Position numbers and translations under genes: made by a program. From assembly GCA_050250955.1 (NCBI GenBank), contig JBFWNR010000005.1, positions 191,911 to 255,910 of the forward strand: a stretch of DNA of 64,000 nucleotides, given 5' to 3'. The notes below the pieces were generated by a model. The model was not told where the DNA came from. It saw nothing but the letters and a program-made list of their open reading frames with translations, and made no database searches. The DNA is from Vicinamibacterales bacterium (GTDB lineage Bacteria > Acidobacteriota > Vicinamibacteria > Vicinamibacterales > UBA2999). Position 1 is the first letter of the stretch. The number at the start of each line of letters is the position of its first letter. Positions 1 to 64,000 of this stretch are shown here, piece after piece.

Positions 1-423
1 CCCGGCACCGGCGCGATCGCCATCAAGCGCTACGCCTGCGTGGACGACTGCGGTCCGCAGATCAATCCGATGATCGTCGAGGGCCAGGTGCACGGCGGCA
101 TCGTCCAGGGGCTGGGGCAGGCGCTGTGGGAGGAGGGCGTCTACGCCGACAACGGCCAGCTGCTCACCGGCACGCTGATGGACTACGCCATCCCGCGCGC
201 CGACGTGCTGCCCGACCTCGAGGTGCTGAACACGGTGACGCCGTCGCCGCACCATCCGCTCGGCGTCAAGGGCATCGGCGAGGCCGGCACCATCGTCTCG
301 ACCTGCACGATGTACAACGCCGTGGTCGACGCGCTGCGGCCGCTCGGCGTCCACGAGCTGCCGATGCCGATGACCCCCGAACGCGTCTGGCGCGCCGTGC
401 AGACGGCGAAGAAGGGAGCCTGA
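1..423 (+). CDS. C-terminal part of a molybdopterin-binding large subunit of a xanthine oxidase / aerobic CO dehydrogenase family enzyme (CoxL-like); 5' end lies outside the window
   Basis: Frame 1 is open from base 1. The translation DDCGPQINPMIVEGQVHGGIVQGLGQALWEE...HPLGVKGIGEAGT matches the conserved C-terminal Mo-cofactor domain of this family. It is followed by coxM/D/E/G-type genes. Confidence 0.85.
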   Translation, partial: PGTGAIAIKRYACVDDCGPQINPMIVEGQVHGGIVQGLGQALWEEGVYADNGQLLTGTLMDYAIPRADVLPDLEVLNTVTPSPHHPLGVKGIGEAGTIVSTCTMYNAVVDALRPLGVHELPMPMTPERVWRAVQTAKKGA

Positions 424-424
424 G

Positions 425-1288
425 ATGTACTCGCCGTCCTTCGCCTATCACCGCGCCTCGTCGGTGGCCGACGCGCTGAAGCTCGTCGCCGCCAATCCCG
501 GCGCCAGGGTCCTCGCCGGCGGACACAGCCTGCTGCCGCTGCTCAAGCTGCGCCTGGCGGCGCCGAGCGCCCTCATCGACATCGGCCGGATCGGCGAGCT
601 GAAGGGCATCAGCGCGGCCGCCGGCGGCGTGCGCATCGGCGCCCTGACCACCCATGCCGAGATCGCCGCCGCCGACCTGGTCCGCCGTCAGTGCGCCGTG
701 CTCGCCGAGGCCGCCGGGCAGATCGGCGATCCCGCGGTCCGCAACCGCGGCACCATCGGCGGCAGCGTCGCCCACGCCGACCCGGCCGCCGATCTGCCCA
801 CGGTGCTGGTCGCCCTCGGCGCGACCATCGACGTCGCCGGCCCCGGCGGCACCCGCACGATCGCCGCCGTGGACTTCTTCCAGGGGATGATGGCCACCGC
901 GCTGGCCGACGGCGAGCTGGTGACCGCCGTCACGGTGCCGGCGCTGGCCAAGGGGACCGGGGCGGCGTACGTGAAGTTCGCCCACCCGGCGTCGCGCTAC
1001 GCGGTGGTCGGCGCCGCTGCCGTCGTCGGTGTGCAGGGCGGGAAGTGTTCGGCAGCCTCGGTTGCGGTGGGCGGGCTCGTGCCCGTGCCGACGCGGCTGG
1101 CGGCCGTCGAAGCGGCGCTGACCGGCACGGCGCTGGATGCGGCGGCGATCGACGCCGCGGCCGCCAGGACCGCCGGCGCCCTGGGCGGCGACGTGCTGGG
1201 CGATCTCTTCGCCTCGGCCGACTACCGCACCGCGGTGGCGGGCACCTACGTTGCCCGCGCCGTGGCCGCCGCGGCCGCGCGCGTGTGA
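425..1288 (+). CDS. coxM: FAD-binding medium subunit of a CO dehydrogenase / xanthine dehydrogenase family enzyme
   Basis: 287 aa. The N-terminus FAYHRASSVADALKLV...ARVLAGGHSLLPLLKLRL, followed by RNRGTIGGS, is typical of the FAD-binding PCMH-type subunit. It starts 2 nt after the large-subunit stop. Confidence 0.9.
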   Translation: MYSPSFAYHRASSVADALKLVAANPGARVLAGGHSLLPLLKLRLAAPSALIDIGRIGELKGISAAAGGVRIGALTTHAEIAAADLVRRQCAVLAEAAGQIGDPAVRNRGTIGGSVAHADPAADLPTVLVALGATIDVAGPGGTRTIAAVDFFQGMMATALADGELVTAVTVPALAKGTGAAYVKFAHPASRYAVVGAAAVVGVQGGKCSAASVAVGGLVPVPTRLAAVEAALTGTALDAAAIDAAAARTAGALGGDVLGDLFASADYRTAVAGTYVARAVAAAAARV

Positions 1289-2199
1289 CCCGGCTGGCCG
1301 AGTCGGTCGACGACGTCCAGCGCCGGCTCGAGGCCGGTGGCTACGTCGCCGACCGAGGGCTGGCGGTGTCGGTGTATCTCGCCCTGACGCTGCGCCGGCC
1401 GCTGTTCCTCGAAGGCGAAGCGGGCGTCGGCAAGACCGCCGTCGCCCGCACCCTCGCCGCCGTGCTGGACGCGCCGTTCCTCCGGCTGCAGTGCTACGAG
1501 GGGCTCGACGTCCACCACGCGGTCTACGAGTGGGACTACGCCCGGCAGCTGATCGAGATCCGGCTGCTCGAGGCCACGCACGCGGTGGATCGCGACCGGG
1601 CCCGCCGCGAGCTCTTCAGCGAAGCGTTCCTGGTCAAGCGGCCGCTGCTGCAGGCCCTCGACGGCACCCCGGGTCGGCCGCCGGTGCTGCTCATCGACGA
1701 GATCGACCGCGCCGACGAGGAATTCGAAGGCTACCTGCTCGAGCTGCTGTCCGAGTTCCGCATCACCATCCCGGAGCTTGGCACCATCGCCGCCGTGGAG
1801 CCGCCGATCGTCGTGCTGACCTCCAACCGCACCCGCGAGGTGCACGACGCCCTCAAGCGGCGCTGCCTCTACCAGTGGATCGACTATCCCAGCTTCGACA
1901 AGGAGCTGGCCATCGTCACCCGCAGCGTGCCCGCCGCCGCGGCCAGCCTGGCCGCGCAGGTCACCGCGCTGGTGCAGGAACTGCGCGCCGCCGAGCTCTA
2001 CAAGACCCCGGGGATCTCCGAGACGCTCGACTGGGTGGCGGCGCTGGTGGCGCTGGACCGCGACACCGTCGACGCCGCGGCCGTGGAGGAGACGATCGGC
2101 GTGCTGCTCAAGGCCCGTGAAGACGTCGAGGCGATGCGCGGTGAGCGCCTCGCGGCGGTGATCTCGCGGGCGATGTTGCGCGGCGTCCGCCGCAGTTGA
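1285..2199 (+). CDS. coxD: MoxR-like AAA+ ATPase (CoxD-type maturation factor)
   Basis: A GTG at 1285 overlaps the coxM stop. Walker A is GEAGVGKT and Walker B is LLIDEIDRA. The upstream part of ORF 691-2199 is Arg/Gly-rich junk that overlaps coxM. Confidence 0.9.
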   Translation: MTRLAESVDDVQRRLEAGGYVADRGLAVSVYLALTLRRPLFLEGEAGVGKTAVARTLAAVLDAPFLRLQCYEGLDVHHAVYEWDYARQLIEIRLLEATHAVDRDRARRELFSEAFLVKRPLLQALDGTPGRPPVLLIDEIDRADEEFEGYLLELLSEFRITIPELGTIAAVEPPIVVLTSNRTREVHDALKRRCLYQWIDYPSFDKELAIVTRSVPAAAASLAAQVTALVQELRAAELYKTPGISETLDWVAALVALDRDTVDAAAVEETIGVLLKAREDVEAMRGERLAAVISRAMLRGVRRS

Positions 2200-2208
2200 G
2201 GGGACGCG

Positions 2209-3402
2209 GTGTCGGCCCTGACCGCCAACCTGCTCGCGTTCGGCCGGCTGCTGCGCACCCTGGGCCTCGACGTCTCACCGGCGCAGTCGCGCGACGCGCT
2301 GGTCGCCGTGGCGGCGGTGGGCGTGGCCCGGCGCAGCGACGTGCAGCAGGCGCTGCGGGCCACCCTGGTGAGCCGCGCCGCCGACCTGCCGATCTTCGAC
2401 GCCGCCTTCGCGGCCTTCTGGAAGGACCACGGCGAACGCTGGGGCCGCCGCGACCTGCGTTCGCTCGGCGACCCGCACGGCACCACGACCCTGCAGGTGG
2501 AGGTGGTGATTCCCGAGACCGACGCGGCGGACGTGTCCGGCGCCGACGCCGAGGGCAACCCCGCGCCGCCGCTGCCGTCCGGCGAGATCCAGACCTGGAG
2601 CGGCGCCGACACGCTGCGCGACCAGGACTTCGCCGACGTCACGCCGGCCGAGCTCGACGGGATTCGCGCCGCGCTGGCTGCGCTGGTCTGGCAGCCCGGG
2701 CGGCGGCGGACGCGGCGCTGGGTGGCCGGCGACGGCGCGCGCCTCGACGTGCGCCGGATCTGGCGCCACCAGCTGCGCGCCGGCGAGCTGGTGCGCCTGC
2801 CGCGGCGCCAGCGGACGACGCGGCCGCGGCCGCTCGTGCTCGTCGCCGACGTCAGCGGCTCGATGGAGCGCTACTCGCGGATGCTGCTGCATTTCGCCTA
2901 CGCGCTGCAGCGCGCCCGGGCCCGGGTCGAGGTGTTCCTGTTCGCCACCCGGCTGACCCGGGTCACGCGCGAGCTCTCCCGCGGGTCGATCGACGCGGCG
3001 ATCACCGCCGTGTCGCGCCAGGTGCCCGACTGGTCGGGGGGCACCCGCATCGGCGACGCGCTGCGCGCCTTCCACGTCCGGTGGGCGCGATCGGTGCTCA
3101 GCCGCCGTCCGGTCGTGCTGGTGGTGTCCGACGGCTGGGATCGCGGCGATCCCGGGCTGCTCCAGCAGCAGGTCGCCCGCCTGCAGCGCAGCAGCCATCG
3201 CCTCATCTGGCTGAGCCCGCTGCTGGGCACCGCCGACTACCAGCCGCTGACCCGGGGCCTGGTCGCCGCGCTGCCGTACGTGGACGACTTCCTGCCGGCC
3301 CGGACACTGCGCAACCTCGAGGACCTGGCCGCCCACCTCAACACGCTGCCCATCCAGCGCCCCTTGCGCCGGCAGCCTCCGGACACGAGGATCACCCCAT
3401 GA
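2209..3402 (+). CDS. coxE: VWA-domain protein (CoxE-like)
   Basis: 397 aa. It has the MIDAS-like motif VADVSGSM and the typical CoxE N-terminus LLAFGRLLRTLGL. It lies directly downstream of the MoxR ATPase. Confidence 0.85.
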   Translation: MSALTANLLAFGRLLRTLGLDVSPAQSRDALVAVAAVGVARRSDVQQALRATLVSRAADLPIFDAAFAAFWKDHGERWGRRDLRSLGDPHGTTTLQVEVVIPETDAADVSGADAEGNPAPPLPSGEIQTWSGADTLRDQDFADVTPAELDGIRAALAALVWQPGRRRTRRWVAGDGARLDVRRIWRHQLRAGELVRLPRRQRTTRPRPLVLVADVSGSMERYSRMLLHFAYALQRARARVEVFLFATRLTRVTRELSRGSIDAAITAVSRQVPDWSGGTRIGDALRAFHVRWARSVLSRRPVVLVVSDGWDRGDPGLLQQQVARLQRSSHRLIWLSPLLGTADYQPLTRGLVAALPYVDDFLPARTLRNLEDLAAHLNTLPIQRPLRRQPPDTRITP

Positions 3403-3851
3403 CGCTCGACGGCACCTACACCTTCGCCGCCCCCCGCGACCGGGTCTGGCAGTTGCTCATGGATCCCGCGGCGATCGCCTCGTGTGTGCCCGGGTGCGAG
3501 GCCTTCGAGCCGCTCGGCGACGACAAGTACCGCGTCCGGCTCACCGCCGGCGTCGCCGCCATCACCGGCACCTTCGAGGGCACGGTGACGCTCGCCGACC
3601 AGGTGGCGCCGTCCTCTTACCGCCTGCAGATGGAAGGCAGCGGCGGCCCCGGGTTCGTCAACGGCGATGCCGTGATGACGTTGCGGGACGACGGCGGCGG
3701 CACCGCCGTGGACGTCAAGGCCGAGGTCGAGGTCGGCGGCACGATCGCCCGCGTCGGCCAGCGGCTCCTCGGCAGCGTGTCGAAGATGATGCTCGACCGC
3801 TTCTTCGCGTGCATGGCAGGGAAGGTCGGCAGCGACAACGCCCCACGATGA
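3399..3851 (+). CDS. coxG: SRPBCC-fold carbon monoxide dehydrogenase subunit G family protein
   Basis: The ATG at 3399 overlaps the coxE stop (ATGA). The 150-aa translation includes MTLDGTYTFAAPRDRVWQLLMDP...CVPGCE...KYRVRL...GGTIARVGQRLL, typical of CoxG. Confidence 0.85.
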   Translation: MTLDGTYTFAAPRDRVWQLLMDPAAIASCVPGCEAFEPLGDDKYRVRLTAGVAAITGTFEGTVTLADQVAPSSYRLQMEGSGGPGFVNGDAVMTLRDDGGGTAVDVKAEVEVGGTIARVGQRLLGSVSKMMLDRFFACMAGKVGSDNAPR

Positions 3852-3882
3852 GCACGTGGTCGGACGTCCCGAGAGATGGACC

Positions 3883-4608
3883 ATGGATGACCTCACGTGG
3901 ATTGCCGGCGGAGTCCGGGGACCGATCCCGACCTTCGTGGCCACGCCGAACGACGGCGGCCCGTGGCCCGGCGTCGTCGTCGTCCACGACGCGCTCGGCA
4001 TGACCGACGACCTGCGCCATCAGGCCCGATGGCTCGCCAGCGTCGGCTATCTGGCGGCCGCCCCGGACCTGTTCCACTGGGGCGGGCATCTTCGCTGCCT
4101 CGTCCGCACCATGCGCGAGCTGGCGCGGGGGACGCAAGGACCGGTGTTCGACGAGCTCGCCGCCGTGCAGGCGTGGCTGGCGGCGCACGACCGGGGCACC
4201 GGGCGTGTGGGCGTCATCGGATTCTGCCTGGGCGGCGGGCTGGCGCTGGCTTTGGCGCCCGGGTACGGCTATGGCGCCGCGGCCGTGAACTACGGTGGTG
4301 CCACCGAAGACGGGTGGGCGCGACTCGCCGAGGCCTGCCCGATCGTCGCCAGCTACGGCGGCGACGACACGACGTTGCCGGACACTGCCGCGCGACTCGA
4401 GGGGGTGCTCACCTCGCATGGCATCGCGCACGACGTGAAAGAGTACGCCGGCGTCGGCCACGGCTTCATGAACGATCATCGTCGCGGCGAGGGGCCGTGG
4501 GTGCTCAGCATGCTGGCGCGGTGGTCACACACCAGATACGATGCCCGGGCGAGCGCGGACGCTCGCCGTCGGATCGCCGCCTTCTTCGACACCCATCTCA
4601 AGACGTAG
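3883..4608 (+). CDS. dienelactone hydrolase family protein
   Basis: Contains VVVHDALGMTDDLR and the nucleophile motif GFCLGGG, with a C-terminal GHGF. The start is ambiguous (GTG 3856 or ATG 3883). Confidence 0.8.
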   Translation: MDDLTWIAGGVRGPIPTFVATPNDGGPWPGVVVVHDALGMTDDLRHQARWLASVGYLAAAPDLFHWGGHLRCLVRTMRELARGTQGPVFDELAAVQAWLAAHDRGTGRVGVIGFCLGGGLALALAPGYGYGAAAVNYGGATEDGWARLAEACPIVASYGGDDTTLPDTAARLEGVLTSHGIAHDVKEYAGVGHGFMNDHRRGEGPWVLSMLARWSHTRYDARASADARRRIAAFFDTHLKT

Positions 4609-4709
4609 GGATCCGCCATGGCCAGACCGAGTCCTGCCGCGCCCCACCACACCTGCTTCCTGGTTCGCGATCTCGAGCGAGCCGCGCAGGGGATGGCCGG
4701 GCCCGCGTC

Positions 4710-6278
4710 ATGATGTCCAGGCGCCGTGCCGTGGCGCTGCTGGGCGCCGGCGCTCTCGCGCCGTGGCCGGCCTGTTCCGGCGCCGAGTCGCCGCCGCCCA
4801 CCGACGCCGATCCAGGCACGTCCGAGGCCCTTCACTACCTGAGCCTGCACGAGGTCGGCCGTCTGATCGCGTCGCACGCGGTGTCCCCGGTCGATCTCAC
4901 CGAGCGGATGCTGGATCGGATTGCCAGCGTCGACCCGTCCCTGAGGAGCTACGCGACGGTCATGGCCGAACCGGCCCTGGCCGCGGCGCGGTCGGCCGAG
5001 CAGGAGATCGCGGCAGGGAAGTATCGCGGCCCGCTGCACGGGGTGCCGGTCGCGGTCAAGGACCTCTGTTACACCAAGGGCATCCGCACGATGGGTGGGA
5101 CCTCGGTGCTCAGGAGCTTCGTGCCCGATGTCGATGCCACGGTGGTGTCGAGGCTCCGCGACGCCGGCGCCGTGCTGCTCGGCAAGCTGAACCTCACGGA
5201 AGGGGCGATGGGCGGCTATCACCCCGACTTCGACGTGCCCCTCAATCCCTGGGACCCCACCCGCTGGCCGGGCGCGTCGTCGAGTGGGTCGAGCGTGGCG
5301 GTGGCGGCGGGGCTCTGCTTCGGCGCGCTGGGCACCGACACGCTCGGGTCGATCCGCTACCCGGCGTCGGCCAACGGCATCGTCGGGTTGAAGCCGACCT
5401 ACGGGCGTGTGAGCCGGTTCGGCGTGCTGCCGCTGGCCGAGTCGCTCGACCATGTCGGGCCGATGGCGCGGCGCGTGGCCGACGTCGCCATCATGTTCGA
5501 CGCCATCGCGGGCGTGGATCCCGGTGACCCGACATCGCTGCGGGCGCCGGCTGCCGACACATTCGGTGGCATCGCCAGAGGGGTGGCGGGGCTGCGCATC
5601 GGCCTCGATCGTGAGTATGCCCTGGCCGGGGTCGACCGTGGCCAGGCGGACTCGATCGAAGAGGCGTTGGCGGTGCTCGCCGGCCTGGGTGCCAGCGTCG
5701 TCGAGGTCCGCATGCCCGAGGTCGGCGGTGTCATCGACGCCGCCTACCTGCTGTGTGCCGCGGAGGCCGTGGCGACCCATGCCGCACATTACCCGTCGCG
5801 TGCCGAGGACTACGGTCCGTACTTCCGCGAGTTTCTCCAGGCGGGCGCGCGGACGACGGAGGCGCAGGTGGCCGCGGCCCGGACGCTCCGGGCGGACTTT
5901 GCCGCGCGGCTGGACATGGTGCTGGCCGACGTGGATGCGATCGCCTGTCCGAGTGGCGGCGCTCCGGCGTTTTCGATCAGCCAGGCGGCCCAGTACGGCT
6001 CGATGACGGCGTTCAATGCCGCCGTGGCCGCGACCCTGGCGGCCGGCAACCCGCCGCTCAAGAGCGGCCGCGTCTTCACCGCGCCCATGGACCTGGCGGG
6101 CACGCCGGCCATCTGCCTGCCCTCCGGCTTTTCTCCGGAGGGACTGCCGTACAGCATCCAGTTCGTCGGCCGGCGCCTGAGCGAGTCGGTGCTGTGCCGC
6201 GTCGCGAACGCCTACGAGCAGGCCACGACGTGGCACGAGCGGCATCCCGACGTCCGCCGGGAACGCGCACCCGGCTAG
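4710..6278 (+). CDS. amidase (amidase-signature family), probably exported
   Basis: Carries the amidase signature GASSSGSSVAVAAG, the VAVKDL lysine and GPLHGVP. The N-terminus MMSRRRAVALLGAGALA looks like a signal peptide. Confidence 0.9.
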   Translation: MMSRRRAVALLGAGALAPWPACSGAESPPPTDADPGTSEALHYLSLHEVGRLIASHAVSPVDLTERMLDRIASVDPSLRSYATVMAEPALAAARSAEQEIAAGKYRGPLHGVPVAVKDLCYTKGIRTMGGTSVLRSFVPDVDATVVSRLRDAGAVLLGKLNLTEGAMGGYHPDFDVPLNPWDPTRWPGASSSGSSVAVAAGLCFGALGTDTLGSIRYPASANGIVGLKPTYGRVSRFGVLPLAESLDHVGPMARRVADVAIMFDAIAGVDPGDPTSLRAPAADTFGGIARGVAGLRIGLDREYALAGVDRGQADSIEEALAVLAGLGASVVEVRMPEVGGVIDAAYLLCAAEAVATHAAHYPSRAEDYGPYFREFLQAGARTTEAQVAAARTLRADFAARLDMVLADVDAIACPSGGAPAFSISQAAQYGSMTAFNAAVAATLAAGNPPLKSGRVFTAPMDLAGTPAICLPSGFSPEGLPYSIQFVGRRLSESVLCRVANAYEQATTWHERHPDVRRERAPG

Positions 6279-6607
6279 GCGGCGCGCGTCCGCTTGGCGC
6301 CGGCCGGCATGTCGACCGTCGTCTTCAGGACGGCGCCTTCGACCACGGCCAGACGGGGGCTGGAGATCTCGCCGTCGACGACGGCGGTATTGCGAATCTC
6401 GACCCGCTCGTCGGCCTCGATCCGCCCACTCATCTTCCCGGCCACGATCACCGAGGCCGCGGTCACCGTGCCCGACACCTGCGACTCGGGCGCCAGCGTC
6501 AGGGTCTGCCCGGTCAGGGTGATGTTGCCGTCGACCCGTCCGGCGATCACCAGCTCCTCGCTGCCCGAGATGTCGCCCTTGATGACAATCGTTCGTCCGC
6601 CGATCAT
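6275..6607 (-). CDS. bactofilin family polymer-forming cytoskeletal protein
   Basis: 110 aa of beta-helix-type repeats (VIKGDISGSEELVIAGRVDGNITL...VSGTVTAASVIVAGKMSGRIEA). A GGAGG RBS lies upstream. The stop overlaps the amidase stop by 4 nt (convergent genes). Confidence 0.8.
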   Translation of the reverse strand: MIGGRTIVIKGDISGSEELVIAGRVDGNITLTGQTLTLAPESQVSGTVTAASVIVAGKMSGRIEADERVEIRNTAVVDGEISSPRLAVVEGAVLKTTVDMPAGAKRTRAA

Positions 6608-6884
6608 GCGCGTGGCCTCCGGCTGGCGCAGAGCAAATTGCTTACCGCTTCACGCCGTGAGCGGAAGCGCGGGGAAAACGCGGTGGCGCCTCGCGTCGCG
6701 CCGTTCGACGATCGCAATCCTGATGGCGGACTGACGGCTTTGTGACGCTCGCCGCCATCGGCTTGACGCGCGGGCGAATGACCGCACGCCGCGACGATGG
6801 CGGTTGCCGTCCGGCTCGTCGCGCGGGATCATGGCGCACCAGAGTGCCGCCGAGCGTCATCCCGCCGGACAAGGGGAGGAACCC

Positions 6885-7763
6885 ATGGTCGATCCGCTCA
6901 GACGCATGCTGTTGAAGACCGGCGCCGCGGTGACTGCCATGGCCGCCGCGGAACGGGTGTTGGCCCACACGGCCGGTCAGGGCGGCGCGGCCGGGTCCTT
7001 CTACGAACGCGGGCCCGTTCGTATCCACTATCAGGAGTCCGGGTCCGGCTTTCCGCTGCTGCTCATCGCCGGCGGCGGCCTGAACTCGACGATCGCCGGC
7101 CTGGCTAGCCCCTTCGACGCCATCGGCGAGTTCAGGGGCGAGTACCGCTGCATCGCCGCGGACCTGCGCAACGCGAATGCCGGCCAGTCGTCCGGGCCGC
7201 TCGAGATCGACCGGCCGTGGGATGCCTACACCGACGACCATCTCGGCGTGATGGATCATCTCGGCATCGACCGGTTCATGGTGATGGGCTTCTGCATCGG
7301 CGGCCCCTTCATCTGGAACCTCCTGAAACGGGCCCCGGACCGCGTGGTGGCCGCGGTGCTGGCCCAGCCGAGCGGCTACCGCCCCGAGATGCCGACGCTC
7401 TTCTACGACAACAACATGGCCGGCTGGGGGCCGGCCCTGGTCAAGCGGCGTCCCGAGATCACGCTGGCGATGGTCGACCGGTTCCTGACGAGGATGTACA
7501 AGGGCGGCGACTTCGTCTTCACCGTCACGCGCGACTTCGTGCGCGGCTGCCAGACGCCGGTCCTGATCCTGCCCGACGACATCCCGGCGCATCCCTACGC
7601 CGTCGCCATGGAGGCGGCGATGCTGGCGCCGAAGGCCGAGGTCAGCATGTTCCCGTGGAAGGAGCCCAAGGAGCGGATTCCCCTGGCGGTGCGCCAGATC
7701 CGCTCCTTCCTTCGCGCTCACCGGCCGGCGTCGGCGTCGGCCGCAGTCCAGGACCGGCGATGA
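6885..7763 (+). CDS. alpha/beta hydrolase with a TAT-type signal peptide
   Basis: A GGGGAGGA RBS precedes the ATG at 6885. The twin-arginine N-terminus is DPLRRMLLKTGAAVTAMAAA. The alpha/beta core includes PLLLIAGGG and MGFCIGG. Confidence 0.8.
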   Translation: MVDPLRRMLLKTGAAVTAMAAAERVLAHTAGQGGAAGSFYERGPVRIHYQESGSGFPLLLIAGGGLNSTIAGLASPFDAIGEFRGEYRCIAADLRNANAGQSSGPLEIDRPWDAYTDDHLGVMDHLGIDRFMVMGFCIGGPFIWNLLKRAPDRVVAAVLAQPSGYRPEMPTLFYDNNMAGWGPALVKRRPEITLAMVDRFLTRMYKGGDFVFTVTRDFVRGCQTPVLILPDDIPAHPYAVAMEAAMLAPKAEVSMFPWKEPKERIPLAVRQIRSFLRAHRPASASAAVQDRR

Positions 7764-8152
7764 CGACCGACGACCGCGTCCGCGCCATGGCCGCCGCCTA
7801 CACCGCGGCCTGGAACTCCGGCGACGCCGACGCCGTGGCCGCCTTCTACGCCCCGGAGGGGCAGATCGTCATCAACCGCGGCCAACCGTGGGTCGGCCAT
7901 CGAGGCGTCGCCGCGATGGCGGCCGGATTCTTCGCCGACGTGCCGGACCTCGCCTTGACCTGCGACGACGTGCGGTGCGCCGGCGATCACGTGGCCTACG
8001 TCTGGACGTTCACCGGAACGCACGCCGCCACCGGGAACCCGCTCCGTGTGTCCGGATGGGAGGAGTGGGATCTCGACCCGGAATTGAAGGTCGTCGCGTC
8101 ACGCGGGTGGTACGACGCCACCGACTACGAGCGTCAGGCGAAGGGACAGTGA
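7760..8152 (+). CDS. SnoaL-like / NTF2-fold protein
   Basis: ATGA overlap with the upstream gene. The 130-aa translation (AYTAAWNSGDADAVAAFYAPEG...) is typical of SnoaL-like polyketide-cyclase-fold proteins. Confidence 0.7.
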   Translation: MTTDDRVRAMAAAYTAAWNSGDADAVAAFYAPEGQIVINRGQPWVGHRGVAAMAAGFFADVPDLALTCDDVRCAGDHVAYVWTFTGTHAATGNPLRVSGWEEWDLDPELKVVASRGWYDATDYERQAKGQ

Positions 8153-8217
8153 CCCTGGGCCGTATCTGGTGCCACGCGGCGATACGCTGTCACGGTGTCG
8201 TCGGGCACGGCGTGCGA

Positions 8218-8223
8218 TAGACT
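8218..8223 (+). promoter_or_regulatory. -10-like TAGACT box 7 nt upstream of ATG 8231
   Basis: The sequence reads TAGACT-cgcgccc-ATG. Confidence 0.35.
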
Positions 8224-8230
8224 CGCGCCC

Positions 8231-9559
8231 ATGACCCGCTCGACACGGTGGCCTGGCGCGTTCGCGGCGCTGTGTCTGCTGATCGCCGGCACTCCAGCCC
8301 GCGCGCAGACCCCGCCGGCCGTTGCAGCCGATGCCGACAAGCGCATCGAGGCGGTGCTGAAGCCGGTGATCGCCTGGCGGCGTGACCTGCACCAGCACCC
8401 CGAACTCGGGTTGCAGGAGACGCGCACCTCGAAGCTCATCGCCGACCACCTGCGCTCGCTCGGTGTCGACGTCCAGGTCGGGGTGCCCGGCGCGCCCACC
8501 GCCGTCGTCGGCACGCTGAAGGGCGCCCGGCCGGGGCCGGTGGTGGCGCTGCGCGCCGACATGGACGGGCTGCCGGTGACCGAGCAGGTCGATCTGCCGT
8601 TCAAGTCCACCGCCACGGCGATGTGGAACGGCGTCGAGACCGGGGTGATGCACGCCTGCGGCCACGACAACCACATGGCGATTCTGCTCGGCGCCGCCAC
8701 GGTGCTGGCCGGGATGCGCGACCAGCTGCCGGGATCGGTGAAGTTCCTGTTCCAGCCCGCCGAGGAGGGCCCGGGCGGCGCCGAGCCGATGGTCAAGGCC
8801 GGCGTGCTGAAGAACCCCGACGTGCACGCCGTGTTCGGCCTGCACGTGTTCCCGTTCCCGGCAGGGCGGATCGTCTACCGGTCGGGACCGCTGATGGCCA
8901 GCGCCGACGAGTTCACGATCACCATCAGGGGCCGGCAGACTCACGGCGCGGTGCCGTGGGGCGGTGTCGATCCGATCGTGGTCGGCGCGCAGATCGTCAC
9001 CGCGTTCCAGTCGATCGTGGCGCGCCAGGTGAACATCGCCGAGGCGCCGGCGGTGGTCACGGTGGGGAAGTTCGCCGGCGGCAACCGCTCCAACATCATC
9101 CCCGACACTGTGGAGCTGGTCGGCACCGTGCGCGCCTTCGACGAAGGCGAGCGCACCAAGATCCGCGGCCGAATCCACGACATCGCCACCAACTACGCCG
9201 CCGCGGCCGGCGCCACCGCCACGGTGGAGTTCGGGCTCGGCTACCCGGTGACGCGCAACGACCCGGCGCTCACCGAGCGAATGGTGCCGACGCTCAAGCG
9301 CGTCGCCGGCGACGCCAACGTACAGGTCGGCGCGCTCACCGGCACCGCCGAGGACTTCTCGTACTTCCAGAACGAGGTGCCCGGCCTGTTCTTCTTCCTC
9401 GGGGTCACGCCGTCGTCCCAGGACCCGGCCACCGCCGCCCTCAACCACTCGCCGCTGTTCTTCGCCGACGAGAGCGCGCTGCCAGTGGGAGTCAAGGCGA
9501 TGACGCACCTGACGATCGACTACCTGTTCGGCGCCGCTCGACCCACACCACGTCCCTGA
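8231..9559 (+). CDS. M20D-family amidohydrolase (N-acyl-amino-acid / hippurate hydrolase-like), secreted
   Basis: Motifs seen are WRRDLHQHPELG, ALRADMDGLP, HACGHD and FQPAEEG. The signal peptide is MTRSTRWPGAFAALCLLIAGTPARA. Confidence 0.9.
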   Translation: MTRSTRWPGAFAALCLLIAGTPARAQTPPAVAADADKRIEAVLKPVIAWRRDLHQHPELGLQETRTSKLIADHLRSLGVDVQVGVPGAPTAVVGTLKGARPGPVVALRADMDGLPVTEQVDLPFKSTATAMWNGVETGVMHACGHDNHMAILLGAATVLAGMRDQLPGSVKFLFQPAEEGPGGAEPMVKAGVLKNPDVHAVFGLHVFPFPAGRIVYRSGPLMASADEFTITIRGRQTHGAVPWGGVDPIVVGAQIVTAFQSIVARQVNIAEAPAVVTVGKFAGGNRSNIIPDTVELVGTVRAFDEGERTKIRGRIHDIATNYAAAAGATATVEFGLGYPVTRNDPALTERMVPTLKRVAGDANVQVGALTGTAEDFSYFQNEVPGLFFFLGVTPSSQDPATAALNHSPLFFADESALPVGVKAMTHLTIDYLFGAARPTPRP

Positions 9560-9610
9560 TCGTCGGCGCGCGGTGTGCACCACGACGGCAAGCCGCTGCC
9601 TCGGGCGGGG

Positions 9611-9616
9611 TATCAT
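9611..9616 (+). promoter_or_regulatory. -10-like TATCAT box 9 nt upstream of ATG 9626
   Basis: The sequence reads TATCAT-ccagcgccc-ATG. Confidence 0.3.
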
Positions 9617-9625
9617 CCAGCGCCC

Positions 9626-10588
9626 ATGTCCCGAGCCGAGCCGTCCCGTCCACTGCCGTTGACCCGGCGCGCCCTGCTCGCCGGGTCGGTGTCGGCGCTC
9701 ACGGTCGGGCTGGCTCGCCGCCCGGCAGCACAGGCGCCGGCGGCGACCCCGGCCCCGACATTCACCGAGATCCGCCGCGGCGTGGGCATCTTCACCCTGC
9801 GCGGCGGCACGATCGGCTACCTCGTCAACGACGCCGGCGCGCTCGCCGTGGACAGCCAGTATCCCGACACGGCGCCGCAGGCGCTGGCCGGCCTGTCGCG
9901 GCGCTCGCCCAAGGGCGTGGAGCTGCTGCTCAACACCCATCACCACGCCGACCACACCGGCGGGAACCAGGTGTTCCGGGCCACGGCGCGGCGTATCGTC
10001 GCCCACGTCAACTGCCTGGAGTGGCACCGCAGGACGGCGGCGACGGCCGGCACCGAGGGGCAGCAGTCGTTCGCCGACACGACCTTCACGGACCAGTGGC
10101 GGTCCACGTTCGGCGACGAGACGGTGCGGGCCCGCCACTACGGCGCCGGCCACACCGGCGGCGACGCGGTGATCCACTTCGAGCGGGCCAACGTCGTCCA
10201 CATGGGCGACCTGCTCTTCAACCGCGCCCACCCCAACATCGACCCGCCGGCCGGAGCGCGGGTCGGCCACTGGATCTCGGTACTCGACACCGTCAGCGCC
10301 GCCCATGCCGCCGACACCGTCTTCATCGCCGGCCACGGTCGCGACAACCAGGTCCAGTGCACCACGGCCGACCTGGCGCACTTTCGCAACTACCTGACGG
10401 CGTCGCTCGACGCCGCGCGCAAGGCGATCGCGGCCGGGCAGTCCCGGGACGAGCTGGTGAAGACCGCGTCGCTGCCCGGGTTCGAGGACACCATCGCGCT
10501 GAACGCCCGTCTGACGCAGGGCTTCGTGCTCGGCGTCTGCTTCGACGAACTCGGGGGGAAGCACCAGCGGCTGGCGGCCAGCGGCTAG
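9626..10588 (+). CDS. MBL-fold metallo-hydrolase with a TAT signal
   Basis: Carries the metal-binding motif HHHADHTGG. The twin-arginine N-terminus is LTRRALLAGSVSAL. Confidence 0.85.
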   Translation: MSRAEPSRPLPLTRRALLAGSVSALTVGLARRPAAQAPAATPAPTFTEIRRGVGIFTLRGGTIGYLVNDAGALAVDSQYPDTAPQALAGLSRRSPKGVELLLNTHHHADHTGGNQVFRATARRIVAHVNCLEWHRRTAATAGTEGQQSFADTTFTDQWRSTFGDETVRARHYGAGHTGGDAVIHFERANVVHMGDLLFNRAHPNIDPPAGARVGHWISVLDTVSAAHAADTVFIAGHGRDNQVQCTTADLAHFRNYLTASLDAARKAIAAGQSRDELVKTASLPGFEDTIALNARLTQGFVLGVCFDELGGKHQRLAASG

Positions 10589-10600
10589 CGGCTGGAAGAT

Positions 10601-10624
10601 CACGCTGTCACGTTGTCACGCTGT
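10601..10624 (+). repeat. three tandem 8-bp units CACGCTGT-CACGTTGT-CACGCTGT directly upstream of the BNR gene
   Basis: Read directly from the sequence. The repeat ends 10 nt before ATG 10635. Confidence 0.9.
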
Positions 10625-10634
10625 GGGATACACC

Positions 10635-13600
10635 ATGCCGAGGACCGTTCATCCGATCACGCTGCTCGCCGTCGTCGCGCTGACCGCGGCCCTGTCCGCG
10701 CAGGCCCCGCCGGCCATCACGCCGGTCTTCACCGCCGACTCGAAGGGCAGCGGCCCGCTCGACCGGCTGTCGTTCCGGCAGATCGGCCCGGCGGCGCCGT
10801 CGGGCCGCATCGACGACCTGGCCGTTCTCGAAAGCGACCCGGCCACGTTCTACGTGGCCACGGCCACCGGCGGCGTCCACAAGACGGTGAACAACGGCAC
10901 CACCTTCACGCCGGTGTTCGACCACGAGGGCAGCTCCTCGGTGGGCGACATCGCCATCGCGCCCACCGACGCCAACCTGGTCTGGGTCGGCACCGGCGAG
11001 AACAACAACCGGCAGTCGTCGTCATGGGGCGACGGCATCTACAAGTCGGTGGACGGCGGCCTGACCTGGAAGAACATGGGCCTCAGGGCCTCGAAGCAGA
11101 TCGCCCGCGTGATCGTCGACCCGGTGGACTTCAACGTCGTCCACGTGGCGGCGCTCGGCGACCTGTGGGCGGCCGGCGGCGAGCGCGGCGTCTACAAGAC
11201 CACTGACGGCGGCCTGACCTGGAAGCGCACCCTGCACGTGGACGACGACACCGGCGCCACCGAGCTGGTGATGGACCCGACCAACAACACCGTCCTCTAT
11301 GCCGCCACCTACCAGCGGCGGCGGGCGCAGTGGGGGATGAACGGCGGCGGCGCCGGCAGCGGCATCTGGAAGTCGATCGACGCCGGCGAGACGTGGACGC
11401 GGATCGAGAACGGCATCCCCTCGGGGGCCAAGGGCCGCATCGGCATGGACGTCTACCGCGCCAACCCGAACGTGCTCTACGCCCGGGTCGAGCACCCGAC
11501 CGAGAGCGGCGTCTATCGCACCGACGACGCCGGCGCCACCTGGCGCAAGCTGAGCAGCGTCAACCCTCGGCCGATGTACTTCAGCCAGATCCGCGTCGAT
11601 CCGCAGACCGACTCGCGCATCTACGTGCTCGGCGTCCAGCTCCACGTCTCCGACGACGGCGGCCGCACCTTCCGCAACGACGGCGCCGCCCGCATCCACG
11701 TCGACTTCCACGCGATGTGGATCAACCCCGCCAACCCGAAGCACCTGATCCTCGGTGGCGACGGCGGCGTGAGCCTGTCCTACGACCGCTCGGCCACCTG
11801 GGTCTACCTGCCGAACCTGGTGCTGGCCCAGGCCTATCACGTCGCCTTCGACATGCAGTCGCCGTATCACGTCTGCGCCGGGCTGCAGGACAACAACACC
11901 TGGTGCGGTCCGAGCGCGGTGCGTACCAACTCGGGCATCGGCCACGACGACTGGTACGTCGTCCAGGGCGGCGACGGCTTCCAGCCGCTCATGGACCCGA
12001 CCGACCCGCGGATCATCTACGCCGAGTCCCAGGACGGGCGGATGAGCCGCATCGACCGCACCACCAACGAACGCACCGTGGTGCGCCCCGAGCCGCTCGA
12101 AGCCCGCGAGGGCGAGCCCAGCCAGTTCCGCTACAACTGGGACACGGCGATGCAGCTCTCGCCGCACGACCCGTCGACGATCTACGTCGGCGCCCACATG
12201 CTGATGAAGTCGTCGGACCGCGGCCGCTCCTACGCGCCGATCAGCCCCGACCTGTCCACCAACACCAACCGCGAGACCCTGTCGATCATGGACGTGAGCG
12301 ACAAGGAGGTGAAGGTGGCCAGGAACGACGGCATCACCACCTGGGGGACGATCGTCACGCTCGAGGAGTCGGCGCGGCGGGCCGGCCTGATCTGGACCGG
12401 CACCGACGACGGCGTGGTGAGCGTGACCCGCGATGCCGGCAAGACGTGGGCGAACGTCACCGCCAACTTTGCCGGCGTGCCCAAGTGGACCTACGTGTCC
12501 GACGTCGTGCCGTCGCAGCATGCCGACGGCACCGCCTACGTCACCTTCGACGGCCACCGCGGCGGCGACTACGGCACCTACGTGTTTGCGACCACCGATT
12601 TCGGGGCCACCACCCGTTCGATCGCCGCCAACCTGCCGCGCGGCGAGGTGGCGCGCACCATCCTCGAGGACCCGAAGAACGCCGACCTCCTGTATCTGGG
12701 CACCGAGACCGGGCTGTGGATCTCGCACAACCGCGGCGGCGCCTGGACGCGCCTCAAGGCCAACCTGCCGACGACGCCGATCTACGAGATGAAGGTCCAC
12801 CCGCGCGACAACGACCTCATCCTGGCCACCCACGCCCGCGGCATCTGGATCCTCGACGACCTGGGCATCGTGCAGCAGTGGGCCAGGGCCGAGGCCGGCG
12901 GCACCTTCGCCTTCGAGCCCGAACCGGCGACGGCGTTCAACGCCGCCAACGACCGCATGCGCGGGTTCGAGGGCGACCGGCTGTTCCTGGGGCTGAATCC
13001 GGCGCCCGGCGCGACGCTGGCCTGGCGGCAGGCTGCCGATGCCAAGGACGTGCGCTGGGTGATCCGCGACGGGAGCCAGCAGGTGCGCGAGATCGCCGGC
13101 GACGAGATGCGCGACCGCACCACCGCCGGCCTGCAGATCGTGAAGTGGGACCTGCGCGTGCAGCCGCTGCGGCCGCTGCCGCCACCACCGGGCGGCGCGC
13201 CGGGCGGCGGCGGGGGCGGGGGCGGGTTCGGTGGCGGCGGCAACAACGGGCCGTTCGTGCTGCCGGGCAGCTACCGGGCCACGCTGCGCGTGGACGGCAA
13301 GGACGTCCAGACGGTGACCGTCGCCGTGCGCGGCGACCCTCAGATCACCATCACCGACGCCGACCGCCGGCAGTGGTTCGACGCCGCCAAGGGCCTCCAC
13401 GACCTGCACGCCGATGCGACGCGGGCCGCCGAGGTGGTGCAGAACGCCAGCGCCCAGCTGACGCTGCTCGGCGACCAGACCCGCGACGCCACCGTGCCGG
13501 AGGGCGCGAAGAAGACGATGGACACGCTGTCGTCCGATCTCGAGCGGCTGCGCCGGCGGCTCGGCCTGGGGGCCGGCGGCGGCTTCGGCAACACCGAGAA

Positions 13601-13802
13601 CCTGCGCGGCCGGGTCGGCCAGTTGAAGAACGCGGTGATGGGTGCAACCGCGGCGCCGACCGCGACGCAGACCGCCCAGATCCGCGAGGTGCGGGCGGCG
13701 TTGCCGAAGCTGGTCGAGGAGGCCAATGCGGCCGGGCGGCGGGTGCCCGACCTGGTGCGCGAGCTGCTGGCGGCCGGCGTGATCTTCACGCCGGTCAGGT
13801 AG
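10635..13802 (+). CDS. BNR/Asp-box repeat, sortilin(VPS10)-like beta-propeller protein, secreted
   Basis: At least eight Asp-box motifs are present (SVDGGLTWK, TTDGGLTWK, SIDAGETWT, TDDAGATWR, TRDAGKTWA and others). It has a signal peptide. A poly-Pro/Gly linker (PPPPGGAPGGGGGGGGFGGGGNNG) lies at about 13180-13250. Confidence 0.85.
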   Translation: MPRTVHPITLLAVVALTAALSAQAPPAITPVFTADSKGSGPLDRLSFRQIGPAAPSGRIDDLAVLESDPATFYVATATGGVHKTVNNGTTFTPVFDHEGSSSVGDIAIAPTDANLVWVGTGENNNRQSSSWGDGIYKSVDGGLTWKNMGLRASKQIARVIVDPVDFNVVHVAALGDLWAAGGERGVYKTTDGGLTWKRTLHVDDDTGATELVMDPTNNTVLYAATYQRRRAQWGMNGGGAGSGIWKSIDAGETWTRIENGIPSGAKGRIGMDVYRANPNVLYARVEHPTESGVYRTDDAGATWRKLSSVNPRPMYFSQIRVDPQTDSRIYVLGVQLHVSDDGGRTFRNDGAARIHVDFHAMWINPANPKHLILGGDGGVSLSYDRSATWVYLPNLVLAQAYHVAFDMQSPYHVCAGLQDNNTWCGPSAVRTNSGIGHDDWYVVQGGDGFQPLMDPTDPRIIYAESQDGRMSRIDRTTNERTVVRPEPLEAREGEPSQFRYNWDTAMQLSPHDPSTIYVGAHMLMKSSDRGRSYAPISPDLSTNTNRETLSIMDVSDKEVKVARNDGITTWGTIVTLEESARRAGLIWTGTDDGVVSVTRDAGKTWANVTANFAGVPKWTYVSDVVPSQHADGTAYVTFDGHRGGDYGTYVFATTDFGATTRSIAANLPRGEVARTILEDPKNADLLYLGTETGLWISHNRGGAWTRLKANLPTTPIYEMKVHPRDNDLILATHARGIWILDDLGIVQQWARAEAGGTFAFEPEPATAFNAANDRMRGFEGDRLFLGLNPAPGATLAWRQAADAKDVRWVIRDGSQQVREIAGDEMRDRTTAGLQIVKWDLRVQPLRPLPPPPGGAPGGGGGGGGFGGGGNNGPFVLPGSYRATLRVDGKDVQTVTVAVRGDPQITITDADRRQWFDAAKGLHDLHADATRAAEVVQNASAQLTLLGDQTRDATVPEGAKKTMDTLSSDLERLRRRLGLGAGGGFGNTENLRGRVGQLKNAVMGATAAPTATQTAQIREVRAALPKLVEEANAAGRRVPDLVRELLAAGVIFTPVR

Positions 13803-15127
13803 TGGCGACGCGCCCGATCGACCCGGTCCTGGTCGATCTGGCGACGCTGCTGCGCTGCCTGGCCTGCGGCGCCACCGACTTCGTGGTGGCCGCCGAGCAG
13901 CTGTCGTGCCGCCGGTGCGGCGGCGTCGTGCCGGTGACGGACGGGATTCCGCAGGTCAGGGCTGCCGACGAGGACCCGGCGGTGACCCGCGAACGCGCCG
14001 CCGTGCGCGAGATGGAGGACGCCGGCACCGGCGACGACGGCGCGTTCACGCTGGCGGCACTCCTGGCCGACGACGGGCCGCTGCGCGACGCGTTCCTGGC
14101 GTTGCCCTACGACGACGGCTCGCCGCATTTCCGGACCCACGAGTACTTCCGGAACGTGGCCAGCTTCGCCGGGGTGTTCGACTACGTGCTGGGCGTCCTC
14201 GGGCCGGGCGACGGCGGGCGGGTGCTCGACGTCGGCGCCGACCTGACGTGGTCCACCGCCCGTCTGGCCGCCGCCGGCTGGCGGCCGGTGGGCATCGACA
14301 TCAACGATCACCTGGCGGCGTCGCGGCTGATGCGCCGGCACGCGCCACCCTACGGCGTGGTCAACGTCGACATGCACCTGCCGGCCTTCCGCCCCGGCGC
14401 CTTCGACGTCGTCACCGCCTTCAACGCCCTGCACCACACCCACCGCATCGAGGCGCTGGTCGGCACCCTCGCGGCGATGCTGCGCCCGGGGGGGCGATGG
14501 TGCGTCGTCGAGCCGTACTGGTTCCTGCCGGAGGTGCGGCAGGCGTTCGGGGTCGCGCAGATCGACGCCGGCATCAACGAGAACGTCTATCGGCTGGAGG
14601 AGTGGCATCGCTGGTTCGTGCAGGCCGGCCTCGAACTGGAGACGCATCTCGTCGGCCACGCCTTCAACGCCGTCTATCGCAAGCGCGACGACGGCACCGC
14701 CCGCACGCTCTCGACGGCGGACGCGGAAGCCGAGCTGTTCGACGGCTTCTATCGCGCCGCCCTCACCGGTCCGCCGGCGCTGCCCGGGCCGGTGCCGCCG
14801 GGCAGCCGCGTGGAGGTGCCGATCCGCGTCGCCAACCGCTCGTCCCGCGGCTGGAGCAGCGACGGCCAGATGCCGGTGCGGCTCTGCTACCACCTGTTCC
14901 AGCGTGCGGCCGGCGCGCGCACGCTGGTGGCCTACGAGCACCCGCGCACGCCGCTCGGCCGGTTCGTCCTGCCGGGCGCGACCCACGACATCCGCCTGCC
15001 GCTGGTGATGCCCGAGGCCTCCGGCACCTACGAGTTCGAGATCGACCTCATCCACGAAGACCGCAGCTGGTTCGCCGGCCAGGGCGCGACGCCCTGGGTG
15101 GTGACGGTCGAAGTCGGCGCGGTCTGA
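13802..15127 (+). CDS. class I SAM-dependent methyltransferase with an N-terminal Trm112-like zinc ribbon and a C-terminal Ig-like domain
   Basis: A GTG at 13802 overlaps the upstream TAG. The zinc ribbon is CLACG...CRRCG. The SAM motif is VLDVGADLTWS, followed by DVVTAFNALHH. Confidence 0.75.
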   Translation: MATRPIDPVLVDLATLLRCLACGATDFVVAAEQLSCRRCGGVVPVTDGIPQVRAADEDPAVTRERAAVREMEDAGTGDDGAFTLAALLADDGPLRDAFLALPYDDGSPHFRTHEYFRNVASFAGVFDYVLGVLGPGDGGRVLDVGADLTWSTARLAAAGWRPVGIDINDHLAASRLMRRHAPPYGVVNVDMHLPAFRPGAFDVVTAFNALHHTHRIEALVGTLAAMLRPGGRWCVVEPYWFLPEVRQAFGVAQIDAGINENVYRLEEWHRWFVQAGLELETHLVGHAFNAVYRKRDDGTARTLSTADAEAELFDGFYRAALTGPPALPGPVPPGSRVEVPIRVANRSSRGWSSDGQMPVRLCYHLFQRAAGARTLVAYEHPRTPLGRFVLPGATHDIRLPLVMPEASGTYEFEIDLIHEDRSWFAGQGATPWVVTVEVGAV

Positions 15128-15128
15128 G

Positions 15129-15866
15129 TCAGTCGTCGCCGCGCTCCAGCACCGGCAGGTCCTGACGCGGCAGCAACGTCAGCAGCCGACGCAGCGTGGC
15201 CAGCTGGCGCTCCGCGTCGTGCGGCGGCCCCACCGGCGCGCCGAGCGGCGCGTCGACGACCAGCGCGCGCGGTGGCGCGAGCCTGGCGGTGATCGCCGGC
15301 AGCATCGACAGCGAGGCGGTGACGATGCCGCGGCGCTCGAGTTGGCTCTGGACCAGACTCACGGTCTGGTGGCACATCGGTCACACCGGCACCAGGAGGG
15401 CGACGTCCACCTGGTCGGCGGCGAGCTGCGCCGCCGCGGCGGGCGCCGACTCGCGGGTCAGCCGCGCCGGCGCCGTAATCGAACCCATGAAGGACAGGTG
15501 CCGCGGCGCCACGGCGCCGATCGCCCCGGCCGCGGCGAGTTCGGCGAGGCGGGCGATCGGGAAGGCGACGTTGACGTCCGCGGTCAGCGGTCCGCGGTCG
15601 AACGCGTCGCTGCGCTGGTGGCAGGTGAGCGCGCGCGGATCGACGTCGGCCGGAATCGTCCGCCACGACCAGTCGCCGCCGCGGACGTCGCGATCGAACG
15701 GCGCATCGCCCGGGGCGACCAGCCCGGCGGTGGTGACCAGCGCCACCCGGCAGCGGTGCAGCGGCGCCCGCAGCGCCGCGGCGGCGACCGGCGCGCTTCG
15801 CCGCCAGCGGTAGGCGGCGAGGAACAGGCGATGCGACAGCGGCAGGTCGGCGAGCGGGGTGCGCAT
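15129..15866 (-). CDS. glycine/sarcosine/betaine reductase selenoprotein B (GrdB/PrdB)-like protein with an in-frame TGA (candidate selenocysteine, U-x-x-C)
   Basis: ORFs 15381-15986 and 15129-15377 are in the same frame. They are separated only by a TGA (15381-15383) and one Pro codon. The joined sequence reads ...VDVALLVPV-U-PMCHQTVSLVQSQLERRGIVT...LGAPVGPP, which resembles the GRDB family. A hairpin follows 10 nt after the TGA. The start was chosen at ATG 15866 (MRTPLADL), because 15986 would leave 1 bp before the divergent gene. Confidence 0.6.
15352..15370 (-). promoter_or_regulatory. candidate bacterial SECIS-like hairpin downstream of the in-frame UGA
   Basis: The mRNA sequence is ACCAGAC-CGUGA-GUCUGGU, a 7-bp perfect stem with a 5-nt loop containing GU. 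The stem starts 10 nt after the UGA. Confidence 0.45.
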
Positions 15867-15987
15867 GGCGGCGCGCCGGTGCGGGCGGCGCGGTGCGCCC
15901 GCGACCGGCCGCGGCACTTCTCCCTCGCCAATTGTAGCGGCGGCGGCGTAAGCTGACTCGGCTCGAACCGGGAGGGACGACGACACG

Positions 15988-17340
15988 ATGGTGGATCAGA
16001 TCGCCGCCGCGAACAGCTGGCTGAACGGGTACGTCTGGGGCTGGCCGATGATCGTGCTGCTGCTCGGCACCGGCGTGCTGCTGACCGTGCTGACCGGCGC
16101 GGTGCAGTTCCGCTACCTGGGCTTCGCGCTCGGCGAGGTGCTGGGCAAGCTGCGGCAGAAGAAGTCCACCGAACCGGGGAGCGTGTCGCCGTTCCAGGCC
16201 GTCGCCACCGCGCTGGCGTCGACGGTCGGGGTCGGCAACATCGCCGGCGTCGCTACGGCGATCTCCATCGGCGGTCCCGGCGCGCTCTTCTGGCTGTGGG
16301 TGTCGGGCCTGCTCGGCATGTGCACCAAGTTCGCCGAGATCGTCATCGCCCTGCACTACCGCGAGGCCGACGCCACGGGCACGATGCGCGGCGGGGCGAT
16401 GTACACGCTCAAGAACGGCCTCGGGCTGCCGTGGCTGGGGGCGATCTTCGCCGGCCTGGTGTCGCTGGCCGCCTTCGGCATCGGCAACATGGTGCAGGCC
16501 AATTCGGTGGCCGACAGCCTGCGCGCCTCGTTCGGCGTCGCCCCGTCGATCACCGGCGTGGTGATGGTGATCCTCACCGCCATCGTCATCCTCGGCGGCA
16601 TCAAGCGCATCGGCGAGGTCACCGAGATCCTGGTGCCGTTCATGGCGCTGCTCTACCTGGGCGGCGGCACGCTCATCCTGCTGCGCTTCGCGGCGGAGGT
16701 GCCCGGGGCGATCGCGCTGGTCTTCCAGAGCGCCTTCTCGGGCGCCGCCGCCACCGGCGGGTTCGCCGGCGCCACGGTGATGATGGCGCTGCGCTACGGC
16801 GTGGCTCGCGGGCTGTTCTCGAACGAGGCCGGCCTGGGCAGCGCGCCGATGGTGCACGCCGCCGCCCGCACCGACCATCCCGTGCGCCAGGGCCTCTACG
16901 GCATCTTCGAGGTGTTCGTCGACACCATCCTGGTGTGCACGATCACCGGCCTGGCGATTCTGGCCACCGGCGTCTGGTCGGGCGGTGCCACCGGCGCGGC
17001 GCTGGCCGGCGAGGCGTTCTCGGTGGGGCTGCCGGGCACCGCCGGCAACATCGTGGTCACCACCAGCCTGCTGCTGTTCGCGTTTTCGACGCTGATCGGC
17101 TGGAGTTACTACGGCGAGACCGGCGTGGTCTACCTGTTCGGCACCCGCGCCGCGGCGCCCTACCGCGTGCTGTGGCTGGTGTTCATCTACCTCGGTGCGA
17201 TCGGCTCGCTGCACCTGGTGTGGGACATCGCCGACACGCTCAACGGCCTGATGGCGCTGCCCAACCTGGTGTCGGTGCTGGCGTCGATCCCGCTGCTGCT
17301 CCGGCTGAAACGGGAGTTCTTCGCGTCGCAGGCCGCCTGA
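15988..17340 (+). CDS. alanine/glycine:cation symporter (AGCS family)
   Basis: 450 aa. The signature SPFQAVATALASTVGVGNIAGVATAISIGGPGALFWLW and multiple TM segments are present. A GGGAGGGA RBS lies upstream. Confidence 0.9.
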   Translation: MVDQIAAANSWLNGYVWGWPMIVLLLGTGVLLTVLTGAVQFRYLGFALGEVLGKLRQKKSTEPGSVSPFQAVATALASTVGVGNIAGVATAISIGGPGALFWLWVSGLLGMCTKFAEIVIALHYREADATGTMRGGAMYTLKNGLGLPWLGAIFAGLVSLAAFGIGNMVQANSVADSLRASFGVAPSITGVVMVILTAIVILGGIKRIGEVTEILVPFMALLYLGGGTLILLRFAAEVPGAIALVFQSAFSGAAATGGFAGATVMMALRYGVARGLFSNEAGLGSAPMVHAAARTDHPVRQGLYGIFEVFVDTILVCTITGLAILATGVWSGGATGAALAGEAFSVGLPGTAGNIVVTTSLLLFAFSTLIGWSYYGETGVVYLFGTRAAAPYRVLWLVFIYLGAIGSLHLVWDIADTLNGLMALPNLVSVLASIPLLLRLKREFFASQAA

Positions 17341-17374
17341 GCGGCCCGGGGCCGGCCGGCGGCGCCGACCGCGC

Positions 17375-18748
<1,374 letters not shown>

Positions 18749-18749
18749 C

Positions 18750-18784
18750 TATGATACTTGCGCAGGCGCCCCAGCGCCGGGAGG
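18750..18784 (+). promoter_or_regulatory. conserved leader of paralog 1: TATGAT box, GCGCAGGCGCC...CCAGCGCC element and GGGAGG RBS
   Basis: The same element recurs upstream of paralogs 2 and 3. The opposite strand of 18751-18756 reads TATCAT, a possible -10 for divergent argG. Confidence 0.55.
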
Positions 18785-18795
18785 CACGTCATGGC

Positions 18796-18825
18796 CAGTT
18801 CAGTTCAGTTCAGTTCAGTTCAGTG
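18796..18825 (+). repeat. pentanucleotide microsatellite: (CAGTT)x5 plus one imperfect unit CAGTG
   Basis: Direct reading of atggc-cagtt-cagtt-cagtt-cagtt-cagtt-cagtg. It lies between the ATG at 18791 and the signal-peptide coding region. Confidence 0.95.
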
Positions 18826-20097
18826 AATAGGCGCCTCGCCGCCGCTGTGGCGCTCGCGGCCCTTGCGCTGGCGCGCGAAGGCGCGGCGCAGACGACGCTA
18901 TACCTTCGTACTCTGGCAGAAGACCTGCCGTGTGCCGACCCGTCGTGTCAGGCCCAGTTGCTCACGGCGGCGGTTGACCCGCCGGTCGTACGCAGCGTCG
19001 TGGACATCGACGACCGGGCGCCGGCCACTTACGTCTTTCCGGATGGCAGCTTAACAGCCGGGCTGCGCGACAGTTCGACCGATCGGGCGGCGATCGTCGT
19101 GCGGAACACGGCGACCGGCGCCACGGCCGTCGTGCCGGCGCCGCGAGCGTCCACCCTGATTGGCAACCCGGTTCGGCCGGAGGTCTATTTCAATGACGAG
19201 CAGGGCCCGTTGGCCGCGACCTTCAGCGGGCTGCGACGCCTCACGCCGCCCGCGTGCGCGACGGCGAGCGCCAGTCAGGCGATCTCGGTCAGTGCCGACG
19301 GCCGTCGCGTGGCCTACTTCCACCAGTGTTCCGCGGTTTTCAGCGGCGTCATCGTGATCGACACCAACAGTGGCGCGACGGTAGGCACGCTGCCCGGCCT
19401 AGTTGGTGGAAGCCTGAGTGACGACGGGACGACGTTGTATTCCGCGTATCTGACGTACCTTCGTCGATATAATGCGACGACAGGCGCTGTCCTGGCCGAA
19501 GTCGACTTCTCGCCGCAGACACCATCCATGCCGGTGGTGGATCCGAACAGCGGCGCGGTGCTCGTAGGCCTGGATGACCTGGGCTTCGGCGGCAGCGTGT
19601 ACGACGCCAATCTGCAGTTCATGCAAGGCTCGACCGCGTTCCGCAATGGCTCTTGGTGGTTCGATCCGAACCGACCGCGTGCGTTCGCACTGACGACCCA
19701 CAGATTCAACCAGACACTGGTTCTCGAAGGCGTACGCATAGTGGACACGGCCACCTGGACGACGATGCTGGACGTTCAGCTGGGGCCGGGGCCACGCGCC
19801 TCGATGGTGGCCGCCTTCGTGCCCGCGGTCACAGGCACGCTCACCGCGCACGTCGCGGGCAGTGCCGTATCGCTGTCGTGGACGGAAGGCGGCCCGGCCG
19901 CCACCGTGTCGCGTTTCGTGCTCGAGGTCGGTTCGGCGCCTGGGCTCAGCGACATCTTCGCCGGCCTCGACGTCGGCCTGCGGACGTCATTCTCCGCCGC
20001 CGGCGTGCCGCCCGGCACCTACTACGTCCGCGTGCGGGCCGGGAACTACAGCGGTCTGAGCGCGCCGTCGAACGAAGTGGTCGTGACCGTGCCGTAG
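18823..20097 (+). CDS. secreted beta-propeller-like protein with a C-terminal FN3-like domain (paralog 1 of 3)
   Basis: The in-frame GTG at 18823 gives the signal peptide MNRRLAAAVALAALALA. The RBS-proximal ATG at 18791 is out of frame (see findings). Family motifs are shared with paralogs 2 and 3 (PDG, GNPVRPEVY, GLRRL, SADGRR). The C-terminus is SRFVLEVGSAPGLSDIF...YYVRVRAGNYSGLSAPSNEVVVTVP. Confidence 0.7.
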   Translation: MNRRLAAAVALAALALAREGAAQTTLYLRTLAEDLPCADPSCQAQLLTAAVDPPVVRSVVDIDDRAPATYVFPDGSLTAGLRDSSTDRAAIVVRNTATGATAVVPAPRASTLIGNPVRPEVYFNDEQGPLAATFSGLRRLTPPACATASASQAISVSADGRRVAYFHQCSAVFSGVIVIDTNSGATVGTLPGLVGGSLSDDGTTLYSAYLTYLRRYNATTGAVLAEVDFSPQTPSMPVVDPNSGAVLVGLDDLGFGGSVYDANLQFMQGSTAFRNGSWWFDPNRPRAFALTTHRFNQTLVLEGVRIVDTATWTTMLDVQLGPGPRASMVAAFVPAVTGTLTAHVAGSAVSLSWTEGGPAATVSRFVLEVGSAPGLSDIFAGLDVGLRTSFSAAGVPPGTYYVRVRAGNYSGLSAPSNEVVVTVP

Positions 20098-20152
20098 CGG
20101 CGACGGCCCGCGCTAGGATGTTGCGCAGGCGCCCGCCCCCCAGCGCCGGGAG
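19921..20152 (+). repeat. homogenised repeat unit, copy 1 (FN3 3' end plus intergenic leader)
   Basis: The DNA is near-identical to 21240-21472, and its coding part to 22616-22792. The N-terminal bodies of the same genes are diverged. Confidence 0.85.
20114..20152 (+). promoter_or_regulatory. conserved leader of paralog 2: TAGGAT box, GCGCAGGCGCC...CCAGCGCC element and GGGAG RBS
   Basis: Aligns with 18750-18784 and 21433-21472. Confidence 0.55.
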
Positions 20153-20160
20153 TGATCGTG

Positions 20161-21416
20161 ATGGCGCGATTGAAGGTCGGAGTGCTCGCATTCGGGCTGG
20201 CTCTCCTGAACATGGAAGCCGCAACCGCGCAGACAATGTTCCTGCAGCCTGCGCCCTGCACCAGCCTGCCCTGCACCGAACGCCGGCTTTCGGTCGGTTT
20301 CGGCCCGATTCGCGTGACGGGCGAGCAGCCGGCTGAAGCCGGCGTGCCGACGACTTATGTCACGCCGGACGGACGCCTGGGGGTGGGCCTACATAATCCG
20401 GCGTCGAACAGTTCGGCGTTCGTTATCAGCGACCTCGTCGCTGGGGGTTGGTTCTCAGTCGGGGTTCCGGACGTCGGCGGGTTCGTCGGCAACCCCACAC
20501 GCACCGAACTCTATGCGTCCGACCCCTCCGGCATCGTGGTCCTGTCGCCGGCCGGTCTCCGTCGCTTGGCGACGACGACCTGTGGCCCGGTGACCGGGTC
20601 CGGTAGGATCAGCGCCGATGGTCGACGGATCGCCTTCTCGTGCCCCAGCCAGAACTCCGTCTTGGTGTTCGATACGATTACGGGCGACGTTCTTGGCACC
20701 GTGCCCACGGTCCTGGCGTTGACGCCGGACGGCGCCTACGTGTACGACCTGTCCTTCAACCCGAGGATGTTGCGGCAAGTTGACGTATCCACCGGACTGC
20801 CCGTCGCCCAACTGGCTCTCGATCCGGCGGCGACGGGCGTGAGCGTGGCGGTCGAACCGCTGTCCGGCCGAGTCGTGTTGTCCGAAGGCGAGTTCCGACC
20901 GGTGCAGGTGCTCGAGCCGGACCTGACCTTCCGGCAGTTCGCCCCGCACCTGCCGACCGCGGCGTGGAGCTTCGATCCGCACCGGGCCAGAGCGACGGCG
21001 TTCTCCGCCGCGGTGATCCAAGGTGGCATGCGCACTGCGGTCAATCTCTCCGTCGTCGATACGGAACACTGGACTCTGTTGGAGAGCGTGTCGGCGTCGT
21101 TGCCCTGCTGCATCTCGGACAGGCCCACCATGGCCTGGCCGCCCGGAGCACCGTCTGGGCTAACAGCGTCTGTGGTCGGTGCGGCCGTGTCGCTGTCGTG
21201 GACTGCGCCGTCATCTGCGGCAGGTGTCACGAGCATGTCCTCGCCGTCGGCTCGGCGCCTGGGCTCAGCGACATCTTCGCTGGCCTCGACGTCGGTCCAC
21301 AGACGTCCTTCGCCGCCGCCGGCGTTCCGCCGGGCGTCTACTACGTCCGCGTGCGCGCCGGGAACTACACCGGACTGAGCGCGCCGTCGAACGAAGTGGT
21401 CGTGACCGTGCCGTAG
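20161..21416 (+). pseudogene. paralog 2 of the propeller-FN3 family, disrupted by a 1-nt frameshift near 21234
   Basis: Frame 1 reads through ...AVSLSWTAPSSAAGVTS, then becomes unrelated sequence and stops at 21378. The frame of ORF 20964-21416 continues with HVLAVGSAPGLSDIFAGLDVG...YYVRVRAGNYTGLSAPSNEVVVTVP, matching the other two paralogs. The length of 1256 nt is not a multiple of 3. Confidence 0.6.
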
Positions 21417-21472
21417 CGGCGATGGTCCGCGTTAGGATGCTGGCGCAGGCGCAATCCCCCCAGCGCCGGGAG
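21240..21472 (+). repeat. homogenised repeat unit, copy 2 (FN3 3' end plus intergenic leader)
   Basis: See 19921-20152. Confidence 0.85.
21433..21472 (+). promoter_or_regulatory. conserved leader of paralog 3: TAGGAT box, GCGCAGGCGC...CCAGCGCC element and GGGAG RBS
   Basis: Aligns with the two upstream copies. GGGAG is followed after 6 nt by the GTG at 21479. Confidence 0.55.
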
Positions 21473-21478
21473 ACGTCA

Positions 21479-22792
21479 GTGACCCGACGAATGCGCGCGG
21501 TGGCGGTTGTGTCGATCGCGCTGGGACTGCTGGCGTCGGCGTTGGCCGCGCCGGCGGAGGCCCGGCAGAGCCAGCCGTCGGCGTTGTACGTCATCCACAA
21601 CGATCTCCTCCCCTGCCAATCGGCTCCCCATCCCCAATGCGTCACGACGCGGGTGACGCGCGCGACGGTCGGGCCTGACAGTGGACGCGTGGACTGGGTG
21701 CGCGATGTCCCGAATCTGTTCGATATCAAGGAGGCCTACGTCACGCCCGACGGTGGCACGCTCGCGTACCTGGGTGTCTCCCTGGCGACCGGGCCCGGCG
21801 TGTACCTGCACGACGTCGTCAGCGGCCGGACCACGTTCATCGGCCCTTTCCACGGCGCGACGATCCTGCTCGGCAATCCGGTGCGCCCCGAGGTGTATCT
21901 GTTCGACGGCACGGGCGCGACGGTGCTGTCGCCCTCCGGCACGCGACGCATCGGCCTGCCGTGCCGGCCGAACGATCGTGCGGGCATCAGCGCCGACGGG
22001 CAGCGTGTGTCGATCACCGTGGTGTGCGGCGCCCTTCCGGACACCACGCTCGAGACGACCGTGTTCGACACCATGACCGGCGCGGTGCTCTCGACGCAGC
22101 CGTACTACGGCAAGGTGAGTGCGGACGGCGACGTGCTGTTCACGCGTGACTTCGTCAACGGCGTCCCCCTGTTGCAGCGCCGCGATGTGGTCACCGGGCA
22201 GGTGCTGACCGAGGTCACGAACCCGGGATGGGGACTGGTCGTGGATCGCGGCGCCGGCGACGTCGTCAGCTACGGCGGCTCTTACGCACACCTCGCCGAC
22301 GGACGCACGCTCGCAGTCCGGTGGTCGACGCTCTTCGGTGCGTCCGGTGCTGGGGACAACGGTCCAGAGCCTGTCATCGACCCGTCCAACGGCATGTTGT
22401 TCGCCGCGACGCTCGGCGGCGGTGTCTCCATGGCCGACACGCGCGGACGGCGCCTGCTCGGCTATGTGGGATTCCCGGCGCAGATGTGGGCGCAGCTGGC
22501 CGTGGGCCCGCCGGCGCCGCAGGCGCCCGTGGCGCTCGGCTCGGCGGTGACTGGCAGCGCGGTCGCGCTGACCTGGTCGGCACCGGCGCATCCGGCGACG
22601 GTGACCCGCTATGTGATCGAGGTCGGCTCCGCGCCTGGCTCGAGCGACATCTTCTCTGGCCTCGACGTCGGTCTGCAGACGTCGTTCGCCGCCGCCGGCG
22701 TCCCGCCGGGCACCTACTACGTCCGCGTCCGCGCCGGGAACGACAGCGGTTTGAGCGCGCCGTCGAACGAAGTGGTCGTCACCGTCCCCTGA
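21479..22792 (+). CDS. secreted beta-propeller-like protein with a C-terminal FN3-like domain (paralog 3 of 3)
   Basis: The signal peptide is VTRRMRAVAVVSIALGLLASALAAPAEA. Family motifs are shared with the other paralogs. The C-terminus is TRYVIEVGSAPGSSDIF...YYVRVRAGNDSGLSAPSNEVVVTVP. Confidence 0.75.
   Translation: MTRRMRAVAVVSIALGLLASALAAPAEARQSQPSALYVIHNDLLPCQSAPHPQCVTTRVTRATVGPDSGRVDWVRDVPNLFDIKEAYVTPDGGTLAYLGVSLATGPGVYLHDVVSGRTTFIGPFHGATILLGNPVRPEVYLFDGTGATVLSPSGTRRIGLPCRPNDRAGISADGQRVSITVVCGALPDTTLETTVFDTMTGAVLSTQPYYGKVSADGDVLFTRDFVNGVPLLQRRDVVTGQVLTEVTNPGWGLVVDRGAGDVVSYGGSYAHLADGRTLAVRWSTLFGASGAGDNGPEPVIDPSNGMLFAATLGGGVSMADTRGRRLLGYVGFPAQMWAQLAVGPPAPQAPVALGSAVTGSAVALTWSAPAHPATVTRYVIEVGSAPGSSDIFSGLDVGLQTSFAAAGVPPGTYYVRVRAGNDSGLSAPSNEVVVTVP
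22616..22792 (+). repeat. homogenised repeat unit, copy 3 (FN3 3' end only; no leader follows)
   Basis: See 19921-20152. Confidence 0.8.
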
Positions 22793-22799
22793 CGCGACG

Positions 22800-23705
22800 T
22801 CATTCGCCGGCAAGCACCGGGAACAGCCGCGCGAAGTTCTGCCCCAGGATCAGCCGCGACTGATCCGGCGTGGCGCCGGCGGCGTCGAGCGCCTCGACCT
22901 GCGCGGCCAGGACGCGCGCCTGCCAGCCGCGCGGGAAGTACGACGAGTCGGTGCCGAAGAGCAGACGATCGGCGCCGACCACGTCGAGGGCGGTGGCGAA
23001 CACCTCGGCCAGGGTCAGCCCCGGCGTGTAGCGCATCCAGCCGTTCGAGCTCGACGTGTCCAGGTGCACCGAGGGACAGCTCTGCGCCAGCATCAGCGCC
23101 TCGCGGAACATGCCGGCGCCGAAGTGGGGAATGACGACCGGCACGCGCGGATGGCCGTGGATGACCGCCTGCAGGTCCAGCGGGTTGCCGAAGCGCAGCT
23201 CGAACGGGCTGGGCAGCCCGAGCTTCCGGCGCGCCCCTACCGACAGCAGGCCGCAGTGCACGAACACCGCCGTGCCGGGCGAAGCCGCCGCCAGGTCGAA
23301 GATGCGCGACACGTCGGGCGAATAGAGCGGATAGCGGTGCATCGCCGGGAACAGGCAGATGCCGCGCAGGCCATGGGCGATCGCCCAGGCCACGCGGTCC
23401 ATGGCGTCGTCGCGGGTGGGGTCGAGCATGAAGAACCCGACGAAGCGATCGGGATGGGCGGCCACGGCGGCGGCCACCGAGGCCTCGTCGCCGGGCAGCG
23501 AGGCGATGAGGGCGGCGCGGGCCACGCCGTGGGCGTCGAGCTCCGACCGCCAGCGGTCGGCCAGCGCCGGCACCGACGGGTCGGTCTCCCACTCGAGCGC
23601 CAGCGCCACCTCGCCGACGCGGTTCTCGGGCGGCAGTCCCTTCTGGGCGCCGAGTGCGTCGAAGAAGCCCGGCGAGAAGAAGTGCACGTGCGCGTCGCAG
23701 ATCAT
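22800..23705 (-). CDS. amidohydrolase-2 family (TIM-barrel metal-dependent hydrolase)
   Basis: 301 aa starting MICDAHVHFF, with later HFGAG and FGTDSSYFP. Only the last 301 codons of ORF 22800-25094 look like protein. Confidence 0.85.
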   Translation of the reverse strand: MICDAHVHFFSPGFFDALGAQKGLPPENRVGEVALALEWETDPSVPALADRWRSELDAHGVARAALIASLPGDEASVAAAVAAHPDRFVGFFMLDPTRDDAMDRVAWAIAHGLRGICLFPAMHRYPLYSPDVSRIFDLAAASPGTAVFVHCGLLSVGARRKLGLPSPFELRFGNPLDLQAVIHGHPRVPVVIPHFGAGMFREALMLAQSCPSVHLDTSSSNGWMRYTPGLTLAEVFATALDVVGADRLLFGTDSSYFPRGWQARVLAAQVEALDAAGATPDQSRLILGQNFARLFPVLAGE

Positions 23706-25084
23706 CGCGGATCTCCCGTGAGGTGATAGTGCGCCAGGCGGTGGTGCCACACCCAGGTGAGGACCACGCCGCAGACGATGAGCCCGGTGGAGAGGCCGAT
23801 CCACAGGCCGACGACGCCGCGTCCCAGGGTGAACGCCAGCAGGTAGCCCACCGGCAGGCCGAGCAGCCAGTGGCCGACCAGGTTGACGACAAACGGCGTC
23901 CGGGTGTCGCCCAGGCCGCGCAGCGCACCGGTGGCCACCGCCTGCAGGCCGTCGAAGAGCTGGAACACCGCGGCGATGAGCAGCAGCGAGGCGCCCAGGG
24001 CGAGGACGTCGGGACCGGGAGAGAAGAGGCCGATGAGCGGGCGCGGCGTGGTGACGAAGAGCAGCGCCGTGAGGGTCATGAAGACGCCGCCCAGGCCGAT
24101 GGCCGTCCAGCCGGCCCGCCCGGCCCCGTCGGGGTCGCGGGCGCCGACCCGGTTGCCGACCCGCACGGCGCCGGCCGAGGCGATGCCGAGCGGCACCATG
24201 AAGGCGGTGGCGGCGACGTTGAGGGCGATCTGGTGCGACGCGCTCGACACCGGGTCGAGGCGTCCGGCCAGCGCCGTCGCCAGGGCGAAGGCCGCCACCT
24301 CGATCGAGATCTGCAGCGCGGCCGGAAATCCGAGATGCCACAAGCGCACCAGCCGGTCGCGGGAGATGCGTCGCGACACCGCCGCCAGCCCGCTGTTGCG
24401 GATGCGGTCGTAGTGATGGGCGGCGAGCCACAGCACGACGAGCAGGTAGACCCGCGACACCACCGTCGCCCACGCCGCCCCGGGCACGCCGAGTGCTGGC
24501 AGGCCGAGCCCGCCGTAGATGAACAGGCGGTTGGCGCCGGCGTTGACCAGGTTGGCGGTGATGAGCGCGAACGCCACCGGGACGACGGCGTGGATGCCCT
24601 GCAGGTAGCGTCGCACCGCCGCGTAGAGGAGCAGCGGCAGCGTGCTCCAGAGGATCACCGAGAAATAGCCGCTGAGCGGCGGGACGATCTCCTCGTGGAA
24701 GCCGAGCGACGGGATCGCCACCTGGATCGCCGCGCAGACGATCACCACAGGCACGCTGACGATGCCGCCGAGGACCAGGCCGTGCACCAGCCAGCGGTGG
24801 GTGTCGCGGTGGTCGCCGGCGCCGTAGGCCTGCGCCACCAGGGTGTCGAGGCCGAGCAGCAGCCCCATGCCGAAAATGGCGAAGGCGATGTGCAGGGAGT
24901 TGCCGATGCCGGTGGCGCCAATCGCCGCCGGGCCGAGCGGCGCCACCATGATCGTGTCGACGATGCCCATCGCCATCCAGCCCAGTTCGGCCAGCACCAC
25001 CGGCACGGCGAGGCGCAGCAGGGGCACGAGTTCGGCGCGAATGGGCAGCGACATCGGCGGGGCGACGGTGGCGGATCGTACCAT
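23702..25084 (-). CDS. MATE family efflux transporter
   Basis: 460 aa with about 12 TM segments. The typical N-terminus is LLRLAVPVVLAELGWMAMGIVDTIMV. Its stop overlaps the amidohydrolase start (ATGA). Confidence 0.9.
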   Translation of the reverse strand: MVRSATVAPPMSLPIRAELVPLLRLAVPVVLAELGWMAMGIVDTIMVAPLGPAAIGATGIGNSLHIAFAIFGMGLLLGLDTLVAQAYGAGDHRDTHRWLVHGLVLGGIVSVPVVIVCAAIQVAIPSLGFHEEIVPPLSGYFSVILWSTLPLLLYAAVRRYLQGIHAVVPVAFALITANLVNAGANRLFIYGGLGLPALGVPGAAWATVVSRVYLLVVLWLAAHHYDRIRNSGLAAVSRRISRDRLVRLWHLGFPAALQISIEVAAFALATALAGRLDPVSSASHQIALNVAATAFMVPLGIASAGAVRVGNRVGARDPDGAGRAGWTAIGLGGVFMTLTALLFVTTPRPLIGLFSPGPDVLALGASLLLIAAVFQLFDGLQAVATGALRGLGDTRTPFVVNLVGHWLLGLPVGYLLAFTLGRGVVGLWIGLSTGLIVCGVVLTWVWHHRLAHYHLTGDPR

Positions 25085-25112
25085 GCGGGTCCACGGGAAC
25101 CTGGCACGAGAC

Positions 25113-25145
25113 CCGTGCCGTCGGTGCCTGGCACCGGTGGCACGG
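25113..25145. repeat. REP-like palindromic element, family A (core CGGTGCCTGGCACCG nested inside CCGTGCC...GGCACGG)
   Basis: Read directly from the sequence. It shares the GGTGCCAGGCACC core with the elements at 26468-26520 and 46983-47022. Confidence 0.8.
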
Positions 25146-25229
25146 ATCCCGCGCGGCTGACGCCCGGGCGGAATTCAGATCTCGCCACCTGAGCGATTCC
25201 TGCTACGCTCCCGGCCCGAGGTCCTTTCC

Positions 25230-26495
25230 ATGCAGACGCCGTCTCGTCGGCACTTCCTGCACTGCGTCGGCACGCTCGCCGCGACGTCCCTGGCTAAGCC
25301 CGTGCGAGCCACGGCGCAGCCGGCCGCTCCCGGGCCGTTCGGCGCCGGCACGCTGCCGGCGGGCATCCGCTCGCGGATCGTCGCCGGCGTGAACGGCATC
25401 CCCATGCACGTCCTCGACGCCGGCTTCGAGACGCCGGGCCGTCCGGGTCTGCTGCTCGTGCACGGCTTCCCGGAGCTGGCCTACAGCTGGCGCAAGGTGA
25501 TGCTGCCGCTCGCCGCCGCGGGGTACCACGTGTTCGCGCCGGATCAGCGCGGCTACGGGCGCAGTGGCGGCACCGACGTGCGTTACGACGACGATCTGGC
25601 GCCGTTCTCGACCCTGAACCGCGTCCGCGACATGCTGGCGCTGACTGCCGCGCTCGGCCACCGCTCGCTGGCGGCGGTGGTCGGCCACGACTTCGGGTCG
25701 CCGGTGGCGGCGTGGTGCGCGCTGACCCGGCCCGACGTGTTCCAGCGCGTGGTGATGATGAGCGCGCCGTTCGGCGGTTCGGCGCGGCTGCCGTTCGACA
25801 CCGCCAACGCCCCGGCACCTCCCGCCGCGCCGGCCTACGACATGGACGCCGAGCTGGGCAAGCTGACGCCGCCGCGCAAGCACTACCAGACCTACTACAC
25901 GACGCGCCAGGCCGACGCCGACATGTCGCGCGCGCCGCAGGGGCTGCTGGCGTTCCTGCGCGCCTACTACCACGCCAAGAGCGCCGACTGGCCGCACAAC
26001 CGGCCGCATCGGCTGGCCGCCAACACCGCTGAGGAGTTCGCCAAGCTGCCGCGCTACTACGTGATGGACCGCGATACGACGATGGCGGCGCAGGTGGCGG
26101 CCGACATGCCGACGGCGGCCGAGATCGCCCGCTGCGCGTGGCTGCCGGATCGCGAGCTGCAGGTCTACGCCGACGAGTACGGCCGCACCGGCTTCCAGGG
26201 CGGGCTGCAGTCGTATCGCGTCGGCCGCACGCCCCGGCTCGGCGCCGAGTTGACGCTCTTCGCCGGCCGCACCATCGACGTGCCGGCGGCGTTCGTGTCG
26301 GGCAAGAGCGACTGGGGCGTCTACCAGCGTGCCGGCAGCTTCGAGGCGATGCAGACGTCGGCGTGCACGAAGTTCTGGGGCGCCCACCTGGTCGAGGGCG
26401 CCGGCCACTGGGTGCAACAGGAACAGCCCGACGCGACCGTCAGGCACATTCTGCAGTTCTTGAAGTCGGTGCCAGGCACGAACGGCGTTCAATGA
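25230..26495 (+). CDS. epoxide-hydrolase-like alpha/beta hydrolase with a TAT signal
   Basis: The twin-arginine N-terminus is MQTPSRRHFLHCVGTLAATS. Motifs seen are LLLVHGFPELAYSWR, APDQRGYGRS and GHDFGS. Confidence 0.85.
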   Translation: MQTPSRRHFLHCVGTLAATSLAKPVRATAQPAAPGPFGAGTLPAGIRSRIVAGVNGIPMHVLDAGFETPGRPGLLLVHGFPELAYSWRKVMLPLAAAGYHVFAPDQRGYGRSGGTDVRYDDDLAPFSTLNRVRDMLALTAALGHRSLAAVVGHDFGSPVAAWCALTRPDVFQRVVMMSAPFGGSARLPFDTANAPAPPAAPAYDMDAELGKLTPPRKHYQTYYTTRQADADMSRAPQGLLAFLRAYYHAKSADWPHNRPHRLAANTAEEFAKLPRYYVMDRDTTMAAQVAADMPTAAEIARCAWLPDRELQVYADEYGRTGFQGGLQSYRVGRTPRLGAELTLFAGRTIDVPAAFVSGKSDWGVYQRAGSFEAMQTSACTKFWGAHLVEGAGHWVQQEQPDATVRHILQFLKSVPGTNGVQ

Positions 26496-26520
26496 CTGAA
26501 CGCCGTTCGTGCCTGGCACC
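26468..26520. terminator. 24-bp perfect inverted repeat (REP family A) acting as a bidirectional terminator-type hairpin between convergent genes
   Basis: The structure is GGTGCCAGGCACGAACGGCGTTCA-atgac-TGAACGCCGTTCGTGCCTGGCACC. The stop codon of the + gene lies in the loop, and the stop of the - gene abuts the right arm. Confidence 0.8.
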
Positions 26521-28170
26521 TCATTGCCGCGCGGTCGGGCGTGCCGGCGGTGTCGCCGGTGCGCCCGGCTTGGGCGGCATCGCGTCCTTGCCGAACCGCG
26601 GCAGCTTCTCGTCGCGCATCGCCAGGTGGTAGACGGCAGCGGCGATCGCCATCGCCGACTGCTGCGCGTCGCTCTCGATGATCCGCTCGTAGGTGTCGAG
26701 ATTGGTGTGCCAGGTGTGGGTGCCGTACTCGATCGGGTCCTGCCCGACGCTGATGCCCGGCAGGCCGATCTCGTTGAACGAGGTGTGATCCGAGCCGCCG
26801 CGGGCCCGCGAGCGAGTGGTGTTGGCGCCCATCACCCCGTTGACGGCGAACGGCTCCAGCACCGGGCGCAGCACGTCGGCGGCCGTCGGCGGGCCGAACA
26901 CGGTCATGCCGCGGGCTTTGCCGGTGCCTGAGTCGATGTTGAAGTAGCCGGCGAAGTGTTCGTACTCCGGCTTGGGCGCCTCGAAGGTGCCGAAGTGCTG
27001 CGCCACGTAGGCCACCGAGCCGCGCAGGCCCTGCTCCTCGCCGCTCCACAGCGCCAGGCGGATGGTGCGCCGCGGCTGGACGCCGATCGCCTGCAGGATG
27101 CGGATCGCCTCGAGCATCACCGCCGAGCCGATGGCGTTGTCGGTGGCCCCAGTGGCGGCGTGCCACGAGTCGAGGTGGCCGCCGAGCATCACCACCTCCT
27201 GGGCCTTGTCGCTGCCCGGGATCTCGACCACCACGTTGTGCTGGGTGCGGCCCTCGGGGAAGGTGCGGTTGGCGATCGTCGCCTCGATCTCGACGATGCG
27301 TCCACTGGCCATCAGCCGGGCGATCCGGCCGTAGTCCTCGTTGCGCATCACGATCGTCGGCACCGCCTTGGCGACGTCGAACGTACGGTTGTTGAAGGCG
27401 CGGATCTGGCCGTGCTCGCGGCCGGCGTCGTTGATGCGCAGCGCCGCCCCGGCCTCGACCAGGAACACGTTCAGGGCCTCGGCGGCCTGGTCGGGCGTGA
27501 GCACGCCCTCGGCGCGGGCCGGCGTCGCCGGCGGGGTGAAGCCGCCGCCGCCGCCGCGGGCCGAGAACTGGGCCCGCGCGGCGTTGTCGTCGCGACGCTT
27601 GGCCGGCGGGTCGATGGTGACGTCGAGTTGCGCCGGCTTGCCGATCATCACGGCGCGGCCCTTGAGGCTGCCGCGCAGCCGGGCGAAGAACGTGTCGAGG
27701 TCCTTCTGGGTCGGGTTGTCCGGCGGCTCGACGATCACCGTGGACGCCGTGATCGTCCCGTTGGTGCCCGGCGTCCAGGCCAGCGCCTCGACGACCAGCG
27801 AATCCTTCACCGGCGTGACGAGATGGACCGCCGTCCGGTCGTTGAGCCAGCCGGGATGTCCGAAGTCCCACTCCTCGAGGTGGGCGTTCTTCAGGCCCCA
27901 GGTCGTCGCCTGCTGCATCACCCATTCCTGGGCGCCGCGCAGGTTGGGCGAACCGGTGAGCCGCGGACCGTACACGTCGGTGAGGACGTGCAGCGTGCGC
28001 ATGATCTGCGAGTGCTCGACGGCCTCGCGGCGGATCTTCCAGATGGCGTCGTGATCGACGCGTTCGGGCGCCGCCGGCCGCGCGGTCGACTGCTGAGCAG
28101 CCGGCACGGCCCGCAGCGCCGGGACCAGGATCAGGGCACCGGCAGTGACGGCGGCGAGAGCGATGCGCAT
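26521..28170 (-). CDS. M28-family aminopeptidase with a PA domain, secreted
   Basis: The start [21 protein letters not shown] is a signal peptide. The M28 metal motifs are [21 protein letters not shown] and [10 protein letters not shown]. The upstream 135 codons of the ORF are Pro/Arg/Ser junk. Confidence 0.85.
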
Positions 28171-28176
28171 CCGCGG

Positions 28177-28182
28177 ACTATA
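28177..28182 (-). promoter_or_regulatory. -10-like TATAGT box 6 nt upstream of ATG 28170 (leaderless-type promoter)
   Basis: The minus strand reads TATAGT-ccgcgg-ATG. Confidence 0.4.
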
Positions 28183-28279
28183 CAACGCCCGTTCGCCGCC
28201 GCCCTGCCGGCCGCCCCGGAATCGACGGCGACTCAGCCGCTGCCGGTGACCGCCTTCCTCGCTCGTCGCGCCCGCCGCC

Positions 28280-29509
28280 TCATCGCACCTCGAAGCGGCC
28301 GAGCGCGGCGGTGAAGGTGCGGCGCCCCGGGGCCGACTGGAAGGGCGGGAAGCCCGTGGGCGACACGGCGAACAACTCCACGACCACTTCGGTGTCGTTC
28401 GACGTGGCGTCGAGCAACTGCACGCTGCCATCGGCGGGCTGTCCGCTGCCGGCGGCGACGGCGGCGAGCCAGGCGTCGAGGTCGGCGGCGGTGGAAGCCT
28501 GCCCCGCCGCCGCGACGTCGAGCGCCAGACCGGCGTAGGCCACCGCGCCAGGCTCGAACTGGCGCCGCACCTCACCGGTGGGCGGTGCCGGCAGCTTGGC
28601 CGCGGACATGCGCAGGCCGCGCACCGCGCTCACGCCGCGTCCGTCCACACCGCCGAGCGACACGCGGAAGTTGCTGCGCAGCAGCAGCTTCTGCGCGCCC
28701 ACATTGACGCGCTGGCCGTCGCCTGGCGAGGTGCGAATGTCCTCGGGCACCACGACGAACGTGAACACGACCATGCCGTTGCTGGCGGCGTCGAGGTCCG
28801 AGACGGCGAACTCGCGCAGGAAGCCGCCCCGGATCGACATCTCGGTCAACGCGAGGCCGGCAAAGTCCACCTGGTACACCGTGACGTCGTGGCGGCTGGG
28901 CCGCTGCGCTGCGTCGTTGGCCCAGGCGAAGAGCTCCGCCGGCGCGGCGGGCGTCGCGAAGTAGCAGTCGTCGTACTCGATGCCGAGCACGACGTCCACG
29001 CAGCCGCCGAACGCCGACAGCGGAAACGTCGGTCCGCCGTCGATCGCCGCCAGAAACGTGCCGGCGTACGGTGTCGGTGCCGGCGTGGCCACCGCGGCCG
29101 CCGGTCCCGGCGGTCCCGCCGGCCCAGCCGGCCCGGTCGCTCCTGCCGGCCCCGCCGGCCCGGTGGCTCCGGCCGGGCCCTGAGGCCCTGGCTCACCCTG
29201 CGGTCCCGCCGGGCCGGCGGGTCCCGCCGGGCCCATCGGACCTGGCGCGCCGGGGGCGCCGTCGGCGCCGGGCTCGCCTTTGGGCCCGGCCGGCCCCTCG
29301 ACGTTCCACTGGATCCGGCGCTCGGTGGGCAGGCAGTTGTCCGACGCCGCCACGATGCGCACGACGCCGGCCAACCGGCCGACGCACGCGGTGATCACTC
29401 CGGACGACACCTGGGCCTCGGCGGCCGGAACACTCAGAAGCATGGCCGCGGCGAGCAACGTTGCGACGGTCACGCCCGCCGACACCGAACACAGGGACTG
29501 ACGACTCAT
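28280..29509 (-). CDS. secreted collagen-like triple-helix repeat protein with two tandem C-terminal phage tail-tube (T4 gp19 / Afp1)-like domains
   Basis: A GGAGAGG RBS precedes ATG 29509. The signal peptide is [32 protein letters not shown]. About 65 residues of G-X-Y repeats follow ([16 protein letters not shown]...GPAGPPGP, about 29103-29297). Two modules then resemble tube proteins: [20 protein letters not shown]...[17 protein letters not shown], and [20 protein letters not shown]...LDAWLAAV...[23 protein letters not shown]. Confidence 0.8.
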
Positions 29510-29664
29510 GGCACCTCTCCTCGAGACGAGGCCACACGACGGTGTGGGGCCGCACGGGCGGTTGGCCCGTGCACTTCGACAAGAGGGCATTCCCCGACGA
29601 TTTGCTCACCGGTGCCCGCGATCCACGCTTGCCGGGCCGCTCGCGGCTGCTCCAAGCTGTAGGC

Positions 29665-32250
29665 GTGCGCCCGGTCCAGGTGGCCCTCGCCGTCCTGACG
29701 CTGGCGGCTGGCCAGCCGGGGTCGGGGTTCGCCGATGCCTCAACCGACGTCGAGCAGGCGACCGCGGCGGCAGGGGCACCCGGGGCCGGCGCCCGTCTCC
29801 TCGCCCTGGCGCGAGCCCGCCGCCTGCTCGAGAGCGGCGCCCCACAGGAGGCCGAGCCCCTCCTCACCGCGCTGGTGGCGCACGCCGAGGCGGCCGGCGA
29901 TCAGCAGACCGCGAGTCTCGCCGAAGGCGCCCTGGGTCGGGCGCGCAGCATGGTCGGCGACGCCGACGGCGCGGCCCGCTGGTTCGCCGCCGCCGAGCGC
30001 CGCGCGCGGGCCCACGACCAGCCGCGGGCTCTGGCGTGGGTGCATCTGCTGCGTGGCACCGATGCCTTCGCGCGTGGCGACCGCGACAGCGCCCGGGCCG
30101 CCTGGGAAGCGGCGCGCGACGCCTTCGCCGCGATCGCCGATCTGGAGAACCAGGCCTATGTCGTCCGGGCTCTCGCGGCGGTGTCGGGTGCCGAGCGGGC
30201 CGAGCCGTTGCTGCTCAGCGCCATCGACCTGGCCCGGCGCGGCGGAGCGCCAGGCACCGAGGGGCTGGCGCTGCACTCGCTGGCCGACCTCGCCTACGCC
30301 CGCGGTCAGTGGAACCGCGCCCTCGCCCTGGCGACCGAGGCCCTGCCGCTCGTCGAACGCCACGGCACGCCGATCGAGATCGTGCGCGTGCACCTGAGCC
30401 TCGCCCGGCTGCATCGCTCGCACGGCGTCCGCGCCGACGCGCTGGCCGCCTACGAGCGGGCGCGGACGCGCCTGGCGAGCATCCCGCGCGGCCTGGGCGT
30501 CTCGGCCGCCTGGGCGCTGCTCAGTTCGGGCCTCAACAACCTCGACGACGTGCCGGGTGCCGTCGAGGCCGGCCGCTCCGCGCGGCGGCTCGCCGCCGAC
30601 TCGCGCAGTGCCGTGGACGCCACCGTGGCGGCCTACGTGCTGTCGGACGCCTTGACCCGCCACGGCGACGCCGCCGAGGCCATCGCGGTGATCGACGGCG
30701 TCGCCGCGCCCGATCGCAGCCTGGCGCACGGCCTGGCGGTGAACCGCGCCGACGCGCTGTCGCGCCTCGGCCGCCATGCCGACGCGCTCGAGGCGGCCGC
30801 CGCCGCGGACCGTCTCCCCGAGGACATCCTGGACGTGCTGCCACGCTACCCGGCCCTGCTCGCCGCGGTGCGCGCCCGCGCCGGCGCCATCGACCTGGCG
30901 CTGCGCGACTCGCGGCGCGCCGTCGAGGTGCTCGAGCGGCTGCGCAGCGGCACCGTGCCGGCCGACGCGCTGCGCGCCGGGTTCGACGAAAGCTTTCAGT
31001 GGGTGCACGCCCAGCACGTCCGGCTGCTGTCCGATCACGGCGACGCCGGCGAGGCTCTGGCCGCCACCGAACGCGCCCGGGCCCGCGCCTTCAGCGACCT
31101 GCTGGCCGGCCGCGAATTCGACGCGGTGGCCGACGCGCCGGCCGTGAACGTCGCCGCGATCGCCGCCGAAGCGCGGCGGTCGCAGTCCGTGGTCGTCGCC
31201 TACTGGACCGACGACGCGCACGTGCGGATCTGGGTGGTGACCGGCGACGGGCTGCGCGCCCATCGCCGTGTGCCGATGCCGTCGGGCCGGCTGACGGACC
31301 TGGTGGCCCGCACCTGGCGCGCCGAGGAACCGCTCGCCGGCAGCGGCCGCCCCTCGGCCTATCGCGAACTGCACGCGCTGCTCGTCCAGCCGGTGGCCGC
31401 GGCGATCACGGCGGCGCGTGTCACCCGGCTGACGATCGTGCCGCATGGCCCGCTGTTCCGCCTGTCGTTCGCCGGGCTGCAGCGCGCTGACGGCCGCTTC
31501 CTCGTCGAGGGCTTCGCCGTGCACTACGTGCCGTCCATCGCCACCGCGGTGGGACTGTCGTCGTCGCGCGAGGCGCCCCCCGATGCCCGGCGCGGCCTGG
31601 TCGTCGCCGATCCCGCCCTCGGCGACGCGCGCCGCGCCGAAGGCCTGCGGCCGCTGCCCGGGGCGGCCGCCGAGGGGCGCGCGGTGGCCCGCGTGCTCGG
31701 CGTCGAGGCCGCCGACGTGCTGGCCGGCGCGGCGGCCACCGAGTCAGGGGTGCGCGCCGCCGTGGCGGGACAGCGGGTCGTGCACTTTGCGACCCACGCC
31801 GTCGCCTCCGACCGCGAGCCGCTCGAGTCGTACCTCGCGCTGGCGCCGTCGGGCGACGCCGCCGACGACGGGCGGTTGACCGCCGCCGAAGTCTACGGGC
31901 TGTCGCTCGCCGCGGAGCTGGTCGTGCTCAGCGGGTGTCGGACGGCGTCCGGTGCGATCACCGGCGACGGCGTCGTCGGCCTGTCGCGGGCGTTCTTCGT
32001 CGCCGGCACGCCGTCGATCGTCGCCAGCTTGTGGGATCTGCCGGATCTCGCCGGCCGTGAACTGCTCCCGGCGTTCTACCGCGCGTGGCAGGGCGGCGGC
32101 AGCAAGGCCGACGCGCTGCGCCGGGCGCAGAGGGCGATGCTCGCCGGGCTGCGCGCCGGGCGGCACAGCGTCGAGACCCCGGCCGGCCGGGTGCCGGTCG
32201 AAGCGCATCCGGCGGTCTGGGCCGGGCTGGTGCTGCTGGGCCGCCCCTGA
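29665..32250 (+). CDS. TPR-repeat CHAT-domain (caspase-like) protease
   Basis: The N-terminal approximately 500 aa are Ala/Arg/Leu-rich, TPR-like helical repeats. The C-terminal CHAT domain has His in VVHFATHA (31795-31797) and Cys in VVLSGCRTASG (31936-31938), followed by GLSRAFFVAGTPSIVASLW. The start is uncertain (GTG 29665 or 29680). Confidence 0.85.
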   Translation: MRPVQVALAVLTLAAGQPGSGFADASTDVEQATAAAGAPGAGARLLALARARRLLESGAPQEAEPLLTALVAHAEAAGDQQTASLAEGALGRARSMVGDADGAARWFAAAERRARAHDQPRALAWVHLLRGTDAFARGDRDSARAAWEAARDAFAAIADLENQAYVVRALAAVSGAERAEPLLLSAIDLARRGGAPGTEGLALHSLADLAYARGQWNRALALATEALPLVERHGTPIEIVRVHLSLARLHRSHGVRADALAAYERARTRLASIPRGLGVSAAWALLSSGLNNLDDVPGAVEAGRSARRLAADSRSAVDATVAAYVLSDALTRHGDAAEAIAVIDGVAAPDRSLAHGLAVNRADALSRLGRHADALEAAAAADRLPEDILDVLPRYPALLAAVRARAGAIDLALRDSRRAVEVLERLRSGTVPADALRAGFDESFQWVHAQHVRLLSDHGDAGEALAATERARARAFSDLLAGREFDAVADAPAVNVAAIAAEARRSQSVVVAYWTDDAHVRIWVVTGDGLRAHRRVPMPSGRLTDLVARTWRAEEPLAGSGRPSAYRELHALLVQPVAAAITAARVTRLTIVPHGPLFRLSFAGLQRADGRFLVEGFAVHYVPSIATAVGLSSSREAPPDARRGLVVADPALGDARRAEGLRPLPGAAAEGRAVARVLGVEAADVLAGAAATESGVRAAVAGQRVVHFATHAVASDREPLESYLALAPSGDAADDGRLTAAEVYGLSLAAELVVLSGCRTASGAITGDGVVGLSRAFFVAGTPSIVASLWDLPDLAGRELLPAFYRAWQGGGSKADALRRAQRAMLAGLRAGRHSVETPAGRVPVEAHPAVWAGLVLLGRP

Positions 32251-32317
32251 CCCTGTCGCCGCCGCGTCGTGAGCAAATCCGTGTGACGCCCGCTCTACTG
32301 TCAGGTGACGCGCCCTC

Positions 32318-33172
32318 ATGACTCCACCTCATGCGCCCGGTGACGACCAGGGGCCCGCGCCCGCGGCCATCGTCCACCCGCCCGAGGACGCCTGGGTGCG
32401 CTTTGCCAGCCGCGACCTGGACCCGGCCGAGCGTGCATCGATGGCCGACCACATCGTGGCGTGCGCCGAGTGCGCCAGGGTCTACCGCGCGGTCGCGGAG
32501 GTGAGCGGCAGCGGCGCCGGGCTCGGGGCTGGCGATCGCACCGCGACCTCCTCGCGCTGGCGCGAACGGGTCGCCCTGGCTGCCTCGGTGGCCTTGGCCG
32601 TGGCCGGCTGGACCTGGCTGATTCCGGCCGCGCCGTCGGCGCCGTCAGCCGTGGCCCCGGCCGCGGGCCCGGTCGCCCCGCCGCCTTCGCCCTCACGCGC
32701 CGAGCCGCCGGCGTGGGCGGCCCTCGGCGAGCCGCCCGCCTTGCGGCTGCCGGCGTCGCTCACGCTGGCCGTCCGGGGATCGCGCGATGACGCCGACGCG
32801 TTCATGGCGGCTTTGGGGACGGCGATGACGCCCTATCGCGCCGGGCGCTTCGCCGAGGCGGCCACCGCGCTGGCCGCGGTCGCCGCCGCGCACCCGGCGG
32901 TGCCCGAGGGGTGGTTCTACCTCGGCGCGGCGCGGCTGCACGCCGGGATGCCCGCCGAGGCGATCGAGCCGCTGCGCCGGGCAGCCGCCTCCGCGGTCGT
33001 CGGCGACGACGCGTCGTGGTGGGAGGCCGTCGCGCTGGCCCGCGCCGGGCGCGACGACGACGCTCAGCGGGCGTTGCAGGCGCTGTGCGCGGCGGCCGGT
33101 CCGAACCGGGCGCGGGCGTGTGCCGCCGTCGACGCGGTGCGCCCGGCACCGTCCGCGCCGGCGACGCCGTAG
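32318..33172 (+). CDS. zf-HC2 (ZAS-type) anti-sigma factor with one TM segment and a TPR-like C-terminal domain
   Basis: The H-x3-C-x2-C motif is HIVACAEC. The TM segment is VALAASVALAVAGWTWLI. It lies 68 bp downstream of the CHAT gene on the same strand. Confidence 0.7.
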   Translation: MTPPHAPGDDQGPAPAAIVHPPEDAWVRFASRDLDPAERASMADHIVACAECARVYRAVAEVSGSGAGLGAGDRTATSSRWRERVALAASVALAVAGWTWLIPAAPSAPSAVAPAAGPVAPPPSPSRAEPPAWAALGEPPALRLPASLTLAVRGSRDDADAFMAALGTAMTPYRAGRFAEAATALAAVAAAHPAVPEGWFYLGAARLHAGMPAEAIEPLRRAAASAVVGDDASWWEAVALARAGRDDDAQRALQALCAAAGPNRARACAAVDAVRPAPSAPATP

Positions 33173-33666
33173 TCGTCGCGCAACCGGACCCGCAGATCGG
33201 CGATCCCGCGCGCCACCAGGTTGCGGGCCCGCTGGTAGGTCCAGCCGTAGAGATCCATCAGCTCGCGGACGTCGAACCCGGCCAGATGGCCCTGGACGGC
33301 CCGGCGGCGATCGATCGGCAGCGCGGCGATTGCCGCCCGCAGGGCCGCTCGCTGCTCGCGACGGTCGAGCGGGTCGGGGGCCGTCGCCCCGCACGCCTCG
33401 TCCACGCCGCCGCCGGCGATCAGCGTGTCGCGCACCCGCGTCCGGGCCATCGCCCGCACCGTTTCGCGCACCGCGGCGCGATGGAGGTAGGCCCCGGGAT
33501 GGTCGATCACCCGCCCGTGAGAGACCTGCGTCCACAGCCCGATTAACACGTCCTGCCGGATGTCGTCGAGGTCGCGCGCGGCGGGGCCGGCGGCCCGCCG
33601 CACCGCCCAGGCGATCAGCGTGCCGTAGCGATCGATGAGGGAACGGAACCGCTCGTCGCCGGACAT
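33064..33666 (-). CDS. ECF-type RNA polymerase sigma-70 family factor
   Basis: Region 2 is DDIRQDVLIGLW...HPGAYLHRAAVRE. Region 4 is ELMDLYGWTYQRARNLVARGIADLR. The start is either ATG 33666 (preceded by TAGGAT plus 7 nt) or ATG 33675. The 3' end overlaps the anti-sigma gene by 109 bp. Confidence 0.85.
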   Translation of the reverse strand: MSGDERFRSLIDRYGTLIAWAVRRAAGPAARDLDDIRQDVLIGLWTQVSHGRVIDHPGAYLHRAAVRETVRAMARTRVRDTLIAGGGVDEACGATAPDPLDRREQRAALRAAIAALPIDRRRAVQGHLAGFDVRELMDLYGWTYQRARNLVARGIADLRVRLRDDYGVAGADGAGRTASTAAHARARFGPAAAHSACNAR

Positions 33667-33673
33667 GCCCGCC

Positions 33674-33679
33674 ATCCTA
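33674..33679 (-). promoter_or_regulatory. -10-like TAGGAT box 7 nt upstream of ATG 33666 (leaderless-type promoter of the ECF sigma gene)
   Basis: The minus strand reads TAGGAT-ggcgggc-ATG. Confidence 0.4.
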
Positions 33680-33750
33680 GGCGCCGCCCGCCGCCCGCGG
33701 TATCCCCTGAACAGGGGAGGGTGACGCGGCTGCGGCCGGGGGTTGCGAGG

Positions 33751-35631
33751 CTACGCTCGCCGCACGTCCTGACGCCGGTCCGGCGGGCTGGCGTTGGCGC
33801 GCGTTCCGACCGGCAACACCAGCGTGACGATCGAGCCGGATGCGCCGCCCTCGAGGCGCAGCGATCCGCCCACCGCGGCCGCCCGCTGGCGCATGTTCCC
33901 GAGGCCGCGGCCGCTGCCGCGACGGGGCGCCTCGGCCGGGAAGCCGCGGCCGTTGTCGCGGACGCTCAGCCGGATTTCGGTGCCGTCGGCGGCCAGGCCG
34001 GCCGACACCACCACCTCGGTGGCGCCGGCATGCTTGAGCACGTTGGCGACCGCCTCCTGCACGATGCGCAGGACCTGCAGGATGTCGCGCGGCAGCAGAC
34101 CCGTGGTCGGCAGGTCGGCCACCTCCCAGCGCAGCGCCACGCCCTGGCGGGCCAGCCGCTCGGTGAGCCGGTAGCGCAGGTTGCCGAGCACCGTCACCAG
34201 GTCGCCGTCGGTCGGCTCGAGCGAGTCGATCATCAGCCGCAGGTCGTCGATGCACTCGTCCAGGAGCGCCGTCAGCTCGCCGGCGTCGAGCGTGCCGTGG
34301 CCGGCCAGCTGACGCGCCGCGATGAGCTGCGAGCCGACGCCGTCGTGCATGTCGCGCATGATCCGCTCGCGCTCGCCGGCCAGCGTCTCGGCGGCATAGG
34401 CGGCGCGCAGTTCGGCGTACGACCGCTCCAGTGCCGCCGCCTTGTCGCGCACCCGCGCCTCGAGCTCGACGTTGAGCGTCTCGGCGGCGCGGCGACCGGC
34501 CGCCACCTGGCCGAGCAGGTTCCAGAACACGGCGATGAACAGCACCGGCACGCCGTAGTGCAGGTTGAAGGGCTCGGCGTACGCGAACGCCCCCTGGCGG
34601 TTGAACCAGTCGTGGGCGCCGAGCCCGAGCACGAACAGCGCCGCACCGACCAGCAGGACGCTCTCGGCGGTGCGCGACCGGCGGGCGACGTCGAACAGGA
34701 TCTTGAACTCGTAGGCGCCGAGGAACAGCAGCGCGAGGAGCAGCGCGTTGGCGAGCCCGAAGATCTGGCCGAGGCCGGCCGCCCACAGCACCAGCGGGGC
34801 GAGGACGGCGTAGGTCAGCGCCGCCGCCTCGAGCCACGGCCGGCGCAGGCCGGCGAAGCGCAGCGCGAACATCATCATCGCCACCACGACCCAGACCAGC
34901 GAGGCGACGATGAGCACCTCCCAGACCAGCGTCGGCACCGGGATGTCCACGGCGAGCACCAGGGCGCTGTGCAGCGTCCAGCACATCGCGGCGAGGCCGA
35001 AGTAGCCGTAGGCGCTGGTCCAGCGCAGCACGAACCACGCCACCAGCACCAGCACGCCGAGCGCGAAGGTGATGCCGGTGGTGGCCTGCATGGCCGTGAC
35101 CTGGCGGAACACGTGCCGCTGCCAGCGCGCCTGCAGCACGTCCGGATCGCCGACGTAGACCTCCGACAGCCCGCCCTGGTTGTCGGGATAGGCGCGCAGG
35201 CGCAGGTGGAACACGTTGGTCCCGGGATGCAGCAGCGCGGCCGGGGCCACGTAGAGCTGCGGCCGGTACCACAGCCGGGTCAGTGGCTCGTCGAAGCGGC
35301 CGCCTTCGGCCAGCCGGGTGCCGTTGACGAACGGCCGGCCGACCATGCTGAGCCGCGGCACGTAGATCGCGGTGAGCGCCGGCGACGCCGGCACCTGGAA
35401 CTCGACGCGGTACCAGGCGTCGCCGCCGACCGCCGGCCGACGGCGGCTCCAGTCGTCGGGCAGGCTGACGGGCTGCCACGGGGCGTCGTCCGCCGGCGGC
35501 ACGTCGCCGCCGGTGAGCAGGAGCGCCGCTCGAGTGATGGCGGCCGGCGGGCCGGCGTCGTCGCCGCGGCCGCACCCCGCGGCGGCGAGGGCGAGCCCGA
35601 GCACCACGAGCAGCGCCGCGCCGGAGGGCAC
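33751..35631 (-). CDS. 7TMR-DISM-type sensor histidine kinase (HisKA_3 / NarX-LiaS class)
   Basis: It has an N-terminal extracytoplasmic domain, about 7 TM helices, the H-box ERERIMRDMHDGVGSQL, and an HATPase_c domain (NVLKHAGA...DNGRGF...GRGLGNM). The start is uncertain: GTG 35631 gives a lipobox-like LAAAGC, and ATG 35682 or 35670 would overlap the regulator gene. Confidence 0.85.
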   Translation of the reverse strand: MPSGAALLVVLGLALAAAGCGRGDDAGPPAAITRAALLLTGGDVPPADDAPWQPVSLPDDWSRRRPAVGGDAWYRVEFQVPASPALTAIYVPRLSMVGRPFVNGTRLAEGGRFDEPLTRLWYRPQLYVAPAALLHPGTNVFHLRLRAYPDNQGGLSEVYVGDPDVLQARWQRHVFRQVTAMQATTGITFALGVLVLVAWFVLRWTSAYGYFGLAAMCWTLHSALVLAVDIPVPTLVWEVLIVASLVWVVVAMMMFALRFAGLRRPWLEAAALTYAVLAPLVLWAAGLGQIFGLANALLLALLFLGAYEFKILFDVARRSRTAESVLLVGAALFVLGLGAHDWFNRQGAFAYAEPFNLHYGVPVLFIAVFWNLLGQVAAGRRAAETLNVELEARVRDKAAALERSYAELRAAYAAETLAGERERIMRDMHDGVGSQLIAARQLAGHGTLDAGELTALLDECIDDLRLMIDSLEPTDGDLVTVLGNLRYRLTERLARQGVALRWEVADLPTTGLLPRDILQVLRIVQEAVANVLKHAGATEVVVSAGLAADGTEIRLSVRDNGRGFPAEAPRRGSGRGLGNMRQRAAAVGGSLRLEGGASGSIVTLVLPVGTRANASPPDRRQDVRRA

Positions 35632-35641
35632 GCGGCAGTGG

Positions 35642-36277
35642 TCAGATGAGGCGTAGCCGGCTGGCCTCATACACCGCCTCACCGCGCGACGACACTTCCA
35701 GCTTGGCGTAGATGTTCTTGATGTGCGACGACACGGTGTGCGGCGAGATGGTGAGCAGCGCCGCGATCTCGGGGACGCGGTAGCCCTTCGACACCAGCGT
35801 CAGCACCTCGCGCTCGCGATCCGAGAGCGTCACCGACGTCTCCACCGGCCGCCGCGTCACCGCGGTGAAGCGTTGGAGCACGCGCCGGGCGATGGTCGGG
35901 TGGATCGGGCTGCCGCCGGCGCGCAGCAGCTCGATGGTGGCGATGAAGTCGTCGGGCAGGCTGTCCTTGAGCAGGTAGCCGGTGGCGCCGGCTTCGAGGC
36001 TGCGCATGACGTGCGCCTCGTCGCCGAACACCGTGACGACCATCGCGTCGAGGGTCGGATGCAGCCGGCGGGCCTCGCGGACCACGTCGGCGCCGTCGCC
36101 GTCGGGCAGCCCGAGATCGCAGAGCAGCACGTCGATCGGCCCGTGGCGGAGCGCCGTCATCGCCTCGGCGCAGCTCCCCACCGCGCCGGCCAGCGTGAAG
36201 CGCGGGCACGACCCGACGATTCCGGCGAAACGCTGCCGGAAGGTCGGATCGTCCTCGACGATGAGGATGCGCGTCAT
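35642..36277 (-). CDS. LuxR/NarL-family two-component response regulator
   Basis: The receiver domain reads MTRILIVEDDP...DVLLCDLGLPDGDG. The C-terminal HTH domain reads LSDREREVLTLVSKGYRVPEIAALLTISPHTVSSHIKNIYAKL. Confidence 0.9.
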   Translation of the reverse strand: MTRILIVEDDPTFRQRFAGIVGSCPRFTLAGAVGSCAEAMTALRHGPIDVLLCDLGLPDGDGADVVREARRLHPTLDAMVVTVFGDEAHVMRSLEAGATGYLLKDSLPDDFIATIELLRAGGSPIHPTIARRVLQRFTAVTRRPVETSVTLSDREREVLTLVSKGYRVPEIAALLTISPHTVSSHIKNIYAKLEVSSRGEAVYEASRLRLI

Positions 36278-36356
36278 CGACTGCGGCACACAGACCCCGC
36301 GGCCGGCCTCAGCATGGCACATCGGCGCGCGGCCGTGGCGATCGCCGGCGGCACGG

Positions 36357-38810
36357 TCAGGGCAGACGCGTGAAGTTGGCGACGCGGTTGCTCTGCGGGT
36401 TGGTGAACTGCCGGAATGACGGCGAGAACGTCGCGCCCGGGAGACTCGGCGTCACGCGGTAGCTACCCGTCGGTGGCGTGTCCAGCACGTAGAACCCCAG
36501 CGCGTCGGTGGTCGTCGACGCCGAGAACCCCTGAGTGGCGTAGACAGTGACGCCTGGCACGGGCTGTCCGGCCCTGTCCAGAATTCGCCCCGACACCACG
36601 TACGTACCGAGCTTGGCGACGAATCCGTCGCTCGCGCCGCCACCTGGTGTCTTCTGGAGCACGCTGTCTCCCGCAACCGGGATGCCGTTGCCGTCGAGAG
36701 TGCTGATCCCGCCGACGAACACGTTGCCAACCGTATCGACCGTCACGCCGAGCAGTCGCTCGTTACTGGTCCCGCCGTAGAACGTCGAAAACCCGACTGC
36801 CGTTCCCGTCTGGTTCAACAGCGTGACGAATCCGTCGGTGCCGCCTGATAACGTTGCATCGAATGTAGGCGACGAAACCGGAAAGTCACTCGACGTCGTG
36901 ATACCGCCGATCACGACGACGTGTCCAGGCGGGCACGGGAATCCCGGTACGCACTGCCGTGGCTGAAGGGCGAGCGCGAAGGCGGCGTCGTTGGCGCTCC
37001 CGCCGAGCAGTGTCGCGTACGCCACCGTACCGAGTGTCAACGCGAGCTTCGCGACGAAGCCGTCCAAAGGGCCTCCCAGGGTCTGGTCGAATGCGTTGGG
37101 GGTGGTCGGAAAGTTCGTTGACGCCGTGAGGCCGGCGACGTACACGAAGCCGTCCGTGCCCCATGCGACGCTGTGGATGACATCGCTGCCCGCGCCGCCC
37201 AGGTACGTCGCGCCAATCAGCCCGCTCCCGGTCGTGTTCAGCAACGCCACGACGCCGTCCGCGTCGAGGTTGAACGTGGAGTCGAAGGCGGTCGCAGGCA
37301 CCGGGAAGTCGTATGACGTGGTTTCGCCGGCGACGATTGCGGCACTGCCTGCCAGCGCGATACTGACGTACCCCCCCTCGACGCCGGTGCCGCCGAGGAA
37401 TGTCGAATAGATGGCGTTGGCGCCGGTCGGGTCGAGCTTGGTGACGAAGAAGTCGCTATTGCCGTTGTAGCTCGTGTCGAATGCTCCGGGCGTCGTCGGA
37501 AAGTCGGTCGAGAAGGTGACACCCGCTACGTAGGCGTTGCCGGCGACATCGACTGCGACGTCAGCGCCCGCGGCGCTGCCCCCGTCCATGTAGCCGCCCA
37601 GGAAGGTCGAGTACTCGAGAGCGGCGCCATTCGCGGTGAGTTTGGCGACGAAGGTCTTCACGCCGAACCCGCTCGCGTAGAACATGGTATCGAACGCGCC
37701 CGGGGTCACGGGGAAATCGGAAGAATAGGTATCGCCGACGACGTGCGCCCGCCCACCAGCGTCGACGGCGAGGCGCGGCTGGAAATCGCTCAAGCTCCCC
37801 CCCAGGTACGTGGAGTAGATGGCAGTCGTGCCAGCGGCGTTCAGCTTCGTGACGAACACGTCTGGGGAGGCCGGCCCCACACCGTCGCCGACGGGGTCAA
37901 AGGCCCCTGTCGTCGTCGGGAAGTCCACCGAAGTGGTCGTTCCTGCAACGTAGACGTTTCGCGCCCCATCGACCGCGACGTCAATCACCGAATCCCGGTC
38001 CGATCCGCCCAGATAGGTCGAGAACGCCAGCTGCGACAGGTTCGGGTCGATGACCAGCGTGCGGCTGTCGTCGTAGGCGCCGACACGGAACCCGACCCGC
38101 GCCGGTCCGCGCAGCTCGTAGCCGCTGTCGACGGGGCTCCTGACCCCGCCGTCCTCCTGGTAGGTGGTGGGGGCGTCCTGTTCGACGACGCCGGCGTCGG
38201 TGTGGATGCGCAGCGTGCCCGCCTCCGTGACCTCCAGCCCGGTCGCACCGTCGATGTCGAACTCGACGGTCGAGGGATCGACGGCGGGAGCGACGACGAC
38301 GTCGTACTCGAGCGTGCCGCTGTCGCTTGCGTACCACACGACGTCGACGCCGGGACGCAGATTGCCCTGCCGGACCCGGCCATAGGTGCGGGCGCCGGTG
38401 ACCCAGTTGGCCGGGTCGCGCCCCTTCAGGTAGTTGACGCGATGGGCCAGCGGCGCCTCGCCCGTGGGTGCCGCATCGCCGCGCGCGCCGACCATCGCCA
38501 GACGCAGCGCCACCCCGCGCTCCGGCGCGGCGGCCGGCGGCTCCGCGGTGCCCACCGGCAGTGCCAGCGTCACGTCGCGGTCGGTGACGAACACCGAGAA
38601 ATTGGCGCCCCGGGCGACGAAGCGGGCCCGGGCGTCGTGCTGCCCCCGGTTTTCCTCGAAGGCGACGTTCCGGCCGCTGCCGCGCAGGGCGCGAGCCGGG
38701 TCGCTGCCAGCGGTGCCGGCGTCGTGTGGCCCGCCGAGCCGGCCGGACGCGGGCCCGAACGACAGCACGCCCGCGGCCAGCATCCCGATCGTCATCGTCA
38801 CTCGTGTCAT
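36357..38810 (-). CDS. secreted SBBP beta-propeller-repeat protein with a C-terminal carboxypeptidase-regulatory-like domain
   Basis: The unit ...G.S.DFPTTPGAFD... is repeated more than 8 times. It has a signal peptide. The C-terminus is VVSGRILDRAGQPVPGVTVYAT. A GGGGGAA RBS lies upstream. Confidence 0.8.
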   Translation of the reverse strand: MTRVTMTIGMLAAGVLSFGPASGRLGGPHDAGTAGSDPARALRGSGRNVAFEENRGQHDARARFVARGANFSVFVTDRDVTLALPVGTAEPPAAAPERGVALRLAMVGARGDAAPTGEAPLAHRVNYLKGRDPANWVTGARTYGRVRQGNLRPGVDVVWYASDSGTLEYDVVVAPAVDPSTVEFDIDGATGLEVTEAGTLRIHTDAGVVEQDAPTTYQEDGGVRSPVDSGYELRGPARVGFRVGAYDDSRTLVIDPNLSQLAFSTYLGGSDRDSVIDVAVDGARNVYVAGTTTSVDFPTTTGAFDPVGDGVGPASPDVFVTKLNAAGTTAIYSTYLGGSLSDFQPRLAVDAGGRAHVVGDTYSSDFPVTPGAFDTMFYASGFGVKTFVAKLTANGAALEYSTFLGGYMDGGSAAGADVAVDVAGNAYVAGVTFSTDFPTTPGAFDTSYNGNSDFFVTKLDPTGANAIYSTFLGGTGVEGGYVSIALAGSAAIVAGETTSYDFPVPATAFDSTFNLDADGVVALLNTTGSGLIGATYLGGAGSDVIHSVAWGTDGFVYVAGLTASTNFPTTPNAFDQTLGGPLDGFVAKLALTLGTVAYATLLGGSANDAAFALALQPRQCVPGFPCPPGHVVVIGGITTSSDFPVSSPTFDATLSGGTDGFVTLLNQTGTAVGFSTFYGGTSNERLLGVTVDTVGNVFVGGISTLDGNGIPVAGDSVLQKTPGGGASDGFVAKLGTYVVSGRILDRAGQPVPGVTVYATQGFSASTTTDALGFYVLDTPPTGSYRVTPSLPGATFSPSFRQFTNPQSNRVANFTRLP

Positions 38811-38850
38811 GGCTTCCCCCGGGAACTCGGTTCGAGATCTTGCCGGCCGG

Positions 38851-41800
38851 TCACCACACCACCGGCACGTTGGTGAGCGTCACGAACGCCAGGTACGACG
38901 CGCTGCCGCTCGCCGACAGTTCGACGGCGCCGTTCGGGGCGATCACCTCGAGGGTGAACAGATCGCGGCCGCTGCGGCTGGTGGCGTCAGTGACGCCAAT
39001 CCGGCAGGCGTAGCCGTGGATGGGCGGCGCGCCGGCCTGAGCGGGTGCCTTGACGCCGTAGCGGGTGACGAGCGTCGTGCGGTTGCCGCTGCGGTCCACG
39101 CTGGCGACCGCGCCGCAGGCGTACTGCGCGGCCTGCAGCGCCACGACCGCGCCGCCGCCGAGCAGATCGCCGGCCGCGGTGCGGGCGGCCGCGAAGGCCA
39201 GCACGCCCGGTCCGGCGGCGCTCGCGAACAGCGCCCCGCCGGTGGTGCCGACGGCGAAGACCGGCCGCGTCCGCGAGACGCGCACGGTGGCGGTGCGGTC
39301 CTGGGCCACGGTGAGGTAGCAGCGGCCGTTGGCCTGGGCGTCGCAGCCGGTCCAGCCGGCGACGAACGGCCCGGTCAGCAGGTTGCCGCCGGGATCGACG
39401 TCGATCACCACGGTGCTGCCGGCGCGCGGCGCGAACAGGCAGTCGGCGGCGTTGGCGCAGGGTGGCGCCGAGGGCAGCAGCGGATCGCTGATACCGTCGG
39501 GCAAGGTCAGGTAGCGCGCGGTGGCCCGGACGGTGATGGTGGCCGGCAGGCCGCCGAGGCCCTCGACGCGCAGGTGGAGCTGCACGGTGTCGGCCCGCGC
39601 CGTGACGGTGACGCGCCGTTCGTCGGGCGAGGAGCGGTTGCCGCTGTCGTCCACGACCACGAGCCGGACGGTGTGTTCGCCGTCACCGAGCGGATAGGCC
39701 GCGGCGGTGAACGTGAACGACGCCGTGTCGGTGACCACGGGCGCGAAGGCGTCGAGCGTCCACTCGTAATGGACGATCGCGCCCCCGATGTCGGTCGAGT
39801 CGGCGCCGGAGACCGGCAGGTCCTCGCCTTCCCCGATCGTCGTCGGCGCCGAGAGCACGGCCGTGGGGTTGACGGAGTCGCCGACGACCTCCACCTGCCG
39901 CACGTCAGGAGCCGACACCTGGCCGGCATCGTCGACGACCGTCAGGCGCACGGTGTGGAGGCCGACGCCGAGCGCGTACGGCGGGGCCGTGAAGGTGAAC
40001 GACGGGCTGGTGGTCTCGACAGCAGCGGCGCTGTCGAGCTGCCAGACGTAGCGGACGATCATGCCGACTTCATCGAAGGAACCGCCGCCTGAGACGACCA
40101 GCGGGGAGCCGAGGTCGATCGCGGGCAGCGCGTCGAGGACCGCGGTCGGCACCGTGTCGGCGACGACCAGCACCTGGTGCGGTGCGGGCGCAGACGGGTT
40201 GCCGCTCGTGTCGACGACCGTCAGCGTGACGACGTGCGGTCCGGGTACGAGCGGGTACGACCCGTAGGCGAACGTGAAGACGGCCTCGCTGGTCTCGACG
40301 ACGGTGCCGCCGTCGATCTGCCAGCGATACGCGGCAATCGCGCCGCCGGGATCGAACGAGCCGGCGCCCGACACGGTCAGCGGGTGTCGCTGGACGATCT
40401 GGACCGGCCCGGTGATGACGGCCGTGGGATTGACGACGTCGCCGATGACCTGGACCTGGCGCCCATCCGGTGCTGAGCGGTTGCCGCTGTCGTCCACGAC
40501 CACCAGCGCGACGGTGTGCGGCCCCGGCGTCGGCGGGTAACTGGTGGCGACGAAGGTGAACGACGGCGTCGTGGTCTCGACCGGCGGGAAGGCGTCGAGC
40601 GTCCACTCGTAGCGGACGATCGTCCCGCCGACGTCGAACGAGTTGTCACCGGCGACCGTGAGATCCTGGCCGACGGCGATCGAATCCGGCGCGGTGAGCA
40701 GCGCGGTCGGATTGGTGGTGTCGGCCACGACGCTCAGCGGGACCACCACGGTCCGCGCCTCACCGGCCGCGAGCGTACCGCGCAGCTCGATGCCGCCGCT
40801 GCCCTCGCTCGACAGCGTGGTCACCTGCGCCATGTAGTCGCCGCCCAGCCCGGTGAGCTGCAGCGTGAGCGGCGGCTCCAGGTTGCCGAGGATCCAGCCC
40901 ATGCCGTCGGCATCGCCGCTCCAGAAGCTGCCGGGGATCTCGGCGAGCGGGCCGGTCGCCGCCGTGTAGCCGAGGCGGCGGCCGAGGCCGTCCACGAGGA
41001 AGCCCTCGACCGGGTCGAGCACCAGGTTCGCGCAGCCGGTGACGGCGCAGGCGATGTCGCCGACACCGAACGCTGCCTGCCCGGTCGAAATGGACGTCGG
41101 CCCGACGCCGAGCAGCGTCAGGATCTCCTGCTGGACCTCGGGATTGGACATCAGGGCGCCGTGTCCCACCGAGCCCGTCGCCGGGCCTGCCGTGAAGGGC
41201 TTCAAGGTGACTCGCGTGTCGGTGAGGAACTGACCGGCCGCCGACTCGATCGGCACCGTGCCGTCGCCGGCGTCGGACTGGCTGATGTCGACGTAGTAGT
41301 CGCCGTTGACCACGGTGTGCGCGACGACGTCGCTGAACGACACGGCCGATCCCGGGAGGGCGCCCGACGCAGTACGTCGTTCGGCGTGCACGGGCGTGGT
41401 GCCGCCGTTGGTGCCGTAGATGACCGTGACCGTGGCCAGATCGGCGAACGCATTGGGGTCGTCGCCGACGTTGACGAGGCGGTCGAGCCCGGCGTTGAGG
41501 TCGAGGACGAAGCTGTTCCGTTGCTGCGTGTCCAGGTTGATGGTCGAGGGGCCCTCGCCCAGGTCGAGGAAGTCGTAGGTGGCGAGCAGCGCCCGGGCCG
41601 ACGGAATGTACTTGTCGATGAAGCAGATCTTCGGTCCGCTCGGACACTCACTCGGTGATTCCAGCATGGCCCTGGTGATCGTGTGGTCCGGCCCGGGAAT
41701 CTGCTGACCTTTCTCCATGACCTGCACGTAGGCCCGGTAGACGATCTTCGAGAGCACCAGTTGGTAGGCGACGTCGATGCCCCAGTTGTCCTGGAGAACG

Positions 41801-42885
41801 TTCCAGGCCTTGGACGCGCCGCGATTCGGCACTCCGACCATCACGAGGTTGTCCACTCGCGGCAACGTCTGTCCCGGCGAATACTCACCGCCGTAGGCGC
41901 CGCTCTGGACGTAGGCCCGCGCAACCAGACCGCCCGTGCTGTGGGCGATCACGTTCACGGCGTCGAGCGGCGGTGCGTCCGGATACCTGGCCGCCCACGC
42001 CTCGGCCGCCCGCCGGACGAAGACGCCGAGATAGTCGACGCCGTATTCGTACAGCCCGTCGGTGATGTCCGCGGCCGTGAGGCCGCCGATCCGCCCGTCG
42101 ATGACGCCGTCGTTCGGACCGACGGGCAGACGCCAGTCGTAGGTGACGACGAAGAGGTCGATGCCTTCCTGGTAGCCGGCATCCTTCAGCGTCGTGATGA
42201 GATCGGCGTAGATCTTCGTCAGCGGGTCGATGCGCAGCGCCTCGGGTGGGCGCCCGCGCTCGAGCAGCCACGGGAGATCGACGCCGATGGTGTTGGCGTA
42301 GGTGCCGCCGATGCCCGGGACGATCAGCACCGGCCGGCGCCGGAACTCGACCCTGCCTGATATGGACTCGGAGGTGGTCGTCGCGTCTGCCGGGCACCAA
42401 GGGACATTGGCCGTCTGGCTGAACGAGTGGTTCCAGGTCAGCGCCGTGGGCACTCCGTTCGACGTGTCCAGTGTCGTGAAGACCGGATCGATCCGGAGCA
42501 CGTCGTCATCGAATGCCGTGCCAGGCTCACAGCTGTCAGTTCCGGTCAGCTGTGCGTGCAGCGCACCAGGCTGTGATGGATCCAGCACTTGCCCGGGAGT
42601 GACATGGCCTTCGGTCGTCAACACGCACGAACCCGATTCGTCGGCTTCCGTCCGTGTCTTCCTGACCTTGCCGGAGGCCTCGAACAGGCCGTCGGCTCGT
42701 TGCGTGAGCTGCAGGAGCCACACGGCTTCTTGCAGGTTCAGGGCGGGCTCTATGACGCAGCCTTCGGTGTGGGTCTTTCGGTACTCGGACCGGTTCACGA
42801 CCCGCCCGCTGCCGGTCTGCGCAGCGGCGAGGGCTGGCAACAGCGCGACGACGAGGGCAACGACGGCGGGGAGGGTCTTGGTCAT
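38851..42885 (-). CDS. 1344-aa secreted multidomain protein: LCAT-like alpha/beta lipase/acyltransferase domain, four PKD-like repeats and a C-terminal domain of unknown function
   Basis: The signal peptide is MTKTLPAVVALVVALLPALAAA. LCAT-family motifs are TYDWRLP and the nucleophile elbow IAHSTGG. Four units of about 91 aa follow (NPTA...G..L.VSG..S.D.GG.IV.Y.W.LD......T..SFTF......G.HTV.L.VVDD.GN.S.PD). Confidence 0.8.
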   Translation of the reverse strand: MTKTLPAVVALVVALLPALAAAQTGSGRVVNRSEYRKTHTEGCVIEPALNLQEAVWLLQLTQRADGLFEASGKVRKTRTEADESGSCVLTTEGHVTPGQVLDPSQPGALHAQLTGTDSCEPGTAFDDDVLRIDPVFTTLDTSNGVPTALTWNHSFSQTANVPWCPADATTTSESISGRVEFRRRPVLIVPGIGGTYANTIGVDLPWLLERGRPPEALRIDPLTKIYADLITTLKDAGYQEGIDLFVVTYDWRLPVGPNDGVIDGRIGGLTAADITDGLYEYGVDYLGVFVRRAAEAWAARYPDAPPLDAVNVIAHSTGGLVARAYVQSGAYGGEYSPGQTLPRVDNLVMVGVPNRGASKAWNVLQDNWGIDVAYQLVLSKIVYRAYVQVMEKGQQIPGPDHTITRAMLESPSECPSGPKICFIDKYIPSARALLATYDFLDLGEGPSTINLDTQQRNSFVLDLNAGLDRLVNVGDDPNAFADLATVTVIYGTNGGTTPVHAERRTASGALPGSAVSFSDVVAHTVVNGDYYVDISQSDAGDGTVPIESAAGQFLTDTRVTLKPFTAGPATGSVGHGALMSNPEVQQEILTLLGVGPTSISTGQAAFGVGDIACAVTGCANLVLDPVEGFLVDGLGRRLGYTAATGPLAEIPGSFWSGDADGMGWILGNLEPPLTLQLTGLGGDYMAQVTTLSSEGSGGIELRGTLAAGEARTVVVPLSVVADTTNPTALLTAPDSIAVGQDLTVAGDNSFDVGGTIVRYEWTLDAFPPVETTTPSFTFVATSYPPTPGPHTVALVVVDDSGNRSAPDGRQVQVIGDVVNPTAVITGPVQIVQRHPLTVSGAGSFDPGGAIAAYRWQIDGGTVVETSEAVFTFAYGSYPLVPGPHVVTLTVVDTSGNPSAPAPHQVLVVADTVPTAVLDALPAIDLGSPLVVSGGGSFDEVGMIVRYVWQLDSAAAVETTSPSFTFTAPPYALGVGLHTVRLTVVDDAGQVSAPDVRQVEVVGDSVNPTAVLSAPTTIGEGEDLPVSGADSTDIGGAIVHYEWTLDAFAPVVTDTASFTFTAAAYPLGDGEHTVRLVVVDDSGNRSSPDERRVTVTARADTVQLHLRVEGLGGLPATITVRATARYLTLPDGISDPLLPSAPPCANAADCLFAPRAGSTVVIDVDPGGNLLTGPFVAGWTGCDAQANGRCYLTVAQDRTATVRVSRTRPVFAVGTTGGALFASAAGPGVLAFAAARTAAGDLLGGGAVVALQAAQYACGAVASVDRSGNRTTLVTRYGVKAPAQAGAPPIHGYACRIGVTDATSRSGRDLFTLEVIAPNGAVELSASGSASYLAFVTLTNVPVVW
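39600..40730 (-). repeat. four tandem coding repeats of about 270 bp (PKD-like domains) inside the large lipase gene
   Basis: The protein-level periodicity was read from the translation. The boundaries are approximate. Confidence 0.7.
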
Positions 42886-42965
42886 ACCCTGACGAGAGGC
42901 GCCGCTCGGCCGGTTTGCTCACTCCGCGGGGCGCACGCCGAGCGCCGGGGTTTGAACACCCGTTC

Positions 42966-42971
42966 TACAAT
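42966..42971 (+). promoter_or_regulatory. -10-like TACAAT box 6 nt upstream of ATG 42978 (leaderless-type promoter)
   Basis: The sequence reads TACAAT-cccgcc-ATG. Confidence 0.45.
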
Positions 42972-42977
42972 CCCGCC

Positions 42978-43472
42978 ATGGCCCCGCCCCCGCCCCAGCC
43001 GTCGCGGCTCCACCTGGCGCTCACCGTCAACGGCGAGCCGGCCGAGACGGCCGTGGATCCGGCCAAGACGCTGCTCGAGGTGCTGCGCGAGGACCTGCAG
43101 CTCACCGGCACCAAGCACGGCTGCGAGCTGGGGGAGTGCGGGGCCTGCGCTGTGCTCCTGGACGGCGAGCCGGTGCTGTCGTGCCTGGTGCTGGCCGTCG
43201 AGTGCCCCGGGCGGGAGGTGCGGACCGTGGAAGGGCTGGCCCGGGACGGGCGGCTCGACCCGCTCCAGGAGGCGTTCGCCGACCTGGGCGCGGCGCAGTG
43301 CGGCTACTGCACGCCCGGCATCCTGGTGACGGCGCGGGCCCTGCTCGACCGCGAGCCGCAGCCGACGCGCGAGCAGATCCGCGAGGCGCTGGCCGGCAAT
43401 CTCTGCCGTTGTACCGGGTATCTGCAGATCCTGGAGGCGGTCGAGGCCGCCGCGCTCGCGAGGTCCAGGTGA
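42978..43472 (+). CDS. [2Fe-2S]-binding small subunit of a xanthine-oxidase-family enzyme (HcrC-like)
   Basis: The plant-type ferredoxin motif is CELGECGAC...C. The second cluster motif is QCGYCTPG...CRCTGY. Confidence 0.9.
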   Translation: MAPPPPQPSRLHLALTVNGEPAETAVDPAKTLLEVLREDLQLTGTKHGCELGECGACAVLLDGEPVLSCLVLAVECPGREVRTVEGLARDGRLDPLQEAFADLGAAQCGYCTPGILVTARALLDREPQPTREQIREALAGNLCRCTGYLQILEAVEAAALARSR

Positions 43473-45943
43473 GCACGACCGGTCCGCGCGGCGTCATCGG
43501 CCGGGCCCGCCGCCGCGTGGACGGCCGCGCCAAGGTCACCGGCCAGACGCGCTTCGCCGACGACCTGCTGCCGCCGCGGACGCTGCACTGCAAGCTGCTG
43601 CGCTCGACGGTGCCGCACGGACGGATCCGCGCGATCGACGGGTCGCGCGCGAGGGCGCTGGACGGTGTGCACCTCGTCCTCACCGGAGCCGACTTCCCGA
43701 TCGCCTACGGCATCCTGCCGGTGAGCCAGGACGAGCATCCGCTGTGCCGCGACGTCGTGCGCTTCGTCGGCGACCCGGTGGCCGCGGTGGTCGCCCGCGA
43801 CGAGGCCACGGCCACGGCCGCGCTCGACCTCATCGCCGTCGACTACGAGGTGCTCCACACCTTCGCCGATCCCGCGGACAGCCTGCGGACGCCCGAGCCG
43901 CGCATCCACGACTACGGCGACGGCGGCAACGTCCACAAGGCGGTGTCGCTGCAGTTCGGCGACGTGGACGAGGCGCTGGCCGGCGCCGCGCACGTCTTCG
44001 ACGACGTGTTCTTCTTCGAAGGCAGCACCCACCTGCCGCTCGAGCAGCACGCCACCGTGGCGGTCAAGGATCCGGACGGCAAGCTGGTCGTGTACTCGAG
44101 CACCCAGACCCCGCATTACCTGCACCGTGCGCTGGCCAAGGCGCTCGAAATGCCGGCGGCGCACATCCGGGTGATCGCGACTCCCAACGGCGGCGGCTTC
44201 GGCGGCAAGAGCGACCCGTTCAACCACGAGATCGTCGTCGCGCGGGCCGCGCTCACGCTCGACCGTCCGGTGAAGGTCTGCCTGACCCGCGAGGAAGTGT
44301 TCCTCTGCCACCGCGGCCGGCATCCGGTGCGGATGCGGTTCCGCACCGGCGTCGATGCCGACGGCCGGATCCAGGGCATGCACCTGCAGACTCTGCTCGA
44401 CGGTGGCGCCTACGGCTCTTACGGCGTGGCCAGCACGTTCTATACGGGCGCGTTGCAGACGGTCACCTACCGGATTCCCCGCTACCGTTTCCAGGGCTGC
44501 CGCGTCTTCACCAACAAGCCGCCGTGCGGCCCCAAGCGCGGCCACGGCACGCCGCAGAGCCGCTTCGGCCAGGAGGTGCAGCTCGACAAGATCGCCGAGC
44601 GGCTGCAGGTGGATCCGGCCGACCTGCGGCTGCGCATGATCGCCCCGGCCGACGCGTTGACCGCCAACTACCTGCGGGTGCGCACCATCGGGCTGGCCGA
44701 GTGCATCGAGCGCGTCGTCGCGCGCTCGGGCTGGCGCGGGCGGCACGGCTGCCTGCCGTACGGGCACGGCGTCGGGCTGGCGTGCTCGTCGTACCTCACC
44801 GGCGCCGGCCTGGCCATCTACTGGAACGACATGCCGCACTCGGGCGTGCAGCTGAAGCTGGATCGCAGCGGCGGCGTCACCGCGTTCTCGGGTGCGACCG
44901 AGATCGGGCAGGGCAGCGACGACGTGCTGGTGGCGTGCGTCGCCGAGGTGCTGGGCATCGACCCGCACGACGTGCGCCCGGTGACCGGCGACACCGATCT
45001 GACGCCCGTTGACCTCGGCTCGTACTCGAGCCGGGTGACGCTGATGATGGGGCACGCCGCGATCGAGGCGGCCGAGCGCGCCCGCGACCTCCTGGCGGCG
45101 GCGGTCGCGGTGAAGCTCGAGGTGCCGCGCGATCGGCTCGTCTTCGCCGAGCGGCGCGTGTTCGACAGCGCCGACCCGTCGCGCGGGGTGAGCTTTGCGG
45201 AGGCCGTGCAGCTCGCGGAGGCGGTGGGGGGCACGGTCGGCACGACCGGGTCCTACACGCCGGCCAGGAGCGCCGCGAAGTTCAAGGGTGGCGGCGTCGG
45301 GCCGTCGCCGACCTACTCCTATACGGCGGCGGTCGTCGAGGTGGAGGTCGATCCCGAGACCGGGTGGATCGTCGTCCCACGGGTGTTCATCGCCCACGAC
45401 ATCGGCCGGGCGCTCAATCCCGTGCTGGCGCGCGGGCAGGTCGAGGGCAGCGTCTACATGGGCCTGGGCGAGGCGCTGATGGAGGAGCAGGCGTTCCGGC
45501 GGCTGCCGGCGCGGCTGTCGCCGGCGCTGGTTCACAAGTTCCCGTCGATGCTCGAGTACAAGAGCCCGACGGCGCTCGACATGCCGGAGGTCGTCACCGA
45601 CCTGGTCGAGACGGCCGATCCCGAAGGGCCATTCGGCGCCAAGGAAGTGGGGCAGGGGCCGCTGCTTCCGATCATGCCGGCGGTGGCCAACGCGGTGTTC
45701 GACGCCGTCGGCGTGCGCGTGGACGAGGTGCCGATCACGCCGGAGAAGATTCTGAAGGCGCTGCAGGCCAAGGCGCAGGGCAAGCCGGCGCGGGTCGGGC
45801 CGGCGGCGTTCCCCGAGGTGGCCTGGCCCGAGACGCTGCTCGTCGCGCCGCCGTGGGAGGGCGGCGACGGGCGGGCGTCGAACGAGCCGGCGCGACCGTC
45901 GCGGCCGTCGGCGACCGGCAGGGGATCGGCGGTGCGGCGATGA
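43469..45943 (+). CDS. molybdopterin-binding large subunit of a xanthine-oxidase-family enzyme (HcrA-like)
   Basis: A GTG at 43469 overlaps the small-subunit stop (GTGA). The N-terminus is RRRVDGRAKVTGQTRFADDL. Later motifs are GGGFGGK and GAKEVGQGP. Confidence 0.9.
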   Translation: MSTTGPRGVIGRARRRVDGRAKVTGQTRFADDLLPPRTLHCKLLRSTVPHGRIRAIDGSRARALDGVHLVLTGADFPIAYGILPVSQDEHPLCRDVVRFVGDPVAAVVARDEATATAALDLIAVDYEVLHTFADPADSLRTPEPRIHDYGDGGNVHKAVSLQFGDVDEALAGAAHVFDDVFFFEGSTHLPLEQHATVAVKDPDGKLVVYSSTQTPHYLHRALAKALEMPAAHIRVIATPNGGGFGGKSDPFNHEIVVARAALTLDRPVKVCLTREEVFLCHRGRHPVRMRFRTGVDADGRIQGMHLQTLLDGGAYGSYGVASTFYTGALQTVTYRIPRYRFQGCRVFTNKPPCGPKRGHGTPQSRFGQEVQLDKIAERLQVDPADLRLRMIAPADALTANYLRVRTIGLAECIERVVARSGWRGRHGCLPYGHGVGLACSSYLTGAGLAIYWNDMPHSGVQLKLDRSGGVTAFSGATEIGQGSDDVLVACVAEVLGIDPHDVRPVTGDTDLTPVDLGSYSSRVTLMMGHAAIEAAERARDLLAAAVAVKLEVPRDRLVFAERRVFDSADPSRGVSFAEAVQLAEAVGGTVGTTGSYTPARSAAKFKGGGVGPSPTYSYTAAVVEVEVDPETGWIVVPRVFIAHDIGRALNPVLARGQVEGSVYMGLGEALMEEQAFRRLPARLSPALVHKFPSMLEYKSPTALDMPEVVTDLVETADPEGPFGAKEVGQGPLLPIMPAVANAVFDAVGVRVDEVPITPEKILKALQAKAQGKPARVGPAAFPEVAWPETLLVAPPWEGGDGRASNEPARPSRPSATGRGSAVRR

Positions 45944-46974
45944 TGCGCCTGCCCAGGTTCGAGTACCGATCCCCGCGGACGGTGGCGGAGGCGGCCGCCT
46001 GGTTGGCCGAGGCGCCGGGCGAGACGCTGCTGGTGGCCGGCGGCACCGACCTGCTGCCGAACATGAAGCGGCGGCAGCAGACGCCGCGGGTGCTGGTCGG
46101 GTTGCGCGGCATCGACGAACTGCGCCGGCTCGACGTGAACGGCGCGGTGCGCCTCGGCGCCGGCGTCACGCTGACCGAGCTGGTGCGGCACGAGGGCGTG
46201 CGAGCCCGGCTGCCCGGGCTGTGGCAGGCGGCCGCGCAGGTGGCCACCCCGCACCTGCGCAACATGGGCACGCTGGGCGGCAATCTCTGCCTCGATACGC
46301 GGTGCACGTACTACGACCAGGGCTACGAGTGGCGCAAGGCGATCGACTTCTGCCTGAAGAAGGACGGCCGCACCTGCTGGGTGGCGACGTCGAGCCCGAC
46401 CTGCCTGGCGGTGTCGTCGTCCGACACGGCGCCGATGCTGCAGGCGCTCGGCACCCGCGTGCGCCTGGTGTCGGCGGTCGGCGAACGCTGGATCGACGTC
46501 GCGGAGCTGTACGCGAACGACGGCATGCACTACCTGACGCGGCGTCCCGACGAACTCCTGGCCGAGGTCGAGGTGCCGGCGGACGCCGCTTGGCGGAGCA
46601 CCTACTGGAAGCTGCGCCGCCGTGGCGCGTTCGACTTTCCCGTGCTGTCGGTGGCGGCTGCGGCGCAGGTGGCGGCGGACGGCACGGTGACGGCGGCGCG
46701 CGTGGTGCTGGGCGCCGTGGCGTCGCGACCGATGGTGGCGCCGAAGGCCGGGGCCGCGCTGGTCGGCCGGGCGCTGAGCGATGCCGCCATCGCCGAAGCC
46801 GCGGAGGGCGCCTACGAGGTCGCCAAGCCGATGGACAACACCGACTTCGATCTGGTGTGGCGCAAGCGCATGACCCGCGCGCTGGCCGGCTACGCGTTGC
46901 GGGAGCTGCGCGGCGACGACATGCGGGAGACGCGCCGGAAGCTGTCGCGACAAGCGCTGACAGTTCTGTCATGA
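45940..46974 (+). CDS. FAD-binding subunit carrying a Cys-rich [4Fe-4S]-type insertion (HcrB-like, 4-hydroxybenzoyl-CoA reductase beta-type)
   Basis: ATGA overlap with the large subunit. The FAD motifs are LVAGGTDLLPNMK and RNMGTLGGN. An inserted loop CTYYDQGYEWRKAIDFCLKKDGRTCWVATSSPTC places Cys residues at 122, 138, 146 and 155, counted from ATG 45940. Confidence 0.9.
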   Translation: MMRLPRFEYRSPRTVAEAAAWLAEAPGETLLVAGGTDLLPNMKRRQQTPRVLVGLRGIDELRRLDVNGAVRLGAGVTLTELVRHEGVRARLPGLWQAAAQVATPHLRNMGTLGGNLCLDTRCTYYDQGYEWRKAIDFCLKKDGRTCWVATSSPTCLAVSSSDTAPMLQALGTRVRLVSAVGERWIDVAELYANDGMHYLTRRPDELLAEVEVPADAAWRSTYWKLRRRGAFDFPVLSVAAAAQVAADGTVTAARVVLGAVASRPMVAPKAGAALVGRALSDAAIAEAAEGAYEVAKPMDNTDFDLVWRKRMTRALAGYALRELRGDDMRETRRKLSRQALTVLS

Positions 46975-46982
46975 CCCCCGGT

Positions 46983-47022
46983 CGGTGCCAGGCACCGGGG
47001 TGAGCCCCGGTGCCTGGCACCG
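46983..47022. repeat. REP-like palindromic element, family A: 18-bp perfect hairpin CGGTGCCAGGCACCGGGG-tgag-CCCCGGTGCCTGGCACCG
   Basis: Read directly from the sequence. It lies downstream of the hcrB-like stop, so it may also terminate transcription. Confidence 0.85.
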
Positions 47023-47055
47023 AGGGCGGGCGATCACGGATTCGTACTCGGGCCG

Positions 47056-47061
47056 TACACT
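47056..47061 (+). promoter_or_regulatory. -10-like TACACT box 7 nt upstream of ATG 47069
   Basis: The sequence reads TACACT-gcggcgc-ATG. Confidence 0.4.
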
Positions 47062-47068
47062 GCGGCGC

Positions 47069-47458
47069 ATGCCCACCGTCGACACCTTCACGCCCGCAGG
47101 CACGCCGACGCCCATCGGCCCCTACAGCCACATCGCCAAGGTCGGGTCGTTCATCACCATCGGCGGTACCGCAGCCTTCGACCCGGCCACCGGCCGGCTG
47201 GTCGGGGCCGACGTCGGCACCCAGACGACGCGCATCCTCGACACGTTCCGCGTGATGCTCGACGCCGTCGGCTCGGACCTGGACCACGTCGTCCATGTCA
47301 ACGTGTTCCTGGCCGACATGGCCGACTTCGCGGCGATGAACGCGGCCTACGCGGCGGCCATGGGCGCGCACCGTCCGGCGCGGACCGTCATCGGCGTTCG
47401 CGAGCTGCCCAGGCCGGGCGTGCGGCTGACGATGAACCTGACGGCCGTGCAGCGCTAG
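47069..47458 (+). CDS. RidA/YjgF family reactive-intermediate deaminase
   Basis: 129 aa. Motifs seen are PIGPYSHIAKVGSFITIGG, HVNVFLADMADF and PARTVIGV. Confidence 0.9.
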   Translation: MPTVDTFTPAGTPTPIGPYSHIAKVGSFITIGGTAAFDPATGRLVGADVGTQTTRILDTFRVMLDAVGSDLDHVVHVNVFLADMADFAAMNAAYAAAMGAHRPARTVIGVRELPRPGVRLTMNLTAVQR

Positions 47459-48630
47459 TTGGTGACCGCGGCCACCAGACGATCCACCATCTCCTTGATC
47501 GGCAGCGCCCGGTGCTCGTCGATGTTCCAGCCCGTGAACACGGCGACGACCTCCTGCTCGGGCATCACGATCAGGCGCTGACCGCCGAAGCCGTTCATCA
47601 CCCAGGCCAGGCGATCGCCGGCGCCGTACGGGAACAGCCACCACTTGAAGCCGTACTTCGCCAGCGGGGTCGCCGTCATCGCCGGCGCCACCGACTCGGC
47701 CACCCACTCGCCCGAGACCAGACGCTCGCCCTCCCACAGGCCGCCGTTCAGCCACAGCCGCCCGAACCGCGCCAGGTCGGGCGCCGTGAAGTAGAGCCCG
47801 CCTTCGGTGTCGGGCAGCCCGGTCGGCGTGTGTTTCCAGTAGTAGTCGGTGATGCCGAGCGGCGCGAAGAGATGGGCGGCGGCGTAGTCGCCGATGTCCT
47901 GGCCGGTGGCGTGCTTGAAGATGCCGGCCAGCAGCTGCGTGGCGCCGCTGTTGTAGACCCAGGTCGTCCCCGGGTCGGCGGCCATCGGCCGGTCGAGCAC
48001 GTACTGGATCCAGTCCTGGCTCTTCTCCATCACCGCGCAGTTGTTGCGCGGATCCGTGTACGCGGTGTTCGACTCGTCCCACTCCAGTCCGGCGGTCATC
48101 GTCAGCAGGTGCCGGATGGTCATCCGCTGCTTGCGCGCATCGAGATTGGCCACCGTCCGGTCGGGAAAGAAGCTGAGGACGGTGGAGTCCAGATCGGGAA
48201 ACTGCCCGCGCGTCCGCGCCACGCCGATGACGATCGAGGTGATGGTCTTGCTGACCGACTGCATCGTGTGCAGGGCCGTCCCGTTGTAGTAAGGGTGCCA
48301 GGCCGGGTCGTAGTAGTTGTACATGCCGGGAACGGGGTCGCGGCCGGCGTAGGCGGCCCGGTAGTCGTGGTCGTAGCGCGCGTCGGCGACGACCGTGCCG
48401 CGGCGGGTGACGAACATCGCGTCGACGTAGCCGTACTTCCCGGCCGTGAAGTCGGCGTCGAGAGCGGCGAGTGCGGCCGGGTCCATCCCGACGTCCGCCG
48501 GGGCGCTCGTGGTCCACGCGAAGGCTGCCGGCGGGGCAGCGGGTTCTGCGGGCGGGGCAGGCTCCGGCGCCGGGCGGCAGGCCGCGCCGGCAAGACCCAG
48601 GACGAGGGCGGCGATCGATACCGATCTCAT
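47455..48630 (-). CDS. beta-lactamase-fold serine hydrolase, secreted
   Basis: The signal peptide is MRSVSIAALVLGLAGAAC and the SxxK motif is SVSK. A GGAG RBS lies upstream. The stop shares the tetranucleotide CTAG with the RidA stop. Confidence 0.85.
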   Translation of the reverse strand: MRSVSIAALVLGLAGAACRPAPEPAPPAEPAAPPAAFAWTTSAPADVGMDPAALAALDADFTAGKYGYVDAMFVTRRGTVVADARYDHDYRAAYAGRDPVPGMYNYYDPAWHPYYNGTALHTMQSVSKTITSIVIGVARTRGQFPDLDSTVLSFFPDRTVANLDARKQRMTIRHLLTMTAGLEWDESNTAYTDPRNNCAVMEKSQDWIQYVLDRPMAADPGTTWVYNSGATQLLAGIFKHATGQDIGDYAAAHLFAPLGITDYYWKHTPTGLPDTEGGLYFTAPDLARFGRLWLNGGLWEGERLVSGEWVAESVAPAMTATPLAKYGFKWWLFPYGAGDRLAWVMNGFGGQRLIVMPEQEVVAVFTGWNIDEHRALPIKEMVDRLVAAVTN

Positions 48631-48657
48631 GGGGGCTCCGTGTGGAAATATTTGAAC

Positions 48658-48704
48658 AGGGGTCAGACCCCTTTCAAGCCCCACCCAGAATAGGGTCTGG
48701 CCCC
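48658..48704. repeat. REP-like palindromic element, family B (AGGGGTCAGACCCCTTTCAAGCC...GAATAGGGTCTGGCCCC), degenerate copy
   Basis: It shares the GGGGTCAGACCCC-(T/A)TTCAAGCC...GAATAGGGGTCTG architecture with 63639-63687. Here it sits between divergent gene starts. Confidence 0.75.
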
Positions 48705-48706
48705 GC

Positions 48707-48712
48707 TACAAT
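48707..48712 (+). promoter_or_regulatory. -10-like TACAAT box 7 nt upstream of ATG 48720
   Basis: The sequence reads TACAAT-tcctgcg-ATG. Confidence 0.45.
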
Positions 48713-48719
48713 TCCTGCG

Positions 48720-50516
48720 ATGCGCCCGCACCCTGGCGTCGTTGCGGCTTTCGCCGCGCTCGCGTTGGCCGGCCTCACCGCCCAGACGCCGGCGCCGATC
48801 GTCATCGAGAAGAACGTCGCGGCCCGGATGCGCGACGGCGTCGTGTTGCGGGCCGACGTCTATCGCCCCACCGGCGACGCCCGACGGCCGGCGCTGCTGC
48901 AGCGCACGCCGTACTCGAAGAACCCCGACGCGCCGGACAGCCAGTACCACCGCCTGGCCGCCGCCGGCTTCGTCGTCGTCGTGCAGGACACCCGCGGCCG
49001 CTACATGTCGGACGGTGTCGCCGTGCCGCACGACGAAGGCGCCGACGGCTACGACACCGTGGAGTGGGTGGCGACGCTGCCCTACGTGGACGGACGCGTC
49101 GGGATGTTCGGCGGCAGCTACAGCGCCACGACCCAGCTGCTCGCCGCGCCGATGCAGCCGCCCCACCTGGTGGCGCTGTTCCCGTCGGCCTCCTACGCCA
49201 GCCGCTACGACATGGTGTTCCAGGGCGGGGCGTTCTACCTCGGCGACGGCCTGAGCTGGAACCTCGGCCAGGCCAAGGACGTCCGACGCCGCGCCCTGGA
49301 GCCGACCGCCGACCGCGACCACGAGATCGGCCTGACGCCCGATGAACGCCGGCAGCTGCGCGACGACTGGTACTGGCGGCTGCCGTTGAAGGCGATGCGC
49401 ATCCTGGAGGTCGACACCTACTCGCCGGGCTACTTCGACCTGCTGGCGCATCCCTCCTACGACCGCTTCTGGGAGACCTTCGACGTGGCGGCGAAACACC
49501 CGCAGTTCCAGGTCCCGGCCTACCACCTCACCGGCTGGTACGACAGCCTGCTGAACGGCACTCTGGCCAATTACGCCGGCCTGCGCGAGCACGCCGGCAG
49601 CGAACACGCCCGGCGCAACCAGCGGCTCATCGTCGGGCCGTGGACGCACGCCAGGCCCAACGCCGGCACGCGGGCCATCGGCGACGTCGATTTCGGGCCC
49701 GAAGCCGGGTTCGACTCCGAGGGCCTCATCGTCCGCTGGTTCCGCCACTGGATGCCGCAGCCGGTTCCGTCCGGCGGCGCGACCCCGCCCGACTGGCCCG
49801 GCCCGCCGGTGCGGATCTTCGTGATGGGCGACAACCGCTGGCGCGACGAGCAGGAGTGGCCGCTGGCCCGTGCCGTGCCCACGGCGTGGCACCTGCTCAG
49901 CGGCGGCGCCGCGAACACGCTCGCCGGCGACGGAGTGCTGTCGCCGCAGCCGGCACCGTCGAGCCAATCCGCCGATCGCTTCGACTACGACCCGGCGACG
50001 CCGGTGCCCACCGGCGCCTCCGGCGCCTACTCGCGGGCGCCGAGCGACCGTCGGCCGATGCAGCAGCGGCAGGACGTGCTGGTCTACACCTCGACGCCGA
50101 TGACCGCGCCGCTCGAGGTCACCGGTCCGGTGCGCCTCGTTCTCTGGGCCGCCTCGTCGGCGCCGGACACCGACTTCACCGCCGCGTTGAGCGACGTCCA
50201 GCCCGACGGCACGGCGCGCGCGCTGACCGACGGCATCGTCCGCGCCCGCTACCGCTCCAGCCGCACCCGGCCCACCTTGCTCACGCCCGGACAGCCGACT
50301 GAGTTCACCATCGAGGTCGGCGCGACCAGCAACGTGTTCCTGCCCGGGCATCGGCTGCGCCTCGAGGTGTCGAGCAGCAATTTCCCGCGCTGGGACCGCA
50401 ATCCCAACACCGGCGCGGCCTTCGCCAGCGACGGCGCCACCGTCGTCGCTCGCCAGACGATTTTCCACGACGCCGCGCACCCCTCGCGGCTGGTCCTGCC
50501 GGTGGTGCCGCGATGA
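48720..50516 (+). CDS. CocE/NonD family hydrolase (S15 X-Pro dipeptidyl-peptidase-like), secreted
   Basis: Motifs seen are MRDGVVLRADVYRP, RTPYSK, the nucleophile motif GGSYSA, and the C-terminal beta-sandwich sequence RLEVSSSNFPRWDRNPN. Confidence 0.9.
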   Translation: MRPHPGVVAAFAALALAGLTAQTPAPIVIEKNVAARMRDGVVLRADVYRPTGDARRPALLQRTPYSKNPDAPDSQYHRLAAAGFVVVVQDTRGRYMSDGVAVPHDEGADGYDTVEWVATLPYVDGRVGMFGGSYSATTQLLAAPMQPPHLVALFPSASYASRYDMVFQGGAFYLGDGLSWNLGQAKDVRRRALEPTADRDHEIGLTPDERRQLRDDWYWRLPLKAMRILEVDTYSPGYFDLLAHPSYDRFWETFDVAAKHPQFQVPAYHLTGWYDSLLNGTLANYAGLREHAGSEHARRNQRLIVGPWTHARPNAGTRAIGDVDFGPEAGFDSEGLIVRWFRHWMPQPVPSGGATPPDWPGPPVRIFVMGDNRWRDEQEWPLARAVPTAWHLLSGGAANTLAGDGVLSPQPAPSSQSADRFDYDPATPVPTGASGAYSRAPSDRRPMQQRQDVLVYTSTPMTAPLEVTGPVRLVLWAASSAPDTDFTAALSDVQPDGTARALTDGIVRARYRSSRTRPTLLTPGQPTEFTIEVGATSNVFLPGHRLRLEVSSSNFPRWDRNPNTGAAFASDGATVVARQTIFHDAAHPSRLVLPVVPR

Positions 50517-52684
50517 CCGGCGGCATCACACGGAGGCTGGGGATCGTCGCGGCCGTCACGGCCGTCGTCGCGGCGTGTTCGAGCCCGTCCGCTCCCGACG
50601 GGTCACCGGCGCGCCCGCTGCTCGGCTACTCGGCGGCGGCGGCGACGGCCCAGCACGATCTGGAACGGCGCTTCCAGCAGGGGGTCGACGCCGAGTCGAT
50701 GTCGGCGCTGCACCGGCCGCTGACGGCGCGTCCGCACCCGGCCGGATCCGAAGGCACCAGGGAAGTCGTCGCCTACCTGCAGCGCACGCTCGCCGGCTAC
50801 GGCCTCGACGTGCAGACCCACGAGTACCAGGTGCTCCTCGATCGCCCGCGCCGCGTCGAGGTGACGCTCACCGCACCGACGCGCCGGACCCTGTCGGTGG
50901 GCGAACCGGCCATCGCCGGCGATCCGACGTCGTCGCACCCCGAACTGGGCGGCGGCTACATCGCCTACTCGGCCTCCGGTACGGCCAGCGGCCAGGCGGT
51001 GTTCGTCAACTACGGCCTGCCGGCCGACTACGCCCGACTGAAGGCGCTCGGCGTCTCGGTGCGTGGCCACGTCGCCGTGGCGCGCTACGGCCGCAGCCAC
51101 CGGGCCGTGAAGGTGCACACCGCCCAGGAGGAAGGTGCCCGGGCGCTCGTGCTCTACAGCGACCCGGCCGACGACGGCGCGGCCAAGGGTGCGGTGTGGC
51201 CCGAGGGCTACTGGCGGGGGCCAGACATGCTCCAGCGCGGCAACGCGAAGCTGAGCTGGTTCTGGCACGGCGACCCACTGACGCCTGGAGTCGGCGCCAC
51301 GGCCGATGCCGACCGCCTCGATCCGAAGACCGCGCCGACGCTGCCGCGCATTCCCGTGGCGGTCGTGAGCGCCCGCGAGGCCGCGCACATCCTGACCGCA
51401 CTCGGCGGCGCCGAGCGACCCGACGCGTTCCGCAGCGGCATCGACGGCGCGATGCGCGTCGGGCCCGGGCCGGCGGCGCTGCGGGTCGACGTCGACATGG
51501 ATGCCGGGGTCCGGCCGATCTACGACGTCGTCGCGACCCTGCACGGCCGGGCCACGCCCGAACGCACCATCCTGTTCGGCACCCATCACGATGCCTGGAC
51601 CTTCGGCGGCGTCGATCCCGGCACCGGCGCCACGGCGTTGCTCGAGACGGCCCGGGGCCTGGGCGAGCTGGCCCGCGCCGGCTGGCGTCCGGCGCGGTCG
51701 ATCGCCTTCGCCTTCTGGGATGCCGAGGAGTTCGGGCTGGTCGGCTCCACCGAGTACGCCGAGGCGCTCAAGGCGCAGCTGCAGGACCAGCTCGTCATGT
51801 ACGTGAACATCGACATGTACATGAAGGGGCGCTTCGATCCGGGCGGCGTGCCGTCGTTGCGTGCCTTCGTCGCCGACGTGGTCAAGGACGTGCCGGCGGG
51901 CAACAGCAGCGTCTTCGACCAGTGGCAGCAGTCGGAGTGGTCCCGGCTGCCGGCGGCGCGCCGCAGCGGATCGGTGACGGCGTTCGAACCCGACCTGAAG
52001 GCGCTCGGCAGCGGCGCCGACTTCGTGCCGTTCCAGGACCACCTGGGCGTGCCGACGATGGCGATCGAGTTCATCGGCGAGAACGGCTACGGCTACGGCA
52101 CCTACCACTCCAACTACGACTCGCGGGCCTACGTCGAGCGGGTGGCCGATCCCGGCTTCGTCCAGGGCGTCACCATGAGCCAGGTGCTGGGCACGCTGGC
52201 GCTGCGGATGAGCGAGGCCGAGGTGCTGCCGTTCCGCTTCTCGCCCTACGCCGCCGCACTCGACCAGGCGGTCACCATGGCCGACGGCTGGGCCCGCGAG
52301 GCTGGCCTGCCCATCGACGGCGAGGCCCTGCGCGGCAAGGCCGCGGCGGTCAGCCAGGCCGCGGCGGCGCTCGAAGCCGCCATCGACGCCCGGTTGGCCC
52401 GTGGCGCGGTGCCGGCGGCCGAGGCCGTCGCCCTGAACGACCTGCTGGCCAGGATGGAGCAGCGCCTGGTCGACGACGACGGCGCGGCGGACACCAAGTG
52501 GTACCGGCACGTCTTCTACGGCTGGAACATCTACTCGCTCTACGACGGCCAGCCGTTCCCCGGGCTGGCCGAGGCATTCAGGGTGAAGGACGCCGCCCGC
52601 GTGACGCGGGAAGTGCTCCGTATCGATCGCGCGCTCGTCCGCCTGCACGCCGGTCTGACCGAGGCGTCGGCGCTCGTGCGCTGA
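50513..52684 (+). CDS. M28-family peptidase of the glutamate carboxypeptidase II / transferrin-receptor-like type (lipoprotein)
   Basis: ATGA overlap with the upstream gene. The lipobox is VVAACS. It has a PA domain, the M28 motifs HHDAWTFGGVDPGTGA and WDAEEFGLVGSTEY, and a C-terminal helical dimerisation-like domain. Confidence 0.85.
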   Translation: MTGGITRRLGIVAAVTAVVAACSSPSAPDGSPARPLLGYSAAAATAQHDLERRFQQGVDAESMSALHRPLTARPHPAGSEGTREVVAYLQRTLAGYGLDVQTHEYQVLLDRPRRVEVTLTAPTRRTLSVGEPAIAGDPTSSHPELGGGYIAYSASGTASGQAVFVNYGLPADYARLKALGVSVRGHVAVARYGRSHRAVKVHTAQEEGARALVLYSDPADDGAAKGAVWPEGYWRGPDMLQRGNAKLSWFWHGDPLTPGVGATADADRLDPKTAPTLPRIPVAVVSAREAAHILTALGGAERPDAFRSGIDGAMRVGPGPAALRVDVDMDAGVRPIYDVVATLHGRATPERTILFGTHHDAWTFGGVDPGTGATALLETARGLGELARAGWRPARSIAFAFWDAEEFGLVGSTEYAEALKAQLQDQLVMYVNIDMYMKGRFDPGGVPSLRAFVADVVKDVPAGNSSVFDQWQQSEWSRLPAARRSGSVTAFEPDLKALGSGADFVPFQDHLGVPTMAIEFIGENGYGYGTYHSNYDSRAYVERVADPGFVQGVTMSQVLGTLALRMSEAEVLPFRFSPYAAALDQAVTMADGWAREAGLPIDGEALRGKAAAVSQAAAALEAAIDARLARGAVPAAEAVALNDLLARMEQRLVDDDGAADTKWYRHVFYGWNIYSLYDGQPFPGLAEAFRVKDAARVTREVLRIDRALVRLHAGLTEASALVR

Positions 52685-52708
52685 CCGCGCCGGCCTCGCC
52701 AACACCTC

Positions 52709-53437
52709 ATGGCGTTGCTTCGCCGGAGCCTGACCGCACTGCGTGCCGTGTTCAACACGGTGTTCGTGGTGGTCTGGACCATCGGCATGGTGACCGGAGT
52801 CGCAGTGCTCGCGGCGCTGGCGCGCGACCGACAGGTCTTCGTGCGGGCCCAACGGACGTGGGCGCGGGGCCTGGTGTGGGGCTGCGGCGCCACGTTCCGC
52901 GTCTGCGGCGCCGACGCGCTCGACCCCTCGGCGGCCTACGTCCTGGTGGTCAACCACGAGAGCCCGTGCGACATCGTGGCGCTCTTCGCCGCGCTGCCGG
53001 CGATGCCGGCGTTCGTCGCCAAGCGCGAGCTGCTCCGCGTCCCGTTCGTGGCCGCGGCGCTGCGGCTGGGCGGCCACGTGCTGGTTTCCCGCGGCCAGCG
53101 TGGCCAGGCGCACGAAGCGCTCCAGGAGGCGGGGCGCTGTCTCGCCTCGGGCCGCTCGGTCGTGTTCTTCCCCGAGGGCACGCGCGGCGACGGCGTGACG
53201 CTGCTGCCGTTCAAGAGCGGCGGCTTCCGGCTGGCCAAGGACGCCCGGGCGTCGGTGCTGCCGATCGGCCTGCGCGGCACCGCCTCGATTCTGGGCAAGG
53301 GCAATCCGCTGGTGTGGCCCGGCACCGTCGAGGTGCACGTCGGCACGCCGATTCCCGCCGCCGAGGTCGAGGCCCGCGACGCCGGCGAGCTCGCCGAGAT
53401 CACGCGCACGGCCGTGACCCGGCTGTTGGGGCGCTGA
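52709..53437 (+). CDS. 1-acyl-sn-glycerol-3-phosphate (lysophospholipid) acyltransferase
   Basis: The HX4D motif is NHESPCD, followed by FFPEGTR and an N-terminal TM helix. Confidence 0.85.
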   Translation: MALLRRSLTALRAVFNTVFVVVWTIGMVTGVAVLAALARDRQVFVRAQRTWARGLVWGCGATFRVCGADALDPSAAYVLVVNHESPCDIVALFAALPAMPAFVAKRELLRVPFVAAALRLGGHVLVSRGQRGQAHEALQEAGRCLASGRSVVFFPEGTRGDGVTLLPFKSGGFRLAKDARASVLPIGLRGTASILGKGNPLVWPGTVEVHVGTPIPAAEVEARDAGELAEITRTAVTRLLGR

Positions 53438-53475
53438 TTCCCGGCGGTCCGGCCGGGCCGGCTCCGGCCGCTTGT

Positions 53476-53481
53476 TATGAT
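53476..53481 (+). promoter_or_regulatory. -10-like TATGAT box 6 nt upstream of GTG 53488
   Basis: The sequence reads TATGAT-ccgacg-GTG. Confidence 0.4.
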
Positions 53482-53487
53482 CCGACG

Positions 53488-55530
53488 GTGGCACCCGTTC
53501 CCACGTCCGTCCGCTTCAAGTCCGGCCAGTCGATCGACACGTTGCCCGGCCCGCGGCCCGACGACGCCGCGGGATCGGCAGCTCCACCGCTCATCCGCGG
53601 CCGCGCGCTGGTCATCTGGGATCCGCGCCGTCCCGGCGAGCGGAAGCTCGACGCCATCGACACCGACCAGATCACGCCGGCGGCCGACTGCGTGTCCGAG
53701 TCGCTCGAGTCGCTGGACGAACGGTGGAAGGCCGGCGCCTTCCGCTACCTGATGCCCGAGTTTCGCGCCCGCGTCCACGCCGGCGAGACCTTCGTCGTCG
53801 CCGGCGACCGCTTCGCCATCGGCAGCTCGCGCGAGATGAGCCCGGCCGGCCTCAAGGCGATCGCCGAGGAAGTGGGCCGGCAGATGGTGATCGTCTGCGG
53901 CGCCGACATGGGCGACATCTTCCGGCGCAACAGCTTCAACCTCGGCCTGCACGTGGTGCAGAGCCCCGAGGCGGTGGCCGACGCCCGGGACGGCGACGAG
54001 TTCACGTTCGATCCCGCCAGCTGGGCGCTCGTCAACGTGACCCGGGACCGCACGTATGCGCCCGTGCCGCTCAGCGCCAAGGAAGACGAGATCCGCAGGA
54101 GCGGCGGGATCTTCGCGGTCGGCCGCCGCGAGTTTCGCGAGGCCTGCGCCCGGACGCCGGTGGTCGCCTGGCCCGACGCGGCCACGGCCCGCCGGCTGAG
54201 CACCACCCAGCAGATCGTGTGGGCGCACCGTGTCGACAAGGACGCGTCGGTCGAGCCCGGGGCGACGCTGCGTGTCTACGCCGACCTGCTGCCGGCGTCC
54301 GACGGCACGGCGCCGTTTGCGATCCACACCTTCAACCAGATCACCGGCGGCGCGACGATCTTTCCGCGCCAGGCGGCCGTCGCCAACGACCACTTCGTCT
54401 TCACCGGCCGGCAGGACGACGACAAGCAGACCGCCATCGGCCGCCAGTTCGCCGCCGCGCACGACATGGCGCGGCCGTACTACGCCACGCCCGGTGACGG
54501 CATCTTCCACTTCTACTTTCCCGAGCAGGGGCTGGTCGTGCCCGGGCAGTTCATCCCCGGTGCCGACTCGCACAGCCGGGCCTACGGCGCCTACGGCGCG
54601 GTCGGCATCGGCGTCGGCTCGACGACGCTCGGCTTCGGCTGGTCCACCGGCTACATCTACGTCACCATGGCCCGGCAGCGGCGGGTCCGTTTCACCGGGC
54701 GGTTGCGCGAGTGGGTCACCGGCAAGGACATCGTGCTCGAGCTGCTGCGCCGCTGGGGCGCGAAGCAGTCGCAGGGCATGTCGGTGGAGCTGGTGGATGC
54801 CGGCCGCCAGCTGCCGATGACGTTCCGCAACACCATCGCCAACATGATGGCCGAGGCCGAAGCGCTGAACGGCATCTTCGCGCCCGACGAGACCACCGCC
54901 GCCTGGTATCGCGCCAAGGGGATGACCGACCTGCCGTACCCGCCGATCGCCTGCGGCGAGGACGCCGCCTTCGACCTCGACGAGGAGCTGGCGCTCACCG
55001 ACGTCCAGCCGATGATCGCCAAGCCGTTCGCCCCCGGCAACGCCTTCGCGGCCGACGAGGTGGCCCGCGAGCGCATCACCTTCGACAAGGCGATGATCGG
55101 CTCGTGCACCAACGGCAGCTACGACGACCTGCTGTCGGCGGCGCTGGTGCTGGTGGCGGCGCGCGGCCAGGGACTGACCCGGGCAGCACGCGAGTTCGTG
55201 ATCTTCCCGGGATCGATCGGCGTGAAGCAGGCCATCGAGCGCCCCGATCCACGGCTCGGCGGCGAGTCGATCGCCGACGTCTTCCGCGGCGTCGGCGGCG
55301 TCATCCGCCATTCCTGGTGCGGCCCCTGCTTCGGCCAGGGGCAGGACGCGCTCGGCAAGGGCCAGCGCGCCATCACCTCGTTCAACCGCAACTGGCAGAA
55401 CCGCATGGGCCTGGGCGGCGAGGGCTACCTGGCGAGCCCCTCGGTGGTGGCGGCGTCGGCGCTGGCCGGCTACATGGCGCCGCCGTCGGAGCTGGGCCTG
55501 GCCTGGGACGCCGAGCGGTTCGGGATCTGA
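53488..55530 (+). CDS. aconitase-family dehydratase with permuted domain order (LeuD-like swivel domain fused N-terminal to a LeuC-like catalytic domain)
   Basis: The N-terminal approximately 200 aa carry GDRFAIGSSREMSPAGL and GDIFRRNSFNLGL (small-subunit type). The remainder carries GADSHS, GSCTNGSYDDL and CGPCFG (the three Fe-S cysteines). Only the last 680 codons of ORF 50575-55530 are credible. Confidence 0.85.
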   Translation: MAPVPTSVRFKSGQSIDTLPGPRPDDAAGSAAPPLIRGRALVIWDPRRPGERKLDAIDTDQITPAADCVSESLESLDERWKAGAFRYLMPEFRARVHAGETFVVAGDRFAIGSSREMSPAGLKAIAEEVGRQMVIVCGADMGDIFRRNSFNLGLHVVQSPEAVADARDGDEFTFDPASWALVNVTRDRTYAPVPLSAKEDEIRRSGGIFAVGRREFREACARTPVVAWPDAATARRLSTTQQIVWAHRVDKDASVEPGATLRVYADLLPASDGTAPFAIHTFNQITGGATIFPRQAAVANDHFVFTGRQDDDKQTAIGRQFAAAHDMARPYYATPGDGIFHFYFPEQGLVVPGQFIPGADSHSRAYGAYGAVGIGVGSTTLGFGWSTGYIYVTMARQRRVRFTGRLREWVTGKDIVLELLRRWGAKQSQGMSVELVDAGRQLPMTFRNTIANMMAEAEALNGIFAPDETTAAWYRAKGMTDLPYPPIACGEDAAFDLDEELALTDVQPMIAKPFAPGNAFAADEVARERITFDKAMIGSCTNGSYDDLLSAALVLVAARGQGLTRAAREFVIFPGSIGVKQAIERPDPRLGGESIADVFRGVGGVIRHSWCGPCFGQGQDALGKGQRAITSFNRNWQNRMGLGGEGYLASPSVVAASALAGYMAPPSELGLAWDAERFGI

Positions 55531-55542
55531 TCTCTGCAGATC

Positions 55543-55562
55543 GGCAGCTCTGAAGAGCTGCC
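55543..55562 (+). terminator. stem-loop GGCAGCTC-tgaa-GAGCTGCC 13 nt after the aconitase-family stop
   Basis: 8-bp perfect stem with a tetraloop. There is no U-tract, so function as an intrinsic terminator is uncertain. Confidence 0.45.
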
Positions 55563-55658
55563 CGACGTTCATCAGCACGTCTTCAGCTCGGCCGACTGGC
55601 CGGATCGCCGATACTGGCCGCCACTGCCGGGCCGTCGAGCCCGGGAACGAGGCCCGCC

Positions 55659-56576
55659 ATGACCCGCATCGTCGCCGCGCTCGTCGTCCTGCTGTCGCTG
55701 ACTGCGACCGCCCGCGCCCAGACCAACCCCTTGTGGCAGGAAGGCAAGGTGAAGAACTACCTGCCGCACATGACCTGGCCCGAGGTGCGCGACCTGCTGA
55801 CGCGCACCGACATGGTCATCATCCCGGTAGCCTCGCTCGAAGAGCACGGCCACCAGGGGCCGATCGGCACTGACTTCCTGAACGGACTGGAACGCGCGAA
55901 GCTCGTCGCGCAGGCCACCGACGTCCTGGTGGCGCCGATTCTGTTCCCCGGCAACTCGCCGTACCACATGGCGTTCCCGGGGACGATCACGCTGCCGGCC
56001 GAGACCATCCAGCTGGTCTACTTCCAGGCCGTGCAGAGCCTCATCCGCCATGGCTTCAAGCGCTTCCTGCTGCTCAACAGCCACGGCGGCAACCAGGCGA
56101 TCACCCGCTACGTCGTCGATCGCATCAACCAGGAGACCGCGGGCATCGCCGTGGAGCTGGGCGAGGCGGCCGAGCCGTTCCTGAAGCGCTCCACCCGTCA
56201 GGAGCCGCGGGAGTTCGACCGCCACGGCGGCGTCAACGAGACCTCGGCGTCGCTCTATTTGACGCCGACCCTCGTGGACATGTCGGCGGCCCGGGTTGCG
56301 CCGCTGACCCTGCCGCCGCACCTGCAGAAGATGCTGCCCGACGTCATCGAGGGCGATCCCACGGCCACCCGGGTGTTTCTCGCTGAGTCGCTCAAGTCCG
56401 AGGAGACCGGCAAAGGGACCTCGACGCGCGAGATGACCGCCACCGGCGTATGGAGCCAGCGCGAGCTGGGTGCCGCGTCGGCCGAGCGCGGCCGCGAGGA
56501 GGCCGAGGCGTTCGTCGCCGCGGCGACGGCGTTCATCGAACGCTGGAAGCAGCTGCGGCCGCTCGGCACGAAGTAA
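55659..56576 (+). CDS. creatininase (creatinine amidohydrolase) family protein, with a signal peptide
   Basis: Carries VIIPVASLEEHGHQGPIGTD, LLLNSHGGN and DRHGGVNETS. Confidence 0.85.
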   Translation: MTRIVAALVVLLSLTATARAQTNPLWQEGKVKNYLPHMTWPEVRDLLTRTDMVIIPVASLEEHGHQGPIGTDFLNGLERAKLVAQATDVLVAPILFPGNSPYHMAFPGTITLPAETIQLVYFQAVQSLIRHGFKRFLLLNSHGGNQAITRYVVDRINQETAGIAVELGEAAEPFLKRSTRQEPREFDRHGGVNETSASLYLTPTLVDMSAARVAPLTLPPHLQKMLPDVIEGDPTATRVFLAESLKSEETGKGTSTREMTATGVWSQRELGAASAERGREEAEAFVAAATAFIERWKQLRPLGTK

Positions 56577-56579
56577 GAT
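56574..56579 (+). promoter_or_regulatory. -10-like TAAGAT box 8 nt upstream of ATG 56588 (overlaps the upstream stop codon)
   Basis: The sequence reads TAAGAT-cgccggcc-ATG. Confidence 0.35.
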
Positions 56580-56587
56580 CGCCGGCC

Positions 56588-57742
56588 ATGACCCGCGCCC
56601 TCTGTCTGCCGGTGCTGCTCGGACTGGTCGTGCTCGCGGCGGGACCGCAGGCCCAGGCGCCCGCCCCGGTCAACGCGCCGCCGCCCGCGCCGGCGGTCGA
56701 TCCAGGCCCGGTCGGCCCCAGCCCCTATGACGTCGTCCGCGGCTGGCACAAGCCATTTGCCGCGCCGGGCTTCGCCTTCGGCGGCAACTCCGGCGTCTTC
56801 GCCGAGTCGCCCGATCGCATCTTCGTGGCGCAGCGGGGCGAGTTCCGGCTGCCCGATCCGGTGCCGGCCGGCTTTGCCGGCTTCGCCGGGTCGCTCAAGA
56901 TGAACGTCCTGACGCTCACCGATCGCCGGGTGTGGCGGAACTGCCTCTACACGCTCGACAAGGACGGCCGCGTCAAGGAGCGTTGGACGCAGTGGGACAG
57001 GCTCTGTGAAGGCTCGGATGGTCCCGGACCGCATCGCCTGCGCATCAGCCCCTACGATCCGGCGCGGCGCGTCTGGCTGGTCAACGAGACGTTCCATCAG
57101 ATCTACGTGTTCTCGAACGATGGCAAGGAACTGCTGACGACGCTCGGCGAGAAGAACGTCCCTGGTGCCGACGCGACCCACTTCGCCAAGCCGCAGGACG
57201 TGGCGTTCCTGCCCGACGGCCGCATCCTCATCGCCGACGGCCTCGACAACCACCGGGTGATGATCTTCGACAAGGACCTGCGATACCTCGGCGAGTTCGG
57301 CGGCAAGGGCACCGGGCCGGGACAGTTCAACGGGGTGCACGCCGTGGCCGTCGGCCCGGGCGGCCGCATCTTCGCGCTCGACCGCTCAGGCGGGCGCGTG
57401 AACGTCTTCCGCACCACGAGCGATCCGGCCAAGGTCGAGTTCGTGGCGGCGTGGCCGGGCTTCTCGCTGCCGCTCGACCTCATCGTCAACGACGACGCGG
57501 TGTGGATGACCGATCTCAAGCCGCTGCGCTTCGTGAAGCTGGACTTCGGCGGCACGCGCCTCTACACCTGGATGGTGCCGCCGGATCTGCCCGACGGCTA
57601 TCTCGAGGTCCACACCTTCTCGGTGGACTCGGCCGGCAACCTCTACGGCGGCGACAACCAGTACGGGCGGACGCAGAAATTCGTGCCCAAGCCGGGCGCC
57701 GATCCGAAGCTGCTCATCAAGGGGCCGTGGCGCGCGAAGTGA
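56588..57742 (+). CDS. secreted NHL-repeat beta-propeller protein
   Basis: The signal peptide is MTRALCLPVLLGLVVLAAGPQAQA. NHL-type repeats are present (DNHRVMIFDKDLRYLGEFGGKGTGPGQFNGVHAVAVGPGGRIFALD). Confidence 0.75.
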   Translation: MTRALCLPVLLGLVVLAAGPQAQAPAPVNAPPPAPAVDPGPVGPSPYDVVRGWHKPFAAPGFAFGGNSGVFAESPDRIFVAQRGEFRLPDPVPAGFAGFAGSLKMNVLTLTDRRVWRNCLYTLDKDGRVKERWTQWDRLCEGSDGPGPHRLRISPYDPARRVWLVNETFHQIYVFSNDGKELLTTLGEKNVPGADATHFAKPQDVAFLPDGRILIADGLDNHRVMIFDKDLRYLGEFGGKGTGPGQFNGVHAVAVGPGGRIFALDRSGGRVNVFRTTSDPAKVEFVAAWPGFSLPLDLIVNDDAVWMTDLKPLRFVKLDFGGTRLYTWMVPPDLPDGYLEVHTFSVDSAGNLYGGDNQYGRTQKFVPKPGADPKLLIKGPWRAK

Positions 57743-59133
57743 GACGACGCCTCGGGTTCGCCCTGGTCGTCGTGGCTCTGGCCGGGTGCCCCCAAGCCTC
57801 CGGCTGGCAGGCGGATCCGGGAGCGATCGCAAAGGCCGAGGCCGCGGTCAGCGCGGCCTTTACGGCCAGCGGTGCGCCAGGCGCGATCGTCACCGTGGTG
57901 AGCGGCGATACGGTTGTGTGGACGCGGGCGTACGGCGTCGCGAATATCGAGACCGGTGCGGCCATCACCGCCGACACGCTGTTCCAGATCGGCTCGGTGA
58001 CCAAGACGTTCACCGCCGCCGCCGTGCTGGCAGCGAGTGCTCAGGGCGTCGTCGCACTCGACCGGCCGGTGAGGACCTACATCCCGGGTTTGACGCCGTG
58101 TGTGGGCGCGCCGACGCTCTCCCAGCTGCTGTCGCACACCGGCGGCATCATCGACGAGCCGGACGAGTACGGGCCCCAGGGCGAGGACGGACTGGGCGCC
58201 TACCAGCGTACGTGGACCAGCGAGTACTGCATGCTCCCACCCGGCCGCGCGTTCTCGTACTCCAACTCCGGCTTCGCGCTGGCCGGGCTGGCACTGCAGG
58301 AGGCCGAGAAGAAGCCGTTCGCCGACGTGATGCGGGCGCGGGTCCTCGACCCGCTCGGCATGACGCGGACGACGTTCCGGCCCACCGAGGCGATGACCTG
58401 GCCGCTCGCAGTGGGCCATCGCCGCGACAAGGACGGGAAATTCACGGTGGTGCGGCCGCTCGCCAACGACGCGCGGCTGTGGCCGGCCGGGACGCTCTAT
58501 TCGAGCGCCACCGAGATGGCGCGGTTTGCGACGGCGCTGTTGCACGACGGAAAGGTCTCGGGTGCGCCGGGCCTGCCAGCCGGGATCGTCGAACGCATGC
58601 GCGCCCGGATCGCCGAGATCCCGACGACGGGGCAGGCCTACGGACTTGGCCTGTTCCACGATTCGTTCCGTCGTTACGGCCACGGCGGGACGATGACTGG
58701 TTACGTCGCCCGGATGGACGTCGATCCGTCTTCGCGACTGGCGGTGATCGTGATGACCAACGGCGACAACGCCAACGCCGCCGAGCTGGCTCGCAGGGGA
58801 CGCATCCTGGGTCTGGCGCTTCGCGACGTCGCCGAAACGACCATTGACGAACCTCCGGCCTACAAACCGCAGCTCCTCGGCGGGGACGCGGCGCGCTATG
58901 TCGGGACGTTCCGCAACCCGCGGCGTTTCACCGTGGAAGTCTTGCGGGCGGGCGATGGCCTCGTTCTCAAACGCTTCGGCCGCGACTTTTCGATGCGCTA
59001 CTACGCGCCGGGCCATTTCCTCGTCGATCTGCCGCGCGGCAGGGTGGAGAGCATCAGGTTCGGCCTGCCCGACAGTGGCCCGGCCGACTACCTGCAGATG
59101 AACCTCTGGGCGCTGGCCCGGGTGGCCAGGTAG
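57739..59133 (+). CDS. beta-lactamase-fold serine hydrolase (class C / DD-peptidase-like), lipoprotein
   Basis: A GTG at 57739 overlaps the upstream stop (GTGA). The lipobox is LAGC, the SxxK motif is SVTK, and YSNSG is present. Confidence 0.85.
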   Translation: MRRRLGFALVVVALAGCPQASGWQADPGAIAKAEAAVSAAFTASGAPGAIVTVVSGDTVVWTRAYGVANIETGAAITADTLFQIGSVTKTFTAAAVLAASAQGVVALDRPVRTYIPGLTPCVGAPTLSQLLSHTGGIIDEPDEYGPQGEDGLGAYQRTWTSEYCMLPPGRAFSYSNSGFALAGLALQEAEKKPFADVMRARVLDPLGMTRTTFRPTEAMTWPLAVGHRRDKDGKFTVVRPLANDARLWPAGTLYSSATEMARFATALLHDGKVSGAPGLPAGIVERMRARIAEIPTTGQAYGLGLFHDSFRRYGHGGTMTGYVARMDVDPSSRLAVIVMTNGDNANAAELARRGRILGLALRDVAETTIDEPPAYKPQLLGGDAARYVGTFRNPRRFTVEVLRAGDGLVLKRFGRDFSMRYYAPGHFLVDLPRGRVESIRFGLPDSGPADYLQMNLWALARVAR

Positions 59134-59140
59134 CGCCCGC

Positions 59141-60895
59141 GTGTCCTTACGTCTTGCGCATGCGGTCGGTCTCGCCGCGATCGCGCTGTCCGCATTCCCC
59201 GGTGTCGCCGCGGCACAGTCCACGACTGAGATCGAGAGTGCCCTCCAGGCGCTGGCGGGCGGCGCCAATCAGTACGCCGTCGAGGCCATCGGCCTGACTC
59301 CCGACGGCCAGCGGATCATGGCGCTCGAACCGGCGCTGCCGCCGGTAGCCAACCAGCGACGGGTGATCCTGGTCGGCGGCCTCGACGGCACGGCCGAGGC
59401 CACGCGGGCCGTGCTCGACGTGCTGGCGTGGAGCAGCGAGTCCGGCGCCGTCATCAGCAGCAACCGCCGCCGCTGGCAGGTGGCCGGGGTGCCGTGCGTG
59501 CTGCCGGGCCGGTGCGATGTCCAGGGAGCCGCGCGGGCCTCTGCCGCTGCCGTGGCGCCGTTCCCGCCCGACAAGGGCTTCTTCGACGCCCCGCAGGATC
59601 GAGAAGCGCGCTACCTGTGGCGCTGGGTGACGATGGCGGGGCCCGATTTGGTCGTGGAGGTCCGCAGCGGCGACCGGCTCGCGTGGACGGCGAACGCGCT
59701 GGCGTCGAGGCTGGTGACCGGCGCGACGCCCGCGGCGCCCGACTCCCTGGCCGGCGCTCTCGGCACCGGCGCGCCGTCAGGTCTGGCGCCGGTTGCCGCG
59801 CTGCAGGTGAGCGGCCCGACCCCGGCCGTGGTCGCGGCACTCCGCCAGCTGCTCGAACGTCGCCCGCCGAACGATCCATCGCCGCTGCACCGGGTGTTCA
59901 CGACCCGCCGAGCGCGCCGTCCGCTCGACCTTGCCCGGATGCTCGCCGGCCAGTATCCCGCGACACCGTCGATGAGCTACATCCCGGCGCTGTCGTGGAG
60001 CGGCGCGCTCCGTGTCTCGGCGCTCACCGGCGATCCGCAGTATCGCGACCGCGCGCTGGCGCAGATGCAGCCATTCCTGTCCGGGGCGCGACCCGCCATC
60101 ACCGAACCGCACCTGCTCACGAGTCTCGCCGGCCACCAGGCGCTCTTCGATCTCGCCGGGCGCGGCGGTCCGCCCGAGGCCCGCTCTCGGGCGCTCACGG
60201 CCGCGGACTTCATCCTCGGCCAGACCGACGATGAGATCGTCCGCTTCGCCACGTCGTGGACCGACGACATGTTCATGGCCACCTCGGTCCTGGCCCGCGC
60301 CGCCGCCGCCACCGGCGAGGCGAAGTACGCCGACGCGGCTGCCCGCCTGCTCACCACCTACGTCGGTCGGCTCCAGCGCGAGGACCGCCTCTTCATCCAC
60401 GCGCAGAGCGGCCCGCACGCCTGGGGCCGCGGCAACGGCTTTGCGGCCTTCGGGCTGATGGAAGCGCTGACGCACCTGCCGGAGTCGTGGCCGGCGCGCG
60501 CCGACGTCCTCGCTGCCTTCCAGCGGCTGATGAACGGCCTGCGACGCTATCAGGCGGCCGACGGCGCCTGGCACCAGGTGGTGGACGAGCCGGGCACCTA
60601 CCGTGAGTTCACCGTGACGGCGATGACCGTGGCGGCGATGGCCCGCGGCGTGCGCCTGGGGTGGCTCGATCGCAGCTACCGCGAGGTCGTGGACAAGGGC
60701 TGGCGGGCCGTGCTGTCCCGCGTCGCCGACGATGGGTCGCTCGTGGACGTCTGCACCGGCACCGGTGCCGGACAGAACGCCAACCGCGAGTACTATCTCA
60801 CCCGGCCGGCCCTCTTCGGCCGTGACGACCGCGGCGGCGCGATGGCGCTCACCGCCGCCCTCGAAGTGCACGCACTGGTCAACACCGCGCCGTGA
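59141..60895 (+). CDS. secreted two-domain protein with a C-terminal GH88/GH105-like (unsaturated glucuronyl/rhamnogalacturonyl hydrolase) alpha-barrel
   Basis: The C-terminal half contains WTDDMFMA, WGRGNGFAAFGL and FTVTAMTVAAM. The N-terminal approximately 230 aa are unassigned. Confidence 0.7.
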   Translation: MSLRLAHAVGLAAIALSAFPGVAAAQSTTEIESALQALAGGANQYAVEAIGLTPDGQRIMALEPALPPVANQRRVILVGGLDGTAEATRAVLDVLAWSSESGAVISSNRRRWQVAGVPCVLPGRCDVQGAARASAAAVAPFPPDKGFFDAPQDREARYLWRWVTMAGPDLVVEVRSGDRLAWTANALASRLVTGATPAAPDSLAGALGTGAPSGLAPVAALQVSGPTPAVVAALRQLLERRPPNDPSPLHRVFTTRRARRPLDLARMLAGQYPATPSMSYIPALSWSGALRVSALTGDPQYRDRALAQMQPFLSGARPAITEPHLLTSLAGHQALFDLAGRGGPPEARSRALTAADFILGQTDDEIVRFATSWTDDMFMATSVLARAAAATGEAKYADAAARLLTTYVGRLQREDRLFIHAQSGPHAWGRGNGFAAFGLMEALTHLPESWPARADVLAAFQRLMNGLRRYQAADGAWHQVVDEPGTYREFTVTAMTVAAMARGVRLGWLDRSYREVVDKGWRAVLSRVADDGSLVDVCTGTGAGQNANREYYLTRPALFGRDDRGGAMALTAALEVHALVNTAP

Positions 60896-60957
60896 ACGTT
60901 CGCGCCCGGGAACACGAAGCGCGGAGCTTCGGCTCCGCCGTCTGCTGGAGACACCAC

Positions 60958-61914
60958 ATGCGACGTGCGATCGCCTTCGCTCTGGCCACGCTGACCGTCG
61001 CCTGCAGTGCCCAGGCGCCCACCCAGCCGCCGGCGTCCGCAACACCCGAGGCGGCTGGGGGCACCGCGCGGCCGGCCTCGCTCCAGGCCCTGCTCGACGC
61101 CGAACTGCCGAAGATTCCCGCCCGCGCCGGCATCTGGGTCAAGCACCTCACGACGGGCGAAGAAGGCGCCGTCCGCGCCGACGAGGTCTTCAACAGCGCC
61201 AGCGTGATCAAGATCCCGGTGGCGATCCAGGCCCTCGAGATGGGCGCCGCCGGGCGCATCGACCTGGGCCGGCGGATCACGCTCACTGCTGCCGACGTGC
61301 GCGGCGGCTCGGGGATCTTCCGCTATCACGACGCCGGTCTCCAGCCGACCATCCGCGACGTCCTGCTGCAGATGATCATCACCAGCGACAACACCGCCAC
61401 CGACCTGGCGATCGCGCAGGTGGGCGGCGTGGCCAGCGTGAACGCGTGGCTGGCCCAGGCCGGCTACGCCGGCGGCATGACCCTGACCCAGACGACCGGC
61501 GAGCTCTTCGCCAAGTACAACGCGCTGACCCCGGCCGACGATCGCAACGCGAAGACGAACGGCGATCGCGCCTACTGGCTCGGCGAGCTGACGCCGCGGG
61601 CGATGGGGCGGATGCTGGAGGCGATCGAGAACCGGGCGTTGCCGTCCAAGGAGGGCGCCGAGGAGCTGCTGCGGATGCTGCGGGCCCAGCAGGCCGGGGC
61701 GCGCCGCCTGCCGCACTTCCTGACCGGGGTGGCGGTGGCCCACAAGACCGGCGACTTCCCGCCGGTGCTCGCCAACGACGTCGGCATCCTCTACGCGAAG
61801 AGCGGCGCCATCGTCATGTCGTTCTTCCTCAACGAGATCACCGGCAACTACGGCGAGGCCGAGGACCACATGGGCCGCGTGGCCCTGCGGGTGGTGGAGT
61901 ACTTCGACCGATAA
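60958..61914 (+). CDS. class A beta-lactamase-related serine hydrolase (lipoprotein)
   Basis: Carries SxxK (SASVIK), SDN (ITSDNTA) and KTG (AHKTGD). A GGAGA RBS lies upstream. Confidence 0.8.
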   Translation: MRRAIAFALATLTVACSAQAPTQPPASATPEAAGGTARPASLQALLDAELPKIPARAGIWVKHLTTGEEGAVRADEVFNSASVIKIPVAIQALEMGAAGRIDLGRRITLTAADVRGGSGIFRYHDAGLQPTIRDVLLQMIITSDNTATDLAIAQVGGVASVNAWLAQAGYAGGMTLTQTTGELFAKYNALTPADDRNAKTNGDRAYWLGELTPRAMGRMLEAIENRALPSKEGAEELLRMLRAQQAGARRLPHFLTGVAVAHKTGDFPPVLANDVGILYAKSGAIVMSFFLNEITGNYGEAEDHMGRVALRVVEYFDR

Positions 61915-61922
61915 GCTGGCTG

Positions 61923-63674
61923 GTGCCACCGCCGCCGCCCGCCCCGACTCCCCCCGCCAGGCCCCGGATCTGGATCGCCCACCCCTGGGTGGATCTGCTG
62001 GTCGGCTGCGGCGGCTGGTCGCTGCCGCTGCTGGCGCTGTCCTACGGCCTCGCCGGCGACAGCGCCCGCGACTGGGCGGGCGCGTTCTACGCCCTGGCGC
62101 TGGTGGCCAACTACCCGCACTACATGGCGACGGTGTATCGCGCCTACGGCGCCGCCGACCGTGCCGCCCACCGCCTCTACACGGTCTACCTGACCGCCGG
62201 GCTCGTCGCCATCGGCGTCGCCGCCCACGTCGACCTCCGGCTGCTGCCGGTGCTCTTCACCGCCTACGTGATGTGGAGCCCGTGGCACTACAGCGGGCAG
62301 AACTACGGCTTGTCGATGATGTTCGCCCGGCGTGCCGGGCTGGCGGTGACGCCGTCGCGGGCGAAGCGGCTCAAGCTGGCGTTCGCCGCCTCGTTCGTGA
62401 TGCTGCTGGCCGCGTTCAACGAGGGCGCGTCGGCGGATCCGATGGTGCTGTCGCTCGCCCTGCCCGACACGGCGACCCGCGTCGTCGGCTGGAGCGCCGC
62501 CGCCGTGTTCCTCGGCGTGGGTGGTTCGGCGCTGTGGCCGATGGCGCGCGACGCCGGCTGGCGCGCGGCGCCGACGCTGCTGTTGTTCCTCACCCAGGGG
62601 CTGTGGTTCGTGGCGCCGATCGCCGTGGCGTGGGCCACCAGCGCACCGACGCCGCAGACCCGCTACAGCTCAGGCATCCTCGCCGTGATGCACTCGGCGC
62701 AGTACCTGTGGATCACCCAGTACTTCGCCCGCCGCGACCAGGGCGCAGCGTGGCGGCGGTGGGCCTACTGGGCGGCGATCGTCGTTGGCGGGATGGCGCT
62801 CTTCGTCCCGGTGCCGTGGCTGGCCAGCTATCTCGGCCGCGTCGACTTCACGGCCAGCGTCCTCGTCGTCACCGCGGTGGTGAACCTCCACCACTTCATG
62901 ATCGACGGCGTGGTGTGGAAGCTGCGCGACCCGCGCGTCGGGCGGACGCTCAGCGGGGACGCCACCGCTGCCCTGGTACCGGAGCCGGCGCCGACGCCCG
63001 CGTCGTCGCCGGCGGCCCGCCCGCGTTGGCGGCTCGTCGTGGCCGGCGTGGCCGCGGCGGCGCTGGTCGCCCTCGCCGGGCTCGACCAGTGGCGCTACCG
63101 GCTGGCCCTGCGTGACGCGGACCCCGCGGCGCTGGCGGCGGCGGTGCGCGTCAATCCCTACGACGCAGTGGTCGAGGCCCGCCTGGTGCGGGCGCTGACC
63201 GCACGGGGCGACGAGGCGGCGCTGCGCGCCCATTTCGAGGCCCGGCTCGCCCGTGACCCCGCCGACGTCGACACCCTGGTCAACGCCGGGGTGCTTGCCC
63301 GCCGCCAGGGCCGGCTCGCCGAGGCCGAGCGGCACTGGACCGATGCCGTGGGACACGACCCGGGGCTCACGGTGGTGCAGCTGTATCTCGCCGAGCTCTT
63401 CGACGAGCAGGGACGCGCCACCGCGGCCGCCGGGCGGTATCGCCGCTGGCTCGAACGCGTCGCGGCCGGAGCGCCGGACGCCCCACGAGACGCCGCAGTC
63501 GTCGCCCCTGTGGTGCTCAAGTTCGGCGACGCCCTGCTGCGCGCCGGACACCCCGACGAAGCCCGCACGCAGTTCGCCCTGGCGGCGTCGATCGCCCGGC
63601 GGGCCGGCCTGGCCGACCTCGAACGCGCCGCCCGTGAGAGGGGTCAGACCCCATTCAAGCCAGGCCTTGAATAG
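61923..63674 (+). CDS. polytopic membrane protein with His-rich motifs fused to a C-terminal TPR domain; function unknown
   Basis: About 10 hydrophobic segments are present. The His motifs are NYPHYMATVYRAY, SPWHYSGQNYG, HSAQYLWITQYF and NLHHFMIDGVVWKLR. The C-terminal approximately 190 aa are TPR-like. The GTG start at 61923 is tentative. Confidence 0.6.
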   Translation: MPPPPPAPTPPARPRIWIAHPWVDLLVGCGGWSLPLLALSYGLAGDSARDWAGAFYALALVANYPHYMATVYRAYGAADRAAHRLYTVYLTAGLVAIGVAAHVDLRLLPVLFTAYVMWSPWHYSGQNYGLSMMFARRAGLAVTPSRAKRLKLAFAASFVMLLAAFNEGASADPMVLSLALPDTATRVVGWSAAAVFLGVGGSALWPMARDAGWRAAPTLLLFLTQGLWFVAPIAVAWATSAPTPQTRYSSGILAVMHSAQYLWITQYFARRDQGAAWRRWAYWAAIVVGGMALFVPVPWLASYLGRVDFTASVLVVTAVVNLHHFMIDGVVWKLRDPRVGRTLSGDATAALVPEPAPTPASSPAARPRWRLVVAGVAAAALVALAGLDQWRYRLALRDADPAALAAAVRVNPYDAVVEARLVRALTARGDEAALRAHFEARLARDPADVDTLVNAGVLARRQGRLAEAERHWTDAVGHDPGLTVVQLYLAELFDEQGRATAAAGRYRRWLERVAAGAPDAPRDAAVVAPVVLKFGDALLRAGHPDEARTQFALAASIARRAGLADLERAARERGQTPFKPGLE

Positions 63675-63687
63675 GGGTCTGACCCCT
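63639..63687. repeat. REP-like palindromic element, family B: 21-bp stem (one bulge), AGGGGTCAGACCCCATTCAAG-ccaggc-CTTGAATAGGGGTCTGACCCCT
   Basis: Read directly from the sequence. It overlaps the last codons and the stop of the membrane/TPR gene. Confidence 0.85.
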
Positions 63688-63752
63688 TTCTTGACGGGGC
63701 CGGACTCGTCGCAGCTTCTGCGATCTCGCCCGCTGACGCCGATCGCCGCTCG

Positions 63753-63758
63753 TACAAT
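63753..63758 (+). promoter_or_regulatory. -10-like TACAAT box 8 nt upstream of ATG 63767
   Basis: The sequence reads TACAAT-ctcagccc-ATG. Confidence 0.4.
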
Positions 63759-63766
63759 CTCAGCCC

Positions 63767-64000
63767 ATGCGCTGCGCGTCGCTCCCCCTCCTCTGCCTGC
63801 TGTTTCCGCTCGCCGCCACCGCCCAGTCACAGACCGAACCGTTCTGGCCGGGGGCGCAATACGACCCGAAGATCCCGACCCTGCAGCAGGTCGTCGGGCA
63901 CGCGCCCGGCGAGGAGATCACCTCGCCCGAGCAGGTGGCCACCTACCTGCGTGCGCTGGCCCAGGCGGCGCCGGATCGCACCCGCCTGGTCGAGTACGCC
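63767..64000 (+). CDS. N-terminus of a secreted protein, probably an M14-family zinc carboxypeptidase; 3' end lies outside the window
   Basis: The frame is open to the window end. The signal peptide is MRCASLPLLCLLFPLAATAQ. The following sequence WPGAQYDPKIPTLQQVVGHAPGEEITSPEQVATYLRALAQAAPDRTRLVEYA resembles the N-termini of M14 peptidases as I remember them. Confidence 0.55.
   Translation, partial: MRCASLPLLCLLFPLAATAQSQTEPFWPGAQYDPKIPTLQQVVGHAPGEEITSPEQVATYLRALAQAAPDRTRLVEYA

Follow-up and report, generated by a model that had tools for sequence, protein, structure and literature searches.

The window analysed here, a stretch of 64,000 nt from a soil bacterium of the Vicinamibacterales (Acidobacteriota; contig JBFWNR010000005.1, positions 191,911-255,910, forward strand), carries a TPR-CHAT gene followed on the same strand, after a gap of 67 nt, by the gene of a membrane anti-sigma factor, on which an ECF sigma gene converges. 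Genes for secreted proteins and a two-component system complete the locus:

26521-28170, minus strand: secreted M28 peptidase (Pfam Peptidase_M28, 3.2e-37; start at 28170, signal-peptide-like N-terminus)
28280-29509, minus strand: secreted collagen-like protein of 409 aa with a C-terminal T4 gp19-like (tail-tube fold) domain
29665-32250, plus strand: predicted exported TPR-CHAT protein, GTG start, 861 aa (Pfam CHAT)
29665-29733, plus strand: its hydrophobic, signal-peptide-like N-terminus (residues 1-23)
CHAT residues ~40-480, plus strand: TPR region, about 10 TPR-like helical pairs
CHAT residues ~505-861, plus strand: caspase-fold domain containing His711 and Cys758
31795-31797, plus strand: catalytic His711 (HFATHA)
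31936-31938, plus strand: catalytic Cys758 (LSGCRT)
32318-33172, plus strand: single-pass ZAS anti-sigma factor, 284 aa
32375-32473, plus strand: its cytoplasmic three-helix ZAS domain with His20, His45, Cys49 and Cys52
32570-32623, plus strand: its TM segment, one hydrophobic helix (residues 85-102)
anti-sigma residues 103-130, plus strand: variable Pro/Ala linker
32714-32779, plus strand: conserved anti-sigma segment W133...R153-G154
anti-sigma residues 156-274, plus strand: periplasmic 3-TPR domain with a conserved Cys257/Cys268 pair
33064-33675, minus strand: divergent ECF sigma factor, 203 aa (200 aa from the ATG at 33666), Sigma70_r2
33697-33721, minus strand: conserved intergenic block CCCTCCCCTGTTCAGGGGATACCGC with inverted repeat CCCCTG/CAGGGG, between kinase stop and sigma start
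33751-35682, minus strand: HisKA_3 histidine kinase (Pfam), directly upstream of the sigma gene
35642-36322, minus strand: NarL/LuxR-type response regulator (Pfam)
36357-38810, minus strand: secreted DUF7948 / SBBP beta-propeller / CarboxypepD_reg protein (Pfam), next in the minus-strand run
38851-42885, minus strand: secreted 1344-aa protein with a lipase-like alpha/beta-hydrolase region and at least four PKD domains

The TPR-CHAT protein and its sigma and anti-sigma partners

A first-pass annotation had placed the collagen-like, TPR-CHAT, anti-sigma and sigma genes at these positions, and their coordinates were confirmed, as was the divergent orientation of the CHAT and collagen-like genes. 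The CHAT start is the same as in public protein collection entry P0001 (100% identity and coverage), and the CHAT domain covers model positions 5-288 of 289 (Pfam E 1.4e-70). The His/Cys dyad, described earlier as intact, is invariant in a proper alignment of 22 orthologues with 34-100% identity (alignment A1). A signal-peptide-like hydrophobic start is present in all CHAT relatives with a resolved N-terminus except the one in L002. Hence, as judged from sequence, the protein should be exported and meet the TPR domain of the anti-sigma factor, which lies behind a TM helix and has an invariant Cys pair, in the same compartment, the periplasm. The best PDB fold match of its AF2 model (pLDDT 84.6) is DdvA (8RW5/8ROT, E 6e-16), which outranks separase and Csx29, the latter being found by Foldseek as 8D9G_A and 8EEY_B at E ~2e-11.

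The anti-sigma factor had been recognised by a HIVACAEC motif, one TM segment and a TPR-like outer domain, all of which hold: HIVACAEC corresponds to residues 45-52, and TPR matches span residues 173-257. Although the Pfam zf-HC2 search of this protein gave no match at E <= 0.01, H-x3-C-x2-C and, upstream of it, His20 do not vary within the family (alignment A2), and the anti-sigma motifs are kept in 23/23 family members. The ligand pattern H-x24-H-x3-C-x2-C and the three N-terminal helices of the AF2 model (pLDDT 82.6) are shared with ChrR/RsrA-type ZAS class I anti-sigma factors, from which the protein differs in escaping zf-HC2 and in its C-terminal periplasmic 3-TPR domain with a disulfide-like Cys pair. 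Foldseek searches with this domain find 3-TPR peptide binders, e.g. SycD, PcrH and YbgF. The R153-G154 segment can be aligned to the DdvA linker near residue 128 through two chained low-confidence alignments.

In the sigma factor, Sigma70_r2 scores 30 bits (cut-off 24) and TIGR02937 (sigma70-ECF; residues 10-165) 42.0 bits, slightly below the cut-off of 42.9. The overlap of the convergent sigma and anti-sigma genes at their 3' ends, as first noticed, was confirmed at 109 bp and recurs in L003 with 85 bp. The TAGGAT-N7-ATG box of the sigma gene (33679-33664, minus strand), previously called promoter-like, was rejected as a promoter: it is a Shine-Dalgarno-like AGGA 8 nt before the second in-frame ATG at 33666. 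The block CCCTCCCCTGTTCAGGGGATACCGC, fully identical in the window, L003 and L004 between diverged flanks, is a candidate regulator site or promoter for sigma. The histidine kinase and response regulator occur only in these close relatives, L003 and L004 (tblastn, 85-91% identity).

Conservation of the triad and fused relatives

The gene linkage, for which the first-pass annotation had proposed a synteny test, recurs in 22 other metagenomic or MAG loci, where sigma and anti-sigma homologues adjoin CHAT relatives in four gene orders. These complete triads were found in Vicinamibacterales, Bryobacteraceae, Terriglobia and unbinned metagenome contigs, and both partners are present at all 16 loci with a CHAT identity of at least 40% and enough flank. 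That sigma and anti-sigma genes are absent near more distant exported TPR-CHAT genes (e.g. L094, L096, L098) is the sole point in favour of a coincidental adjacency of functionally unrelated genes. With 22 triads surviving four rearrangements across several acidobacterial orders, and with fused forms in existence, coincidence is effectively refuted and can be given hardly any probability.

The fused proteins P0030 and P0033 (1141 and 1151 aa) join zf-HC2, TM, TPR and CHAT parts in one chain, with a length close to that of anti-sigma factor plus mature CHAT protein and collinear with both. The CHAT protein matches their C-terminal part (E 7e-31 and 2e-28), while hhalign places the anti-sigma family on the first ~300 aa of the ZAS-TM-TPR-CHAT fusions (96.9% probability, E 1.5e-10). 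P0030 in turn matches DdvA (8ROT_B, E 2.4e-9), so that P0030 and P0033 bridge the homology to this protein. Because the fusions are collinear with anti-sigma factor and CHAT protein and DdvA is the best structural match, the locus is read as a split DdvA/DdvS-like module. Sequences and models thus predict that TPR-CHAT protein, membrane anti-sigma factor and ECF sigma factor are a conserved signalling unit, a split two-gene version of a DdvA/DdvS-type module. The earlier proposal of a single extracytoplasmic signalling module is backed by the fused relatives and the DdvA structural match.

In gene orders A and B, CHAT, sigma and anti-sigma genes seem to share an operon, and motif-bearing genes of secreted proteins (see below) adjoin CHAT. 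Both observations would also suit a CHAT protein that is merely co-expressed as an output and matures or degrades secreted regulon proteins (e.g. the collagen-like protein) or other periplasmic substrates. However, relatives and DdvA itself have CHAT fused to the anti-sigma factor, a sign that the two are linked physically and functionally, and the CHAT/sigma/anti-sigma triad is constant while the secreted cargo differs between loci; hence, this role for CHAT seems rather improbable.

A promoter-like motif and the secreted proteins

A bipartite motif, GTGAGCAA-N14-GCCTCT, has three copies of interest in the window:

29582-29609, minus strand: P1, GTGAGCAAATCGTCGGGGAATGCCCTCT, exact, with proposed -35 GTGAGCAA and -10 CCCTCT
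32269-32296, plus strand: P2, GTGAGCAAATCCGTGTGACGCCCGCTCT, one mismatch in the -10, in the CHAT/anti-sigma gap
42895-42922, minus strand: P3, GTGAGCAAACCGGCCGAGCGGCGCCTCT, exact, 9 nt before the ATG of the 1344-aa gene

In 1.75 Mb (window plus loci), 11 exact copies were found, five of which had not been used for defining the pattern, compared with a mean of 0.115 and a maximum of 2 in 200 shuffles. The two exact copies in the window compare with none in 100 shuffles. All exact copies except that of L102 sit 9-120 nt 5' of genes with a signal-peptide-like start, and copies are confined to loci with the close sigma family, being absent where sigma is divergent. P1 points to the collagen/gp19 gene, lies 73 nt upstream of its ATG at 29509, and is found at the same place in L001, L002, L003, L084 and L085. 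P2 lies 21 nt before the anti-sigma ATG; when this gap is aligned with those of L003 and L004, only the blocks GAGCAAATCC and GCTCTA are conserved. P3 heads a five-gene minus-strand run ending with the sigma gene, and an exact copy in L003 heads the equivalent run DUF7948-RR-HK-sigma, 118 nt upstream of the DUF7948 orthologue. Solely from this co-occurrence, we infer that the sigma factor of the locus would read the motif.

The motif might instead be bound by a different regulator, or be a promoter that drives the CHAT operon in the opposite direction, as its divergent intergenic placement in gene orders B and C puts CHAT close too and the L102 copy, 24 nt upstream of sigma, points away with no ORF behind it. 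The direction is unambiguous, however, at L001 3535, L088 11536 and 13522, L097 8381 and window position 32269, where the opposite side holds only the 3' end of a gene. Moreover, no regulator other than the triad is common to the motif-bearing loci compared, and the motif's absence alongside divergent sigma factors likewise speaks for the sigma factor as its reader. Like a typical ECF promoter, this motif is made up of an 8-mer and a 6-mer separated by a fixed distance. Another origin of the motif is accordingly considered improbable.

As to the genes behind the motif, the collagen-like protein shows Pfam Collagen (37.2 bits) and Phage_T4_gp19 (36.7 bits, cut-off 28.2) matches, both above cut-offs and in agreement with the tail-tube-like domain noted at first, as well as a signal-peptide-like N-terminus. 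With its GXY stretch and C-terminal gp19 match it resembles bacterial collagen-like proteins and the T4 gp19 family (PF06841 / TIGR02241); it differs in being a chromosomally encoded, secreted acidobacterial protein with the signal-peptide-like start and an N-terminal Cys-containing cap, and no sheath, baseplate or other phage/injection-system genes are present among the neighbours examined. Its suggested role as regulon output gains support from the conserved P1 motif. Orthologous genes run divergently from CHAT in L002 and L084, and those in L001 have their own motif copy. The protein is therefore proposed as an output, albeit as one kind of secreted cargo among several, and homologues elsewhere (L144, L145) have neither triad nor motif. 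The M28 peptidase gene, 109 nt downstream and co-oriented, is possibly co-transcribed with the collagen gene; the pair also occurs in L001 and L003. The 1344-aa lipase-PKD protein (signal-peptide-like N-terminus; Pfam PKD_4 2.4e-26, weak LCAT and Palm_thioest matches) is a further proposed regulon member.

Proposed mechanism and known systems

In the RseA/DegS/RseP pathway of sigma-E, a signal-activated site-1 protease removes the periplasmic domain of the anti-sigma factor before the site-2 cut, and this logic was adopted as a model for the locus. The single-pass anti-sigma factor would tether the ECF sigma factor to the membrane through its cytoplasmic zinc-binding (ZAS) domain, and its small periplasmic 3-TPR domain would shield the anti-sigma factor from intramembrane proteolysis. 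The separately exported TPR-CHAT protein would be the periplasmic sensor, its long TPR superhelix binding a probably proteinaceous signal. Once signal-bound, CHAT would most likely act as site-1 protease and cut the anti-sigma factor between membrane and TPR domain. The cut would fall within the Pro/Ala linker or within the conserved ...L-x-L-x-x-R-G stretch; the AF2 model counts against the second site, as it shows the R153-G154 segment not exposed but ordered and packed against the TPR domain. An RseP-type site-2 protease and then cytoplasmic proteases would liberate sigma, which would bring RNA polymerase to the GTGAGCAA-N14-GCCTCT promoters of secreted proteins (collagen/gp19-like plus M28 peptidase; lipase-PKD plus DUF7948 propeller). 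P2 before the anti-sigma gene would provide negative feedback, and read-through of the minus-strand run may extend to the sigma gene. In comparison with the RseA pathway, a caspase-fold cysteine protease carrying a TPR sensor takes the place of the DegS-type PDZ serine protease as site-1 candidate, the anti-sigma factor is of ZAS type with a TPR domain, and the protease gene is linked to the sigma operon. To our knowledge, cleavage has so far been shown for no periplasmic TPR-CHAT protein; here, we infer that CHAT may cleave the anti-sigma factor. The complete switch, with CHAT as most likely site-1 protease, is given about an even chance of being correct.

DdvA/DdvS of Myxococcus xanthus (8ROT, 8RW5; PMC6061681, PMC11506125) likewise comprises an ECF sigma factor and a single-pass ZAS anti-sigma factor, with a TPR-CHAT part and His-Cys dyad on the periplasmic side and the same proposed logic of CHAT as site-1 protease followed by RseP. 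In contrast, the acidobacterial locus is split into a 284-aa anti-sigma factor with a periplasmic 3-TPR domain only and the separately exported 861-aa TPR-CHAT protein, the host of DdvA being a myxococcote. CHAT shares only 17% sequence identity with DdvA in the structural alignment, and the sigma factor has no detectable match to DdvS in the PDB. The apparent regulon consists of secreted structural and hydrolytic proteins, not CBASS/CRISPR, and PADLOC gave no matches at the locus.

Cleavage by CHAT is unproven for DdvA, too (PMC11506125): RseP accepts DdvA as a substrate once the TPR-CHAT domain is removed, and the role of site-1 protease was proposed for CHAT, yet H862A and C907A mutants are wild-type-like and autoproteolysis was not seen on phage infection. 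As the DdvA TPR-CHAT domain sterically blocks RseP, CHAT could alternatively be a non-proteolytic sensor or scaffold which binds the anti-sigma TPR domain non-covalently, rebuilding the bulky periplasmic domain of DdvA, shields the anti-sigma factor from site-2 or other proteases and dissociates upon ligand binding, the dyad being vestigial or serving another purpose. Similarity of the 3-TPR domain to peptide binders fits this idea, as does the fused relative P0111, which keeps the domain despite having lost both dyad residues (HVTAAA, VLDEAG), so that a non-catalytic role can suffice in some lineages. On the other hand, all 22 orthologues, the most distant at 34% identity, have the dyad unchanged, which favours a catalytic role within the clade, and proteolytic activity is known from other TPR-CHAT proteins, namely Csx29 and separase. 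A purely non-proteolytic CHAT is therefore regarded as unlikely, though worth serious attention.

The initial statement that no CHAT-dependent ECF pathway had been characterised is outdated, as DdvA/DdvS is published and Craspase characterised experimentally. In this type III-E CRISPR system, the TPR-CHAT protein Csx29 cleaves Csx30, an inhibitor of the ECF-like CASP-sigma (PMC10028731). The combination of a TPR-CHAT protein of the same fold class with an ECF-type sigma factor is common to both systems; Craspase, however, works in the cytoplasm and depends on RNA-guided Cas7-11 for activation, its Csx30 does not belong to the ZAS transmembrane anti-sigma factors, and the locus studied here has no cas genes and a CHAT protein predicted to be exported. 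An ECF sigma factor conserved beside a CHAT-domain gene is also known from actinobacterial ECF54, with subtilase and carboxypeptidase genes in its context and proteolytic control proposed; this group is described as having no anti-sigma factor (PMC8999054), whereas the triads reported here always include a cognate ZAS anti-sigma factor. For its part, the conserved unit of the window seems to activate genes that encode secreted proteins, among them the collagen-like protein next to it.

Gene organization and conserved linkage of the triad

The TPR-CHAT, anti-sigma and sigma genes (the triad) and the adjacent collagen-like gene were delimited as follows.

Genes of the locus (position in the window, strand, description)
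28280-29509, minus: collagen-like gene, 409 aa, ATG at 29509
29665-32250, plus: TPR-CHAT gene, 861 aa, GTG start, with the same start in the public protein collection (P0001)
32318-33172, plus: anti-sigma gene, 284 aa, 67-nt gap after the CHAT gene
33064-33675, minus: sigma gene, 203 aa, convergent with the anti-sigma gene, 3' ends overlapping by 109 bp

The domains assigned in the first-pass annotation (CHAT, collagen/gp19, sigma, and TPR in the C-terminal half of the anti-sigma) agree with matches to Pfam and TIGR02937. The TPR-CHAT protein covers the whole Pfam CHAT model (E 1.4e-70), and its proposed catalytic His (31795-31797) and Cys (31936-31938) were correctly placed, both being invariant in the alignment of 22 orthologues (34-100% identity). 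The sigma protein reaches 30 bits against Pfam Sigma70_r2 (cut-off 24), matches CnrH among PDB sequences (E 0.0014) and, over residues 10-165, scores 42.0 bits against the full TIGR02937 (sigma70-ECF) model, which is 0.9 under the cut-off; by these matches it carries an ECF (group IV) sigma-70 domain. The TAGGAT-N7-ATG box formerly taken for the promoter of this gene turns out to be a Shine-Dalgarno-like site, its AGGA lying 8 nt before the second in-frame ATG. Scanning 28000-43200 for sigma-70 promoters and intrinsic terminators gave nothing useful in DNA of 72% G+C (the value for the window), and Rfam and tRNA scans returned no matches.

Conservation of the gene linkage in relatives was assessed by gene look-ups of CHAT homologues, by one genome and one metagenome scan, and by searching six-frame ORFs iteratively with profiles. 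The genome contig scan was dominated by unrelated cyanobacterial CHAT proteins, with only L004, L005, L006, L011 and L031 being useful; L004, a Vicinamibacterales (Acidobacteriota) MAG, is the closest named relative of the window (75% identity across the CHAT protein). Altogether, 22 complete triads were found beyond the window, so that the postulated linkage holds, and in all 22 the sigma gene adjoins the anti-sigma gene, although four gene orders occur.

Gene orders of the triad (L handles denote other metagenomic or MAG loci)
Order A, sigma > anti-sigma > CHAT: L005 (Bryobacteraceae), L006, L011 (Terriglobia), L031 (Vicinamibacteraceae), L089, L090, L091, L097, L102
Order B, CHAT > sigma > anti-sigma: L001, L002, L084, L085, L087, L088
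Order C, CHAT > anti-sigma with sigma convergent: window, L003, L004
Order D, CHAT convergent on sigma > anti-sigma: L105, L106, L125, L131

Both partners are present in 16 of 16 loci with a CHAT identity of at least 40% and sufficient flank, and neither was found near the more distant exported TPR-CHAT genes of L094, L096 and L098. Because some distant TPR-CHAT genes thus lack both partners, the association is a property of one clade and not of all CHAT proteins. That it has outlasted four rearrangements argues strongly for functional coupling, and CHAT, anti-sigma and sigma very probably constitute one signalling module.

The 3' overlap of the sigma and anti-sigma genes in the window (33064-33172, 109 bp) has a counterpart of 85 bp in L003 (10229-10313). 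It adds a C-terminal tail of ~35 aa to the sigma factor past region 4, which is absent from the order A and B orthologues, and convergent transcription across it could give antisense interference between the partners.

Anti-sigma factor, probably exported CHAT protein and DdvA-type relatives

The anti-sigma family alignment (25 sequences) contains invariant His20, His45, Cys49 and Cys52, and the motif HIVACAEC (residues 45-52) is found in 23 of 23 family members. The resulting H-x24-H-x3-C-x2-C pattern has the spacing of ChrR-type zinc anti-sigma domains; the Pfam zf-HC2 model gave no match at this N-terminus. In the AF2 model (pLDDT 82.6), three N-terminal helices are followed by a TM helix at 79-99 (85-102 from the sequence), a disordered Pro/Ala linker (100-130) and an ordered, highly conserved segment with invariant W133, A134, L136, P140, L144, P145, L150, R153 and G154. 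The C-terminus is modelled as a 3-TPR domain of seven helices with an invariant Cys257/Cys268 pair, for which Foldseek retrieved small TPR modules that bind peptides, among them SycD, PcrH and YbgF. At E <= 1e-30, the family has at least 100 representatives (50% identity clusters) among 1.84 billion cluster representatives, and the best 150 are all stand-alone proteins of 132-456 aa. The contigs of distant representatives are too short for any gene neighbourhood to be seen. Two members, P0286 (456 aa; L149, 629-1999) and P0357 (454 aa), are ~170 aa longer at the N-terminus, which may reflect either a sigma/anti-sigma fusion or the merging of gene calls.

By inspection, the N-terminus of the TPR-CHAT protein (MRPVQVALAVLTLAAGQPGSGFA, followed by D) resembles a Sec signal peptide in its charge, its hydrophobic core and its small-x-small arrangement. 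An equivalent hydrophobic segment, not conserved in sequence itself, occurs in nearly every relative with a resolved N-terminus (exception: L002), and in the AlphaFold model residues 1-37 are of low confidence while the remainder is well modelled. Hence, the protease should be periplasmic and share its compartment with the C-terminal domain of the anti-sigma. Foldseek placed DdvA of Myxococcus xanthus (8RW5 and 8ROT_A, E 6e-16) at the top, followed by separase and Csx29, with low global TM-scores (0.36-0.38) because the domain orientation differs; the protein thus combines a CHAT fold with a canonical His-Cys dyad and is structurally like DdvA, separase and craspase. Searching PDB sequences with the protein (phmmer) or its 22-sequence profile gave nothing or generic TPR proteins only, and DdvA was reached solely by fold search and via a fused intermediate, P0030.

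Three proteins among the CHAT search matches unite zf-HC2 and CHAT (P0030, P0033 and P0111), their sequences reading as ZAS motif, TM helix, TPR region and CHAT. With 1141 and 1151 aa, P0030 and P0033 have about the length of the anti-sigma plus the mature CHAT protein. Since BLASTP matched the anti-sigma to P0030 and P0033 in the ZAS motif region only (E ~0.03), profile-profile comparison was used, by which the family of stand-alone anti-sigmas aligns to the N-terminal ~300 residues of the fusions (96.9% probability, E 1.5e-10, 247 columns). P0030 in turn matches the DdvA structure 8ROT_B (E 2.4e-9). The ORF upstream of fused P0033 (L147) was not recognised as a sigma factor by Pfam. In P0111, both catalytic residues are replaced (HVTAAA for H.ATHA, VLDEAG for LSGCRT), making it a pseudo-protease version of the fused module.

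DdvA, the anti-sigma of the ECF sigma DdvS, has the layout ZAS-TM-TPR-CHAT and becomes exposed to RseP when its TPR-CHAT domain is missing; its CHAT domain has been proposed, though not demonstrated, to act as site-1 protease in trans across the dimer (PMC6061681, PMC11506125). Fused proteins of this type were reported by the same authors from Myxococcota and a single Comamonas only, with no mention of the split form of Acidobacteriota (PMC6061681, PMC11506125). Like DdvA, the window's anti-sigma has a cytoplasmic zinc-binding domain (H-x3-C-x2-C) followed by one TM helix, with the cognate ECF sigma encoded beside it (33064-33675). In contrast to DdvA, it stops after the 3-TPR domain at 284 aa, and TPR-CHAT is a separate gene product with its own signal peptide. 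DdvA itself has a CHAT active site without the three-helix motif and a dimeric arrow-shaped assembly. Its regulon is an anti-phage defence island (CBASS, type III-B CRISPR), whereas PADLOC found no cas or defence matches in the module of the window and its neighbours. Based on the fused relatives, the P0030-DdvA match, the CHAT fold match and the DdvA literature, the window encodes a split, two-gene DdvA-like TPR-CHAT/anti-sigma/ECF system.

There are two further precedents. In Craspase, Csx30, an inhibitor of the ECF-like CASP-sigma, is cut by Csx29 (PMC10028731), but that TPR-CHAT protein is Cas7-11/gRAMP-associated, cytoplasmic and RNA-activated, whereas here the CHAT protein is exported and cas matches are missing. 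ECF54, an actinobacterial group, has CHAT genes in its genomic context (PMC8999054) but no cognate anti-sigma, whereas a ZAS anti-sigma is always present in the acidobacterial loci; CHAT is unmentioned in the main text of the ECF classification paper. Considering DdvA/DdvS, Craspase and ECF54, the novelty claim of the first-pass annotation, whose author was not aware of an experimentally characterised CHAT-dependent ECF pathway, is weakened. The first-pass annotation was largely on target in its interpretation, and its observation is confirmed, but the arrangement is not unprecedented, a DdvA-type system being known. What is new is the split variant, widespread in Acidobacteriota, with a candidate promoter code and a putative regulon of secreted-protein genes instead of defence genes.

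Candidate promoter motif and predicted secreted targets

Comparison of upstream regions of the operons yielded a bipartite motif of fixed spacing, GTGAGCA[AG]-N14-[CG]CCTC[CT], on the strand opposite to CHAT.

Motif copies in the window and genes preceded by the motif elsewhere
29582-29609, minus: P1, exact copy, before the collagen/gp19 gene
32269-32296, plus: P2, one mismatch, 21 nt before the anti-sigma ATG
42895-42922, minus: P3, exact copy, before the 1344-aa lipase-like/PKD gene
L001, L002, L084, as in the window: collagen/gp19 genes
L003: collagen-like gene; DUF7948 propeller gene
L088: genes for a reprolysin-like metalloprotease and a second secreted protein
L097: 1372-aa beta-helix gene (one mismatch)
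L083, L085: genes for proteins >1500 aa (one mismatch)

The window contains two exact copies versus none in 100 shuffles, and the 1.75 Mb of window plus fetched loci contain 11 versus a mean of 0.115 in 200 shuffles, 5 of the 11 not having been used in defining the pattern. Apart from that of L102, which points away from the sigma gene with no ORF behind it, the exact copies lie 9-120 nt upstream of a gene with a signal-peptide-like start. On the far side of the motif there is only a gene 3' end at L001 3535, both L088 copies, L097 and window 32269, which therefore fixes the reading direction; the opposite reading towards CHAT (RGAGGS-N14-TTGCTCAC) was rejected, several copies facing only a gene 3' end there. 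TTGCTC as a sigma-70 -35 element was likewise rejected, its spacing to -10-like sequences being inconsistent. Exact or near-exact intergenic copies are confined to loci with a sigma of the window's close family, whereas loci with divergent sigmas are devoid of the motif. Because of this co-occurrence and the position upstream of secreted-protein genes, we infer that the motif is the cognate ECF promoter (-35 GTGAGCAA, -10 GCCTCT).

P1 would then drive the collagen/gp19 gene and probably also the co-oriented secreted M28 peptidase gene, a gene pair conserved in L001 and L003. When the gap between CHAT and anti-sigma genes is aligned with L003 and L004, only the blocks GAGCAAATCC and GCTCTA are conserved, which suggests sigma-dependent expression of the anti-sigma via P2, i.e. 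negative feedback. P3 heads an unbroken minus-strand run of lipase-PKD, DUF7948, response regulator, histidine kinase and sigma genes (gaps of 40, 34, -41 and 75 nt), and L003 repeats this gene run, likewise headed by the motif; the sigma may thus be autoregulated by read-through. Additionally, a 25-nt block between kinase stop and sigma start, CCCTCCCCTGTTCAGGGGATACCGC (33697-33721, minus), shows no differences among the three order C loci (window, L003, L004), in contrast to its diverging flanks. It holds an inverted repeat (CCCCTG/CAGGGG) which would suit the adjacent NarL/LuxR-type response regulator. The block may be bound by this regulator or serve as a promoter, and in both cases expression of the sigma would be coupled to the two-component system.

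In loci of orders A and B, the sigma gene itself contains a motif look-alike with 15-nt spacing, GTGAGCAAACCATCGACCACCCCGCCTCC, which is translated as REQTIDHPAS and precedes the anti-sigma start by ~330 nt (L001 9849-9877, L002 9738-9766, L084 8775-8803, L085 8806-8834, L087 2304-2332, L088 8611-8639, L097 4355-4383, L102 4424-4452). In 7 of 7 independent loci, Gln is encoded here by the rare CAA, which accounts for 16.6% of the Gln codons of the adjacent CHAT genes; a rare TAT Tyr codon comes next. This codon usage suggests selection at the DNA level, and from within the sigma gene the look-alike may act as a sigma-dependent promoter of the anti-sigma. The sigma gene of the window has lost it and P2 stands before the anti-sigma instead. 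Compared with L003 6755-6795, L004 (~7780) is missing 37 nt, so that both the motif's -10 half and the divergent collagen-like gene's 5' leader are absent; the gene also looks disrupted. This is either a real promoter loss or an assembly artefact.

The collagen protein matches Pfam Collagen above the cut-off and, in two stretches, Phage_T4_gp19 (PF06841; 36.7 bits, cut-off 28.2), so that a gp19-like tube domain is present; the match to TIGR02241 is weak (27.5 versus a cut-off of 62.4), and PHROG matches concern the collagen GXY repeat only. Gp19 tube proteins of contractile tails are encoded among sheath, baseplate and further tail or injection genes and have no Sec signal, whereas this protein has a signal-peptide-like N-terminus, and no sheath, baseplate, tail or injection genes were found around it, its neighbours being the M28 peptidase, CHAT, sigma, anti-sigma and two-component genes. 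None of the homologues in L144-L146 adjoins a triad, and L146 alone has a motif, with two mismatches and within chance, 77 nt upstream.

About 20 acidobacterial proteins (window 28280-29509; P0113-P0129) share signal peptide, Cys-containing cap (VITACV...), collagen GXY repeats and T4 gp19-like tail-tube domain, some having a PEGA domain as well; it is unusual for a Sec-exported protein to have a tail-tube fold and no neighbours of phage or injection-system type. Repeatedly, the collagen/gp19-like gene is accompanied by a secreted M28 aminopeptidase gene, either immediately downstream or close by (window 26521-28170, minus; L001 561-2210; L003 3879-5528; L146 7999-9366). The pairing is found even in L146, where the CHAT triad is absent, and the two may act together.

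Mechanism and meaning

Regulated proteolysis is the best-supported model because of the invariant dyad, the shared compartment, the fused relatives and the DdvA and Craspase precedents. The exported TPR-CHAT protein would sense a periplasmic, probably proteinaceous signal and cut the anti-sigma between the membrane and the TPR domain of the latter, after which a site-2 protease would free the sigma to switch on secretome genes. To our knowledge, cleavage has been demonstrated for no periplasmic CHAT protein, and the chance that CHAT is the site-1 protease of the anti-sigma is put at about even or slightly lower. Its main rival is a CHAT protein acting as non-catalytic shield or sensor. Against the invariance of the dyad stands the finding that dyad mutants of DdvA have no phenotype (PMC11506125), which counts against site-1 cleavage, as does the loss of both catalytic residues in P0111. 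If site-1 cleavage does occur, the invariant R153-G154 segment would be attractive as an Arg-specific site. By chained alignment, it falls near DdvA linker position 128, which faces the active site, in a stretch where the alignments are weak; the AF2 model packs the segment on the TPR domain, which counts against it as the cut site. Put forward more tentatively still is the full reading, by which a ZAS anti-sigma would have its dedicated site-1 protease in a trans-acting exported caspase-fold protein. ECF activation in Acidobacteriota would then include a new and widespread pathway class with its own promoter code (GTGAGCAA-N14-GCCTCT), controlling a variable secretome including collagen-like tail-tube-fold proteins.

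Site-1 cleavage by a periplasmic CHAT domain has remained a proposal because protease and substrate of DdvA form a single polypeptide. As they are separate polypeptides here, the system, if the full reading is true, would be tractable for an in vitro test of the DdvA "CHAT as site-1 protease" hypothesis; the split proteins can be mixed, mutated and titrated, and the main value is thus practical. Additionally, the ~290-aa anti-sigma family, so far unnamed ("hypothetical protein", TPR matches only), could now be annotated, and the candidate motif gives a concrete regulon prediction of secreted collagen-like, peptidase, lipase and propeller proteins. The same TPR-CHAT/anti-sigma logic is found as a two-gene system across Acidobacteriota, which are among the most abundant soil phyla.
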